From an uncultured Planctomycetota bacterium (GTDB taxonomy: Bacteria > Planctomycetota > Planctomycetia > Isosphaerales > Isosphaeraceae), in contig CAWJTV010000031.1 of the NCBI GenBank assembly GCA_963845755.1, positions 128,001 to 192,000 on the forward strand: a stretch of DNA of 64,000 nucleotides. Direction: 5' to 3'. The position numbers and the translations under genes were made by a program. This document shows positions 1-64,000 of the stretch, in pieces; positions within the stretch are counted from its first letter, which is position 1; every line of letters starts with the position of its first letter. The notes beneath the pieces were generated by a model. It had not been told where the DNA came from and searched no databases. It saw only the letters and a program-made list of their open reading frames with translations.

Positions 1-69
1 TAATCCTCGATGAACTGGCCCCCGTGGGAAATCCCTGGCCTCGAACTTGTCGAGTACATCGGAGGTGGT

Positions 70-1485
70 ATGAGAAACCGCACCGTGCAAATGAGGGCGC
101 AGGGCGTCAGTTGGACTCGACGCGTCGTGATCACCGCCTTGATGGTCTCGGTTTTTGTGGCGATTCCGGCCGTCGGGGACGAGGCGAAACGGCCGAACAT
201 CGTCTTCATCCTGGCGGATGACCTGGGCTACGGCGACCTCGGCTGCTACGGCCAGACGCGGATCAAGACGCCGAACATCGATCGCCTCGCGTCCGAGGGG
301 ATCCGATTCACCCAGTGCTACGCCGGCAGCACCGTCTGTGCACCGTCGCGGTGCAGTCTCATGACGGGTTACCACTCCGGCCACTCGCGTGTTCGGGGCA
401 ATGCCCTGGTGCCCTTGCGGCCCGAAGACGTCACGGTGGCCGAGGTCCTCAAGCGGGCCGGCTACGCCACCGGGATGGTCGGCAAGTGGGGCCTGGGCGA
501 GCCCGGCACAACGGGCCTCCCGAATCGTCAGGGGTTCGACGAGTGGTTCGGCTACCTGAACCAGGGACATGCCCACAACTACTACCCCGAGTATCTCTGG
601 AAGAACGAGCAGCGCTACATCCTGGAAGGCAACGTGGCGCAGGGCAACGTGGCCACCAGTGCGGTTCAGTATTCTCCCGACGTCGTCCTCCGCGAGGCCC
701 TCGATTTCCTCGATCGGCACAAGGCCGAGCCCTTCTGTCTTTTCCTCACGTCCACCCTGCCGCATGCCAATAACGAGCGCGGACGCGCCGAGGGAAACGG
801 GATGGAGATCCCCAGTGATGCCCCCTATTCCGCCGAATCGTGGCCCCAGGTCGAGAAGAACCACGCCGCGATGATCACGCGTCTCGACGGCGACGTCGGC
901 CGAGTCCTCCGGCGCCTCAAAGACCTCGGACTCGAGCACGATACGATCGTCTTCTTCTCCAGCGACAACGGCCCGCACAAGGAAGGGGGCGCCGACCCGG
1001 CGTTCTTCCGCAGTTCGGGGCCGCTCCGCGGCTACAAGCGGGCGCTCTACGAAGGCGGCATTCGGGTGCCGATGATCGTCCGTTGGCCGGGCAAGGTCGA
1101 GCCCAGGACGGTGAGCACCGCGGTCTGGGCTTTCTGGGACGTCCTGCCGACCTTCTCCGACCTCGCCGGTGCGCCGATCCCCGCCGGGATCGATGGCATC
1201 TCCCAGGTTCCTGCCATTACAGGACAGCGAAAGCAGAAACCCCACGAATTCCTCTACTGGGAGTTCCACGAAGGTGGGTTCAAGCAAGCGGTCCGGACCG
1301 TCGACTGGAAAGCGGTCCGGCTCGGGCCCGGCAAACCTCTGGAGCTCTACAACCTCCAGAAGGACATTGGCGAGAAACACAACGTGGCCAAAGATCAGCC
1401 CGAGGTTGTCGAACGGATCGAGGCGTATCTCCAGTCGTCTCGAACCGATTCACCCGACTTTCCGATCCGAACGGCAAAACCATGA
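70..1485 (+). CDS. Arylsulfatase (formylglycine-dependent), secreted
   Basis: RPNIVFILADDLG, CAPSRCSLMTG (CxPxR), GKWGLG, SDNG and LYEGGIRVP motifs; signal-like N-terminus; GGAGGT RBS before ATG at 70. Confidence 0.93.
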   Translation: MRNRTVQMRAQGVSWTRRVVITALMVSVFVAIPAVGDEAKRPNIVFILADDLGYGDLGCYGQTRIKTPNIDRLASEGIRFTQCYAGSTVCAPSRCSLMTGYHSGHSRVRGNALVPLRPEDVTVAEVLKRAGYATGMVGKWGLGEPGTTGLPNRQGFDEWFGYLNQGHAHNYYPEYLWKNEQRYILEGNVAQGNVATSAVQYSPDVVLREALDFLDRHKAEPFCLFLTSTLPHANNERGRAEGNGMEIPSDAPYSAESWPQVEKNHAAMITRLDGDVGRVLRRLKDLGLEHDTIVFFSSDNGPHKEGGADPAFFRSSGPLRGYKRALYEGGIRVPMIVRWPGKVEPRTVSTAVWAFWDVLPTFSDLAGAPIPAGIDGISQVPAITGQRKQKPHEFLYWEFHEGGFKQAVRTVDWKAVRLGPGKPLELYNLQKDIGEKHNVAKDQPEVVERIEAYLQSSRTDSPDFPIRTAKP

Positions 1486-1493
1486 GGCCTGGG

Positions 1494-3248
1494 TCAGAAC
1501 TCCATCCTCTGGAACGCCTTGATGCCAATCCGGAGCGGCAGGAACGTCCCGACGGCGCCGATTGCGAGACTCGCCAGAATTGCCACGATCAGCCAGAACC
1601 GGAAGCCGAGGTGCGAGAGGGCCAGCCGGGTTGAGTCCGGATGCTCCTGGCCCAGGAAGTAGAGGTGGCAGGGAACCGCCAGAGCCGTCACGATCGCGAA
1701 GATGAAGACCAGGCTGACGAGGAGGTTGAGCGTGCCACCGAACCCGACGGCGATCTTCGACGGATCGCTCTCGCGGAGGTTCGGGAGCCGGGCGCCCAGG
1801 CCGACACTGATCCCCGAGAGCCCCGTGCAAAGCACCGCCACCATCGCGATGTGCAATGCGATGATTATCGGGCTCATCCCTAGCATCAGGTCGCTCAGGA
1901 AGACGAGGATTTCCGTCGGTAACAGGGAGATCCCTGCCGAAAAGGCGAACTTGCCCCAGAGGATCTCGTCACGGCTCACGGGGAACAACCCGAGGACCCA
2001 GAAGTTGCGTCCCTCCAGCGAGAGCAGGGGGAAGATGAACCGGCTGGTGAACGTCGAGAGGATCAGCGCCGTCACGGAGAGGTTGAGGAAGCTCACCAGG
2101 TTTCGCCAGGACGGAGACTGTACGGCATATCCCAGACGCGGGATGTTGAGGAAGTAGAAAGCGAGGAGACCGAAGAAGATGAGGAACTGGGACCACTGCG
2201 CCGGATCGCGGCGGAAAGTCCGCAAGTCCTTGAGAATGAGCAGGCGGACCGGTCGCGGCAGCACGAAAAAGAGGCGGTGAAAGACCGTGTCGAACACATA
2301 AAGGCCGACCCGTCGGCGGGTGGTCCGTCCCCCTTGAACTCGGCTGTAGCCCCGGAAATAGAGGTCCCGCGCCACGGCCGCAGCGGCCAGGTAGCAGAGG
2401 CCGCCGTGCGCGGAGAGGACCATCAAGTAATAGCCGGCGCGCGCCCAGTCGTCCTGGGCCGACGCCAGCAACCCCGCCGACATCCACCGGCTGGGCCATA
2501 GGGGGCTCTGGCAGAACGCCAGGCGGTCCTGCACACTACTCAGCCAATCGCTAGACATCGCCTCGCCTGGCGCCCTCCACAGGCTGAGGACCAGGGCACA
2601 CATCAGCCCCAAAGTCGCGAGCACCGAGAGCGTCAGGACCAGCTTCTGCTGCCTCGGGAACACGTTGGCGACGGTGATCGCCGCGATGGCACCGAGACTG
2701 CCGGCGATCAGCACGAACGAGATCAGATACGTCAGGAACATCCCGTAGAAGGCCAGGGGCGCCCTGACCGTCAAGCCGTAGGCAACCATCAGCGGGCTGC
2801 CCAGCAGGAAGAAGCCCCAGCTCGAAAGCCCCACGGCCTCGCCGAACTTATAAGCGAAGATCCGGTCCGTCGTCGCCGGTGTGGTGAGCAAGAATGCGCC
2901 CTCGCGCGAGTGGAAGAGCGCCGTGTAGAGGATGATCCCGGTCGAGAAGAAGAGCATCACGAGAATCGACAGGAAGAACATGCTGAAGAGGTACTCGAAG
3001 ATCCCGTGGAACAACGGGTCGTTGGTCCCCATGAACTCGAAGCCGCCGAGGAACAACCCGAAGAGGCCGACCCAGAAGATCAGGCTGCATGTCAGGATCA
3101 TCGAAAGTCGGAGCCGGGAGCCGGAGAGCAGCGTGCGGACCGTGTTCCGGGTCAGGCACCATCGGAGTCGTCGCAGCGCCCGCGCCGTCTGATCGGGCGG
3201 CATCGGAGGGAGGGGCACAGGCGACATCTCGGGGATGGCAAGGCTCAT
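1494..3248 (-). CDS. Putative ABC-2 type exporter permease
   Basis: 584 aa polytopic membrane protein, 4-bp overlap with the ABC ATPase gene; KDLRTFRRD and SLEGRNFW motifs. Confidence 0.8.
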   Translation of the reverse strand: MSLAIPEMSPVPLPPMPPDQTARALRRLRWCLTRNTVRTLLSGSRLRLSMILTCSLIFWVGLFGLFLGGFEFMGTNDPLFHGIFEYLFSMFFLSILVMLFFSTGIILYTALFHSREGAFLLTTPATTDRIFAYKFGEAVGLSSWGFFLLGSPLMVAYGLTVRAPLAFYGMFLTYLISFVLIAGSLGAIAAITVANVFPRQQKLVLTLSVLATLGLMCALVLSLWRAPGEAMSSDWLSSVQDRLAFCQSPLWPSRWMSAGLLASAQDDWARAGYYLMVLSAHGGLCYLAAAAVARDLYFRGYSRVQGGRTTRRRVGLYVFDTVFHRLFFVLPRPVRLLILKDLRTFRRDPAQWSQFLIFFGLLAFYFLNIPRLGYAVQSPSWRNLVSFLNLSVTALILSTFTSRFIFPLLSLEGRNFWVLGLFPVSRDEILWGKFAFSAGISLLPTEILVFLSDLMLGMSPIIIALHIAMVAVLCTGLSGISVGLGARLPNLRESDPSKIAVGFGGTLNLLVSLVFIFAIVTALAVPCHLYFLGQEHPDSTRLALSHLGFRFWLIVAILASLAIGAVGTFLPLRIGIKAFQRMEF

Positions 3249-4036
3249 GGATTGGATCCGGCTGGCTGAGATTGGGATTCCGTCTGGGAACGGGGTGTTG
3301 CCTGAAGATCGGAAGCCGGCCGTCCATCTCCTGTTAACTTCAGGAAAAGTTCCTCGAGCGGCCCGTGATGCTGCACCTGGCGGCGAAGCTGCTCCAGCGT
3401 GCCGAGGGCCAGCATCTTCCCGTGGTCGACGATCCCGATCCGGTCGGCCAGCTCCTCGGCGATCGCCAGGAGGTGCGTCGACATCAGCACGGCGCAGCCG
3501 GAACGGGCCTGGGCCACGAACAGGTCCTTGACGATCCGGGCACTGCGCGGATCCAGTCCCACCAGGGGCTCATCGACCACCAGGACCCTGGGATCGTGCA
3601 CCAGCGCCGAGGCGAAGACGACCCGCTGCTTCATCCCCTGAGAGTAGTTCTCGCACAGTTCGTCGATGTAATCGCTCATCTCGAACGTGTCGATCAGCTC
3701 GAGGATCCTTCGGGCCGCGTGATCACGCTCCAGGCCGTACATCTCCACGACAAACCTGAGGAACTCGCGGCCCGTCAACTTGTCGTAGAGGTAGGGCTGA
3801 TCGGGGACATATCCCAGGAGCTGGCGTGCCTGCGGGCTCGATGCCTCGAAGCCGCTGACCCGCACCGTCCCAGCGTTCGGGGCGAGCAGCCCGCAGATCA
3901 TCTTGATTGTGGTGGTCTTCCCGGCACCGTTTGGCCCGAGGAATGCAAACAGCTCGCCGGGCCGGACTTCGAGGTCGAGACCGTCCACCGCACAACGGGC
4001 GCCGAACCGCTTCGTGACTCCGCGCACCTCGATCAT
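3245..4036 (-). CDS. ABC transporter ATP-binding protein
   Basis: Walker A GPNGAGKTT, signature YSQGMKQ, Walker B VLVVDEP, H-loop STH; start MIEVRG at 4036 overlaps the upstream stop (ATGA). Confidence 0.93.
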   Translation of the reverse strand: MIEVRGVTKRFGARCAVDGLDLEVRPGELFAFLGPNGAGKTTTIKMICGLLAPNAGTVRVSGFEASSPQARQLLGYVPDQPYLYDKLTGREFLRFVVEMYGLERDHAARRILELIDTFEMSDYIDELCENYSQGMKQRVVFASALVHDPRVLVVDEPLVGLDPRSARIVKDLFVAQARSGCAVLMSTHLLAIAEELADRIGIVDHGKMLALGTLEQLRRQVQHHGPLEELFLKLTGDGRPASDLQATPRSQTESQSQPAGSNP

Positions 4037-4926
4037 GACGACGGTCCTCTCGACGGCAAGGAGACAGATGGCGCAGGCGCGGGCGTCGCGACGGGTGCCC
4101 GGACGTCGGCCGGCCGACGCTCCAGCATCAGACGAACGAACGGGAACGGCACCTCCTGCCGCAAGATCACGCCGTCGGTTCGGACCCAGGTCTTCATCGT
4201 CAGGGGGGACATCTTCTGCTCGACCTCGAATGTCAACACGGGATTCCCGTCCCAATCGATCATCGTCCGGCGCACGACCTGGGCCCGGACCGAGTCGACC
4301 TTGCCGTTGAACGGGTTGATCATCCGCGCCTCCCAGCGCTGGCCGACCTGCAGGCCGGGAAGCCGGTCGAGCGGGCCCAGGACATCCTGCACCACGCTCC
4401 GGGGCTCGTAGGGGAAGTCGACTTTCTTGTTCAGGATCTCGATGGGTCCCCGCGTGACAATTTCCATGGTCTTTCCCTTGAGCTGCCCTTTCACATTGAT
4501 CAGAGCGTCGCCGAACTCGCCCGACTTCACGTGGAGGTCGAAGTCATGGAGGTTCCCCGAAGAATCCACATGATACCGGCTGTCGATCTCGAGTCGCATC
4601 CTACCCCGAGTCGCGAACGGTGTGCCGCGCAGCAGGTCGGCCGCGTCGAAGGTCACGCGGCTGGTCATTTCATACCAGCCGTCGGCTCGTCGCGACGATC
4701 CCGTGATCGCCTCACCCACCGCACGCCGCGCCTCCGGCGAATGGGGATCGTCCACGACCTGGATACTCCACCGTACCGGCACTCGCGAATCGCTGGCGAA
4801 GGTGATTGCCCGTAAGTCGGGCGGATAACCCATGCTCAGCTCGGGAAGGACATCCCAGGTGAGGAGACAGAATGCCGCGATCGACCAGTAGACCAGGATC
4901 GCCAACGAGATCACACGTGAGGGCAT
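4033..4926 (-). CDS. Hypothetical membrane-anchored protein, first gene of the ABC operon
   Basis: N-terminal hydrophobic segment; translationally coupled to the ATPase. Confidence 0.75.
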   Translation of the reverse strand: MPSRVISLAILVYWSIAAFCLLTWDVLPELSMGYPPDLRAITFASDSRVPVRWSIQVVDDPHSPEARRAVGEAITGSSRRADGWYEMTSRVTFDAADLLRGTPFATRGRMRLEIDSRYHVDSSGNLHDFDLHVKSGEFGDALINVKGQLKGKTMEIVTRGPIEILNKKVDFPYEPRSVVQDVLGPLDRLPGLQVGQRWEARMINPFNGKVDSVRAQVVRRTMIDWDGNPVLTFEVEQKMSPLTMKTWVRTDGVILRQEVPFPFVRLMLERRPADVRAPVATPAPAPSVSLPSRGPSS

Positions 4927-5295
4927 GGACCGTTACCTCCCGTCAGTAGAGTCGTTGATTCTCTTTATGCTAAAGAACTCGTCGAGCGAACGAAAGCCTG
5001 TGCGCCAAGGATCTCCGTAAGTGGAATTCCGCGCCGCGCTGTTCCACCCGACGCAGTCGACCCGACGCCCGTGGATGGGATCCGCACTCCGCCGACCGAT
5101 GCCATGCGTCCAAGCATACAAAACGATCTCTGGACCTTCGGTCCGGGTTGACCGATTCCCGCTTCCGTCGTATGGTTGAATGTGGTTCGACCACGTCTCC
5201 GTCTCGGGCACACCCAAGGAACCTTCCTCCTCTCGACCAAGAGCGATGGTCGTTTCTAGCCACCCGTCCCCGTCCTCAGAAGATTGGGATGTCTC

Positions 5296-6090
5296 ATGCG
5301 CAAGACGAGCCGGCGGTTCCTCTGGTCCGGGATCATCCTGGGGACCCTGACGGCCCTGCCCGCAGGGGTGTGGCTCTGCTTGACCTATCAGCCGTCGTAT
5401 TATCGCGACATCGTCCTCCAGACTCGCAAACAACGAGAGGGCAAGGCCCGAAAATTCGTCGCGCAGAGTCTCCAGCTCCGCAACGATATCTGCAATGAGC
5501 CGACCTGGGAGGCGGTGTTCACCGATCAGGAGGTGAACGCCTGGCTGGCGGAGGATCTGGTTACGCATTTCGCCGACCAACTCCCGCCCGAAGTCAACGA
5601 ACCGCGCGTGATTTTCGAGTTGGACCACGTCATCCTCGCCTTCCGGTTGCGCCAGCGGGGTGTGCAGTCGGTGATTACGGTCGTCGCGCGGACGCGCGTC
5701 CCCGAAGGAAACACGGTCGAGCTGACGCTGGAGAAGATTCGAGCCGGCATCCTGCCCGTTCCTGCCGACAATGTCCTCGATCGCATTATCGAATATGCAC
5801 GCGCCCGGGGGATTGACGTCGAATGGACGCGTCGTGAGGGCTATCCCGTTGTCCTGATCCGCTATACGCCGAACCTGACTCGGGACGATGTTCAGCTCGA
5901 AGAGCTCCAGATCCGTGCTGGCCAGATGCGGCTGGCGGGCCGTTCGGATCGAACTCGCGGAGCCTTCTTCAGGCCGACACTTCCCTCCCGAAAGGTGCTT
6001 CAATCCAAGTTCCCGAGACGAAAAATCCATGAAGGCGCCCCGTCGGATGCTCTCCCGACCTGGCGCAGCTCCACCTCGCCAACCAGTTGA
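5296..6090 (+). CDS. Hypothetical protein with N-terminal TM anchor
   Basis: Basic-hydrophobic N-terminus MRKTSRRFLWSGIILG; natural-looking composition. Confidence 0.7.
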   Translation: MRKTSRRFLWSGIILGTLTALPAGVWLCLTYQPSYYRDIVLQTRKQREGKARKFVAQSLQLRNDICNEPTWEAVFTDQEVNAWLAEDLVTHFADQLPPEVNEPRVIFELDHVILAFRLRQRGVQSVITVVARTRVPEGNTVELTLEKIRAGILPVPADNVLDRIIEYARARGIDVEWTRREGYPVVLIRYTPNLTRDDVQLEELQIRAGQMRLAGRSDRTRGAFFRPTLPSRKVLQSKFPRRKIHEGAPSDALPTWRSSTSPTS

Positions 6091-6365
6091 ATGCCCTCCA
6101 TGCGAACGCGCACCAGGCTGTCCGACCAGACCAGGGGTTCGTAGCTCCCCGCGTCGATCTTCCGGACCGTCCCCCGGTTGCCGGAGATCTCGCCTTCGTA
6201 ATCGAGATAGATCGATCGATGGTCCGGCAATTCACGAGCGGCCAGATCCTGGCCGGCCGTTACAGATGCGTCGATCGCCCAGGTTCGCAGGGTACCGCCG
6301 TACTCCAGCATGAAGTCCCAATGGAGCCCGTTCCATTGATGTTCTAGCAGCACGAAACGCGGCAT
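6000..6365 (-). CDS. Stand-alone LigD 3'-phosphoesterase (DNA ligase D N-terminal) domain protein
   Basis: RFVLLEH...LHWDFMLE..GTLRTWA, DHRSIYLDYEGEISGNRGTV motifs. Confidence 0.8.
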   Translation of the reverse strand: MPRFVLLEHQWNGLHWDFMLEYGGTLRTWAIDASVTAGQDLAARELPDHRSIYLDYEGEISGNRGTVRKIDAGSYEPLVWSDSLVRVRMEGIQLVGEVELRQVGRASDGAPSWIFRLGNLD

Positions 6366-6576
6366 AACTCGCCGACCTCCGCGGAACGACCAGCGCCCGA
6401 TCGTGTTCGAGATGAGGATGGGCGAATTCGCTCACGAAGTCCCAGAGCACGGGGAAAGGCTCCGACTCTTCCAGATGCCTGTCCTCCTGTTCCGAGGGCT
6501 TTCGTTCAAGCGTACGATCATCGCCCCGCCGGTCAAGGGCCAGTATCTGGTGCGATCGCGTTGCTTCGGTGCGGCG

Positions 6577-7897
6577 TTACTTGACAGCGGGAGTGGAGGG
6601 CTCGCGGCGGCTCGGTCCGTCGTGCGGCTTGACGCCCACCAGCGGCTCCTTGAGTGGCTCGGTGATCAGCCGCGCACCACGGTCGAAGGTGATGTATGAC
6701 CAGGCCCACTGCACCATCACGATCAGCCGGTTTCGAAAGCCAATCAGGAACATGATATGCACGAATAGCCAGAGCAGCCAGGCGAAGAATCCCGACGTCT
6801 TGAACCGCCCGACATGCGCCACCGCGGCGCCTCGTCCGATGGTGGCGAGCATCCCTTTGTCCACATAATGAAACGGCTGACGGGGCTGGCCGTCGAGAGT
6901 TCGGAGGATATTTCGGGCGGCGTGCCGGCCTTGCTGCATGGCGGCCGGTGCGACGCCTGGTACGAGCGCCTCCGTTCTCCTGGATATGAGCCAGGTCGCC
7001 GATGATGTAGATGTCGTCATGGCCGGGTATCGTGAGGTCTGGCTCGACCAGCACCCGCCCCGCGCGGTCGAGCGGGACGCCAAGTGTCTTCGCCAGCGGC
7101 GAGGCGGCGACACCCGCCGCCCAAATGACGGTGTGAGCATGAACGCGTTCCGACCCGATGGTGACCCCCTGCTCATCGATTCCGGTCACCTGAACCCCTG
7201 TCCAGACGGCGACACCTAGCCGCTCGAGCTGCGTCCGCGCGGCCTGCGATAGATCTTCGGTGTAGGCGCCCAGGACCCGCGGAGCGGCCTCGACCAGGAT
7301 CACGCGGGCCGAGGCCGTGTTGATCCGGCGGAAGTCACGCGCCAGCGTCTGCCGTGACACTTCGGCCAGCGTGCCGGCCAGCTCGACGCCCGTCGGACCG
7401 CCTCCGACAATCACGAAGGTCATCCAGGCACGCCGCAGGGCTTCATCCGTCTCGCGCTCGGCGATCTCGAATGCCATCAAGACCCGCTGACGGATCTTCA
7501 GTGCGTCGCGCAGGCTCTTCAACCCGGTGGAATGCTCGGCCCACTCATCGTGGCCGAAATACGCATGCGTCGCGCCGGTGGCGACAACAAGGATGTCGTA
7601 CTCGACGGATCCATCAGTCAGGATCACGCGCTTCGTGGAAACATCGACGCCCGTCGCCTCGGCCAGCATCACGGATACGTTCGCTTGACCCCGGAATATC
7701 CGGCGGATTGGCGCGGCGATGTCGGCCGGGCTCAGAGCGGCGGTCGCCACCTGGTAGAGTAGGGGCTGGAACAGGTGATGGTTCGACCGGTCGACGATCG
7801 TGATCCGCACCGAGGCACGCCGGAGCTCGCGGGCGGCTGTAAGTCCGCCGAAACCCGCGCCGACGATGACAACATGGGGGCCTTGCGAGGCTGGCAT
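6577..7897 (-). CDS. ndh: Type II NADH dehydrogenase (one frameshift near 6970)
   Basis: VVIVGAGFGG, HLFQPLLYQVAT, IVGGGPTGVELAG; C-terminus PGVAPAAMQQG...YVDKGMLATIGR continues in ORF 6577..7176. Confidence 0.9.
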
Positions 7898-8105
7898 CCG
7901 TTTTCTCCAGAATCTCCACGCGACACAACCGGCAAACCATATTACACGGACAATTCCGATCCGCGTGCAGCTCCGGTCTTCAAAGCCTGACGATGTTCTC
8001 GGAAAAAACATAGACTCGAGGGAATGCTCGAGGCCCGGCCGGGCACTACGGGAGAACTCCGTCGTGCGGCGTGGCATCGGAAATCGTCTCGGACTTGATC
8101 CAACC

Positions 8106-11100
8106 ATGCGACTTTACCGCCACATCGAGACACTGTTCCGGACGGGTACGGCCAGCGGTTTGTCCGACGGCCAGTTACTTGAGCGATTCGCCCAGCAGCG
8201 GGACGAGGCGGCTGAGGCAGCCTTCACGGCGCTGGTGGATCGCCACGGAGCGATGGTCCTGCGCGTCTGCCGGCAGGTACTCGACGACGAGCACGACGCC
8301 CAGGATGCATCGCAGGCGACGTTCCTGGTCCTGGCCCGTAAGGCTCGTTCGATCAGCCGCCGCGAGTCGGTCGGGTGCTGGCTGCACGGCGTCGCGCTGC
8401 GGGTCGCGGCCAAGGCGCGGGTCGCGGCCGCCCGACGCCGGACACACGAGCGTCGAGGAGCAACCATGGCGAGCGGACGGCGGGTCGAAGAGCCTTCGAC
8501 CACACACGAAGACCGAGAGCACTGGTCCGTCCTCCACGAGGAGCTCGGCCGGCTACCCGAGACCTTCCGCGCCGATGGTCCTGTGTTACCTGGAGGGCCT
8601 GACACAGGAACAGGCTGCCGCCCAGCTTTGCACGCCGCTGGGGACGATCCAGAGCCGGCTGGCGCGCGGCCGGGCCAAATTGAAGGCGCGGCTGGAACAA
8701 CGGGGGATGGAGCCTTCGGCCACGATCGCCGGAGCGTCCTTCGCCGTCCGCGCCACCGGCGCCCGCCCCGACAGCCTGGGCCGAGGCAACCGTCCGCCTG
8801 TCCATGCGATTCACTCACGGCAGCGCGGCAAAGTGTGCTGCTGATTCCGTGTCGGCCGTCCTGGCCGAGGAGGTATTGAGAGCCATGCTGATCGGCAAGC
8901 TCAAGGTCCTATTCGGGATGTTCCTGTTCGCCACGTTCCTGGCCGCGGGGGCGATGACATGGGCCAGGCCGGACGGGAAAAACACATCGCCCACACCGAC
9001 GGTTAGCGTTGCACCCCAGATCGCGAGACCACGAGAAGCTCCTCCACAGTCGCCCGATTCGGAGCGAACTGTCACGCGCAGCCGTGCCGCGGAATCGTCC
9101 GCGATGAGCAAGGCCGCCCGGTGGCCAAGGCGTGGATCGGTCGTGGAATCGACCCCATGCCCGACGTTTGGAAGCGCGTCGCCCTCGATGAGAGCCTCCG
9201 CGAAGCGACGGAACCCAATCGGGATTCGAGAGGCCAGGTGATCCCTCCAGGACCACTGGGCAAGTATTACGAATATCGCGACGACTCGTTGAAATGGCAG
9301 CCGGTTCATCCCGATGATATCCGGCCCCTCGATCCCGTCGATAAGCCTGGTGCCTTCACAGTCCGGGTGGCGAAGGGGCGACAGAAGATGTGGACACTGA
9401 GCTTCGGGTCGGGACCGGCCGCTCGGACGGATTCGCAGGGTCGGTTCACGGTCGAAGTCCATTTCGTCCTTTCATCCTCTCTTTCATTTAGGCGAAAAGC
9501 AGATTCATTTCGCCTCGCCGGATCTCTCACGAGCAGGCCCTGCGGGTCGTCCATGCGGATAGGGCGGATCGAACCACTCGATGATCACCTTGCTGCCAAC
9601 AAGGCTGATCCGCGCCGGCGTGATCGAGACCCCCGAAGGATCACCCCGATGTACCTCTGTAATGGCGAGGTCTTCTCGGTTGATTCCCATGATGGAAATG
9701 CCTATTACATCCCTGCGATAGGCGAGGTGGGAACCTGGTGGGCGAGCGGTCATTTCGATCCTTCTGAAGACCCCGCTCCGACGGTCCACCCACGCCGACT
9801 CGAGGTCCGGCTACCGGCGGGCCGTTACAAGGTCGATTTCAATGCACCCACGACCGACCGGCTGATGGATCTGATAGTGCCTGCGGGCGAGGGCGCGATC
9901 GACTTGCCGGATATTCACCTGGAGAGCCTTGCCTGGGTGAAGATGCTTGGCAAGCCGGCCGCCGAGATCGAGGCGACAGATCTCGAGGGTAAGCCGGTCA
10001 AGTTGGCCGATTATCGCGACAAAGTTGTCTTCCTCATCTTCTGAGCACCATAGGCGAAACGCACGTGGGAAGTGACCAGAACCTTGGAGCCATTGGTCCA
10101 GTTCCACAAGCGATTCCGGGATCAGCCACTGACGATCCTGCTCCTCCACGATGCCTCGACACCCTCGATCAACGCCTGGCAACAGTCTGAGAAGCCGATC
10201 TTCGACTGGCATCACAAGAAGCCCGATGCCCCCGTCCGGCTGCTGCTCGACCGACCACCGATCGGCATCAGGACTGGACGATATGGACTGCGAGCCGGTG
10301 AACCCGGATCCGGGCAGACTGCGGATTGTTATGAGCTCCCCATCCGAACGAGCCTTATCATTGACAAGGAGGGCAACCTGGCCCACGTCCTAGTGCCTCA
10401 AGTGGACTTGGGTCAGATAGCGATCTTCTCGGTCGCCAAGAACGGTGAGCTGGTGCAACAGAATGGGAATGCGGAGATGGATCTGGAGCCCGAGGAATCC
10501 GAATCGGTTGCGAACAAGGCCATGCTGGACGATGCTCCGGACGGTCCTGGAAAAACTGCTCGGCTTGCCACGAACATCTCCACCAGGATCCAAGCGACTA
10601 TCGTCGCCGATCGAGCTGCCCGAGCTCCGGTCGCCTTCGATCAACCCATCACACCGTCCCTCTCTGCCGGTCTGGTCATCAAGGGTCAGGTGGTCGGGCT
10701 CGACGGCAATCCGATAGGCTGGCGCGAGGTGTCGTGGTTCGAGAACCCCGAGAAGTCCGTGAAGACCGACCCAATGGGGGCTTTTTCTTTCACGGTGGAC
10801 GAATGCGCGATACGGTCTTGACCTCAAGGTCGAAGCGCCGGGATCAGCCACACGGTGTTCTCCGTTGGTTTCGTTGAGCCGGGTGAACCGAATCTCGCCG
10901 GAGAATGGCCCATCGAGCCTTCGGGCCGTATCGCCAAACCACTTCTCATGGGCCCGGGAGCGACCGTCACGGGCCGGGTCGTCCGCGACGGAAAGCCCGT
11001 GCCCAGCGTCGCGATGGTAGCAACATGGTTGACGCCCTTCTTCCAGATCGCGAAGTGAAGACCGACGCTCAAGGGCATTTCCGAATCACCCAGGTCGCGG

Positions 11101-11686
11101 TTGGCCCGAACCTCGAAATGCGAAGTTTACGCCAAGTTGGGTAGCCTGGAGAATCATCAGACAGTATTCCCGCGCACATTCAACACCGAACCAACACGCC
11201 GCGATCATTGACCTGGGCGACTTGAGGTACGGCCCGGATGTACGCTGGCCGGTCGCGTGATCGTGTCCGATGGTAAGGCTGCTGCCTCGAGATGCCAAGT
11301 TGCACATCCGGCCGGAGAATATGGGATCGCTGTTGACGAGTTTGACGAAGTCGGCCGGTTCGAAGTGAACGGACTCCCCGAGGGTGTGATCTCCGTATCC
11401 ATGTTCATGACGAACCGAATGGAAAACCCGCTACACGCCCCTCCGGCTACCGATCTCTCGCCCAGGAACCGGTGCCTCAATCCTGCTTTGCCGGGACGAC
11501 TTGAGGGCCAGGCTCAACCGTGACATCAACGGACCTGACAATCCTGCTCGAACCCGGTGTGATGTCCGGACCAATGTCCCGTGCCTGTTCTCCACGCTCG
11601 ACCCGACATCCGTCGCCGATTTCAACGACGCCAAGGCCGGCCCGATAACCGGCGTTCCTCCCGAGGATTTCCCAGGGCGTCGCTAA
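8106..11686 (+). CDS. ECF sigma-70 factor with long C-terminal extension (TM segment, TlpA/redoxin-like and carboxypeptidase-regulatory-like domains); multiply frameshifted, 3' end approximate
   Basis: GLSDGQLLERF, AFTALVDRHGAMVLRVC, DAQDASQATFLVL; region 4 LCYLEGLTQEQAAAQL..PLGTIQSRLARGR; later GKPAAEIEATDLEGKPVKLADYRDKVV and GATVTGRVVRDGKPV. Confidence 0.7.
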
Positions 11687-11761
11687 CCCATTCGCGGACG
11701 CCGAGGCGGCTGGTTTGAGGATATCTCGGATCGAGAGCAACTCGCTCCGAGGAGCCCCTAC

Positions 11762-13137
11762 TCACGGATTATGCCACTCGTGGCACTCGGGGAGCAGACG
11801 ATCGGCCTCCGCCGGGCCCCAGGTGCCCGGTTCATAGAAATAGAGCGGCGTGACATCCCCCAGCACCGGCTCGACGATCCGCCACTGGGCCTCGATGGTG
11901 TCCTCGCGCGAGAACAGGCTGGGGTCGCCCTTCATCGCCTCATGCAAGAGCCGGGCGTAAGGAGGAACCTCGTCCGCCGGCTGGCGGTGGGCCATCAGTT
12001 CGACCGGCTGCAAACCCTCCTCATCTCCCTCCTTCCGCACCACCGCCCCGATCGCGATGATCTCCTCGGGATTGAATCGAATCCGGACGTGGTTCTGTGA
12101 GCAATCCAGTGAATGCTCGGCGAACGATCGCTGGGGCGGCCGCTGGAACCGGACGAGGACCTCCGTAGCGGTCTTGGCCAGGCTCTTGCCGGCGCGGATC
12201 AGGATCGGCACGCGGCCCCACCGCCACGAGTCGATCCAGAGACGAACCGCCGCGAACGTCTCGACCTGCGAGTCGGCAGCAACCCCTTTCTCTTGTCGGT
12301 AGCCGCGATACTGCCCGCGCACGATGTCATCAGGATTCAGCGGCTCAACCGCCCGTAGCAGCTTGGCCTTCTCGTCGCGGATGCCGTCGGGTGCGTTGCT
12401 GCCGGGTGGCTCCATGGCCAGCATCGAGACGACTTGAAGCAAGTGGTTCTGGATCACGTCGCGGATGGCGCCGGCCTCTTCGTAGAAAGCACCTCGGCCC
12501 TGGATGTCGAACGCCTCGGCCATGGTGATCTGGATCTCCGCGATGCAATCGCGGTTCCAGACCGGCTCGAGGAACCGGTTAGCGAACCGGAAGTTGAGGA
12601 TGTTCAGCACCGGTTCCTTGCCGACGAAGTGGTCGATCCGAAAGATCTGCGACTCGTCGAACGTCTGACCCAGGACCTGGTTCAGCTCCTGCGCCGATTT
12701 CAGGTCGCGCCGAACGGTTTCTCGACTACGATTCGGGCGTTCTCGGCACTCCCGGAGTCGTGCAGATGCTCCGACACGACGGCGAAGACGCTCGGCGGGA
12801 TCGCCAGGTAGTGCAAAGGCCGCTGCGCCGAGCCCAGCGCCTTCCGAATCTGAACGAACGTCTCCGGATCGTTATAGTCGCCATCGACGTACTTGAGCAC
12901 CTTCACCAACTTGGCGAATGCGGCTTCGTCGACCCCGCCGTGTTTGGCCAGGCTATCACGCGCCTGCGCCCGGAGTTGATCGAGCGTCCAACCCGACTTG
13001 GCCACCCCGACGACCGGCACGTCGAGATGCCCGTGCTGGATCATGTTCTGGAGCGCGGGGAAGATTTTCTTGTGAGCCAGATCGCCGGTCGCCCCGAAGA
13101 ACACGAGGGCGTCGGAGGGATCGCTGGTCGTCAACAT
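11762..13137 (-). CDS. zwf: Glucose-6-phosphate 1-dehydrogenase (frameshift near 12705)
   Basis: FFGATGDLAHKK, IVVEKPFG, RIDHFVGKE, IRDVIQNHLLQ, YEPGTWGP. Confidence 0.93.
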
Positions 13138-13389
13138 AGGGGTCGCTCCAGGGAATGATGCGATACGCGCCGAGAGAGAACGCAGAGGTACCAATCGAGA
13201 AGGCACGGATAGCCATTTCGGTTTCCTCCACCATACCGTTCTACGATTCCTGTGCCAAAGACATCTGGCCAGCGAAATCGATCGGGGCGTCCCTTGTCGC
13301 TGGCAGGGCGTGCCTTTATCATTCGTTCACGATGTGGAGCCGCGATTACGCGCCGGTGCGCCGACAATTCCTGTCTGTTCGAACGTGCG

Positions 13390-13896
13390 ATGGCCAAGAA
13401 AAAGGAAGTCGAGAAACCGAAGCCGGCTACCAGGAGTGACGACTCGGGGATCAAGGTCGTCGCACGGAACCGTCGCGCACGGCATGAGTTCGACCTGCTG
13501 GAGAAGGTTGAAGCGGGACTCGTCCTGACCGGCACCGAAGTCAAGAGCCTGCGGAACGGCAAGGCGAACCTGGAAGATGCGTACGCCGAGGTCGACCGTG
13601 GCGAGGTCTGGCTGCTCGGCTGCGACATCCCGGAGTACGTCCAGGCCAACCGCATGAACCATGCACCCAAGCGTCCACGGAAGCTGCTACTCCACCGTCG
13701 CGAGATCAACAAGCTGGGGATCAAGTCGTCCGAGAAGGGGCTCACCCTGGTCCCGCTGTCGGTCTATTTCAAGAAAGGGATCGCCAAGGTCGAGCTGTGC
13801 ATCGCCCGAGGCCGCAAGACCTTTGACAAGCGCGAGGCGCTCAAGAAACAGGAAGCCAAGCGCGACATGGATCGGGCCCTGCGGCGACGGTCGTGA
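13390..13896 (+). CDS. smpB: SsrA-binding protein
   Basis: NRRARHEF...EAGLVLTGTEVKSLR, RPRKLLLHRREI, GLTLVPL, ARGRKTFDKRE. Confidence 0.97.
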   Translation: MAKKKEVEKPKPATRSDDSGIKVVARNRRARHEFDLLEKVEAGLVLTGTEVKSLRNGKANLEDAYAEVDRGEVWLLGCDIPEYVQANRMNHAPKRPRKLLLHRREINKLGIKSSEKGLTLVPLSVYFKKGIAKVELCIARGRKTFDKREALKKQEAKRDMDRALRRRS

Positions 13897-13948
13897 CTGG
13901 GGCGATCTGGCCCACCCGGGTCGAGTGCCCGATCGGGGGAGAACGATC

Positions 13949-15303
13949 ATGAGGCTGCATCGTCGTAACTGGTTGACCTTGGCGGGGGGAGGGCTTCTGG
14001 CCGGCGGCCTGGTTGAGCCGGGAAATGCGGGCTCCTTTGCCGCGGAAAACGACCGCTTGACGATCACCGGGCTGACGGTGACGCCGATCGCGTTGCCAGA
14101 CCCACCGCTGCTGGCGGCCAGCGGCTGCCACGGGCCGTATTTTCTCCGCAATGTGATCGAGCTGAAGACCGACGGTGGCATCGTCGGCCTCGGCGAGATG
14201 CCGGGTGGAGAAGGCGTGACATCGGGACTCCAGAAAGCAAGGGATCTTGTCGTCGGCCAGAATGCGCTGGCGTACCGGAAATCCGCCCGTGAGTTGCAGA
14301 AGCTGGGCATGGCGGTCTATGCGGGGATCGAAATGGCCTGCCTGGACGCCGCAGGCCGGGCGACAGGCCGACGTCTCTGCGAGATGGTCGGCGGGCCAGT
14401 GCGCGAGTCGGTCGAGTTCGCCGCATACTTATTCTACCGATATGCCGCCGACCACCCGGTGATCCTGGCCGACCCCCACTTGGCCGACTCACGGGGCCGT
14501 GGCGACCATGCTCTCGACGGCTGGGGTGAAGTGCGTTCGGCCGAGGCGATGGCCGCGATGGCGGCCCAGTTCCGCGACCGCTGGGGCTTTCGCGTGTTCA
14601 AGCTCAAGGGGGGCGTTTTGGCTCCCGAGGTGGAGCGCGACAGCCTGATTGCCATGGCTGAGCGACTCGGAGCCGACTCCCGCCTGCGGATCGATCCCAA
14701 CGCACGCTGGAAGACGTCCACGGCTCTCCGGATCGGCAAGGAGATCGCGAATCTCCCGATGGAATACTATGAGGACCCGGTACAAGGTCAGGCGGCGATG
14801 GCGGAGGTCCGCAAGGCGACCGGCCTGAAGATGAGCACGAACATGTGCGTGACCCGATTCGAACACATCCCCGAGGCCATGCGGCTGCATCCGATCGACG
14901 TCCTCCTCTGCGACCACCACTATTTCGGCGGCTTCGCCGGCTGCCAGGCCCTGGGACCGATCGGCCGCGGCGCCGGCTGGACGCTCAGTCAGCACAGCAA
15001 CAGCCATGCCGGCATCTCCATGGCGGCGATGATCCACCTGGCCGCCTCGATCCCGGAGGTGACACTCGCCAGCGACACCCATTACCCCTGGCTGGTCGAT
15101 CGCTTCGATATCATCGAGGGACCCAAGCTCACAATCCAGAACGGCGCCATGTCCGTGCCGACTGGTCCGGGGCTGGGAGTCACGCTCGATCCCGACAAGC
15201 TGGCGCGCGCCACGAGGTCTACCAGAAGTGCGGGATGCGCGGCCGGGACGACCGCACGCTGATGCGGAAACTCGTGCCGAACTGGAACGGGGAGTTGCTC
15301 TGA
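13949..15303 (+). CDS. Enolase-superfamily (glucarate dehydratase-like) enzyme with Tat-like signal; frameshift near 15210
   Basis: HRRNWLTLAGGGLLAG N-terminus; FKLKGG, LRIDPN, YYEDP, HSNSH, DTHYPW, PTGPGLGVTLD. Confidence 0.85.
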
Positions 15304-15384
15304 GCCTCGTCGGGGGCTCCGCGAGCACCGATCGGCTGCCGTCGCCCATTCGGCTTCTCGCCGAGCACGGGAAGGTGAACTCCC

Positions 15385-15412
15385 TTGACTCCGCACTCGT
15401 AGTATTCATAAT
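15385..15412 (+). promoter_or_regulatory. Putative sigma70 promoter of ssrA
   Basis: TTGACT-N16-CATAAT about 50 nt upstream of the tmRNA 5' end. Confidence 0.5.
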
Positions 15413-15463
15413 GACTTTGCCCGACCCGCGCCGCGAGGACGGACTGGGCGGCTCTTTCATCAA

Positions 15464-15830
15464 GGGGGCGAACTAGGATCGACCGGATGTCCGAAGTGAC
15501 AGGTGGCGTGCCGAGGTTGGTCAGCAGGCCTCGTTAAAAGCCGACCAAAACTTTACCTGCCAACAACACTGTTGGTACCCTTCGTATGGCTGCCTAAACA
15601 GCCTGAAGGCCTCGCGCCGGGTCTTTGCCCGAGAGATACGGCCGGGGACGCTAATTCGGGATCGTCTGAGCTTAACCGCCAGTTGCGGCTCAGGTTAAAT
15701 TCATGACCGGCTAAGCCGAAAGGGACCTCGCCGAACAGGGCCCCCAGGCCGACAATCAAACGATCGGCTACGCACGTAGAGGCCGTCATAGACGCTTCTC
15801 GGGACGCGGGTGCAATTCCCGCCGCCTCCA
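15464..15830 (+). ncRNA. ssrA: tmRNA; tag reading frame 15559-15597 encodes (A)ANNTVGTLRMAA*
   Basis: 5' GGGGGCG pairs with 3' CGCCTCC-A including the G3.U alanine identity pair; GGATCGAC motif; T-arm GCGGGTGCAATTCCCGC; tag ends in AA-stop; CCA not encoded; smpB nearby. Confidence 0.95.
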
Positions 15831-15832
15831 CT
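15801..15832 (+). repeat. attL (3' end of ssrA)
   Basis: GGGACGCGGGTGCAATTCCCGCCGCCTCCACT, identical to 29138-29169. Confidence 0.92.
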
Positions 15833-16191
15833 TTGAGCGTCATAAGTAATTGTTGTGTATGGCTTTAAGAAATCAGGGACCGCGGGCGAGGCACCCGCAG
15901 CCGTGTCCCTTCTGCGCAATGCGAGGTGATCGGAGTTCGAGCGCAATACGCCGCGCAAATCGTTTTTCTGCGGTGCTTTGCGTCAGTGGGCCACAGCGTC
16001 CGGCTGCCGATCTAACCGCGTCGCATTGCCGCGACAAATGCTCTTCGCCATCCAAAGAGGAGGCAATACGCAGACAACAACTAAAGAGTCGATCAGCCGT
16101 CGCCCTGCCGAGAGCATCGGTGATTACACCTGAGTGGCAGCGCCCCACTCGGTCGCCACGCCATGCAATTGACTAGGAACTTGGCGATGGT

Positions 16192-16490
16192 ATGAAGGAC
16201 GTGCCGTCGCTTGTGTCCGTCATGCTTTATCTATGCTCAGAAAACGCGGAGATTCGCGAAGGCGGCTGCGACGATCGTCTTCCCGCGTACGCGGAACGCA
16301 GGAAATCAAAAAGGGACTACGTCTTTTCGCACAGATCAACGAACGCATCGGGAAGTCGGATACCGCCTCGCCTCCGCCTTGCGGCGGGCGTCTACGGGAC
16401 GGAGCTTAGAGGACGCAACGGGAATCCCATGCGCGACCGCGGCCTCGCATCCGCCGGGCGCATTTGCACTCGTGCCCTCTTAATATGATA
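16192..16490 (+). pseudogene. C-terminal remnant of an AcrVA2/FinQ-family protein
   Basis: Across three frames: LVSVMLYLCSENAEI, EVGYRLASALRRA and HARPRPRIRRAHLH (from 16428); recalled family pattern SLLLYLC...WDVGVRLGAALRRA...RPHIRRAHWH. Confidence 0.6.
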
Positions 16491-16677
16491 ACGATGTCGG
16501 CATCGGCGAGCTCACGCTGATCGGCCATCGGAAGTCTCGCTTCAGATAGGATGTGGCACCGGTCGCGCAAAAAGTGAAAACTGGGTGCAGCATAGGAACT
16601 GGGTGACGCGGGGCGATCACCGCCCCACAGTAATTACCGGAGTCTCCCAGCCGTTCTTCCATTTGAACGAGAGTCGC

Positions 16678-17364
16678 TTATTCATACCGGCGATTTTCAA
16701 CCCGGCGGGCCGGTACGATCCCAGACCCAATCCAGCAGGCACGCTTTCCACGAGCAGCGCAGAAATGAAAGCTGAAGCACCAGACGTGGAGGCCGATAAC
16801 GGTCTTGTTCGACATCCAGGGCAGCACCTCGCACTGATCGCGGTTATCGAATGTTAGGCCCTTCATCTCCGTCGGCTGCCAGAAAAACCCTTGGCCTCGT
16901 GGCACGTCTTTTTGTCGGTAAAGCACCTCAAGCCAATGCATCGAGGGTTCGATACCTTGATATGCCGCAAGGTCGGGCCATTGCTCCCCACTATACAAAC
17001 CGCCAATAAGCGTCTTGAGCATCCAGGCGCTCGAAGCGATCTCCGTCGATCTGGAATAGTTCCGAAGTCTGATCGCCAGCGTTATCGGCATCGTACATCG
17101 CTTCAGCAGCGCAGCATCATGTCGATAAAAGTTTGATCGAACTCGGATAGTCCGCTGTTATGCTTCTCGCAGAGGATTCTCGCGTATAGCTTGCCGATTT
17201 CCTGGAGGCGACGGACGCCGCCTTTCTTTTCGTAGACGCGCGGGGCACCTGGGAGGGCGACCTTGAGTGAGCTCCAAGCCGCCTTCGGATACATAATGCT
17301 CTTTGCTTGGCACCCCGAAGCAGTCGCCGAGAGCGCACGCGAAGCAGTGAAATTGCTTTGCCAT
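16678..17364 (-). CDS. HNH-like zinc-binding protein, split over three ORFs by frameshifts
   Basis: CFACALGDC..PSKEHYVSE followed by ILCEKHNSGLSEFD, an HNH_5-like C/EH/CxxHN pattern. Confidence 0.55.
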
Positions 17365-17603
17365 TGGTGTTCTCCGGCCTTTTGATATGGGCTTTAGACA
17401 CGATGACGTGAATCAAAGTTGGGGCGGTGTGCGGTTCCCATTCGACGTCGCCTGCTCGACTTAGTCCCCTGCAAGATTGGTTTATGCCGCTATTCGATAG
17501 ACTCTTGGCGTCGCTACGTGGCACTCAGGCGCACACTGCCACCAACATCTTTGTCGCTATGATTGTCATTGAGTTTTAGAAACGCCAAGTCGGAGAATCG
17601 CCC

Positions 17604-19284
17604 ATGGACCAGTTGGGACTGATCCTTGCTGAAGCCGTCATGAGCCAGGAGTGGGAGAGGGCGTATGTCGCCGGAACATACCAAGCGTTCCGCATCGGCG
17701 AGCAAACACGTATCGACCAATGCCTGGAGCGAACCGATTTGAAAGGGGAACCGGCATCCCGGTATTTGGACGAAGTCCTCCATCGGCTCGAACGGTACGC
17801 CGAGACCGAAGCCGCTAAGAGCTATGGCCGCTACCGCTGGCTATGGTATCTACGGCGACTTCCTGACTTTGTCTTCTCAGGAAGACTCGCGTCAACGGGT
17901 TCGTATAATCGGCATGTCACCGAAATCCTTGCCACCCGCGGGGCTGGCCCAGCGCATGCGTTACGAGCGACCTCTGGCAGATGGCACGTTTCCCCTTGAT
18001 GGCACCGCGATGAGGCGGATTGCGTGCATTTGCGGATTCGCCGAGGCCTTCCGGCATTACCAGGTCGTTTATCGGGTGGTCGGCAAAGGCGGCGGCATGG
18101 CCTTTGATCAATCGTATCCTGGGTTACCGTTCCCTGTGCCGAAAAGCCAACGTGACGATGTGCTCGACCGGGCACTAGAAGAGTTTGATCTTCGCAATAT
18201 TCAATCGAACGTCTTGGCAAACATTGGAATTCCTATTGAGTCTCTTGACCCCAAGACCCACAAGGGCCAGCGGACGTTGTTCCAGATGGGGAAGGTCTCC
18301 GGCTTGCCACCAATTGCAACCGCTGAAGAATTTGATTTGGCCCATACGGTAGCGATGCGATATGCGACTAGTGCTATGCCACTGCGAGCGATTATTGATT
18401 TAATGTCCCACCCCGATATAAAAGGGATTGCCTGTTGGAGTCCAGAACTGCCTACGCTGATAGCGCATTTCTACCTCACCACCGTTCTTTATGGCGACTC
18501 GTTAACCATGCGGTCGCAGATCCTCCAGTCCGGCTACATGATCGGCGCTAGGCAGCAAATCAATAGCCTCTATCGTGACTTTCGAGAAGAGATGTACCGA
18601 GATGAGCCACTGCTGGCGACATTTCCAGACGATACTTCGGATGAACCGTTTAGCGAACGGCTTCTCCGCATGGAGGGTAAGGCTTCCCCGTTGTTTGGTG
18701 GACCGGTCGCGTTCGTCGTCAGCGACGAACTCTTCGGTGTCAATCTCTACGGCGCCACTCGACGCTTTCAAGACCTGCTGCAATTCCCCGGAATCCAGGG
18801 CGAACCGGCGAACGCGCGGGCAAAGGCATTCGAGGAGTCGGTCCAGTCAGCCATTGACGTTACGGCTTGGAAGCCTCCCGCCTCCATAAAGCGGCTCGTT
18901 GGGCATCACTTTAGGATCGACGGGAAAGCATTCGGCGAGGTGGACGCCTTTGCCGCCAAGAACCGAGTCCTCCTGCTGGTGTCGTGCAAGAGTTTGGTTT
19001 ACACCGCAGCCTATGATCGCGGTGAGTTTGCGGTCATAAGGAATGCGAGGACGACCTTGGAGAAGGGCGACAAGAAATTCGCGGAACTCGCCAACCACTT
19101 CACCCGGTTTCCGAACGGCGGTCCGGAATACGACTTCACCGCCTATTCGACGATTACTTACGTTGTCATCACGCCGCATGTCATGTTCGTCACAGAACCG
19201 CTCTTGTCAAAGATGTCATTGTCAGGGCTGCGGAGCTATTCAAGCTTCGAGGAGCTTCGCAAATGGTTGGCGGACTCCGGCTAA
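17604..19284 (+). CDS. Hypothetical protein (~560 aa, frameshift near 17940) with C-terminal PD-(D/E)XK-like nuclease domain
   Basis: RAKAFEESV...GEVDAFAAKNRVLLLVSCKS motif; AT-richer than the flanks. Confidence 0.6.
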
Positions 19285-19324
19285 CCTGCTGATGCAGCGC
19301 CGCGGCGTCGGGGAGGGCCTCGCT

Positions 19325-20615
19325 CATGACCCCAATCGCTCCGCCGTGCCCCAAAGACAAGGGCGGGGTTCGAGACGAAGTAGACGTCTTCGCCCTTGAT
19401 GTGATTTCAGCCCGTTCGGAGTTGGTGGGGCGGATAGCGCTCGATCATCGGCCCCAGGGCGGCGTACTCATATCCGACCCCCTCGACCTCGTCGCGGGTT
19501 ATGTCGTCCAGGGCTGTAGGTGATGCGGAACCGGGCCTTCGGACGAGCTGTGGATCAGGTGGGCGGCGGCGGAGAGGTTCGCGGTCAGTCGGGATGCGTC
19601 TCGACCGCCGCGACAGTCGCCCGGGTGCCGCGGTAGCCGAAGCGACGGATCAGCGGGTCGATCTCGGCATCCTAAAAAACTAACCGAACTGGCGCACGCC
19701 GGGGGCTAGGATCACCGGCTCGCCCCCGTCGGCGAGGCGCCATCCGCGTGCGGTAGACGGCCTTGTTCCCTAACCAGGTTGACTTGTATTACTGCGGGTC
19801 GAGGTACACGACGATCTTCGCCGGCGCACGGTCGAGGACATCCAGATTAACTGCGCGGCAAAATGCCGGCCCACGATCGTAGCAATCGCCATCGTCCCCG
19901 GCGAAGAGACTGCGTGTCACGAGCCGGCCGTCCGGGGTCAGGCTGCGGACGTCAGGACGTACGTGATGGGCAGGTGGCGGAGGAAGCGGTCGGCCACCCA
20001 GTTCAGCAGGTCGCGCACGGTGTGCGGGCACGGCCCATTATCCGCTCCATGCCATAGACGGCCCCGAGTGAGTGCGACTTGTGGATTATGTCGAGGCCCA
20101 CCGCAACCCACCAAGATGTTCTCTGACATAGTTAAATATGCCAATTACGTCATGAGGTACGAGGTGCCCGATCGAGAGGATCGCGTCCCAGTCGCCCTCG
20201 ACGAGCAGCCGACCCACCTGCACGGCGACCGGCAGCCTGCCCCCCCTCCGAGAGCCGCCCCAAGACTTCTGCGGGGACCTCGCTGAGGGTCCGCACGCTC
20301 CCGCACGAGTCGTGCACGCGGAACGCGTTGAGGGGGATGCCGGGGAACATCGCCGCTCGCTCGTCATCGGCGACCGGAAAGTGGGTCTCGGTCGCGGGCA
20401 AGATCGCCGCCTCGACCGGATTACGCAGCCGATCATAGAACCGGCAGGTCAGCGGCCCGGCCCCAAGAATGGGCCCGCGTGTAGTCGGGCGGGATCAGCA
20501 GCACCCGACGTATCACCCGCCTACTCTCGAGGCGATCGAGCAACTCGTCGGCCCAGGACAGCGTCAGGCTGTCAGGAAACTCGGCCTTCGGCGAGCCTTC
20601 GGCGATGTCGAGCAC
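19325..20615 (-). pseudogene. LarA/DUF2088 (lactate racemase-domain) epimerase pseudogene
   Basis: RVLLIPPDYTRAHSW, ILSIGHLVPHDVIG, VYLDPQ*YKSTWLGNKAVYRTRM, EDVYFVSNPAL; in-frame stops as well as frameshifts. Confidence 0.75.
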
Positions 20616-21039
20616 TATCGGCCCCTTTCCCAAAGAGGGTCGCCGGGGTGGTCGGCAATAGCATCGGAACCGAGACCCGCTGGTTCCGCGGACACACCGT
20701 TGGCGAACAGACCAGAGGGCTAGCGGGATCATTGGGTTGTCCACTCTCGTTTGCAAGGGCTCGGATCGCGCTCTTTCCCTGGACTTGAGCGCAAACAACC
20801 AAAATTCTCGGTTTACGAATCAGCGCCACCCTTGACTGAGACGATGGATTGGCATTAGAGATAACAGGTGCCATTTGGGGAGGTCATCCCGAAGGGCAGG
20901 TTGTGCATGCCGACGTGCGCGAAAGGTTGAGCCCCGGTGAATCGACGGCAAGAGTGTTTCTGCTGCTGCTTGTTTCGTGAAGTGAGCAAATCTTGGGGGA
21001 TGTTTACAGCGAGCGCTCGGAGCGGGCCTTCGGACCCAT

Positions 21040-21300
21040 ATTGCGCATCACCGAGTCAGAAAGGCCGCGAGGCACTGCCGTGATGTGTAGCTGTTTAAGA
21101 TAGATCTCGGCACGAGCCTCTTGTGGCTCGTGACGATGTTTGCCCGTCATTGGCCGTTGGACGTCGTCTACAAGGCGAGCAAACAGGTGCTGTAAATCGA
21201 AGGACCTCGTCAATGGCACTGAGGGAAAATCGAGAGGCTCGCCCCTGGCTCCGGCGGAACCAGGGTATGGTACGCGCGGGGTATCTGACTGTGCTCCTCG
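21040..21300 (+). pseudogene. Decayed IS4/IS701-like DDE transposase C-terminal fragment
   Basis: DV*LFKIDLGTSLLWLVTMFARHWPLDVVYKASKQVL*IEGPRQWH*GKIERLAPW, a degenerate R-x-W-x-x-E-x(6)-K signature with several stops. Confidence 0.5.
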
Positions 21301-21489
21301 GCCTGACTGCGCAAGCACGCTCGAGCTGCGAAGGCACAATCATCGTCCACTCATTGTATTGGCGTCCTTTGTGACGAACTCTGGCGAGCAGGGGATTTCA
21401 ACCATCTGCGATTTCGGCGAGCATTGAACGGCTCGCGTCAATGCCGTCACGGCACCGATACCGCCTGCCTGAGTCGATCGAAAAACGTC

Positions 21490-24400
21490 ATGCACCCTTT
21501 TTTCACTGGTCGCGACTCTTCCCTAACGAAACAGCGCAGGCATGCCGCAAGAGGCCGCCATGAGACATGTTGCCAATTCGAAGCAATCAAAGCCATTCCG
21601 CAAGCGGCCCGCGGGATAGGCAGCGCCGCACGGCTGGGCATCGAGCAACTCGAGTCGCGTCAGCTGCTGAGCACCGGCATGCCAATCTATGTGACGAACT
21701 TAGTTTCCAATACGATTGGAGAGTACACCACGACCGGCGCAGTGGTAAACGCGTCGCTGATCACCGGGCTGAATGCACCCACAGCCATAGCCGTCTCCGG
21801 GGTGGACCTTTTTGTTACAAACGCGTACGGCGACACGATAGGCGAATACACCACCTCCGGCGCGACGGTCGAACGCCTCTCTGGTCTCGGGGTTGAACGG
21901 TCCCATCGGCATTGCAATCTCCGGATCGGACCTCTTTGTCTCCAATGATTCTGCCGACACGATCGGCGAATACACTACCTCCGGCGCAGTGGTAAACGCG
22001 TCGCTGATCACCGGGCTGAATGGACCCAAGGCCATAGCCGTCTCCGGATCGGACCTTTTTGTTGCAAACTACTTAACCGGAACGATCGGCGAATACACCA
22101 CCTCCGGCGCGACGGTGAACGCCTCGCTGGTCTCGGGGCTTGAATTACCCGTCTGAAATTGCAATCTCGGGAACGGACCTGTTTGTCACGTACCTCTGGT
22201 GGCCGAAGCACGATCGGCGAATACACCACCTCCGGCGCGACGGTGAACGCTTCCCTGGTCTCGGTGTCGATCTTTCCCACCGGCATTGCAATTGCGGGAA
22301 CGGACCTTTTTGTTACTAGACCCGTACGGCGACACGATCGGCGAATACACCACCTCCGGCCTGACGGTTAATGCCTCGCTGGTTTCGGGGCTGGATACTC
22401 CGAGCGGCATCTGGGTGACGACCTTGGCTCTCAACGTCACGAATGCCACGACCGGCGAGGACGTGCAGACCACTTCGGGTCTGGTAATCACGCCGAACGC
22501 GGCGGACGTCGGAACGATCACCAGCTTTCAGATCACCAACATCGCCGGCGGCTCGCTGTTTCTCAACGACGGCGTAACGCCCGTCACAAACGGTGAGTTC
22601 ATTTCAGTGGCCCAAGGCGCGGCCGGCCTGAAGTTCACCCCCACGACCGGCTCGCTGGCCACTGGCAGCTTCACCGCCGAGGAATCGACGACCGGCGACA
22701 CCTCGGGGCTGATCCCCGCCTCGGCGGCCACGGCCACGATCACCGTGCAGCCGCCAATCCCGACGGTCACGAATGCGACGACCGGCGAGAACGTGCAATC
22801 CTCATCGGGCCTGGTGATCACGCCCGGCTCGGTCGATACCTCATTGATTACGGACTTTCAAATCACGGGGATTACGGGCGGGTCGCTGTTCCTCAACGAC
22901 GGCGTCACGCCGGTGACAAACGGCATGTTCATTACCGCCGCTCAAGGCGCTGCGGGCCTGAAGTTTACGCCGACTGCGGGTTCGCTCGCTACCGGCAGTT
23001 TCACCGTGCAGGACGCGATCGCTGCCAACACGCCGGGCTGCTCGGCACGACCGCCACGGCCACGGTCACCGTGCTCGCGCCCACGTTTGAAAACGTCCCG
23101 ACCCTGCTCCATGGCCTGGCAACCGTCAGTTGGAGCGCGCTGGGCTACAACCCGGCAACGACCACGGTCGACATCACTGCCTACCAGGCGGGGCAAGCCA
23201 TCGCGCTTGCCGCCGATCAGCCCCTGACCGGCTCGTGCAACTGGAACACCACCAGCGTGCCCGACGGCCAGTACGAGCTGCAAGCCGTGGTGCATGACGC
23301 CTCCGGCAACGAGGTAGGGCAGTGCCAGCAGCAGGTGGCGATCAACAACACCGCCGCCTGGTACTCGGGCACGATCGCCGCGAACGAAACCTGGACCAGC
23401 GCCCAGGTCAACGTAGTCAGCGGCAACGTGACGATACCTTCGGGCGTAACCGTGACGCTGCAGCCCGGCGCGATCGTCAAGTTTGTCGACGGGACCGGGA
23501 TCACGATCCAAAGCGGCGGCACGCTCGACGCTGCGGGGGCCACGTCGGCCGCCCCCATCATCTTCACGTCCGTGGAAGACGGCACGGTCGGCGGCGACAC
23601 CAAAATGGACGGCGAGCGCCACGCTGCCCGTGCCGGGCGACTGGAGCGGCATCGCGGTCCAGGGCGGCGGGTCGTTCCTTTCAATCAATACACCCAGGTC
23701 CGCTACCAGGTCACGTCGTTCAGCGGCACGCTTGCTCTCGAGCCAGACCTGGCTTGGCACGCTCACCTACGAGGTCCGACGGAGTTGACGATTCCCAGCG
23801 GCGTTACGCTGACGATCCAACCCGGCGCGGTCGTCAAGTTCGGCGCCGGCTCGGGAATCACCGTCGAGTCCGGCGGGCAGTTGATTGCCGACGGGACCGT
23901 GGCTCAGCCGATCATCTTCACTTCGATCAACGACGGCTCCTACGGCGGCGACACCAACGGTGGCTGCGCAAACGCCCGCTCCCGGCGACTGGGGGCAAGT
24001 TTTAGTCAACGGCTCGGCCGCGTTCGACCACGTCGAAGTGTTCTATGGCAGCGGGGCTGGAAACACCGGCATTACAAGCGGCGCGATCCTCGATTCCGGA
24101 GGCACGGTGAGCTTTTTCCGATGGGGTTATCAGTAACGCACTCTATGACGGCCTCGATACGGTCGATAGAGGAAACACGAGCATCTCCAACAGCCTTTTC
24201 ACCGACACCGACCGCGCCGTTGTCTAGTACCGACGGTGGGTCGACAGTCTCGATCGTCAACAGCACGTTCGACGGGAATGTTATCGGCATGTACGCGCAC
24301 GAGGCCGGCAGCATCTCGGCCGCAAACTGCATCGTGACCAATAGCCAACAAATCGGCGTCGAGATCGACAGCTCTGGGGAAATGTCATTCACTTACTCGG

Positions 24401-27400
24401 ACGTCTGGACGACCGTCGCGGGCGCGGTGAACTACAGCGGGATGACCGATCCCACCGGCACGAACGGCGACATCTCGGCGAACCCCAAGTACGTCAACGC
24501 CGCAGGCGGCAGACTATCGCCTGAACTACCTCAGCCCAGGTATCGATTCCGGCAACGCCCTCGTCGCTCCTGCCACCGACATGCTGGGCGACCCGATGTA
24601 CAACGATCCGCGGACCAATCCCAAAACCGGTGTGCCGAACCGAGCGGCACCTATGCCGACATGGGGGCCTACAACTTTGTCGAGTCGGCCCTGTCGAATC
24701 TCGACATGATCGTGACGTCCGTCGTCGGGCCGGGCACCGCCACGGCGGGCGGCCAGGCGATCATTGACTGGACCGACGCCAACATCGGCACGGGCACGGT
24801 CGTCGGGCCGTGGCACGACAGCATCTACCTCGTGAGCAACCCTGGCCCGAACCAGGTGGAGATCTTGGCCGCCCAGCTCCTGGTCGGCCAGGGCGTCACG
24901 CTCGGTCCGGGGCAAAGCTGCAACCTCTCGGCCACCGTTGATGTGCCGGGCGATGCGGCTGGAACGCATTACTGGGCAGTCGAGGTGAACTCAGCCGGCG
25001 ACATCTTCGTCGGGCGCGAACACGGCCAAAACCACGCTCATCTCCCCCGCGCCCGTCGCTTTGTCCGTGCCAACGTTGGCGATTGACGCCGGGACGGTCT
25101 CCGGGCAGTTCAACGGCGTTGGCTCGCAGGCTTGGTACGAATTCGTTCCACAGGCCGGGCAGGACATCCAGGTGAATCTGAACATGGCCGACACGAGAGG
25201 GGCCGCGGGAATCTACATCGGCCAGGGCTACATGCCCAGCGCCCAGCACTATGACGAGACCCAGACGCAATGGAACTCCGCGAAGGTTTCGGCCCTCGTG
25301 CCGAACACGGTTGCGCAGCAGTATTACGTGCTGGTGCAAGCGAGCGCTCTCAGCGGAGCCAGCAGTGCATTCACGCTGACGGCGCATGCCCTGGGCTTCG
25401 AGCTGGATTCGTTCAGCCCCACGACCATCAACAACACGCGGCCAGGTAACCCTCCAGCTAAAGGGCGGTCAACTGGGCGTAGGGGATGACGTACGAGATT
25501 ACCGACTCCGACGGGAACGTGTACACGGCCACGTCCGTAAACGTTATTAACTCATCCCTGGTCGATGCCACCTTCGACCTGAACGGCATCCCGACCGGCG
25601 GATTCAGCGTAAGCGTTACCTCTCCGGAGGAAGGACCCCACACTCAAAGGCGGCATTGTCAAATTCGCCGACCCTAGGAAAGACTAAATTCTACCGTGAC
25701 GGTTTCCCCGGCGGAAGTCAAGTGTAGCCAGCCCTATACGGTTGATGTCAAAATCACCAACACGGGCGGGTCTGACATCACCTTGTGCGAACGTGCAACT
25801 ATTATTTAATGGCACGCCCTACGCGACGAGCCTAATACCGGCCACGATCACAGTAGCGGCAGGGGCAACGTGGCCGCAATCGGGCTCGGAAATGGTCCTC
25901 GTAACCGCGGGATCGTATCCACCCGGATCCTCCAATTCCGAAACCTGGACCCTTACCGACGATCAACCTGAGGTAACGCCAACAACCTTGAAATTCGACA
26001 CAGGAGCGGGGGGCGGTGTCTATTACAGCTACAATGTTGCGGGTGGACCGCTCGCGCAAGCAACGAGTCTTGATCTGTTTTGGGCACCAAACAGCTCCTC
26101 GTATAACCCCAGGCGCCGACACGCTGGCCAAAGAAATAACAATCCCCGCCGGCACAGGGAATGGAGCCTCCGGTCTTCAACCAGTGACAGCCAGCACGCT
26201 TGGCTCCTCCGCCAATGGGAACGCCAATGGGAACGATGTACCTGTTGGCTGTTACCGATCCTGGCAACACCCTAAATGATTTTGACCCAAGCACAAACGT
26301 TATTGCGTTTGATGTCTCACCTGCCGTGATCCTTACTAATTCTGTCACGGTTACCCCCCCACGGGAGCATCAATCACAGCTACCTTTACGCCGGCCGGAG
26401 GGGCTCTGACCCTCCAACAAGCGTACAATGATATGTGGCGTCAATCATTTCAACTGGTCCCAGACGGTAACTGAACCCTCAGACTGGCTTGCTTACTCCG
26501 GGGGACCAGGGCAAACGGATATACTACTCTGCCTGACGGTAGTCAAGTTCCCGCCGGCACCGAAAAGCCACTGACGCACATGGATCCTGTGAACTATACC
26601 TACAGCGACTTTTCGCCTTACCTGCCCAACGTCGCTGACACCATAACCGGTGATCTCTATGCAAGCGGGTTTTCCTACATTGACGAGAGTCCACCAGATT
26701 GGCGAAGCAGCGGCCCTAGGGGTGGCGTTCTGGATAACTTCACTTTTCAGTTTGAGGACGCGCCTTCAGACAAGGCCGGATTTTTTGGTCCTGGTGAATC
26801 CCTGCAGTTCGTTACTACTTTGATCGGGGTTAGCGCTGCCGGGACCTCAGTGTCTTTGTTTGGCGGCGGTATTTCTTTCAACTGGCATTCCAACTATACG
26901 TTCGCGTACGGGACGCTGCCGGGGGGCGGCCAAGCGACTTTGGACACTGTTCTGACCACTTGGCAACCACCAGTGGTTGTGCCCGTTCCCCCAGCCACTG
27001 TAATGCACCAAACCTTGGGATCGGCTACCGAAAAGGTGGTCCAGTCCGGCGATCCCAACGACATGATCGCGGGCGGATTTGGGCCGGTCGGCTGGATTGT
27101 CGGCGATCAGACAATTCCCTACACGATCGACTTTGAAAACATGCCCACGGCCGCTGCGCCGGCAGCACAGGTCGTGATCACCGACCAACTCTCCGCCAAC
27201 CTCGACTGGAGCACCTTCCAGCTTCAGCAAATCTACTTCAACAACGTCGAAATCCAGGTTCCGCCCGGCCTTCAAAATTACACCACGCAGGTCCACGTAG
27301 GCACCGACCCCAACCCTGTTGACGTCACCGCCGCTTTCAATCCCGACACGGGCGTCGTTACCTGGACCATGACGTCCATTAACCCCGTGACCGGTCAGGA

Positions 27401-28730
27401 AGTGACAGACCCGTTGGCCGGTTTTCTGCCGCCCGACAATGCCGACTTTGCCGGGTCGGGCCTCGTGAGCTATACCATTGACCCGAAAGCCGGACTGGCC
27501 TCGGACACGCGGGTCACGGGCCAGGCCAGCATTGTTTTCGATGTCAACGCGGCGATGGAAACCCCGCAAACTCTCAACACCGTCGACGTCACCCCGCCCA
27601 CCAGCAGCGTGCAGGCGCTCCCGGCCAAGGAATCGCAGACGAGCTTCAACGTCTCGTGGAGCGGCCAGGACTTGCTGCCGGACAGCAGCCAAGGCGCCGG
27701 AATCGCGTCGTACAACGTCTATGTTTCCGACGACGGAGGGCCGTTCACACTCTGGAAGTCTGACACGACCGCGAACTCGGCGACATTTACGGGCCAGTTC
27801 GGCGACGCATACAGCTTCTACAGCATCGCCACCGACAACTTGGGGAACGTCCAGCCGCCGCCGGCGGCGGCCCAGACGACCACTTATCTCGTCGGCTTGC
27901 CCACCAGCGTTGTCGCTGTCTTGCCCGCCACCACGACGGGCACGAGCTTCACGGTGAGCTGGAGCGGCTCTCCGGGGGTAGGCGCTACGAGCATCGCGTC
28001 GTACACGATCTACGACTCGGACAACGGTGGGCCGTTTACGGCTTTCTTGACCAATACCACGTTGACATCGACCACCTTCACAGGCCAACTCGGCCACACG
28101 TACGGCTTCTACAGCGTGGCGACCGATAACCTCGGCGACGTCCAGCCAACGCCGAGCGCTGCCCAGGCTAAGATAACCGTGGTCAATACGCAGCCGCCCC
28201 CACTCGTCATCGTCCAATCATTGCAGGTGGAAACGATCAAACTTGGAAAGGGGAAGAAGGCGAAGAAGGAGACGGTCTTGGTTCTTCAGATCAGCGGAGC
28301 GCTCAACGCCGGTGCGGCTGACAACATCGGCGCCTACGAGCTCGTGCCCGTCATCAAGGTGAAGGCCACGGGGAAGGGAAAGCACAAAAAGCCGGCGACA
28401 ACCAAGCTCGGCAAACCCGTTGCGCTGGCCTCGGCGGTGTACAATGGCTCCAACCACCAGGTGACACTAACGCCTCGGGGCACCGTAAACCTGACGAAGC
28501 CGGAGGAGTTAATCGTCAACGCCGCGCTCGTGACAGACACGCTCGGCCGCGAGATCGACGGGAACGACGACGGCCAACCCGGCGGTGACTACATCGCGAC
28601 GATCAAATCCGACCATGCCACGACGGGCGGAATCCCCCTCGCGCGAAAAGGCAACCCGACAGCCGCGGCAATCGACGCGATGTTCGCCGCCAATACCCTC
28701 GTTCACTTCAGGCAGCGTCCCGGTCGCTAA
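21490..28730 (+). CDS. Giant planctomycete extracellular/surface protein (~2400 aa if joined; multiply frameshifted, start approximate)
   Basis: LGIEQLESRQLLS motif, 41-aa repeats, two 110-aa repeats, beta-helix-like region (LTIQPGAVVKF twice), CARDB-like region, SGDPNDM..GFG..YTIDFEN module, two FN3-like repeats, Lys-rich C-terminal domain. Confidence 0.75.
21712..22415 (+). repeat. Six ~123-bp coding repeats (TIGEYTTSGATVNASLxSGLNGPxxIAxSGxDLFV), probable beta-propeller
   Basis: Unit starts at 21712, 21835, 21959, 22082, 22210 and 22334. Confidence 0.9.
22436..23075 (+). repeat. Two 330-bp coding repeats (VTNATTGExVQxxSGLVITP...GGSLFLNDGVTPVTNG...GAAGLKFTP)
   Basis: Units start at 22436 and 22766. 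Confidence 0.85.
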
Positions 28731-29137
28731 CCATCGACAACACGAGATCCGGCGTCGTGGCGAATACTTAAGGCATGCTTCTCGACGGGTCATCCTGGGG
28801 TCATCCTGCGGTCGGACCTATTTTCAATTTGATAGCTCAAGTCGTATCCTGGTTTTCTTCGACTTCTTCCAACCTAAGCGATCTCGTAGCCCGACGAATC
28901 CCGCCTAGGGCGACTTCCGTTCTGCAACGCCGAAAATCAGAATAGTCTACTCGCCAGTGCGCCGAGATTTCCCCCTCGACGCCGGCGCGATTCGCAGTAT
29001 CCTTGCCCTGACATCCGCCGGCAGCCGGTGCCAGGAAGCGACAAGCTCGCGCAGATCCAAATCTGTGCAGGCTATATGCAGACAGTGAAGAGGGGTGTCG
29101 CCGCAAGTGCTATTCTGTGTATCGAGTTGTGGATTCT

Positions 29138-29169
29138 GGGACGCGGGTGCAATTCCCGCCGCCTCCACT
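29138..29169 (+). repeat. attR (duplicated tmRNA 3' end)
   Basis: Identical 32 bp to 15801-15832; no tmRNA 5' half upstream. Confidence 0.92.
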
Positions 29170-29170
29170 C

Positions 29171-29210
29171 ATAGCCACTTGCGATTCGTCGTAAGTGGCT
29201 ATTTTCATTT
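29171..29210 (+). terminator. Intrinsic terminator, probably the original ssrA terminator
   Basis: ATAGCCACTTGCGA-TTCG-TCGTAAGTGGCTAT hairpin followed by TTTCATTT. Confidence 0.8.
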
Positions 29211-29252
29211 GAGCTGCGTCGCTGACCTATTTCGCAAGGGCCGCGTCTTCCA

Positions 29253-29585
29253 AGCAAGCTCCTCCAGCTCGGGCTTCCGGCTCGCGCCATGGTCCGCCGC
29301 GAGGACGACCGGGCGGTGGCCTTGCGGGTCGCCGGCGCCGAGGTGGTAGTTGGAGACTTACTCGAACCGGCCGACTTCTAGCGGATTGCCATCGGCTCTC
29401 GGCGGGGCGACTTCGGCATGTCTGTGTCCGACGGGTACATGACGGCGACCGTGACCATGGCGGCGGTCGTTCGCGAATTCGGGATGGACGCCTTTGTCAA
29501 CGTGTCCCAGATGACCGTATCCCAGATGCGCATCCCGGCCACCACTACGAGCCCTCAGCAGCGGAAGCACTGGCTCAGCGAGCTG
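29253..29585 (+). pseudogene. NmrA-family NAD(P)-binding protein fragment
   Basis: ARAMVRREDDRA..LRVAGAEVVVGDL, in-frame TAG at 29379, FVNVSQMTVSQM...SPQQRKHWLSE; no GxxGxxG N-terminus and truncated C-terminus. Confidence 0.65.
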
Positions 29586-29718
29586 CGCGAATCGTATCGG
29601 GCGTGTCGATGCTTTTCTCCTGCGCCGGTGTCCGAACGGTTGCAGCTCGTTCGTTGTATTCACACAAGGCGGAGGACAGGCCTCCGCCCGCGTATGCGAA
29701 ACCGTCGGGAGTACCGTC

Positions 29719-30045
29719 ATGGCGAAGTTTCTGTTCATCTATCGCGAATCCACGGAGAGCCGTCCCAAGCCGTCTCCTGAGGAAATGCAGGCGTTGCAGA
29801 CGGGCTGGTACACATGGATGCAAAAGTTCAGCGCAGCGATTGTGCCCGGAGGCGACGGATTGAAGCATAGCGGCCGAGTTCTGAAGGATGGACTCGTGAC
29901 CGACGGTCCCTACGTCGAAGCCAAGGAAATCATCGTCAGCTTCGCGATCATCCAGGCCGACAACTACGACGCGGCGCTGGCGATCGCCCGTGAGTGTCCG
30001 CCCGGCCATACGATCGAGATCCGCGAATTTGCTGGCTACGCATGA
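29719..30045 (+). CDS. YciI/DGPF-family protein
   Basis: VTDGPYVEAKEII, AALAIARECP, IEIRE. Confidence 0.88.
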   Translation: MAKFLFIYRESTESRPKPSPEEMQALQTGWYTWMQKFSAAIVPGGDGLKHSGRVLKDGLVTDGPYVEAKEIIVSFAIIQADNYDAALAIARECPPGHTIEIREFAGYA

Positions 30046-31316
30046 GCGAACCCCGAGCGCTGGTGGAGCACTTCTTTCGCCACGAGTTCGGCCGGCTCGT
30101 CGCCGTGCTGACCCGGTCGCTCGGCGTGCGCCGGCTCGACCTCGTCGAGGACGTCGTTCAAGCCGCGCTCGTGCAGGCCCTGGAAATCTGGTCTCGCCGC
30201 GGCGTGCCTGAAGACCCAGCCGGCTGGCTCTACCGCACCGCCCGCAACCTGGCGATCGATGCGTTGCGGCGGGAGCGAACCCACGCCCTGGCATTGCCGC
30301 GCCTGGCCGAAGACGCCGAGCGGGAATCGTCGCAGCCCGAAGCGCATTTCGCCGACGAGATCGGCGACGAACCGCTTCGCCTGCTCTTCGTCTGCTGCCA
30401 CGAAGCGGTGCCGGCCGAATCCCGCGTCGCCATCGCGCTGCGGACGATCTGCGGTTTCAGCACCGCGGAGATTGCCCGCGCATTGCTCACCACCGACGCC
30501 AATGTCCAGAAGCGGATTGAGCGGGCGCGGGATCGACTGCGCGAGCTGGACGTGGATTTTGACACGCCGGCTGCGGCCCAGCTTTGCGCTCGGCTGGACG
30601 CGGTTCTCGCGGTCGTCTATCTCCTCTTCAGTCAGGGCTGCCACGTCACCCATGGCGACATGCCGATCCGCCGTGGCCTGTGCGATGAGGCCCGCCGGCT
30701 GGCGCGGATGCTCGCCGCCCATCCCGTCGGCGACGTGCCGGCGGTCCATGCCTTGCTCGCGCTGATGTGCTTCCACGGGGCCCGCTTCGACGCGCGCGTC
30801 GCTCTCGACGGCGCCATCGTTCTGCTTGAGGAACAGGATCGCTCCGCCTGGAACTGGAGCGACGTGCGTGAAGGTATGGCGTGGCTCGCCAGGTCAGCCG
30901 CCGGTGACGAGTTGACGCGCTATCACGTGGAAGCCGGCATCGCCTGGGAGCACTGTCGTGCGCCGACCTTCGCTGATACCGATTGGCTACGGATGGCCGA
31001 ATTGTACGACACGCTCGATCGCATCGCGCCGTCGCCGCTGAACTCCCTCAACCGCGCGGTCGTCGAAGCTTACGTGCACGGCCCGCAAGCCGGCCTCGAG
31101 CGATTGGCCGCTGTTCTACCGGAAAACGTTCCCACACGTTATCCCGGTTGGCACGTGGTGATCGGCGAGCTCCATTTCCGCCTCGGCCGACACTCCGCCG
31201 CCGAGCGCGCCTGGCGGCAAGCCCTAAGCCTTACCACGGCCCGCGCCGATCGAGAATTCTTGCGTCGCCGCCTCGCCATCTGTCGGCCCGATGGAGGCGA
31301 GCCCGCCACTGAGTAA
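30042..31316 (+). CDS. ECF42-type sigma factor with C-terminal TPR-like extension
   Basis: FFRHEFGRLVAVL, LRLLFVCCH, LLEEQDRSAW, YHVEAGIA; ATGA-coupled to the DGPF gene. Confidence 0.85.
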   Translation: MSEPRALVEHFFRHEFGRLVAVLTRSLGVRRLDLVEDVVQAALVQALEIWSRRGVPEDPAGWLYRTARNLAIDALRRERTHALALPRLAEDAERESSQPEAHFADEIGDEPLRLLFVCCHEAVPAESRVAIALRTICGFSTAEIARALLTTDANVQKRIERARDRLRELDVDFDTPAAAQLCARLDAVLAVVYLLFSQGCHVTHGDMPIRRGLCDEARRLARMLAAHPVGDVPAVHALLALMCFHGARFDARVALDGAIVLLEEQDRSAWNWSDVREGMAWLARSAAGDELTRYHVEAGIAWEHCRAPTFADTDWLRMAELYDTLDRIAPSPLNSLNRAVVEAYVHGPQAGLERLAAVLPENVPTRYPGWHVVIGELHFRLGRHSAAERAWRQALSLTTARADREFLRRRLAICRPDGGEPATE

Positions 31317-31436
31317 TGCCGGCCCAAGGAAAAAGACGCGGTCGAATCCCGAGCTGTCCCGGAAATGGACTCCACCTCACTGATTCATGAGCCTCCTCAG
31401 CCACGTGCTTCTTATGCGTGGCATTCCAAATTCTGG

Positions 31437-31542
31437 CTAGATGGCCTTGCGTGATTCCGGGAGGGCGAGGCTCCGTCCGATCAGGATGGGGACAGAACTC
31501 ACCGGGAGGCTCGCCCTCCCAGGATCGTGCAAAGCCATTTAG
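31437..31542. repeat. REP/MITE-like imperfect inverted repeat between convergent genes
   Basis: CTAGATGGCCTTGCGTGATTCCGGGAGGGCGAG ... CTCGCCCTCCCAGGATCGTGCAAAGCCATTTAG. Confidence 0.7.
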
Positions 31543-31549
31543 GTGCTTC

Positions 31550-34500
31550 TCATGACTCCTGTTCGTTGTGTCCGTCCTCTGGGTTGTGCTCAAATACCTC
31601 ACTGAGAGGGGAATGCGTCTCGTCCTTGAGGAGTTTGCGTCCGCCGTCCAGTTGCCCGAATAAATAATACAGGCCGGGAATGACCAAGACTCCGATCACC
31701 GTGCCCACCAGCATCCCGCCGGCTCCCGTCGTGCCGATGGTTCGGTTGCCGATCGCCCCGGCGCCGCTGGCCACCACCAACGGAAGCAGACCCGCGATGA
31801 ACGCGAACGACGTCATCTGAATCGGCCGGAACCGCAGTTTTGCGCCTTCGACCGCCGCCTCCTGGAGAGACACGCCTTCCAGTCGACGTTGGACCGCGAA
31901 TTCCACGATCAAGATCGCGTTCTTGCCCAGCAGGCCGACCAGCATCACCAGACCAATCTGGGCGTACACGTCGTTAGCCAAACCCATGGCCTGCAGGAAG
32001 AAGAACGAACCGAAAAGCCCGACCGGCAGCGACAGGATCACGGCCAGCGGCAGGATAAAGCTCTCGTATTGCCCGACCAACACCAGATAGACGAACGCGA
32101 CGACGATGAGGAAGATATAAATTGCCTCATTCCCCTTTTTTGACTCGTCATAAGAGAGACCCGACCAGCCGACGTCGAAACCGCGAGGCAGCGTCTCGAC
32201 ACCGACCTCCTTGATCGCCTGGATGGCTTGACCGGTGCTGTAGCCAGCAGCCGGCGCGCATTGAATGGCGGCGGAGGTGAACAGGTTATACCGGGTGATT
32301 CCATTCAAACCCTGCCTCTTTTCGCGCGTTATGAACGCGGAGTAGGGGACCATTTCCCCTTGGTCGTTCTTGACGAAAAGGTTCTCCAGATCCTCGGGGT
32401 AGCGCCGGAACTCCGGCCGGGCCTGGACGAATACCTTGTAGAACTGGTTGAAGAGAATGAATCCCTGCTCCCAGGTGCTGCCAATGAGGATGTTGAGGCT
32501 GTCCATCGCTGCCTTGATCGACACGCCCTTCTGATAGGCCATGTCTTTGTTGATGATCAGCTCGTACTGCGGGTAGTTGGCGGCGTAGAAGGTGAACAGG
32601 TTCGTCACCTCCTTACGCTTTTTCAGGGCGGCCATGAATTTCTCGGTCACTTCTCCGAGGTGCTGGTAATCCGCGGAGAACGTCTTGTCGAGGACCAACA
32701 AGGAGATACCCCCGGCGGTGCCAAAGCCGGGAACCGCGGGCGGTTCGAAGAACTCGAGCTTCACGTTGCTCATCCGGCGGCATTTTTCTTCGAGATCCAC
32801 AATGATCTGGCGGGCGGTTCGCGTGCGGTCGGCCCAGGTCTTCAGGTTGATGATACAGGTTCCCGAGTTCGAGCCGCGGCCTTCGGTCAGGACTTCATAA
32901 CCGGCCAACGAGGTGACGGAGGTGACCTCCTCGATCTCCTTGGCGATCTTCTCCAGCTCCTGGGATTTGTCGTTGGTGTACTCGAGCGTGGAGCCCGGAG
33001 GCGTCTGGAGGACGGCGTAGATGATGCCCTGGTCCTCGCCCGGGATAAACCCCGTCGGGAGCTGCGTATTGACAAGAACGATACCGGCGGCAAAACCCCC
33101 GACGACGGCCATGGTCAGCGTGCGGCGCGTGGCGATCCGCCGCACGATCGCGGCATAACCGCCCGTGACCTTCTCGACGGCGCGGTCAAAAGGACCCCGC
33201 ACCAACGGCAGAAGAATGAGCAGGAAGCCAACCGGCCCCCACAACTCATAGGCCAGATACGTGATTCCGCCCAGGACCAGCAACCCTCCCAGCGCAAACA
33301 GCAGCTTGACTCCGAGTCCGCGCGGCCTTTCCACGTGGCTCGTGGGGGAGTCAGTGCCGGTGTCGCTCGTGGGGGTGTTAGGGTCGGTGTCGTTCGTGTG
33401 GGAGTCAGTGCCGGTGGGGCTGTGGGGCTTGAGAATCATCGCACAGAGTACCGGCGTCAGCGTCAGGGCCACCAGGCCGGACAGAATGATGGACGTGGCC
33501 ATCGTGATCCCAAACTGGCGGTAGAAGGTGCCGACCGCCCCGGGAATGAACGTCACCGGAACGAAGACGGACGTCATCACGAGGGTGATGGCAATGATCG
33601 CGCCGGAGATCTCGTGCACGACCTCCATGGTTGCCCGGTAGGGCGATAAGTGCTTCTGGGCCATCTTGGCATGCACCGCCTCGACCACCACGATCGCATC
33701 GTCCACCACGACACCGATCGCGAGTACCATCGCGAAGAGTGTGATCAGGTTGATCGAGAGCCCCATCAACCGCAAGACAAAGAAGGTCCCGACCAGCGAC
33801 ACCGGAACCGCGAGTGTCGGGATCAGCGTGGATCGTAAATCCCCGAGGAACATGTAGACCACGAGCGACACCAAAATGAACGCCTCGAGTAGGGTGTGCA
33901 GCACCTTTTCGATCGAGGCGTCCAGGAATTTGGAGACGTCGTAGGCGAATTCGTAGTCCATCCCGGGAGGGAATGATTCCTTCTTGATCAGCTGGAGTTC
34001 CTTCTTGATTTCCTCGATCACCTCGGCGGCGTTGGAGCCGGGAGCCTGCTTGAGAACGATGGACGCCGCGGGACGCCCGTTGATGTCCGAGTAAATGTCG
34101 AAGAACTGGGGACCCAACTCCACCTGGGCGACGTCCTTGAGCCGCAGGATCTCCCCATCGGGATTTGCTTTCAAAATAATGCTTTCATACTGCTCTGGCT
34201 TGTTAAAACGCCCGATATAGGTCAACACGTATTCCTTTGATTGAGACGTCCTCCCTGTGGCCTGGCCGAGCCGTCCGGGCGAACCAATCACGCTCTGTTC
34301 CGACAGAGCCTTCATGACATCCTCGGACGACAAGTTGTAGGCACGCATGCGGTCGGGATTCAGCCAAACCCGCATCGCAAAGATGCGGTTGCCGAGATTC
34401 CTGGGGATGCCCATGCCTTTGATCCGCTTGAGCCGGGGCATGACGTAGACGTTGGCAAAGTTGAAGAGATCTTTCTGGTCGGCGTTTGGATCCGTGCTGT

Positions 34501-34927
34501 AAATATTCACGTACATCAGCATGCTCGGCACGACCTGGCTGACGAGGATCCCCTCGCGCACCACCAGGGGCGGGAGCTGGAAGAGCACGATGTTGACCCG
34601 GTTTTGCACGTTCACGACATTGATATTGGGATCCGTGCCCGGCTCGAAGTAGATGATGATCGCCGCCTCGCCGGCACTCGAGGCGGAGGAGGTGATGAAG
34701 CGCATGTTCTGAACGCCATTGATGGATTGCTCCAACGGGATCAGAACCGATTCGACCAGGACATTGGCGCTGGCGCCGGGATAGGAAATGGAGACCATCA
34801 CGGTCGGCGGCGCGATGTCGGGGAACTGTGCGATCGGCAGGGTCTTGATCCCCAGCACCCCCAGGAATAAGAGGATAGTTGAGATGACGATCGCGAGTGC
34901 CGGTTGATGGAGGATTTTTGTGAACAT
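31550..34927 (-). CDS. RND (HAE1-type) efflux permease, copy B
   Basis: LPIAQFPDIAPP, GVVVDDAIVVVE, GKNAILIVEF, RFRPIQMT. Confidence 0.95.
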   Translation of the reverse strand: MFTKILHQPALAIVISTILLFLGVLGIKTLPIAQFPDIAPPTVMVSISYPGASANVLVESVLIPLEQSINGVQNMRFITSSASSAGEAAIIIYFEPGTDPNINVVNVQNRVNIVLFQLPPLVVREGILVSQVVPSMLMYVNIYSTDPNADQKDLFNFANVYVMPRLKRIKGMGIPRNLGNRIFAMRVWLNPDRMRAYNLSSEDVMKALSEQSVIGSPGRLGQATGRTSQSKEYVLTYIGRFNKPEQYESIILKANPDGEILRLKDVAQVELGPQFFDIYSDINGRPAASIVLKQAPGSNAAEVIEEIKKELQLIKKESFPPGMDYEFAYDVSKFLDASIEKVLHTLLEAFILVSLVVYMFLGDLRSTLIPTLAVPVSLVGTFFVLRLMGLSINLITLFAMVLAIGVVVDDAIVVVEAVHAKMAQKHLSPYRATMEVVHEISGAIIAITLVMTSVFVPVTFIPGAVGTFYRQFGITMATSIILSGLVALTLTPVLCAMILKPHSPTGTDSHTNDTDPNTPTSDTGTDSPTSHVERPRGLGVKLLFALGGLLVLGGITYLAYELWGPVGFLLILLPLVRGPFDRAVEKVTGGYAAIVRRIATRRTLTMAVVGGFAAGIVLVNTQLPTGFIPGEDQGIIYAVLQTPPGSTLEYTNDKSQELEKIAKEIEEVTSVTSLAGYEVLTEGRGSNSGTCIINLKTWADRTRTARQIIVDLEEKCRRMSNVKLEFFEPPAVPGFGTAGGISLLVLDKTFSADYQHLGEVTEKFMAALKKRKEVTNLFTFYAANYPQYELIINKDMAYQKGVSIKAAMDSLNILIGSTWEQGFILFNQFYKVFVQARPEFRRYPEDLENLFVKNDQGEMVPYSAFITREKRQGLNGITRYNLFTSAAIQCAPAAGYSTGQAIQAIKEVGVETLPRGFDVGWSGLSYDESKKGNEAIYIFLIVVAFVYLVLVGQYESFILPLAVILSLPVGLFGSFFFLQAMGLANDVYAQIGLVMLVGLLGKNAILIVEFAVQRRLEGVSLQEAAVEGAKLRFRPIQMTSFAFIAGLLPLVVASGAGAIGNRTIGTTGAGGMLVGTVIGVLVIPGLYYLFGQLDGGRKLLKDETHSPLSEVFEHNPEDGHNEQES

Positions 34928-34971
34928 GGTTCTAGAATAATCTCCTCGGGTTCCGTATCAGGAAGCGGTTG

Positions 34972-36837
34972 CTATTCCGCATGGTTTTTTTGGTTTGCCA
35001 TGACCTCTTCCGGGGAACGAAACTCGTATTCCACCTTCTCGCCGTCGTGAAGCTGTCGGACTCCCTCGAAAACGATCCTGTCGTTCACATCGAGTCCCTT
35101 CTTGATGACGAAGATGTCGTCCAGCTCGTTCTGGATGACGATCTCACGCTGATGCACCACGTCATCTTTGTCGACCACGTAGACGTATCGCTTGTCCATG
35201 ATCTCGTAAGCCGCCCGTATCGGGATGACGGTGGCGTCATGCAAGGTTCGGTGGATCAGGACGGTGCCGGTCTGACCGTGACGCAGCAGGCCGTCCGGGT
35301 TCGGGAAATCCGCCCGGAAGGCGATGTTCCCGGTCTCGTTGTTGAATTGGCCCTCGATCGCACCGATTTTGCCGCTCTGCGGGAACTTGTTGCCGTTTGC
35401 CAGCACGAGTTCGACTTTCGAATCCTCCTTATCCTGCTTCCGGACGGCCATGTATTCGAGGTATTGTTTCTCGGATATATTGAAATAGACCCACATCACG
35501 CTGTTATCGGACAAGGTCGTGAGGATGTCCCCCTCCTTGATCAGGCTGCCTAACTGCTCGTGCAGGCGGTTAACGATGCCATCGAAAGGTGCTCGGACGT
35601 CGGTAAAGTTCAGTTCGCGAATTAAGACTTCGGACCTGGCCAGAGCAATCGCGTCGGAAGGTGTGCTGACGTCGGTAGAGTTCGATTCGGCCTTCGTCAG
35701 GTTCGCTTTGGCCGGTTTGATCTTGAACATCGAATCGCCCTTCTTCACCGCCTGGCCCGCCTTGACTGAGATCTCCTCGAGATGCCCGTTCTCCAAGGCA
35801 CGAACGTTGATGTGGCGTTGCGCGTGGATCTGGCAGACATATTGCTGGGTGATGATGACGTCCGTTGCCTTGGGGCTGGTGACCACGATCTTGTCTGCGT
35901 GGTTTTCCCGTTTTTCCATCACCTCTTCCGGGGCACGAAACTCGTATTTCACCTTCTCGCCGTCGCGAACCTGTAGGATTCCTTCGACAACGATCCTGTC
36001 GCCCACACCGACTCCCTTCTTGATCACATAGATGTCATCCATTTCGTGCTGGGGGACGATCTCGCGCTGATGCACTACGTCATCTTTGCCGACGACGTAA
36101 ACGTACCGCTTATCGAGAAACTCGTAAGTCGCCCGCTGAGGGATGATGATGGCATCATGCAAGGTTCGGTGGATCATGATGGCACCGGCCTGGCCGTGAC
36201 GCAGCAGGCCGTCCGGGTTCGGGAAATCCGCCCGGAAGGCGATGTTCCCGGTCTCGTTGTTGAATTGGGCCCCGATCACACCGATTTTGCCGCTCCGCGG
36301 GAACTTGTTGCCGTTTGCCAGCACGAGTTCGACTTTCCGATCCCCCTGATCCTGCTTCGGGCTGGCCATGTATTCGAGGTACTGGGCCTCGGGTACGTTG
36401 AAATAGACCCACATCACGCGGTTATCGGACAAGGTCGTGAGGATGTCCCTCTCCTTGAGCGGGCTGCCCACTTGCTTGTGGAGGCGGTCGACGATGCCGT
36501 CGAAAGGTGCTTTGATGTTGGTCAAGTTCAATTCGGCCTTCGCCTTGATCTTGAACATCGAATCGCCCTTCTTCACCGCCTGGCCCCCCTTGACTGAGAT
36601 CTCCTCGAGATATCCATCCTGAAATGCATAAATATTGATTTTTAGATGTGCGTGGATTTGGCAGACATGTCGCTGCGTAATGATGACGTCCGTTGCCTTG
36701 GGGCTGGTGACCAGGATCCTCTGGTGCTCCTGGTGGGGCTGCATATTCGCCAACCCCAGGACGCCGCCACTTACAAACACGACGACCAACATGAGGGTTC
36801 TGATGGGTCGCCGTATGGCAAAGACGATGGTATTCAT
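34972..36837 (-). CDS. RND periplasmic adaptor with two tandem MFP domains
   Basis: VTSPKATDVIITQ...APFDGIV...MWVYFN...AFRADFPNPDGLLRHGQ occurs twice in one ORF. Confidence 0.9.
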   Translation of the reverse strand: MNTIVFAIRRPIRTLMLVVVFVSGGVLGLANMQPHQEHQRILVTSPKATDVIITQRHVCQIHAHLKINIYAFQDGYLEEISVKGGQAVKKGDSMFKIKAKAELNLTNIKAPFDGIVDRLHKQVGSPLKERDILTTLSDNRVMWVYFNVPEAQYLEYMASPKQDQGDRKVELVLANGNKFPRSGKIGVIGAQFNNETGNIAFRADFPNPDGLLRHGQAGAIMIHRTLHDAIIIPQRATYEFLDKRYVYVVGKDDVVHQREIVPQHEMDDIYVIKKGVGVGDRIVVEGILQVRDGEKVKYEFRAPEEVMEKRENHADKIVVTSPKATDVIITQQYVCQIHAQRHINVRALENGHLEEISVKAGQAVKKGDSMFKIKPAKANLTKAESNSTDVSTPSDAIALARSEVLIRELNFTDVRAPFDGIVNRLHEQLGSLIKEGDILTTLSDNSVMWVYFNISEKQYLEYMAVRKQDKEDSKVELVLANGNKFPQSGKIGAIEGQFNNETGNIAFRADFPNPDGLLRHGQTGTVLIHRTLHDATVIPIRAAYEIMDKRYVYVVDKDDVVHQREIVIQNELDDIFVIKKGLDVNDRIVFEGVRQLHDGEKVEYEFRSPEEVMANQKNHAE

Positions 36838-37153
36838 GGCCCTTACTGCTCCTGGCGGGTTCGCGGCCGGTTAACATCCACACCTCGGGCGAGAAATCTC
36901 CGATGGCCAGGTTCCTTGCTGTAGACTGCGAAGGAAACGGGCAAATGCACGTCGGATGACGCGATTTCACGAGCATTGCCGGGAGGCACCTCGGCCCGGC
37001 CGATCGTGCGGGCACCCGGGCGACGGTCGATGACGGCGCGCAGTCCCTCGGGGCGATAGCCGGGCCGATCACGGACCTGATGGGAACGTTCGGCCATCCC
37101 CCCCCAACGATCGCGCCCGCGTGATGAGGACGACGCTGGTCGGGGGTATAGTC

Positions 37154-37540
37154 TCAGCAGCGGCGCGGTCGGGCCACTAGCGAGACAGCGTAGGTGAGCC
37201 GTGGGGAGTAAGGCTCGGGACAGGGAGAGGGCAGTACGTCGAAGGATACGGAAGCCAGCGGGGATTTTACGGTCAGTTCATCCTCAATATCGGCGTCCAG
37301 TTCGTCCTCGATATCGGACTGGAGGGAGTCCGCCTCCCTCAAGGAGGGGCGGGCCGACATCGCAAATTGGCCGCTGTACCCATTATTGAGGATGACGAAG
37401 TTGCGCGGGAGGTAGTCGGGAGAGGTGGCTGTAGGGTATGACCCGGTGAGCCGAATCGGTGAACACATCACCGTCAGCAGCAGCGCCACGGCCGCCAGGA
37501 TGCGAATCCCATGATCGACGAAGCGTCCCATCATCGTCAT
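37154..37540 (-). CDS. Small exported hypothetical protein preceding the adaptor gene
   Basis: Signal-like segment, SPIR..DYLPRNF, acidic stretch, ends RPRRC; paralog at 42917. Confidence 0.65.
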   Translation of the reverse strand: MTMMGRFVDHGIRILAAVALLLTVMCSPIRLTGSYPTATSPDYLPRNFVILNNGYSGQFAMSARPSLREADSLQSDIEDELDADIEDELTVKSPLASVSFDVLPSPCPEPYSPRLTYAVSLVARPRRC

Positions 37541-37777
37541 TCAGGTCCCGGGTGCGGTGAAAGGCTCAGAATCCATGCAGCCAGAACACGTACCGGCTAG
37601 CATCAAATCTCAACTTTACCAACGGTTTGGATTGTTGGCTTGTCTGACATTCGCTGGCAGGGCCCATCAAAAAATGCAAGGCTCAACGCGCAATTCGCGG
37701 ATTTCAGCAGGAGTATTGTAGTTCGCGTGAACGTTCTGTCAAGCTTGTTCGCACAGGACGGCAGAACCAGCAGGAGG

Positions 37778-40700
37778 CTACACGTGAACGTGATCGTGTT
37801 CTTCTTCTGCTTCGGCTCGGTGTCCGGCAACCTCACTCAGTGGTCCATGGGTCTCGTCCTTGAGGAGTTTGCGTCCGCCGTCCAGTTGCCCGAATAAATA
37901 ATACAGGCCGGGAATGACCAAGACTCCGATCACCGTGCCCACCAGCATGCCGCCGGCTCCCGTCGTGCCGATGGTTCGGTTGCCGATCGCCCCGGCGCCG
38001 CTGGCCACCACCAACGGAAGCAGACCCGCGATGAACGCGAACGACGTCATCTGAATCGGCCGGAACCGCAGTTTTGCGCCTTCGACCGCCGCCTCCTGGA
38101 GAGACACGCCTTCCAGCCGACGTTGGACCGCGAATTCCACGATCAAGATCGCGTTCTTGCCCAGCAGGCCGACCAACATCACCAGACCAATCTGGGCGTA
38201 CACGTCGTTAGCCAAACCCATGGCCTGCAGGAAGAAGAACGAACCGAAAAGCCCGACCGGCAGCGACAGGATCACGGCCAGCGGCAGGATAAAGCTCTCG
38301 TATTGCCCGACCAACACCAGATAGACGAACGCGACGACGATGAGGAAGATATAGACGGCCTCATTCCCCTTTCTTGACTCGTCATAAGAGAGACCCGACC
38401 AGCCGACGTCGAAACCGTGAGGCAGCGTCTCGAGGCCGACCTCCTTGATCGCCTGGATGGCTTGACCGGTGCTGTAGCCAGCAGCCGGCGCGCATTGAAT
38501 GGCGGCGGAGGTGTACAGGTTATACCGGGTGATCTCATTCAAACCCTGCTTCTTCTTGACCGTCATGAACGCGGAGTAGGGGACCATTGCCCCTTGGTCG
38601 TTCTTGACGAATAAGTTCTCCAGATCCTCGGGGTAGCGCCGGAACTCCGGCTTGGCCTGGACGAAGACCTTGTAGAACTGGTTGAAGCGAATGAATCCCT
38701 GCTCCCAGGTGCTGCCAATGAGGATGTTGAGGTTGTCCATCGCTGCCTTGATCGACACGCCCTTCTGATAGGCCATGTCTTTATTGATGATCAGCTCGTA
38801 CTGCGGATAGTTGGCGGCGTAGAAGGTGAACATGTTCGTCACCTCCTTACGCTTTTTCAGAGTGGCCATGAACTTCTCGGTCACTTCACCAAGATGCTGG
38901 TAATCCGCGGAGAACGTCTTGTCGAGGACGAGCATGGAGATACCCCCGGCGGTGCCGAAGCCGGGAACCGCGGGCGGTTCGAAGAACTCGAGCTTCACGT
39001 TGCTCATCCGGCGGCATTTTTCTTCGAGATCCACAATGATCTGGCGGGCGGTTCGCGTGCGGTCGGCCCAGGTCTTCAGGTTGATGATACAGGTTCCCGA
39101 GTTCGAGCCGCGGCCTTCGGTCAGGACTTCATAACCGGCCAACGAGGTGACGGAGGTGACCTCCTCGATCTCCTTGACGATCTTCTCGAGCTCCTGGGAT
39201 TTGTCGTTGGTGTACTCGAGCGTGGAGCCCGGAGGGGTCTGGAGGACGGCGTAGATGATGCCCTGGTCCTCGCCCGGGATAAACCCCGTCGGGAGCTGCG
39301 TGTTGACAAGAACGATACCGGCGGCAAAACCCCCGACGACGGCCATGGTCAGCGTGCGGCGCGTGGCGATCCGTCGCACGATCGCGGCATAACCGCCCGT
39401 GACCTTCTCGACGGCGCGGTCAAAAGGACCCCGCACCAACGGCAGAAGAATGAGCAGGAAGCCAACCGGCCCCCACAACTCATAGGCCAGATACGTGATT
39501 CCGCCCAGGACCAGCAACCCTCCCAGCGCAAACAGCAGCTTGACTCCGAGTCCGCGCGGCCTTTCCACGTGGCTCGTGTGGAGGTCAGGGTCGGTGCCGT
39601 TCGTGTGGGAGTCAGTGCCGGTGGGGCTGTGGGGCTTGAGAATCATCGCACAGAGTACCGGCGTCAGCGTCAGGGCCACCAGGCCGGACAGAATGATGGA
39701 CGTGGCCATCGTGATCCCAAACTGGCGGTAGAAGGTGCCGACCGCCCCGGGAATGAACGTCACCGGAATGAAGACGGACGTCATCACGAGGGTGATGGCA
39801 ATGATCGCGCCGGAGATCTCCTGCATGACCTCCATGGTTGCCCGGTAGGGCGATAAGTGCTTCTGGGCCATCTTGGCATGCACCGCCTCGACCACCACGA
39901 TCGCATCGTCCACCACGACACCGATCGCGAGTACCATCGCGAAGAGTGTGATCAGGTTGATCGAGAGCCCCATCAACCGCAAGACAAAGAAGGTCCCGAC
40001 CAGCGACACCGGAACCGCGAGTGTCGGGATCAGCGTGGATCGTAAATCCCCGAGGAACATGTAGACCACGAGCGACACCAAAATGAACGCCTCGAGTAGG
40101 GTGTGCAGCACCTTTTCGATCGAGGCGTCCAGGAATTTGGAGACGTCGTAGGCGAATTCGTAGTTCATCCCGGGAGGGAATGATTCCTTCTTGATCAGGT
40201 CGAGTTCCTTCTTGATTTCCTCGATCACCTCGGCGGCGTTGGAGCCGGGAGCCTGCTTGAGAACGATGGACGCCGCGGGATGCCCGTTGATGTCCGAGTA
40301 AATATCGAAGAACTGGGGACCCAACTCCACATCGCCAACGTCCTTGAGCCGCAGGATCTCCCCATCGGCATTTGCTTTTAGAATGATGCTTTCATACTGC
40401 TCTGGCTTGTTAAAGCGCCCGATATAGGTCAACACGTACTCTTTGGATTGCGACGTCTTCCCCGTGGCCTGGCCGAGTCGTCCGGGCGAACCAATCATGC
40501 TCTGTTCCGACAGAGCCTTCATGACATCCTCGGACGACAGGTTGTAGGCACGCATGCGGTCGGGATTCAGCCAAACCCGCATCGCAAAGATGCGGTTGCC
40601 GAGATTCCTGGGGATGCCCATGCCTTTGATCCGCTTGAGCCGGGGCATGACGAAGACGTTGGCAAAGTTGAAGAGGTCTTTCTGGTCGGCGTTTTTATCC

Positions 40701-41134
40701 GTGCTGTAAATGTTCACGTACATCAGCATGCTCGGCACGACCTGGCTGACGAGGATCCCCTCGCGCACCACCAGGGGCGGGAGCTGGAAGAGCACGATGT
40801 TGACCCGGTTTTGCACGTTCACGACATTGATGTTGGGATCCGTGCCCGGCTCGAAGTAGATGATGATCGCCGCCTCGCCGGCACTCGTGGCGGAGGAGGT
40901 GATGAAGCGCATGTTCTGAACGCCGTTGATGGATTGCTCCAACGGGATCAGAACCGATTCGACCAGGACATTGGCGCTGGCGCCGGGATAGGAAATGGAG
41001 ACCATCACGGTCGGCGGCGCGATGTCGGGGAACTGTGCGATCGGCAGGGTCTTGATCCCCAGCACCCCCAGGAATAAGAGGATGATTGAGATGACGATCG
41101 CGAGTGCCGGGCGATGGAGGATTTTTGTGAACAT
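37778..41134 (-). CDS. RND (HAE1-type) efflux permease, copy A
   Basis: Same motifs as copy B, near-identical sequence; C-tail EEEHDHVHV. Confidence 0.95.
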   Translation of the reverse strand: MFTKILHRPALAIVISIILLFLGVLGIKTLPIAQFPDIAPPTVMVSISYPGASANVLVESVLIPLEQSINGVQNMRFITSSATSAGEAAIIIYFEPGTDPNINVVNVQNRVNIVLFQLPPLVVREGILVSQVVPSMLMYVNIYSTDKNADQKDLFNFANVFVMPRLKRIKGMGIPRNLGNRIFAMRVWLNPDRMRAYNLSSEDVMKALSEQSMIGSPGRLGQATGKTSQSKEYVLTYIGRFNKPEQYESIILKANADGEILRLKDVGDVELGPQFFDIYSDINGHPAASIVLKQAPGSNAAEVIEEIKKELDLIKKESFPPGMNYEFAYDVSKFLDASIEKVLHTLLEAFILVSLVVYMFLGDLRSTLIPTLAVPVSLVGTFFVLRLMGLSINLITLFAMVLAIGVVVDDAIVVVEAVHAKMAQKHLSPYRATMEVMQEISGAIIAITLVMTSVFIPVTFIPGAVGTFYRQFGITMATSIILSGLVALTLTPVLCAMILKPHSPTGTDSHTNGTDPDLHTSHVERPRGLGVKLLFALGGLLVLGGITYLAYELWGPVGFLLILLPLVRGPFDRAVEKVTGGYAAIVRRIATRRTLTMAVVGGFAAGIVLVNTQLPTGFIPGEDQGIIYAVLQTPPGSTLEYTNDKSQELEKIVKEIEEVTSVTSLAGYEVLTEGRGSNSGTCIINLKTWADRTRTARQIIVDLEEKCRRMSNVKLEFFEPPAVPGFGTAGGISMLVLDKTFSADYQHLGEVTEKFMATLKKRKEVTNMFTFYAANYPQYELIINKDMAYQKGVSIKAAMDNLNILIGSTWEQGFIRFNQFYKVFVQAKPEFRRYPEDLENLFVKNDQGAMVPYSAFMTVKKKQGLNEITRYNLYTSAAIQCAPAAGYSTGQAIQAIKEVGLETLPHGFDVGWSGLSYDESRKGNEAVYIFLIVVAFVYLVLVGQYESFILPLAVILSLPVGLFGSFFFLQAMGLANDVYAQIGLVMLVGLLGKNAILIVEFAVQRRLEGVSLQEAAVEGAKLRFRPIQMTSFAFIAGLLPLVVASGAGAIGNRTIGTTGAGGMLVGTVIGVLVIPGLYYLFGQLDGGRKLLKDETHGPLSEVAGHRAEAEEEHDHVHV

Positions 41135-41187
41135 GGTCCGGGAACACTCCCGTAGTGTTCGGTGCCGAGAACGTCAGTGAGCGGCTG

Positions 41188-42546
41188 CTATTCCGCGTGG
41201 AATTTTTGGTTCTTAAGGGCCTCTTCCGGCTTACGAAACTCGTATTCCACCTTTCCGTCTTCCTCAATCTCCCGAACCCCTTCGAGAACGATCTTGTCTT
41301 TCACATCAATTCCGCTATTGATGACAAAAACGTCCTCCAGTTCGTGCTGGATGGTGATCAGGTGCCGCTTCGCCTTGTCATCCTCGCCGACGACCCAAAC
41401 GTATCGCTTGTCGAGGAGCTCGAACGTCGCCCGCTGTGGGATGACCAGAGCATTCTTGAGCGTTCGGTGGATCTGGATGGTGCCGGTCTGACCGTGACGC
41501 AGCAGGCCGTCCGGGTTCGGGAAATCCGCCCGGAACGGGATGTTCCCCATCGTGTTGTCGAATTGGCCCTCGATCGCACCGCTGCCGTTGCCCATCTTGC
41601 CGGGATACGGGAACTTATCCTGGTTCGCCAGCACGAGTTCGATTCTGTCCTCGGCCTCATGCTGCTTCCGGTGGGCCATGTATTCGAGGTATTGTTTCTC
41701 GGGTACGTTGAAATAGACCCACATCACGCTGTTATCGGACAAGGTCGTGAGGATGTCCCCCTCCTTGACCAGGCTGCCGAGCTGCTGGCGCTGGCGGTTG
41801 ACGATGCCGTCGAAAGGTGCCTTGACCTTGGCAAAGTTCAATTTGGCCTCCGCCACCTCTAACTTGGCCTGGGCCTTGGCCAGTTTGGCCTTGAACAGTG
41901 CCACCTCATTCGGAGAGATACCGTTTTTCTTGGCCAACGTCTCGGAATAACTTAACTCCATTTTCGCGAAGTTTTTCTCGGCCACCGCGGCTTCCCACTC
42001 TGCCTTGTAAAGAATTGCCAAGGTCTCGAACATCACCTCGCCCTCTTTCACTCGCTGGCCTTCCTTGATCAGGATGGACTTGAGATACCCGTCCTCCAGT
42101 GCACAGACATCAATATGTTGTCGCGAGTGGATCTGGCAGACATATTGCTGGGTGATGATGACCTCTTTTGAGATCGGGGTGGTGACCCAGATCTTCTGTT
42201 CCTCAGCATGGGCCTCCCCCTCGGGCTGGTGAGAATTCGATCCATGCTGCCCGACGATGCGCCCTTTTAATTTCTCGACGTGTACGCTCAGGGTATCAAG
42301 GTGCGCGTAAAGCGTGGAAGTGTTCAGCGACGGGATGTCCACGCGCATCTTGTACAGGCCGAAGACCCCGCCGCCGATCAGGGCGGCGACCAGCAACAAG
42401 GCCATCACCAGCCGTCCCGTGACGGACGACTTCTTGGCTCCAGCATGTTCGATGCGACCTTGGTCGATGGGCGAGCCGTTGAGCTCGATCGATCGATGAT
42501 CAACAAACGTCTCATTGACCATGCCGGACTCAGCAACCCGATTCAT
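41188..42546 (-). CDS. RND periplasmic adaptor (MFP) with complete alpha-hairpin
   Basis: AGGAG RBS before ATG at 42546; TM anchor; IKEGQRVKEG...KAPFDGIV; FRADFPNPDGLLRHGQ. Confidence 0.9.
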   Translation of the reverse strand: MNRVAESGMVNETFVDHRSIELNGSPIDQGRIEHAGAKKSSVTGRLVMALLLVAALIGGGVFGLYKMRVDIPSLNTSTLYAHLDTLSVHVEKLKGRIVGQHGSNSHQPEGEAHAEEQKIWVTTPISKEVIITQQYVCQIHSRQHIDVCALEDGYLKSILIKEGQRVKEGEVMFETLAILYKAEWEAAVAEKNFAKMELSYSETLAKKNGISPNEVALFKAKLAKAQAKLEVAEAKLNFAKVKAPFDGIVNRQRQQLGSLVKEGDILTTLSDNSVMWVYFNVPEKQYLEYMAHRKQHEAEDRIELVLANQDKFPYPGKMGNGSGAIEGQFDNTMGNIPFRADFPNPDGLLRHGQTGTIQIHRTLKNALVIPQRATFELLDKRYVWVVGEDDKAKRHLITIQHELEDVFVINSGIDVKDKIVLEGVREIEEDGKVEYEFRKPEEALKNQKFHAE

Positions 42547-42916
42547 TGCAAGGCTCCTGTTCGACTCTACTCGACGCTGTCCCGATATCTTGGGCAAGAA
42601 AACGCGGTGTGGAATTGGAGGGATTCGAGTACGGAAGGCGATCCGACTCGGTTCGAGGCCGTGGGAGGCGAGGTGGCGCCTGCAAACGCGGGATGATCTT
42701 CTGACCAGGTCGTCGATCGTGGACGTCGGCGTCTGGGTGAGGCCGAACCGACATCCATGAGGGACGTCGAACCCATGCCAGGACCTGGACATTGGCGAGG
42801 CACGGATTGGCCGAGTCGGCGACGTTGATTGCACACCATCCCTCTGGCCGGGCCTGGACGACGCATGAACGACCGGCGACACATCGGCCGGTAATCCGGC
42901 GGCCATCAGAGTACGA

Positions 42917-43282
42917 TCAACAGCGGAGAGGGTAAAGGGAGAGGATCGAGTGGGGGGCGACTAACTGGCGATCGGCGACCTTGCGGAAGGAACAAGGGAT
43001 TAGTAAGGCAACCCGAGGCCCGTCCAGAGCATCAGCCCGCTCCTGCTCTTCACTTTCGGAAGGAAGGGCATCCACCTCCAGGACAGCGTCGGTCGCCATC
43101 GCTGCGCTGAGGTCGGTCGTAGGTTGGCCCAGGGGTAGGACGAAATTACGGCGGAGGCAATCGAGCCGGGTCGAGAAGGAGACGAACCCCGTTGTCCGGA
43201 TCGGCGCAACCAGCACCGACCCCAGTAGCGCCAGCAAGGATGCGAGCCAGAGCGTGGAGGCGAGGCTTTTACGGTCGGGCAT
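42917..43282 (-). CDS. Small exported hypothetical protein preceding the adaptor gene
   Basis: Signal-like segment, APIR..DCLRRNF, acidic stretch, ends YPLRC; paralog at 37154. Confidence 0.65.
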   Translation of the reverse strand: MPDRKSLASTLWLASLLALLGSVLVAPIRTTGFVSFSTRLDCLRRNFVLPLGQPTTDLSAAMATDAVLEVDALPSESEEQERADALDGPRVALLIPCSFRKVADRQLVAPHSILSLYPLRC

Positions 43283-43518
43283 AGCCCTTCGCTTCTCGAG
43301 CGTCGTGATTTGAGGCTGACTCGCCCGCCTTCGGCGAGGTGACCCTCGATCAGGTTGCTTCGCGAATTCTCCGGCTGGCCGGGTGAAACCCACGGCCTCG
43401 TAATATATATACTCTGAATCGACGCGCGAAGGGACCCCAAAATTCCGGACAAACAACACACGATATCCAAGTCGTAAAATTTATAGCTTCGCTATCGACG
43501 GAAGTCAAGAGACGGCGC

Positions 43519-43848
43519 ATGGTTGTTCGAAACATGATAAACGATCCCGGATGGACATTCCTGAGTAACCACGCCCGCGTGCTACGTTTCATCGCAAAAG
43601 AGTCCGAAGTGCGCCTCCGAGAAGTGGCACATCGGGTGGGGATTACCGAGCGGGCCGTCCAACGGATCGTGGCCGAGCTCGAGGAGGGAGGTTACCTCTC
43701 ACGTTCGCGCGCGGGGCGGCGGAATCGCTACGAGGCGCACCTGGACCGCGCGATGGGGCATTCGGTCGAGTCGCGCCGCGAGGTGGGCGTGCTCCTCAAC
43801 CTCATCCTCCGGCCCGGCCAACCCGATTTGGGAGGCCCGGAGAGCTGA
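43519..43848 (+). CDS. Winged helix-turn-helix regulator (MarR/AsnC-like)
   Basis: WTFLSNHARVL..RLREVAHRVGITERAVQRIVAELEEGGYLSR..GRRNRY. Confidence 0.88.
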   Translation: MVVRNMINDPGWTFLSNHARVLRFIAKESEVRLREVAHRVGITERAVQRIVAELEEGGYLSRSRAGRRNRYEAHLDRAMGHSVESRREVGVLLNLILRPGQPDLGGPES

Positions 43849-44040
43849 CACAGGTCGCGACGAACCTCTCTGGGGCTCGTCGGGAACTGGTCCGAGAGAT
43901 CCCCGGTCGCGACCCGGATCCTCGCCAACCAACGCTTGCAGGGCGTCGAACCCGCATGAGCGATGGACCTGGAAGGCCGTCGCCTGGTCAGTCGCCCCCA
44001 CGCAGAACCCAGGCCTTCTTGTTGTGCTCTCGCCAACCGG

Positions 44041-45930
44041 TCACTTCCCCGACGTCGCCGGCATCGGCGACTCGGCGGGGGGTGTGCTGCCGCCGGTGTC
44101 GTTGACGGCGGGTTCTTGGGTCCCCTGCTGGCCGAACGGGCCAGGCATGCCCGCGGGTGGTGGCGCGGGCGGGAGCGGGGCGAGGTTCCCCGGTTCGGCG
44201 ACGGGCACCGTCTCGGGGCCGGGCGGGGCAACCGCGGGGGCCTCCTCGATCAGGGCCGGGTCGAGCTGATTGACCGGAGGGATGATGATCGTGTCGCCGA
44301 CGGTCAGGCGATCGAAGGCGGGGACGGCATCCTTGTTCGCCTCCCAGAGGGCCTTGCCATACCGGCTCGACCTGTAGTAGAGCAGAGAGATCGTCCGGAA
44401 GTTCTCGCCGGCGCGGACCGTGTGGGTGTACGGGAATTGACCGTGAAAGTCTGTCGGAGTTGAAATCGTCACCACACCACCACCGAGGGTTTGATAGGTT
44501 CTTACGATGGCAGACAGTTGCTCCGTCTTGGTGTCGATCAAGACCACTCTCGCATCCCTGAGGTCACGCTGGGAGAAAAGCACGTCGATGTATTCGATGC
44601 GGGCATTCTGAAAAAGATCCTCGGCGAATTGGACTGCGGAATCGAGCGTTTTCAACTGCTGTTTCTTGATCTCGATGCTGTTGCTGAAGTTCTCCACCAT
44701 GGACACGCTGTTGATAACCTGGGTAAAAGCCTCGAGGATGACGCGCTGGTAGTTGTAGATGGCCTGCAATTGCCTGGCGTTCGCGTCGAGGTACTGGGCC
44801 CTGATCGCTCTCTTGTTGACCAACGGCCCGACCAGGCCACCGGCGATACTGCCAAGTACGGCGTTCGGCTCGAACAGATGATTGAGGAGGAGGGACTGGA
44901 GGCCAACGCCGCTGGCGATCACCAGTTGAGGAAAGAAGTTGACCCGGGCGACCCTCACGTCGAGACCCGCGGCCGCCAGCTCGCGCTCGGCTTGGCGGAT
45001 ATCGGGGCGGTTCTGGAGCAGCTGCGAGGGGAGTCCGATGCTCAGCGGGTGAATTTTCAGATCGTAGAATCCCGAAGAATCGCGTTCGACACGCTGCGGG
45101 TAGCGATTGACGAGGAAGTTGATCCGGTTTTCGCCCTGGATGATCGCCTGATTAATGATCAACTTTTCGCTGTAGTTCCTTTGAACCTCGGCCTGGAAAC
45201 GCAGGACAGCCAGCTCGGTGCTGCGGGCTGCTTCCTTCCTGGCCTTGGCGATCTCGAGGCTTCGCTGGTTGAGCTCGATGATTTGATCCAGATTCTCAAG
45301 CCGTTTGTCGAGCCCCATGAGCCTGTAAAAATTCTCGGCAATGTCTGCGATCAGAGTGGTCACGAAGTAGTTCCGCTTCTCACTGGCGGCGACGTAGCGC
45401 TGCGCCGCCGCGTCCCTGGCATTCCGCAACTGCCTGTAGATGTCCACCTGCCAGGTGAGGTTGAGGCCCGTCCCGAAATTTCCCGACGGATTGGTAAAAT
45501 GCTTCCCGGGGAGATACGGGTCGTCGAGTATGCCGGCTCCTTCTTCCGTGAAGCGGCTGTATCTGTACAGCCCCGTGCCGGCCGCGACACTGACGAAGGG
45601 AAGATACGCCCCTGACCGCGCCAGAACTTCGTTGCCGGCGATCTGGACCTCCTCATTCAGGACCTTCAGCTCCCGATTGTCGAACAATGCCTTTTCAATT
45701 AAATATGTAAGCATGCGATCATTATAAAACTCTTCGATCCCGAGCTGAGACGAGTTTTCCGAGCTGGTCTCTCCCTTGAAGTCGGTCGGCAGGCCTGGTC
45801 CCGGTTCCGGATGACGGAGAGGGGGGATTCCGCAGGACGGCAGAACTAGCAGCATGATGGCGCAAGTGATCGCTCTTGTAATCACGCGCTTTATGTGCTT
45901 TGTGTTCGAAAGCCTCATGAACTGGTTCAT
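44041..45930 (-). CDS. TolC/NodT-family outer membrane factor lipoprotein with C-terminal LysM-like domain and Pro-rich tail
   Basis: Lipobox LVLPSC; PSQLLQNRPDIRQAERELAAA, YQTLGGG; then HTVRAGENFRTISLLYY...LWEANK...LTVGDTIIIP. Confidence 0.88.
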   Translation of the reverse strand: MNQFMRLSNTKHIKRVITRAITCAIMLLVLPSCGIPPLRHPEPGPGLPTDFKGETSSENSSQLGIEEFYNDRMLTYLIEKALFDNRELKVLNEEVQIAGNEVLARSGAYLPFVSVAAGTGLYRYSRFTEEGAGILDDPYLPGKHFTNPSGNFGTGLNLTWQVDIYRQLRNARDAAAQRYVAASEKRNYFVTTLIADIAENFYRLMGLDKRLENLDQIIELNQRSLEIAKARKEAARSTELAVLRFQAEVQRNYSEKLIINQAIIQGENRINFLVNRYPQRVERDSSGFYDLKIHPLSIGLPSQLLQNRPDIRQAERELAAAGLDVRVARVNFFPQLVIASGVGLQSLLLNHLFEPNAVLGSIAGGLVGPLVNKRAIRAQYLDANARQLQAIYNYQRVILEAFTQVINSVSMVENFSNSIEIKKQQLKTLDSAVQFAEDLFQNARIEYIDVLFSQRDLRDARVVLIDTKTEQLSAIVRTYQTLGGGVVTISTPTDFHGQFPYTHTVRAGENFRTISLLYYRSSRYGKALWEANKDAVPAFDRLTVGDTIIIPPVNQLDPALIEEAPAVAPPGPETVPVAEPGNLAPLPPAPPPAGMPGPFGQQGTQEPAVNDTGGSTPPAESPMPATSGK

Positions 45931-47036
45931 CCGCCTCGTCCTTGAGGAGTTGCGCTCGTCGGCAATCTCGCCGAAGAAGAAATAGTCGATCAACTCCTGG
46001 CTCGTGCACGGCCCATTCATGAGCGTCCTCAGCGAATGGTCGAACAGGCCATGCCCGCGGAGAACTATATATTGATCGACCAGGGCGGGTTGTGACTTTA
46101 GTAGCGGATTGCGCGATTGGGAAAAATGACCGGATCCCCCGGCGCTGAAATCGGAAACATCCCAGCTTTCGCATTTTAGCAATTGCCGGGTTCCAAATAC
46201 GACGCAATTTCGAGGGGCACACGTTCGCTAATCTGGCTCCGGGGCAATCGAAGCGGCCCTTGAGGGCTGGACTAACATCGGGCGTACCCTTGATATCTCG
46301 GCCAGCGCACGTCGAGGCAAGGTCGTACTGAAGTGATGTCAACGCTGATCGACCTCATCGATTATTCGACGATCTCACAGGAACTCTCTGGAAAAGCCAT
46401 TACGTCATCTGACATGCCCCTTTACCCCGTCGGCCGCCAGGCTGCGGACCGATTCTCCGACTCCCGGTGCCGCCTTTTCCCACGCGCTCAGTTCAAGCCC
46501 GAATCGCCACCGTTTTTCATGGCGTGCTGCGTCCGTGCGTCCGTGGTTGTATTGTGACTCGGTCGCAATTCGTCATGACTCGCCCGGTACTCACTCAAGC
46601 CTGGAATTGGGACGTACTCGCCGGACCATCTCCTCGACCCACCGAGGAAGAATCTGAGACGACCCTCTTGATTCCGACGATAACCGGTGTTAGAAGCATT
46701 TCTTTCGCTGAGCGATGAGATTTGTGTCGGTTTTGAATATGTGCGAAAACGCCGCATCGGCGCCGATTGCCGATGAAACCGCATCTCCTGAGTTTTGGCC
46801 GCGCGTTGTTGCACCACCAGGCTGTGATGCAATGCGGAATTGGTGGTACCAGAGGATCGGGAATTCCCTCAAGAATAATGGACGTCCCAACGATGCGCGA
46901 GTGCCAAGATCACAGGACGACGTGCAACATTCCTTGACGCGTCGGTGTACTGGTCGGCTGCCGGTGACTTTCGGGACAGCGAGCCGCTGCCTTGTGGGAT
47001 CAAGCGGTTGATCGAACGAGAACGGGCAGATTCCTG

Positions 47037-47900
47037 ATGGGACCGCTAGAACTCGTCAAACTGGATCGCCTCATGGATCGTTCGAGCGGGAGGTCTGAGA
47101 TCGTGGTTGCCTTGATCGACGGCCCGGTTGTCATCGATCATCCGGGCTTTGCCGCCGGTAACGTGCGCGAGATGGTCGGAACGCGAAATGCAGCCTGCGT
47201 TCGCTCCGCGAGCGCAGCTTGCCTGCATGGAACATTCGTGGCGGGCATACTCTTCGCGAGACGAGGATCAGCAGCACCAGCCATTTGTCCGGCGTGCACT
47301 CTATTGGTACGGCCGATTTTTGGGGAGACCCCCGCCTCGAACGAAGAGATGCCAAGAGCGACTCGGGAAGAAGTGGCGACAGCGATTACCGAATCTGTTC
47401 AAGCCGGAGCGAATGTGATCAACCTCAGTGCGGCATTCGCCAGACCGTCATCGCGAGGTGAACGCTCGTTGGAACTGGCGTTGGATTATGCGGCCAGGCG
47501 GGAAGTTCTGGTTGTCGCGGCCGCAGGAAATCAGGGAACGGTCGGCAGTTCAGCCATCACCCGTCATCCGTGGGTGATCGCCGTGATCGGCTGCGATCAG
47601 GACGGCAGGCCCACGGCGGAGTCGAACCTGGGAAGATCCATCGGCAGCCGAGGGTTGGCCGCTCCGGGACAGAACATCACCAGCCTGGGGACAGACGGAA
47701 GGCCCCAAACGTCCGGCGGTACCAGTGCGGCAGCTCCGTTCGTCACCGGCGCGATCGCCTTGCTCTGGTCGGAGTTTCCCGGTGCCAGCGCCGCCCAACT
47801 CAAGCTGGCCTTGACCCAGGCCGGCCAACCACCGAGAAGAACCATCGCGCCCCCCCTCTTGAATGCCTGGGCAGCGTATGAAGCTATGGCCATCAATTAA
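47037..47900 (+). CDS. S8 subtilisin-like peptidase, PatA/PatG-like protease domain, no signal peptide
   Basis: Triad ALIDGPV (Asp), HGTFVAG (His), GGTSAAAP (Ser); oxyanion AAGNQG. Confidence 0.9.
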   Translation: MGPLELVKLDRLMDRSSGRSEIVVALIDGPVVIDHPGFAAGNVREMVGTRNAACVRSASAACLHGTFVAGILFARRGSAAPAICPACTLLVRPIFGETPASNEEMPRATREEVATAITESVQAGANVINLSAAFARPSSRGERSLELALDYAARREVLVVAAAGNQGTVGSSAITRHPWVIAVIGCDQDGRPTAESNLGRSIGSRGLAAPGQNITSLGTDGRPQTSGGTSAAAPFVTGAIALLWSEFPGASAAQLKLALTQAGQPPRRTIAPPLLNAWAAYEAMAIN

Positions 47901-47915
47901 CCTGGAGGCAGCCCC

Positions 47916-48116
47916 GTGGACCGGCAATTCGACTCGACAAGCGATCGCCAACAGCACCCGACACATCAAGTACGGCTTCCCGGCTTCCTGATCGAAGAAG
48001 AAATCGGGCTCGGCGACGTGATCAAGAAAGCAACCTACGCCATGGGCATCAGGCCCTGCGGCGACTGTGAAAGGCGCGCGGCGGTCCTGAACCGCTGGAT
48101 GACCTTCTCTCGATGA
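47916..48116 (+). CDS. Small CxxC protein in the protease operon
   Basis: GGAGG RBS with GTG start; VRLPGF..EIGLGDVIKKAT..GIRPCGDCERRAAVLNRW. Confidence 0.75.
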   Translation: MDRQFDSTSDRQQHPTHQVRLPGFLIEEEIGLGDVIKKATYAMGIRPCGDCERRAAVLNRWMTFSR

Positions 48117-48145
48117 CAACGGCAACATACAGGAGGGCAACCACG

Positions 48146-49087
48146 ATGGCGCAATCTCAAGCGGAACTTCAAGAGCAAACCGAAACAGCATCACCTCTCC
48201 GGGATGACCCTCCGGCAGCCGTTGCACGTGCCTTCGGCGCCCCGGCCGGTGCCATCTCCCCACAGGCCTGCGCGACTTGCGGAACCGCGATCGCCAGCAA
48301 CGGTGGTCCCGTAACTCCAAGCACCTGGCTCTATGCGATCGGCAACATCGAGGCGCGCTTCCCGTCGCTTTCCCTGGAGAAGGAGTTCGCCCAGGCCACT
48401 GGCCGCGACAACACGTCGGGGCTCACCGACAGACAAGTGTTTCAGGCCGTGCTCTCCAAGCCCGAGAACCGCTACCTGGCGCGCCAGTGCTGCTACATCA
48501 TGATGATCGGTGGGCTCGACACTTACATCCTGGTGCCACGCGAGTACTGGGACGTGGCTCTGCTCGTGGGAACCATCCGCGCCAACCCCAGTCCGATGGA
48601 TCTGGACGTGGTCATCGGCACGAAGGGGCAGATTGCTCCGCCGCAGAAGTGCAACGGTTTGCTGCTTCCCGTCGTGGTCTTCGACCAGCTCTACTCATTC
48701 GACCGCGATGCCTTGATCAAGTCGATCCCGAAGCCGGAGAAGATTTCCGCCAAGGACTTTGCGCCTGCCGCCGAAGAAGTGTTCGACCGCGTCATGCAGA
48801 TCGCCGACAACGCGGGTGCCACCGACGAGCATCGCGCCTTGAACTACCTCGCCGTGCGTTACCCGGCGATCTACGCGAAGGCCGCCGAGTACTTCGCGCA
48901 GAATTGTTCGCTCACGGCGGTGGACGTCCAGGGGTCTCCGCTCAGTGGCGCGCGCAACGTGCTGGACGTGATTTTCTCCTACACCAACCGTAACACCGAC
49001 GTGCTGGAGAAGTGCTTTGTGCGGGTTGACGTGACCGACGAGTTCCCGTTCCTGGTCACCAAGCTGTCACCGTATTACGACCGGTGA
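48146..49087 (+). CDS. Stand-alone PatA/PatG C-terminal-domain protein
   Basis: AGGAGG RBS; LYAIGNI, ADNAGATDEHRALNY, RVDVTDEFPFLVTKLSPYYDR terminus typical of cyanobactin protease C-terminal domains. Confidence 0.82.
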   Translation: MAQSQAELQEQTETASPLRDDPPAAVARAFGAPAGAISPQACATCGTAIASNGGPVTPSTWLYAIGNIEARFPSLSLEKEFAQATGRDNTSGLTDRQVFQAVLSKPENRYLARQCCYIMMIGGLDTYILVPREYWDVALLVGTIRANPSPMDLDVVIGTKGQIAPPQKCNGLLLPVVVFDQLYSFDRDALIKSIPKPEKISAKDFAPAAEEVFDRVMQIADNAGATDEHRALNYLAVRYPAIYAKAAEYFAQNCSLTAVDVQGSPLSGARNVLDVIFSYTNRNTDVLEKCFVRVDVTDEFPFLVTKLSPYYDR

Positions 49088-49118
49088 GACACCCAAAATC
49101 GAGCAGGAGGTACGTACG

Positions 49119-49430
49119 ATGAGTTTTCCCGGATTTGGTGCGCAGAATTCGCTTTACAAATCGACCGGCTCTTACTGGATGGCCGGAAGTTTTGACCACG
49201 CTCAAGGAATCATCCCACAAACGATCACCTGTGGGCCGTGCCAATTGCAGAACAACGCGTGCGTGCGCCAGTGCACTATCTGTATCTTCCACAAGTGTCC
49301 TCCTGGTACGATCAATAGTTGCGACCCCGGCGGTTGCACGACCACGATCGAATCGTGCGCGTCCAGCCAATGTCCACCACCACCGCCGCCGCCGCCGTGC
49401 TGCCCCGCGGGCTGTCAGGGGACATGTTGA
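49119..49430 (+). CDS. Cys-rich putative precursor peptide (leader plus 14-Cys core)
   Basis: AGGAGG RBS; Cys-free 34-aa leader MSFPGFGAQNSLY...GIIPQ; core with 14 Cys and a Pro8 run. Confidence 0.8.
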   Translation: MSFPGFGAQNSLYKSTGSYWMAGSFDHAQGIIPQTITCGPCQLQNNACVRQCTICIFHKCPPGTINSCDPGGCTTTIESCASSQCPPPPPPPPCCPAGCQGTC

Positions 49431-49692
49431 GCCGACTTTGCGAGTTGTCATTTTGCGGCCGTGGGCCCGAGGGCACCCGAAGGGTCTCCTACTTCGGGCT
49501 CCACGTGTCCTCCCCCTCAATTCAAAGAATTTCGCAACACCTGCTTCGGGCAAACCGGGCGGCCACGGCCCGGTTGCCACACATTCGGGTGACTCCGTAC
49601 CACTAATTTCGAAAAGCCTGTACGCCGTGCACGAATTCATAACGTCTCGAGGTACAAGAGGTTGGGTCGGCAGAAGGCATCGAAGCATTCTT

Positions 49693-50008
49693 CTCTGTGC
49701 CCTCTGTGACTCTGTGGTGAGTCTCTTTTGATTGGTTGGTTGCGGCTCGGCCGCGCTGTGTTCAATTCGACCGAAGGCCCCCTCGGGCTAACGGTCGGCA
49801 TTCAAGATGAGAGCGCTTCAGGCCGGGGTCGCGCAGACCCGATACAAACCCGCTTCGTCAGCGAGGGTAATGCCGTCGAACCTTCGCTGAAGCTACGGGT
49901 TCGTATGAGTGTCCGGCTCATAGGCCCAGATTGGTGAATGATCTCTCGTGTAGGGCGAATGCAACCCATCATAACCCCAACTTGAATGGTGGGTTGCACC
50001 CATCCCAC
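49693..50008. repeat. Cluster of REP-like elements
   Basis: CTCTGTG three times (49693, 49702, 49710); inverted repeat 49842-49906; GTAG-led inverted repeat 49950-50008. Confidence 0.6.
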
Positions 50009-50166
50009 AAACCCGCAGGCGGGAGCAATTACCGATTTCGGCCGATGAGCCGCTTCTTCTTTCCCTCGCGCCCCGCCCGTTTTTCCGTGGCCTCTCGCTT
50101 GCGCTTCGACTTGGCTTGCCTTCGTTTCTTGTTCGACCTTGAAATCAGTTCCACAGTCTGCAACCG

Positions 50167-50922
50167 CTATTCGTCGCCATGCTGCGGCGGAGACTTGCCC
50201 ACGCGTTTGATTAAACGCGGGTACGTGACGGTCGGGATCGCTTTCTCGATCCGATCGATCTGAACCTGATGATACCATTCATCACCGGGGTCGAACCAGT
50301 AACCGAAGACACGGCCCTGCTTCAGATTCAGGTCGTCCAGCTTCGTCTGACCGGCGTCTCCTTCCGCTTTCTTCCGTGTTTGCGGACCGGGACCTCCATA
50401 ATTGGGTCCATCGGGATCGAACGGACGCTTGCCGAACTGGAATTCGTACTGAGAGTCGTCACGACGGTCATACGCCTGGAAGATGGCCTCATGCAGTTGT
50501 CCGAGTGTTTGGTCGCCTCGGATTTCGATCGCACGGCTGATTCGCGTGTTGGCGAACTTCTTACTGATTGGCCCACTCATCAAGAAGACCGAGACAACGT
50601 AGAGGTTCGTCGGAGGCGTTGCCGGGCCCTCGGCAGCGCGTCTCGGTTGGTCGGGAGAACGCGTCGGAGTCGTCGTCTGCTTGCGACTGTTCCAAGCCGG
50701 AATCTCGTCCTCAGGGACCAGAACCTGGAGCGAACGGGCCTGGCCGGGATGGCGCAGGATCAGCCCTTTCTTCTCGAGCATCTTCACCATCTGGTTCACC
50801 GAAGGCGGTGAGACGCAAAGGGCCGCCGCGATCTCCGATTCGGCAGGCGGGTATCCGTGCCGATTGATGTAGGCGAGAATGAACGAGAGATAACGACCTT
50901 GAGTCGGCGTGAAGTCAGCCAT
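50167..50922 (-). CDS. LexA/MarR-like HTH fused to a pRiA4b ORF3-like domain
   Basis: FTPTQGRYLSFI..HGYPPAESEIA..VSPPSVNQMVKMLEKKG; IEIRGDQTLGQLHEAIF..YWFDPGDEWYH..YPRLIKRVGKSPPQ. Confidence 0.8.
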   Translation of the reverse strand: MADFTPTQGRYLSFILAYINRHGYPPAESEIAAALCVSPPSVNQMVKMLEKKGLILRHPGQARSLQVLVPEDEIPAWNSRKQTTTPTRSPDQPRRAAEGPATPPTNLYVVSVFLMSGPISKKFANTRISRAIEIRGDQTLGQLHEAIFQAYDRRDDSQYEFQFGKRPFDPDGPNYGGPGPQTRKKAEGDAGQTKLDDLNLKQGRVFGYWFDPGDEWYHQVQIDRIEKAIPTVTYPRLIKRVGKSPPQHGDE

Positions 50923-51153
50923 AACATCGTTTCCGTCATGGGTGTGAGGCCAAGGTTGCGGTTTCCATGCTGGCTCGCCAATGACGCGATTCCACATCAT
51001 GAGAGCGACGGCTTCCCGAACGACCATTCAATAACGGATTCCAGTGTGCATGCGAATCGTCGAACGGCTTGAACGAGGAAAACGACCCGGCGTACATTGG
51101 GTTCTGCCGGTGACGTCAGAATCCCCATTCAAAGCTGCGCGGGTCGCCTCACG

Positions 51154-53840
51154 ATGCACGAACTGACAATCACACCACAAGGGCATCTCCTGGTTCGAGA
51201 AACGTCTCTCGATACTCCGGATCGGAAACTCTCGAAGGCGATGCTCGAGGCGTACCGTGAAAGTCCGGCCCGAGGAATGCTCTACTCTGCAAGTGCAGAG
51301 ATCGAAGCGGCGCTGCCGTCGTCTTTCGAGTTCGCACGATCGATCGCGCGCCTTTATCTCACGGACCTCTGCAAGGCCGCAACGGGCGAACCCGGCGAAT
51401 CCATCCCCGCACTCCCGCCTCCCGCGGCCGACCTCGAGCTTGCCATGAGGCAGGCGCCTCCGATGATCGGGCTGGAGTACCTGACACCGGAAGTCCTTTC
51501 GAATTGGTGGCAAGACCTCGATTCTCTCACACGGAGCGAAGTCGGAAAGCACTCCGGAGGAGCTCAAGGCTATCTGCGGGAGCGCAATCCTCATTGGCGT
51601 TTTGTCGGCCGTGTGACGTTTCATCTGGCCGAGAACAAGAGGGACCCCGAGTACCCGTTCGCGTTCCTGGCCACATTTGCCAACGGTCTGACACCGCAGG
51701 GAAAAGTGAAGCACGAACCGCTGGGGCGGGCGCTCCAGCAGTATGCCGGCGATCAGAACCGCGCGGCAATGCTGAATTTATTGCTCCCCATTTCGAAAGC
51801 CGCCGAATCCTCGGAATTGATTCGACGACTCGTCAACTCCGAGCAAATCTACCACCCCCTCGCGTGGACGCCGAGGGCTGCCTACGAATTCATCCAGGCG
51901 ATACCCCTCTTTGAATCCAGCGGTTTGATCGTACGGTTGCCAGACTGGTGGAATGCCCGGAAGCCGCTCCGGCCACTCGTCAGTGTGAAGATCGATTCGA
52001 AGAATTCGGCCGGCATCGGCGTCGATGCGATGATGCAATTCTCGATCGGCATGAGCCTCGAAGGAGAAACGCTCAGCCCCGATGAGATCGCTCGATTGCT
52101 CGAATCGACCGGGGGCCTGGTCCCGTTGAAAGGTAAGTGGGTCGAAGTGGATCCGGAGAAGTTGAAGCAAGCCCTCGAGCATTGGAAGGGCGTCGAGAAA
52201 GACGTCCGCCGGGAGGGTATCTCCTTCTTTGAAGGAATGCGTCTCCTCTCCGGAGCGAATCTCGCCCAAGAGGAAGACGGCAAGAGCCAGGCGGCGATTC
52301 GCGAATGGTCGGGTCTGACCGCCGGCGCCGAACTGGAGGAGATCCTCAAGGGCCTGCGTTCACCGGAGACCCGAAAGGAGAAGGCCCCCCCCGATTTGAA
52401 AGCGGACCTTCGCCCGTATCAGCAGACAGGCTACGCCTGGTTGCGATTCGTCGCTCGCCTGGGTCTGGGAGGCTGCCTGGCCGACGATATGGGCCTCGGC
52501 AAGACCGTGCAGGTGATCTCTCTGCTGCTCGATCTGAAGCGCGCAGGCCGAAGAACGCGAGCCTGCTCGTCGTGCCGGCGTCGCTGATCGCGAACTGGAA
52601 ATCCGAGCTGGCGAAGTTCGCGCCAAGTCTTTCTTTCGCCGTAGCCCATCCTTCGGAAGTGAAAGCAAGCACCGCTGAAGCCGGACTCGCGAATGCCGAC
52701 ACGTTCGATTTGATTATCACCACGTATGGCATGCTCGTCCGCACGGACTGGATCAAGCAGCATCGCTGGCAACTCGCGATCCTCGATGAGGCCCAGGCGA
52801 TCAAGAACTCCGGCACGAAGCAGACCCGAGCGTCGAAGGAATTGACCGCCGCCAGTCGGATCGCTATGACCGGCACGCCCGTCGAGAATCGCTTGTCGGA
52901 CCTCTGGTCGCTCTTCGATTTCTTGAACCCCGGATTGCTCGGATCCGCCAGGGAATTCAGCTCGTTCGTCAAACGCCTCCAGAACGCAGAGCCTCCCTCG
53001 TTCGAACCGCTGCGCAATCTCGTACGACCCTACATCCTGCGGCGGCTGAAGACCGACAAGCGGGTGATCTCCGATCTCCCGGATAAGACGGAGGTGAAAG
53101 CCTATTGTGCGCTGAGCAAGCACCAGGCTGCCCTTTACCAGTACGCAGTCGATGATCTCGCGGAGCAGTTGAAGGGTTCCGACGGGATCCAGCGTCGGGG
53201 GATCGTCCTGGCCCAACTGATGCGGCTGAAGCAGATTTGCAATCATCCCGCCCAGGTGGCCGGCACCAACGACTTCGCGGCCGAGCAGAGCGGCAAGTTT
53301 CGCCGGCTGGCGGAGATCGCCGAAGAGATCGCTTCCCGGCAGGAGAAGGTCCTCGTTTTCACGCAGTTTCGAGAGATCGCCGACCCGCTGGCTGGGTTCC
53401 TCGCCACGCTTTTCGGCCGATCCGGGTTGGTGCTCCACGGGGGGACGAGCGTCAAGAAGCGGAAGGAGTTCGTCGATCAGTTCCAACGCGAAGAGGGGCC
53501 GCCTTTCTTCGTATTGTCGCTGAAAGCGGGCGGCACCGGGCTGAACCTGACGGCGGCTTCGCACGTAATACACTTCGACCGCTGGTGGAACCCGGCGATC
53601 GAGAATCAGGCGACCGACCGCGCCTTTCGGATTGGCCAGAAGAAGAACGTGCTGGTCCATAAGTTCATCTGCCGGGGAACCGTCGAGGAACGGATCGACG
53701 AAATGATCGCGCGGAAAAGCCAGGTCGCAGGCGAAGCAATCGGTGGAGAAGACTCGGGCGAAGTCTTGCTGACAGAAATGGACAACGATACGTTACTGAG
53801 GTTCGTGAAGCTGGATTTGCACCAGTCGACCGCAGAGTGA
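51154..53840 (+). CDS. SNF2-family helicase (frameshift near 52550)
   Basis: LRPYQ, LADDMGLGKT, ILDEAQAIKN, TGTPVENRL, SLKAGGTGLNL, QATDRAFRIGQ. Confidence 0.93.
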
Positions 53841-53868
53841 TGAGATTCGCGCAACGCAGGACACTCCA

Positions 53869-54708
53869 ATGGGCAGATACGACTACGATGATTACGGATG
53901 GAAGCCATATGTCCCCGTGGCTCAACGGCGGGCTCAGGCCGCGCAGGAAATGGCCAGGCGGGTCAAGAAAGGGCAAAAAGTTTGCCCGGTCCGGATTGAG
54001 CGCCGAACCATTACCTCGACGTTCTGGGGCAATGCCTGGTGTACAAACCTGGAGAGTTACAGCGACTTCGCCAATCGTCTGCCACGCGGGCGGACCTACG
54101 TTCGTAACGGGTCGGTCGTACACTTGACGATCGACAAGGGGCGGATCGAAGCCGTCGTGAGCGGATCGGAGCTGTACGAGGTCCGGATCGACATCGCCGC
54201 GCTACCCAAGCCAGCCTGGCAAGCCTTGAAGGTGCAGTCCGCGGGCAAGATCGGCACGCTGGTCGAACTGCTCCAGGGCAAGCTTTCGAAAGCGGTCATG
54301 GAGTTGGTGACGGATCGGGATCGGGGGCTTTTTCCGAAGCCGAAAGAGATCACGATGCGTTGCAGTTGCCCGGACTACGCGGGGATGTGCAAGCATGTGG
54401 CCGCGGTGATGTACGGAGTCGGAAATCGTCTCGATTCGTCGCCAGAGCTACTGTTCGTACTCCGGGGCGTGGATCACAAGGAATTGATCGAGCAGGCAAT
54501 CCCCACGACCCCGATCAAGGCCACGAGCAACGCCCCCACGATCGCGACAGACGATCTGGGAGCCATCTTCAATATCGAAATCGGCGACGCTCCGGTCGCG
54601 AAAGCCGACGCCAGGATCCGCGAGAAGCCGGCTTCGAAAAAAGTCGTGAAGAAGGCTTCGGCCGCGAAGAGAAAAGAAGTCCCATCAACTGCCAAGAAGA
54701 AGAAGTAG
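53869..54708 (+). CDS. SWIM zinc-finger protein
   Basis: NRLPRGRTYVR; CSCPDYAGMCKHVAA. Confidence 0.92.
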   Translation: MGRYDYDDYGWKPYVPVAQRRAQAAQEMARRVKKGQKVCPVRIERRTITSTFWGNAWCTNLESYSDFANRLPRGRTYVRNGSVVHLTIDKGRIEAVVSGSELYEVRIDIAALPKPAWQALKVQSAGKIGTLVELLQGKLSKAVMELVTDRDRGLFPKPKEITMRCSCPDYAGMCKHVAAVMYGVGNRLDSSPELLFVLRGVDHKELIEQAIPTTPIKATSNAPTIATDDLGAIFNIEIGDAPVAKADARIREKPASKKVVKKASAAKRKEVPSTAKKKK

Positions 54709-54815
54709 CTTGCCAGCCCGAGCCATTCTCAGCCTGTGTTTGTCTGGCAAGGCACGCCGCGAACAGACGGACCGGAGAGCCCAGGGTGAAGCCGAAGTTC
54801 GCGTGAGTCGCGGAG

Positions 54816-57270
54816 TTACCGCGACGAAGGTCGCTCCGAGGCGAGTCTGATCAGCTTCTCTTGGAGACCCGCGACCTTGAGGCGCGCTTCCGCGTTTCGG
54901 GGGTCGAGACGTAACGCGGTGCTAGCTTCGTACAGTGCCTTCCTCATCGCGTCTTCGATCGTCGCGTAGTCCTCGACTTTCCAGGCGTTTTTCGATTCCT
55001 GCTCCAAGGCCATGCACAGGACCAGGTGAAACGCCGCCTCATCAGGATCTCTTCGTGCTAGCGTCCTGGCGAAAACTGAGAGCCATGCTGCGGTCTGTCG
55101 GGCGTCGTCCAGGTGGCCCGCATAGCGTTGCTCCGCGGCCCAATCGGAGGCAATGCCGGCCATCTGAAAGGCCGCGGCGGGAAGCAAGGAGGGGACCACG
55201 CCGACCGCCACACATCTTGACTCGATGCCCGGATGACCGCATGGGCGTGGGCTTCCGGTTCGAGGCGACCCTTCGATACGCCGGTCGGATTTGAGCCGAA
55301 CAGAAACGGATGGACGTCGCCTGCAATCCATTGCGCTATTTTTCCCTGGAACAGTTGCGGGAGCTGTCCATTGGCCGGGAATCTCCGGATCGCGGCGCGG
55401 AGCTTTGCGCTCGCGTCGTCATCGGGGGCCAGGTCCAATCGGGCCAGCGTCGCAAGGAGGCCGAGCGCGGGGTCGCCACCGTCATGCTCGCTCGACGGCT
55501 CAAGGATACGAATGTGCGCCTCCAGTAGCCTCCGCCGCGGTTCTTCTTGCCTGCTCCGACCGAGCAGCGAGGCGATCGCTCGTCGCGATTCGTCGATCGA
55601 GACGATGACTTCCAGGTGTCGCGGGTCGTAGACAAAGCCTTCCAGTGCCTCCTCAGCGCGATGGAAACAGACCAGCGCCTCGTCGAAGCGTTGCTGAGTG
55701 TGCGCGACTCGACCGAGCTCAATCAACGCTTGCGCATACGCCGCGTTAACATCCGGGTCGATGGCGCCAAGTCTCGACGCTTCTAATAACTCCAGACTGT
55801 CCCTGAGCAACAGGCGTGATTCGGCGAACTTGCCGCGACGCCGGGAATCGATCGCCAATTGACGTTCGAGTTCACAGATCGCGACGAGGTTTGATGCGGC
55901 GAACCCCCGATGCCGACGCAGTTTCGCCGTGAGATCACGTACAGCCAGCGAAGTCCTCTCGAATCGCTCCGACACGAGCATTTGCGGCGCATCCACGGTC
56001 GTCGCCAGCAGGCTGACGAGATCGCGGACCGCACCGGACGTCGCTATGTCGCTCTCGATGACACGAGCGAGGGCATTTTCGGCCCGAACGCGCTCGACCT
56101 CAGAATGGCGCCAGAGTGTGAGCAATCCCACGAGGCTCGACGCCACCGTGAACGCGAGGAGGGCCAGGAGCGACGCGATCGCCGGCCGGCGCCGGCACCA
56201 TCGCCCGGCGTGTTCGAGCTTCGAGACCGGACGCGCCCGGATCGGGTACCCATCGAGCCAGCGCTGGAGGTCGTCCGCAAGCGCGCCGGCCGACGCATAT
56301 CGACGCCGTGGGTCTTTCCGCAGGCAAGTCAGGGCGATCGTTTCGAGGTCGCGTGCCAGATCGGGGACGAGCGTCCTCAACGGGGCCGGTTCACGGGTTC
56401 GCACCAGATCGAGCGTCTCGATCACCGACGCGGCCTGGAACGGAGGACGTCCGGTCAAGAGGCTGTACAGGGTGGCCCCGAGGGCAAAGACGTCGGATCG
56501 CGGACCGATCGCGGCGCGGTCGCCGGCAATCTGTTCCGGAGCCATGAACGACGGGGTACCCCGCACTCCGATCGGACCGGTCGTCGTCGAGCCCGGATCG
56601 TCGCCCGCCCGCGCAATTCCGAAGTCGGCGATCAGCGGCGTGACCTGATCCCACGGTCCGTCGGGCAGGCCGTCAAGCAAGATGTTCGAGGGTTTGATGT
56701 CGAGATGCAACATCCCCGCGCGATGGATCTGGTCGACGGCCCGCGCGACCGTCGCCATCAACCCGATCGCGACCCGAGCCGGCAAAGGGCCGCTGACGCG
56801 CTCCGCCAGGCTGCCCCCAGCGATCAGGTCGAGGACGAGGTAGAGACAGCCGTCTTGTTCGCCCGCGTCGTGGAGCCGGACGACGTTGGGATGGCGGACT
56901 CGCCCGATCGCCTGAGCCTCGCGTAGCCAGCGCCTGCGATCCTCCGCACCGATCCCGGCGCTCGCGCCGACGAGCTTGATGGCGACGTGGCGGGCCAGTT
57001 GCGGTTGCCACGCCCGATAGACGACCCCCATTCCACCTCGCCCAAGCACGCCCTCGATCACGAAACCGGGGATCGTGGGAGGGTGCGCGGCTCCGCCAGT
57101 CGTCCGGCTCCACGTCCCTCTGAGACGGACGCATCAGCGGCAAGCCGTTGGAGAACCTCCTGACAGTTTGCGCACATCTGGACATGAGCTTCCATGGTCG
57201 CGAAACGCGAACCGCTCGCCGAATCGCCTGCGAGCCGGCTGAGCGTCTCGGGTGTGGGACATGAGGACAT
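54816..57270 (-). CDS. Ser/Thr protein kinase with N-terminal HxxxCxxC motif, TM segment and TPR-like C-terminus (frameshifts near 57065 and 55225)
   Basis: LGRGGMGVVY, VAIK, HLDIKPSNIL, DFG, GTPSFMAPEQ, SDVFALG; MSSCPTPETL...HVQMCANC. Confidence 0.88.
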
Positions 57271-57303
57271 GGGGGAAACCTCGTGGGCGATCTGAACGCT
57301 CGA

Positions 57304-57948
57304 TCAATCCCCGACCAGTCCGCCTTCTGGGTCATGCACCCACCGTTCGGCCAGGAGCCGTTGCCCCTCGTCTCTGAGCATCTGCCGCACCCGTTTCTGT
57401 GCCGCGAACGCGGCATAGTAAGAGATGCCCGCGGCCTCCGAAACCTCGCGCACAGATTGCCCGAGGACGGCGACGTTCCAGAAAACCTGCCACGTCCGTT
57501 CGTCGACCCGTCGCCGAACGGCGTCTTGGACCTGATTGGCCAGGTGGAGCAGGAGCGGGCGTTCCTCGGCAGCGTCTTCTTCGGCCTCGATCTCAGCAGG
57601 AGCTTCCGGCAACAACGACTCGACGGGCCGGTCGTCCAACGAAAGCACTGCGTCGGCAGTCATCTTCCGCAGCAGATCAATCGCCCGCGATTGGCACAAT
57701 CGGCGGAGCCACCCGCGAAACGTCTTACCGGGGTCGTAGCGGAAGGTGCGCATCCGTCGCGCCAGGTCGATCCAGACCCGCTGGGAAAGCTCATCGGCGT
57801 TCTCGGCGCTGAGCCGATATCGGCGGCAGGAGAGCCGGATCACCGGGTCATAACGTGTGACGAAATCGACCCACGCTTCGTGATCGCGCCAGTCGCCGAG
57901 GCGGTCCAGAAGCGTCGGATTTGTCGTGCCCGCATCGTAGCGGATCAT
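57304..57948 (-). CDS. ECF sigma factor of the kinase-associated type
   Basis: TNPTLLDRL..DHEAWVDFVTRY..FRYDPGKTFRGWL..TWQVFW; directly upstream of the kinase. Confidence 0.87.
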   Translation of the reverse strand: MIRYDAGTTNPTLLDRLGDWRDHEAWVDFVTRYDPVIRLSCRRYRLSAENADELSQRVWIDLARRMRTFRYDPGKTFRGWLRRLCQSRAIDLLRKMTADAVLSLDDRPVESLLPEAPAEIEAEEDAAEERPLLLHLANQVQDAVRRRVDERTWQVFWNVAVLGQSVREVSEAAGISYYAAFAAQKRVRQMLRDEGQRLLAERWVHDPEGGLVGD

Positions 57949-58442
57949 CGGCGTGACCTCGGGTCTGGGGCGGCGATCCGGACAGGGCCGCCACGAGCCG
58001 CGTTAATACCCTTCGTATTCCTTGATGGGGAGGCTTAAGTTACTGACGTTGCGGATCGGCTTTTCTTGCATGTGGGCATCGTCGCCCGCCGGATTTCTAC
58101 CCGGAAGTGAATTCCTCCATGCAGGCGCAGTCGTACTCGTGACTTTACCAGGCTTGCGGGCACTCCAGCAAGATCCGGGCCCAGGAACATCGAGAGTGTC
58201 TCCCGGTGGCCTCATCGATGAGGATGAAAAACCGAGCCGCGTGCCCGTTACTGTTGCCCATTCCATGATTGGATTCGTCCCCATTCCCATGCCGGGATGA
58301 CCTTTCTGCACTGTTGAACCGCGACGGAGTAATCGACTTACATCAGGAAAGTCTCCTTGTTCAAGACACCCCGAGTCCTCGGCCTGGCAATGACTCTTGT
58401 CATGTTGCGGGCGCATTAGAGTCCCCCTGGAGAGCATCCGCC

Positions 58443-60540
58443 ATGCCTACAACAGACCGTGATCGAGCGACCGATGGATTGTCGAACTCCGATCCCCGCT
58501 CGGACGAACCGTCCGTCGCCCGCTCGGAGCCTGCTCCGATTGCCGTCCTGCCTCGCGCGTCTGTCGCCTCGGGGGCGGACAAGACTCCCTCGCGGCGCGG
58601 CCGGCGAACGCGGCGGCCGGAGAGGCTCCCGTCTCGCGTCCGATTCCGGCCCCAGGTCGGCCTCCTCGAACAGCGTGCCCTGCTGAGCGGATTCGCAGGT
58701 CAACATCAACCCCTACCTCAATTCCAACCTTAGAAATACGCGATGGGTCGTTTTACCCGATCGGAGGGACGAGCCTGACGGTTGGGGGAGTCGCGTTCAC
58801 TCTGGCGAACTATCCCGGTGGCGGGAAGGGGATCATCCAGACTCGCCTACCAATCGAACCCAAGCTCCTTCGACATGCCGGTCAACATTGTTAACCCGAC
58901 CACCGTCTACACCCTGATCAGACTCAATATGGGGCGTTTACGGGGATACGGTCGGCGCGGTCGAATTCAAGGCAACCGGTGGGCTAGACGACACGGTGAA
59001 TCTGGTGGAGGGGCAGGATATTCGCGATCATAACAACGACGATAAGCTCTCAATAATACGATCGGGCAGGGGGCCCTGGGAGGGATCTATGTCGGAACGG
59101 CGTCTTTCGGTGGAGGTCAGGTCCGCTTCGACGAACAAGGATTCACGCTGCCGTCAAGTTTCCAATCGTTGACCCTGACCGACATCATCTTGCATGGCTA
59201 TGGCAATTATCCCATCGGTAACCCGTTCCTCGCGGCAGCGACCGTGACCAGCAACCTGATCATCAACGGCGGGTTTGAACAACCGACTCCGCTGCCGAAC
59301 GACTGGGGAGAGGAGTTTGATGCGGGAAGTACCCTCATTCCCGGCTGGTCCGTCGTTTCGGGTTCCGTGGACATCCAATCGGCGAGTTGGTTCGATCCCG
59401 ATCAGGCTGCACAATCACTCGACCTGGATGGATCTCACCCGGGTTCGATCGAACAGTCGTTCGCGACGACGATCGGAACAAGCTATCAACTCTCATTTGC
59501 ATATGGTAACAACCCGGACCAACGCGGGACGTTTGATGGGCCGCAAACAGCCGATGTGACGGTGACCGATTCCGGTGGGTTGATTTTGCTGAGCTCGACG
59601 ATCACGCACACAGGCTCGACGCCGACTGTTATGAATTATCGAATATTCACGGAGACTTTCGTCGCGGACACGACGAGAACAACTCTGAAATTCACGTCCA
59701 CCGATCCATTTTCCAGCAACAACGGAATCGCACTTGACGCCGTCTCAGTCAGCCCCACGTCGACTCCGACACCGACGCCCTCACCCACGCACGCCGACGC
59801 CGACGCCGACTCCAACGCCTACACCGATTCCGATACCCATCCCCGTGAGTCCGATTGGTGGACCGGTTGCGACGCGAACCTTCCTGACAGCAAAGCCCAG
59901 GCCGGCGAACCTCGGGCGACCGGTCACGCTGACCGCCACTGTCAAGGATCTCAGACACCGTGGTCCGACTCCGATCGGTTACGTCACGTTCCTGGACGGG
60001 ACGCTCAACCTGGGTACAGTCGCTCTTCGCCACGGCAAGGCGAGCCTCAGGACCTCGAACCTGCATCTCGGCCCGAATCCAATCCAGGCCGATTACACGC
60101 CGAGCCATGGCTTCGCTCCCAGCGCCGCGGCCATCATCGAGAACGTCAGGGCGCATCGATCAAGGAGCAAGACCACGCCAGATGCGGAGACCGGCAGACG
60201 CCCGGTACCCTCGACGTACATGGCGGTTCGCTTCGGCGGAGTCGCCGCGATTCCCGTCGGCGCCGTCTCGATCGTAGGCGGACCCACCGTGCTCGGATTG
60301 ATTGGGCCCGACCAGGGCAGGGCGGCACGGAGCGACGGCATCGCCGCGGCAACTCGTCAAATCCGTACGGAGACCTCGGGAAGCGACAATGGTGGCCTCG
60401 ACAGGGCGTTCCGGCGCAAGCCGGCTGTAAACCAATCGATCCCGGCGGCCTTGAACGTCGCGGGGATGCGGCCGACACCCGATGTCGTTCAAGGGCGGAA
60501 ACCGACACGTAATTTGGGGGCGGAAACCGGGACGCAATGA
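58443..60540 (+). CDS. Planctomycete extracellular protein with DUF642/choice-of-anchor-C-like domain, TP linker and Ig-like domain (frameshifted)
   Basis: RFRPQVGLLEQRALLS; NLIINGGFE..IPGWSVVSGSVDI..SLDLDG..SIEQSFATT; TPTPTP linker; VTLTATV..GYVTFLDG. Confidence 0.7.
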
Positions 60541-60625
60541 GCTCGCCCAGGAGCCAGATCCGCCGATTACTCTGAATTCCAGATTGGCGTGTACGTTCTT
60601 GGCTTCCGTGGATGACGATGCAATC

Positions 60626-61489
60626 TCACTTCTTCACCATGTCATCAGCAAACTCAAACAACGCCCTCGTCGAGGCGTCATCGGGCAGGCCGAGGTTGTC
60701 GTTTATCTTGGAGTGTTCCGTATCCTTGGCTCCGAAGAGTTTCGCGGCGATGCCGGCTTCGTTGAGCACGGAACCGAGACGCTTGGCTTGCGCGCTGGTG
60801 TCGGGATGATCGGCGACGTAAAGGAGCAGAAAGGGCGAAATGCCTTTATCGCGAGCGACGTGGTTGACGGCCGAAAAATCCCGGTGCTTCACCGGATCGC
60901 TGCCGAACTTCTCGTAATGGCCGAATTTCGGATCGGGCTGGCCGAGGGCCTTGCGACGAGCGGCGCCCGTTTCGATCATGAGCGGCACGTCGTAGGTGTC
61001 GCCGTCGACGGGCACGCAGCCTTTGATGATTGCCAGCGACAGCCCCTCGGCCTTCAGGTAGCGGTCGTCGGTGCATATCAACGCCGCGAGCTGGGCACCC
61101 GCGGAATGGCCCATGATGAGCAGGCGTCTTGGATCGCCACCATACTCGGCGATGTGGTCGTGAACCCAGTGAATGGACTTTGCAATGTCGCGGACTATGG
61201 TTCCCATATCGACGTTCGGCAGGAACCGATAGTTCGTTGAGACAAAAACGAAACCCTTGTCCGTAAAGGCCTTCGGCTTGGCTTGCACGCTCGTCTTGTC
61301 CCCCGCTTGCCAGCCGCCGCCGTGGATCCAAAAGATCACGGGCCGGTCCTTCCCGTTTTCAGGCGCGTAGACATCGAGCATCTGACGTTCGTTCGCGGGC
61401 GCGGCGTACGGGATGTTGCGCCTGACGTTCTCCGCATGGGCCTCGGCCACAAAAGATAGAATAATAATAATGTACGTAAATTTTTTCAT
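60626..61489 (-). CDS. Secreted alpha/beta hydrolase (esterase)
   Basis: Signal peptide MKKFTY..AEAHA; HGGGW, GHSAG. Confidence 0.88.
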   Translation of the reverse strand: MKKFTYIIIILSFVAEAHAENVRRNIPYAAPANERQMLDVYAPENGKDRPVIFWIHGGGWQAGDKTSVQAKPKAFTDKGFVFVSTNYRFLPNVDMGTIVRDIAKSIHWVHDHIAEYGGDPRRLLIMGHSAGAQLAALICTDDRYLKAEGLSLAIIKGCVPVDGDTYDVPLMIETGAARRKALGQPDPKFGHYEKFGSDPVKHRDFSAVNHVARDKGISPFLLLYVADHPDTSAQAKRLGSVLNEAGIAAKLFGAKDTEHSKINDNLGLPDDASTRALFEFADDMVKK

Positions 61490-61581
61490 GTTTGGATTCA
61501 CTTCCCGCCATTGTAAAGTCGTAACCGACGATTCCCGGTTGACCGCCGAGACCGAGCGGTTTGGTCAAATGTACTCTATGC

Positions 61582-62901
61582 TCAGCAAACAGGGGGACGA
61601 TCGCTGTCGTCTTCCGGACCGAGATAGTCTCGATCCCGCAACCGTTCGGGAAGGCAGGTCATCTCCTCTCGAGCGTTGGGATCATCGTGGACGTAACGAT
61701 ACCCTCGACCATAGCCGATGCCCTTCATGAGCGGTGTGACGGCGTTGCGCAGGTGGAGCGGCACCGGCTCGCGCGCCGAGTCCGCGGCATCGGCGGCCGC
61801 GGCCTGATAGGCGGCTTTCACCAGGTTCGACTTCGGGGCCTTGGCCAGATAGATCGTGGCCTGCGCCAGCGGGAACAGGGCCTCCGGCAGTCCGATGAGG
61901 TGCGTGATCTGGGCCGCGGCCGACGCCTGGACGATCGCCTGCGGATCGGCGAGCCCCACGTCCTCGGAGGCCAGGATGCAAAGACGGCGCGCGATGAACA
62001 TCGGGTCCGCCCCGCCTTCGATCATCCGGGCCAGCCAGTACAGCGCGGCATTCGCGTCGGAATTCCGGAGCGACTTGATGAATGCCGAGATCAGGTTGTA
62101 AAACTCCTCGCCTTGCCTGTCGTAGGCAAATCGGGCCCGGCCCAGCGATTCGACCACGAGCGGCCAGGTGACGTGCCGCGCGCCGTCAGGATCCGTCTCC
62201 GCCGCCAGAACGGCCGATTCGAGTGCGGAGAGTGCCACACGCGCGTCCCCTTCTGCAACCCGGGACAGTCGATCGATGACCTCCTCAGCCACGCGCGGAT
62301 TCTGTCCGGCGAGCCCCCGCTGCGTGTCGGCGAGCGCCCGGCGGAGGATCGTCCCAATATCCTCCTCGGCCAAGGGATTCAGAGTGAGGACCCGGCAGCG
62401 CGAAAGCAGCGCGGCATTAACTTCAAACGATGGGTTCTCCGTGGTCGCTCCGATCAGGGTGACGGTCCCATCCTCCACGGCCGGCAGCAGCGCATCTTGC
62501 TGGGCCTTGTTGAACCGATGGATCTCATCGATGAACAAGACGGTGCCCTCGCCGCGACGTCGCGACGCCCGAGCTTCCGCGATGGTCTCACGCACCTCCT
62601 TCACGCCAGATCCGACGGCCGACACGGCGTGGAATCGGGCCTCGGCAAGCCTTGCGAGCAACCGGGCCAGCGTCGTCTTGCCGGTGCCCGGCCCTCCCCA
62701 AAGAATCAAAGAGGGCAGGGGACCGCCCGCCTCGATCAGCCGGCGCACCAGGCGACCCTCACCCACCAGATGCCCCTGGCCGACAAACTCCTCCAGGCTT
62801 CGGGGACGCATCCGTTCCGCCAGCGGCGCGTCGGCGGCGACGGGCTCTTCCCGGTCTTCGTCGGAGCCGCCGAAGAGGCTGCCGGTCTGGTATCTGGGCA
62901 T
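61582..62901 (-). CDS. rarA: Replication-associated recombination protein A
   Basis: PLAERMRP, GGPGTGKTT, FIDEIHRFNKAQQD, GATTENPSF, ASEDVGLADP, VPLHLRNA. Confidence 0.95.
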   Translation of the reverse strand: MPRYQTGSLFGGSDEDREEPVAADAPLAERMRPRSLEEFVGQGHLVGEGRLVRRLIEAGGPLPSLILWGGPGTGKTTLARLLARLAEARFHAVSAVGSGVKEVRETIAEARASRRRGEGTVLFIDEIHRFNKAQQDALLPAVEDGTVTLIGATTENPSFEVNAALLSRCRVLTLNPLAEEDIGTILRRALADTQRGLAGQNPRVAEEVIDRLSRVAEGDARVALSALESAVLAAETDPDGARHVTWPLVVESLGRARFAYDRQGEEFYNLISAFIKSLRNSDANAALYWLARMIEGGADPMFIARRLCILASEDVGLADPQAIVQASAAAQITHLIGLPEALFPLAQATIYLAKAPKSNLVKAAYQAAAADAADSAREPVPLHLRNAVTPLMKGIGYGRGYRYVHDDPNAREEMTCLPERLRDRDYLGPEDDSDRPPVC

Positions 62902-63113
62902 GAAGCCGACCTCGCAGGTCTTGACCCGATTCGCCAGGTATCAGTGACTGAACGTACAGATTCTATCGTGTTCCGTCACGCGAGGGGAAGGTGGAATGTG
63001 ACATCGAAAAAGAGCTCGCACGTCGACGAATTGATCTGCGGGACTTGTGTACCACATCATGGCCCAACGGTCGAACCGCTTCTAATGCGGCCGGAGAGAC
63101 AGGTCCTCTCCGA

Positions 63114-64000
63114 TCATGGCTTTGCGATTCGGGCCTGGAGAATCGTCGCCCACAACCATTCCGTCCTCGCACCAGGACCCACGATCGGCGCCGTGGCCAT
63201 TCGGGATGTTCGTGGCTCGCGCGTGGCCTTGCCGACGATGCGAAGCGGGCCAGAGGTCCCGCCCTTATCGGCTGTGAGTTCGAGCGTGACAGACCGCGCC
63301 GAAGCATCGCCGGGCTTCGACGATGGCGGCTCCGCCGTGATTCCGGGCGGTAGATCTTCGGCGACGATCTCGATCGGTTCCAGCAGTCGCCGTCCTTGCG
63401 CTGGATCGCCACGGTGATCTTGGTCGGCTTCCCCGGCGTCAGGTCGAACCGATCGGCCGCCAGGGTGAGGGCGAAATCCGGATGCGGCTCGAGCACGCTC
63501 AAGAGATAGGCGAATCGAGGACCGCCCTCGGCCGTTGAGGTCGCGCACCACGAGCCGGTATTCGCCATCGGCGGGTGCGGTGAACGACCGCTCGAGATCG
63601 CGGCTGTTCCGGCCGGTGTCGTCCAGACTCGGCCAGGACCTTGCCGCTGGAGTCGAGCACGCGGAGGATCGGATCGAGCGGCCTGCCCAGGGCGCGGGAC
63701 TCGACGCGGAACACGCGCTTGTCGTCCTTTCGCAGCGAGAGGCGGAAGACGTCCTGGTCGCCCGGCGGGTCGATCCGGCCGCTGAGTGCGACCGGGCCCG
63801 TGATCGCTTGGGGCCGCGCCAGGTCATTGGGCTCGGTCTCGACCGTCGCGGCGAAAGGAACCCGGCGAACCTCGGCCGTGCCGGCCAGCGAGGGATGGAA
63901 GACGGTCGAATGCGTCGCGGGCGTCGCAGTCCGGAGATCGGCCATCGTCGTGCGTCGGCGGGGATGTTCCAGCCGATCGCCTCGACGGTTCCGGGGCCGT
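63114..64000 (-). CDS. PPC-domain (pre-peptidase C-terminal) planctomycete protein, 3' part, frameshifted, runs off the window
   Basis: ETEPND..SGRIDPPGDQDVF..LDPILRVLD; FTAPADGEYRLVVRDL; PDFALTL. Confidence 0.72.
   Translation of the reverse strand, partial: GPGTVEAIGWNIPADARRWPISGLRRPRRIRPSSIPRWPARPRFAGFLSPRRSRPSPMTWRGPKRSRARSHSAAGSTRRATRTSSASRCERTTSACSASSPAPWAGRSIRSSACSTPAARSWPSLDDTGRNSRDLERSFTAPADGEYRLVVRDLNGRGRSSIRLSLERARAASGFRPHPGGRSVRPDAGEADQDHRGDPAQGRRLLEPIEIVAEDLPPGITAEPPSSKPGDASARSVTLELTADKGGTSGPLRIVGKATREPRTSRMATAPIVGPGARTEWLWATILQARIAKP

Follow-up and report, generated by a model that had tools for sequence, protein, structure and literature searches.

Four co-oriented genes on the forward strand of a GCA_963845755.1 contig (positions 47037-49430 of the window, the 64,000 nucleotide stretch of DNA that was analyzed) probably form a minimal, mobile system of the RiPP type that yields polymorphic miniproteins rich in disulfides; the host, a soil bacterium, has one copy. 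They encode an S8 protease (47037-47900, 287 aa), a small CxxC protein (47916-48116, 66 aa, start GTG), a stand-alone DUF protein with PatG_D and PatG_C domains (48146-49087, 313 aa) and a precursor peptide (49119-49430, 103 aa). The original prediction had described these genes, with ribosome sites for the last three, and was borne out on both points: all ORFs are present, and GGAGG or AGGAGG lies 5' of the genes at 47916, 48146 and 49119. No clear ribosome site was found 5' of the gene at 47037, the first few residues of whose product coincide with the alignment start of most homologs. The peptide has the anticipated Cys-free leader and Cys-rich core (no Cys in residues 1-38, 14 Cys in total). 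A conserved leader and hypervariable core beside a dedicated protease is a RiPP-like layout. Lacking from the window, as had been claimed, is a YcaO (0 matches among 56 of the 71 ORFs of at least 200 aa plus the MarR ORF, the other ORFs of that size having been scanned earlier or being overlapping frames). The whole genome (88% complete) also gave 0 YcaO matches, in a search in which 5 of 14 controls gave a signal, and 0 matches for PatB, a PatF-type prenyltransferase or a patellamide-type precursor, with no control genome giving a signal. The window contains one S8 protease. The 98-aa ORF at 46715-47011 matches no family, and scans of the locus for promoters and terminators returned chance levels.

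The system had been attributed to planctomycetes, but related loci are spread over seven phyla, the nearest relatives are acidobacterial, and the system is absent from 39 of the 40 relatives searched, a patchy distribution. Cultured hosts include Sinorhizobium mexicanum ITTG R7 (on a plasmid), Nitrosospira multiformis Nl12, Edaphobacter modestus DSM 18101 and Methylobacter luteus. The order S8, CxxC protein, DUF is kept in 65 of 80 related loci, where a separate conserved gene thus lies between S8 and DUF, confirming that the split is not a frameshift. It is not a defining trait, however, as 76 of the 83 longer homologs are S8-DUF fusions. What stands of the earlier interpretation is therefore a minimal, non-cyanobactin maturation system acting on a precursor with a leader and a Cys-rich core; the restriction to planctomycetes and the split as its hallmark do not. 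The S8 gene is absent from 8 of the 80 loci though the contig continues, and in three of five such genomes no close S8 was found with the query used.

Homologous proteases are accompanied by such peptides, as the original prediction required, in 75 of the 80 loci (258 leader matches). Four of the five loci without a precursor have less than 170 nt downstream, and the fifth (L070) holds one found by pattern. It is most improbable that the small ORFs are not substrates at all, being chance neighbors of a housekeeping subtilase or decaying debris beside it. In RefSeq-derived tables, which are incomplete, two plasmid loci have no precursor entry, and some precursors are truncated; against this stand the 258 matches themselves, motif and parity statistics that lie far from chance (below), and the clustering of leaders in the host. 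There, 8 of the 16 leader-profile matches of at least 9 bits, including all 8 of at least 15 bits, fall in four clusters, three of which adjoin a DUF gene or a fragment of one.

The S8 protein scores 91.8 bits on Pfam Peptidase_S8 (cut-off 21.8), and its best solved relatives are the PatA-type domains 4h6v and 3zxx (E about 1e-30). The triad is intact, as proposed (Asp28/His64/Ser230 in 66 of 66 aligned sequences); also encoded within 47037..47900 are a family-specific Cys54/Cys62 pair and Cys84-x-x-Cys87. A hydrophobicity proxy reaches 2.35, the family maximum, and this arises from the strand before the catalytic Asp. Likeness to the cyanobactin PatA/PatG proteins (4h6v, 3zxx, 4uvq; TIGR03895; PF18047, PF18065) extends to the S8 clade and fold, the DUF fold, the apparent absence of a signal peptide and the several hypervariable precursors per locus. 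Both enzymes belong to cyanobactin families, and some cyanobactins carry disulfides and lack a heterocyclase (PMC4663559). A stripped-down cyanobactin pathway, its protease also macrocyclizing the core, is nevertheless very unlikely. The Asp-His spacing, counted on the alignment, is 36 residues (35 in PatA 4h6v) compared with 84 in the macrocyclase PagG, whose cap occupies 59-98 (bioRxiv 10.1101/2020.03.17.996157); the PatG capping helix is absent here, with no room for it between Asp and His. TIGR03895 scores are 115 bits for S8 and 15.5 bits for the DUF, on two genes rather than one chain, against a cut-off of 421. A follower-like motif occurs in 1 of 232 cores and not in that of the window, and cores have a median length of 47 aa versus 3-20 for cyanobactins. 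Cyanobactin pathways combine a PatA leader protease with a PatG macrocyclase, each with a C-terminal DUF, and act on short cores; here there is one protease, the DUF is in most cases encoded apart and carries a motif and a CxxC tail of its own, each precursor has a single long Cys-rich core, and an extra LPGF/CxxC protein is present. Also lacking are a PatE leader and YcaO (optional there), and the hosts belong to many non-cyanobacterial phyla.

The DUF protein passes both cut-offs named for a PatG relationship (PatG_D 101.6 bits, cut-off 27; PatG_C 118.7 bits, cut-off 25.9), and further searches gave E 1e-5 and E 1.6e-14. Encoded at 48146..49087, it has a disordered segment (residues 1-55), an OB-like N-terminal domain and conserved Cys116/Cys169. 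It is the most conserved part of the system. Its model matches 4uvq with Z 20.5 (rmsd 3.1, 245 residues aligned), whereas the OB-fold matches (Z 5-6) are ordinary; no viral fold matched at E<=0.001, and no relatives were found in viral contigs. The N-terminal tail contains ISPQ followed by Cys42-x-x-Cys45 (48254..48280), a predicted second cleavage site that would expose the CxxC. Such tails carry CxxC or CxC in 67 of 72 cases, with a loose cleavage motif ahead in 60 of 72 (a count without shuffle control), and an ISPQ-CxxC-type segment, judged by eye, is retained in the linker of many fused forms.

The leader comprises residues 1-34 of the precursor (49119..49220), with a PGF box at its start and the predicted cleavage site GIIPQ at 49206-49220. 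It scores 25.5 bits on a family profile that includes the window sequence (consensus MxxPGFTAEASL...VxPQ). Leaders are not hydrophobic, and no NCBIfam model matches the window peptide or any leader (0 of 57, with 57 of 57 tested). VxP[QASM] occurs in 136 of 232 precursors (shuffle mean 15, maximum 26 in 500), a median of 29 residues from the PGF box; the strict cleavage motif is missing in 96 of 232 and the loose one in 68 of 232. This leader-end motif (G/A/S-V-x-P-small) resembles the PatA site, cleavage there occurring after G(L/V)E(A/P)S (PMC10885120). Thus, the protease probably cuts a shared leader off varied Cys-rich miniproteins.

The predicted core (49221..49430) is 69 aa long with 14 Cys, net charge 0 and a proline run ahead of the last four Cys. 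It has no family match and no solved relative, and all Atlas matches of the precursor were under 0.9. Cysteine makes up 0.5% of leaders and 14% of cores. An even number of cysteines is found in 197 of 232 whole precursors (other residues are even in 101-128 of 232), in 162 of 164 motif-defined cores and in 134 of 140 core families; the baseline is not 50%, since under one filter 85% of precursors and 63% of unrelated Cys-rich frames, the control, are even. Because the counts are even, we infer that the cores contain disulfides. The original prediction had left the choice between disulfide-rich and metal-binding products; disulfides, not proven, are better backed, and metal less so.

Nitrosospira and Methylobacter, both among the hosts, have a copper demand, and two-coordinate Cu(I) could also favor even Cys counts. 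If the cores were cytoplasmic Cu/Zn storage or detoxification proteins, freed by the same protease and holding thiolates rather than disulfides, this would also agree with the lack of any recurring transporter or disulfide-forming enzyme in the 80 loci, with CxxC in all three helper proteins and with the enrichment of CxxxC in cores (183 vs 118 +/- 9). We consider such a metal role unlikely, as cores contain fewer CxxC and CxC spacings (83 and 84) than the roughly 124 each expected, Cys counts of 2, 6, 10 etc. occur as often as multiples of 4 (61 vs 66 families), no metal transporter recurs beside the genes, and 140 dissimilar families with cassette swapping fit conflict better than housekeeping.

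The small protein (47916..48116) is predicted to form a beta strand, a helix, the CxxC and a second helix, and matches no family. Its RLPGF motif (47973..47987) is a copy of the precursor leader start: L21, P22 and F24 are invariant in 43 of 43 sequences, and R20 and G23 are at least 90% conserved. A profile comparison with the leader gave P=0.0009 and a probability of 23%, but the leader profile scores only ~2 bits on the small protein, so that the likeness is limited to five residues. Cys48-x-x-Cys51 (48057..48068) is invariant in 43 of 43 and kept in 99% of 68. A fold search with its model reached Z<=2.3 at best, and its Atlas matches were to unnamed clusters below the recognition mark. A Nonlabens phage protein that matched over 35 aa (E 4e-4) is itself hypothetical and was set aside.

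The single 14-Cys peptide is real in the window; in other loci such peptides are members of large hypervariable arrays. Foreign copies of the last stretch of the DUF gene (about 70 nt, 49014..49087 here) precede further precursor genes in related loci. We identified 56 such DUF 3'-end remnants in 35 of the 80 loci, 44 of them followed by a precursor, compared with 0 matches in reversed loci; none was found 3' of the window peptide. Mismatches to the DUF of the same locus affect 30-42% of third codon positions and 12-16% of first and second positions. The arrays thus appear as cassettes headed by remnants of other DUF 3' ends, and hosts may acquire precursor genes when recombination takes place at the 3' end of the DUF gene, leaving the remnants behind. 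Extra synonymous constraint, as a cis element or site-specific recombination site would impose, was not found in the last 25 codons (p=0.24). Polarized decay of the remnants was not found statistically (17 vs 7 pairs, p=0.064; 7 vs 2 loci, p=0.18; rank correlation -0.02). By eye, decay seemed clear in L003, L016 and L024. No donor of the window cassette can be named because no starred branch of a quick tree holds the window DUF. In a congener the cassette flanks lie on different contigs, and an empty site is therefore not shown.

Polymorphic toxins (CdiA, Rhs, MafB) likewise have downstream alternative modules headed by a piece homologous to a conserved upstream gene (PMC4436062). Arrays of alternative modules with homologous segments are present in related loci and not in the window. 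Here, however, each module is a full gene equipped with a ribosome site and a leader, and the homologous piece derives from the 3' end of a helper gene rather than from a toxin. Neither a recurring immunity gene nor a secretion apparatus was found among ORFs of at least 90 aa, a limit below which small ones, like variable ones, would be missed.

We predict that maturation proceeds as follows. Precursors are made with a common leader of about 34 aa, the PGF box of which would dock them on the DUF, a partner of the protease that acts in trans in this locus and within one chain in fused relatives. From the motif and the enzyme type, the PatA-type S8 would hydrolyze after V/I-x-P-Q/A and release a linear core without macrocyclization. 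It probably also trims the DUF tail at the same motif, exposing the CxxC, and the core cysteines would pair as disulfides, as their parity suggests. The LPGF copy of the small protein may occupy the leader docking site, making this protein a dispensable accessory regulator or redox partner. An S8 lacking a signal peptide would be expected in the reducing cytoplasm, which leaves oxidation and export unexplained; no second protease family recurs in the 80 loci. The upstream RND/TolC genes were considered as cassette exporters and rejected, since they point away and are absent as recurring neighbors in related loci.

A complex model of DUF residues 58-313 with leader residues 1-34 (three runs, 3 controls) weakly supports docking of the precursor leader on the DUF. 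The score was 0.51 and that of the best control 0.00; one of the three runs scored 0.00, and the runs had at least 22% shared contacts and partner pLDDT of at least 30. Among solved complexes 116 of 157 reach the mark, as do 2 of 215 mismatches, but with scores of <=0.60 it is reached by only 18 of the 157 and by both mismatches; a pass at such a score is more often wrong than right unless the complex was likely beforehand. For the cyanobactin PatG-DUF, PMC4259220 reports no PatE binding by NMR and a monomer on gel filtration, and solving the structure did not settle what that domain does.

The leader might instead serve mainly for targeting, with the DUF assembling into a scaffold for export, surface display or packaging; cargo, protease and small protein would be gathered and oxidized there, and cleavage would be a late release step. 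We regard this as improbable, although the cargo joined to the leader ranges in length from about 60 aa to more than 450 aa (Stig1-repeat proteins included), the DUF is highly conserved to its final residue and the small protein bears the same LPGF tag. Also compatible are two cysteine pairs lost together like structural disulfides: in S8, Cys54 and Cys62 are both present in 74 cases, both missing in 7 and mixed in 1, and for Cys116 and Cys169 in the DUF the numbers are 178, 10 and 14, raw counts that ignore kinship. The monomeric state of PatG-DUF, 4uvq itself as the only strong fold match and the lack of a conserved membrane component in the loci count against it. A broader proposal, with a modest chance of being correct, is that the cyanobactin proteases descend from this broadly distributed system, which would also be a new kind of polymorphic peptide system. 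The DUF would then be a scaffold that docks leaders once activated by the protease; together with the small CxxC protein it would fold and oxidize, and perhaps export, arbitrary disulfide-rich cargo lacking a Sec signal, Dsb partner or transporter, the cargo genes being swapped by recombination at the DUF 3' end.

Under the preferred reading of a mobile miniprotein system, a role in biological conflict, as enzyme inhibitors or antimicrobials, is most likely. With a median charge of 0 and 10% reaching at least +3, cores are not cationic, and none of 65 six-Cys cores fits defensin spacing, which argues against classical antimicrobial peptides. Stig1 and MXAN_6577-like families are extracellular Cys-rich proteins. 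A minority of long cargo carries these repeats (Stig1, PF04885, in 4 of 139 representatives; MXAN_6577-like, NF041328, above cut-off in 1 of 13 picked cargo), with a PGF leader in place of the signal peptide, and a defensin-like core falls just short of cut-off; 135 of the 139 representatives, like the window core, match no Pfam family. Actifensin and the actinodefensins (NF038042; PMC6989792) have a leader of about 32 aa, a disulfide-only product, tandem precursors and a subtilisin-like protease in the locus, and the related locus L050 holds a defensin-like core (20.1 on NF038042, cut-off 65). There, however, ABC transporters and one conserved six-Cys fold are described; here the loci share no recurring transporter, always include the DUF and have an unrelated leader, and the folds, mostly neutral, vary widely.

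We found no published description of the system in the literature searched, which included few subscription papers. The gene set is unnamed, and may give a job to the partner DUF domain: because the DUF stands alone, is so conserved, and lies beside a leader with two fixed motifs, its function can be tested directly, using three small soluble proteins. As bacterial disulfide scaffolds the precursors are a large resource still to be mined, and a bacterial defensin search requiring a signal peptide (PMC11561630) would have discarded them. A protease accepting almost any core after VxPQ could serve as a tool. No RNA dataset with the cassette is listed. The host genome has 163 DUF1559 matches, an expansion that is a mark of planctomycetes, and parts of the cassette are covered by DNA contigs of two soil runs, one possibly the source sample.

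The window encodes an S8 protease (47037-47900), a 66-aa small protein carrying a CxxC motif (47916-48116), a stand-alone PatG_D/PatG_C protein of 313 aa (48146-49087; hereafter DUF) and a precursor peptide of 103 aa with 14 Cys (49119-49430). All four ORFs were found where the original prediction placed them, with clear ribosome binding sites ahead of the last three. The protease passed the Pfam Peptidase_S8 cut-off, its catalytic triad, proposed to be intact, is kept in 66 of 66 aligned sequences, and its nearest solved structures are PatA-type domains. The PatG-like character claimed for the 48146 product is borne out by matches above the Pfam cut-offs for PatG_D and PatG_C and by a predicted structure (pLDDT 81) whose only strong match in a fold search was the PatG DUF structure 4uvq. 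The genome has 163 DUF1559 matches, an expansion that we take to be a planctomycete marker and that fits the host assignment. Upstream, on the minus strand (31553-46182), lie two sets of RND efflux genes and the gene of an outer-membrane factor extended at its C terminus, all directed away from the cassette. Short intergenic elements 3' of the precursor (49597-49764 and 49912-50064) are multicopy in a genome of the same genus. A LexA-HTH/pRiA4b ORF3 fusion (50167-51027, minus strand) precedes a SNF2 helicase gene in two overlapping frames (51097-53840), split near 52300-52590 by a frameshift or assembly error.

Related loci were taken as the best 80 of 272 stretches with a DUF relative in a scan of species genomes; locus counts are thus conditioned on a close DUF. 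The loci are spread over Acidobacteriota, Pseudomonadota and Actinomycetota, with single rows of four further phyla, and a DUF profile search returned 1938 clusters (50% identity). In 65 of the 80 loci the genes run S8, small protein, DUF (S8 is absent from 5, the small gene from 4 and both from 3, and 3 end at a contig edge). S8 and DUF are fused in 76 of 83 longer homologs; therefore split and fused forms coexist. DUF is also fused to PF05908, Fic, glycosyltransferase and DUF676 domains (P0005, P0006, P0030, P0028, P0057 and P0070). A Vibrio aquimaris replicon has two tandem distant DUF genes (L090:7671-9651), with neither an S8 nor a PGF precursor found within 18 kb, and DUF likewise occurs in two places in a Photobacterium record. 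A distant S8 and DUF pair in a relative (L082, G012:C6:14936-18565; 32% and 26% identity) has more the look of a fused form that has broken.

Among 40 relatives of the window's genome, just one has a DUF match, a weak one, and a same-genus genome retains the flanks at 88-96% identity with nothing between about 45985 and 49600. In cultured hosts the cassette is on plasmids, one copy being flanked by a recombinase and by a Tn3 transposase. Thus, the cassette was likely gained horizontally. A quick DUF tree, with no starred branch, places the window among acidobacterial rows. The same genome encodes a second system (G000:C14:49673-52521) with S8 and DUF, lacking the small gene, followed by three precursor genes encoding 6, 6 and 8 Cys, and its DUF and the window's share only 57% identity. 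In a third stretch (G000:C36:419812-420554), next to a transposase-like ORF, 95 codons from the 3' end of DUF accompany a truncated precursor and another of 8 Cys, and a fourth (G000:C33:209616-210028) has a pair of precursor genes, of which one is truncated, and no nearby enzyme. The precursors of these last two stretches are possible substrates in trans.

A leader profile seeded by a cysteine-independent pattern was searched against 83 stretches (the 80 loci and three from the window's genome), giving 260 matches of 8 bits or more, 236 at 13 or more, and 232 closed and unique precursors; a second pass gave 258 matches, in 75 of the 80 loci. It is scarcely credible that these small ORFs are chance neighbours of the enzymes. 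The consensus is MxxPGFTAEASLY, then Tyr at +15, then V-x-P-Q. The form VxP[QASM] occurs in 136 of 232 precursors versus 15 in shuffles, at a median of 29 residues from the PGF box, and in the window the leader closes with GIIPQ, up to residue 34. PatA cuts after G(L/V)E(A/P)S (PMC10885120), which agrees with the precursor motif at P4, P2 and, loosely, P1. NCBIfam models matched none of 57 leaders.

Cysteine makes up 0.5% of leaders and 14% of the cores that follow. Its count is even in 197 of 232 precursors (101-128 for each of the other residues), in 162 of 164 motif-defined cores and, when cores are delimited by a set distance, in 134 of 140 families. A more suitable control is a set of 1602 unrelated Cys-rich frames, of which 63% have an even count, versus 85% of the precursors. 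The cores, neutral on average and rich in CxxxC, would fold through disulfides, which for precursors without a signal would need an oxidising place; that they are cytoplasmic metal binders seems unlikely to us. None of 65 six-Cys cores fitted the defensin pattern, and among 139 family representatives with at least 4 core Cys, 4 matched Stig1 and 135 matched nothing. A hand-picked actinomycete example (L050:8872-9096) joins a PGF leader to a six-Cys core whose likeness to arthropod defensin and actinodefensin falls short of cut-off, narrowly or by a wide margin. Identical core families turn up in different phyla.

In 67 of 72 sequences the disordered tail of DUF carries CxxC or CxC, and in 60 of 72 a loose cleavage motif stands ahead of it (counted without a shuffle control); many S8-DUF fusions retain both in the linker. 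We infer that the protease probably trims DUF. A near-invariant RLPGF in the small protein equals the leader opening (profile match P=0.0009, probability 23%, over five residues only). Its helical CxxC part (window 48006-48110) resembles a hypothetical protein near a Nonlabens phage terminase gene (E 4e-4; L091:3965-4324) and unnamed phage-rich Atlas clusters. The pairs Cys54/Cys62 of S8, missing from PatA in the alignment, and Cys116/Cys169 of DUF each tend to vanish jointly, in counts that ignore kinship.

A complex model of DUF residues 58-313 with leader residues 1-34 scored 0.51 (runs 0.59, 0.00 and 0.51) versus 0.00 for the best control. Among solved complexes 116 of 157 pass the score mark, against 2 of 215 mismatches, but those that pass it with 0.60 or less are only 18 of the 157 solved complexes and both mismatches. 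Contacts overlap by at least 22% between runs, partner pLDDT is at least 30, and the model weakly suggests that the leader docks on DUF. We know of no solved complex of this kind, and 4uvq was the one entry found in a search for structures of DUF. Counting against docking, NMR showed no binding of PatE by PatG-DUF (PMC4259220); the PatE leader differs from that of the cassette. A targeting or packaging scaffold is, in our judgement, rather improbable.

Among ORFs of at least 90 aa in the related loci, there is no recurrent transporter, disulfide catalyst or modifying enzyme; core genes, shadow frames and precursors aside, the largest recurring cluster is a transposase-like family (named by eye) in 5 loci. 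A search of the genome, which is 88% complete, found no YcaO. The Asp-His spacing of S8 is 36, versus 84 for the PagG macrocyclase (bioRxiv 10.1101/2020.03.17.996157), so there is no room for a macrocyclase cap; follower-like motifs are seen in 1 of 232 cores and not in the window's, and macrocyclisation of the core is very unlikely. We observe directly the gene set, the shared leader, the motif at a fixed distance, the Cys parity and the remnant cassettes described below. The mechanism that we favour, in which DUF would dock the precursor, S8 would hydrolyse after VxPQ and trim DUF, the core would form disulfides and the product would act in biological conflict, is reasonably probable as a whole. 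In its proposed mode of working the cassette resembles PatA's step in the making of cyanobactins, and in its predicted product type disulfide-only bacteriocins such as actifensin (PMC6989792), but it belongs to neither group. No description of it was found in a search of openly available main texts.

Copies of the last codons of DUF (remnants) number 56, in 35 of the 80 loci, and none occur in reversed loci. A precursor follows within 170 nt in 44 of the 56. Among later precursors, 37 of 150 have an upstream remnant, at a median of 31 nt, similar to the 38 nt that separate intact DUF from the first precursor; in one locus (L016) repeat and peptide alternate four times over. The window's cassette has a single precursor and no remnant. 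The 48 remnants that score at least 12 bits are 70 nt long at the median and match the DUF of their own locus at about 80% identity. Mismatches are two to three times as frequent at codon position 3 as at positions 1 and 2, which suggests, from sequence comparison, that remnants derive from other DUF alleles; local duplication with synonymous drift of the intact DUF yields part of the same bias. Polarity of the remnants and extra synonymous constraint were tested and were unsupported. The layout resembles the orphan modules of polymorphic toxins (PMC4436062).
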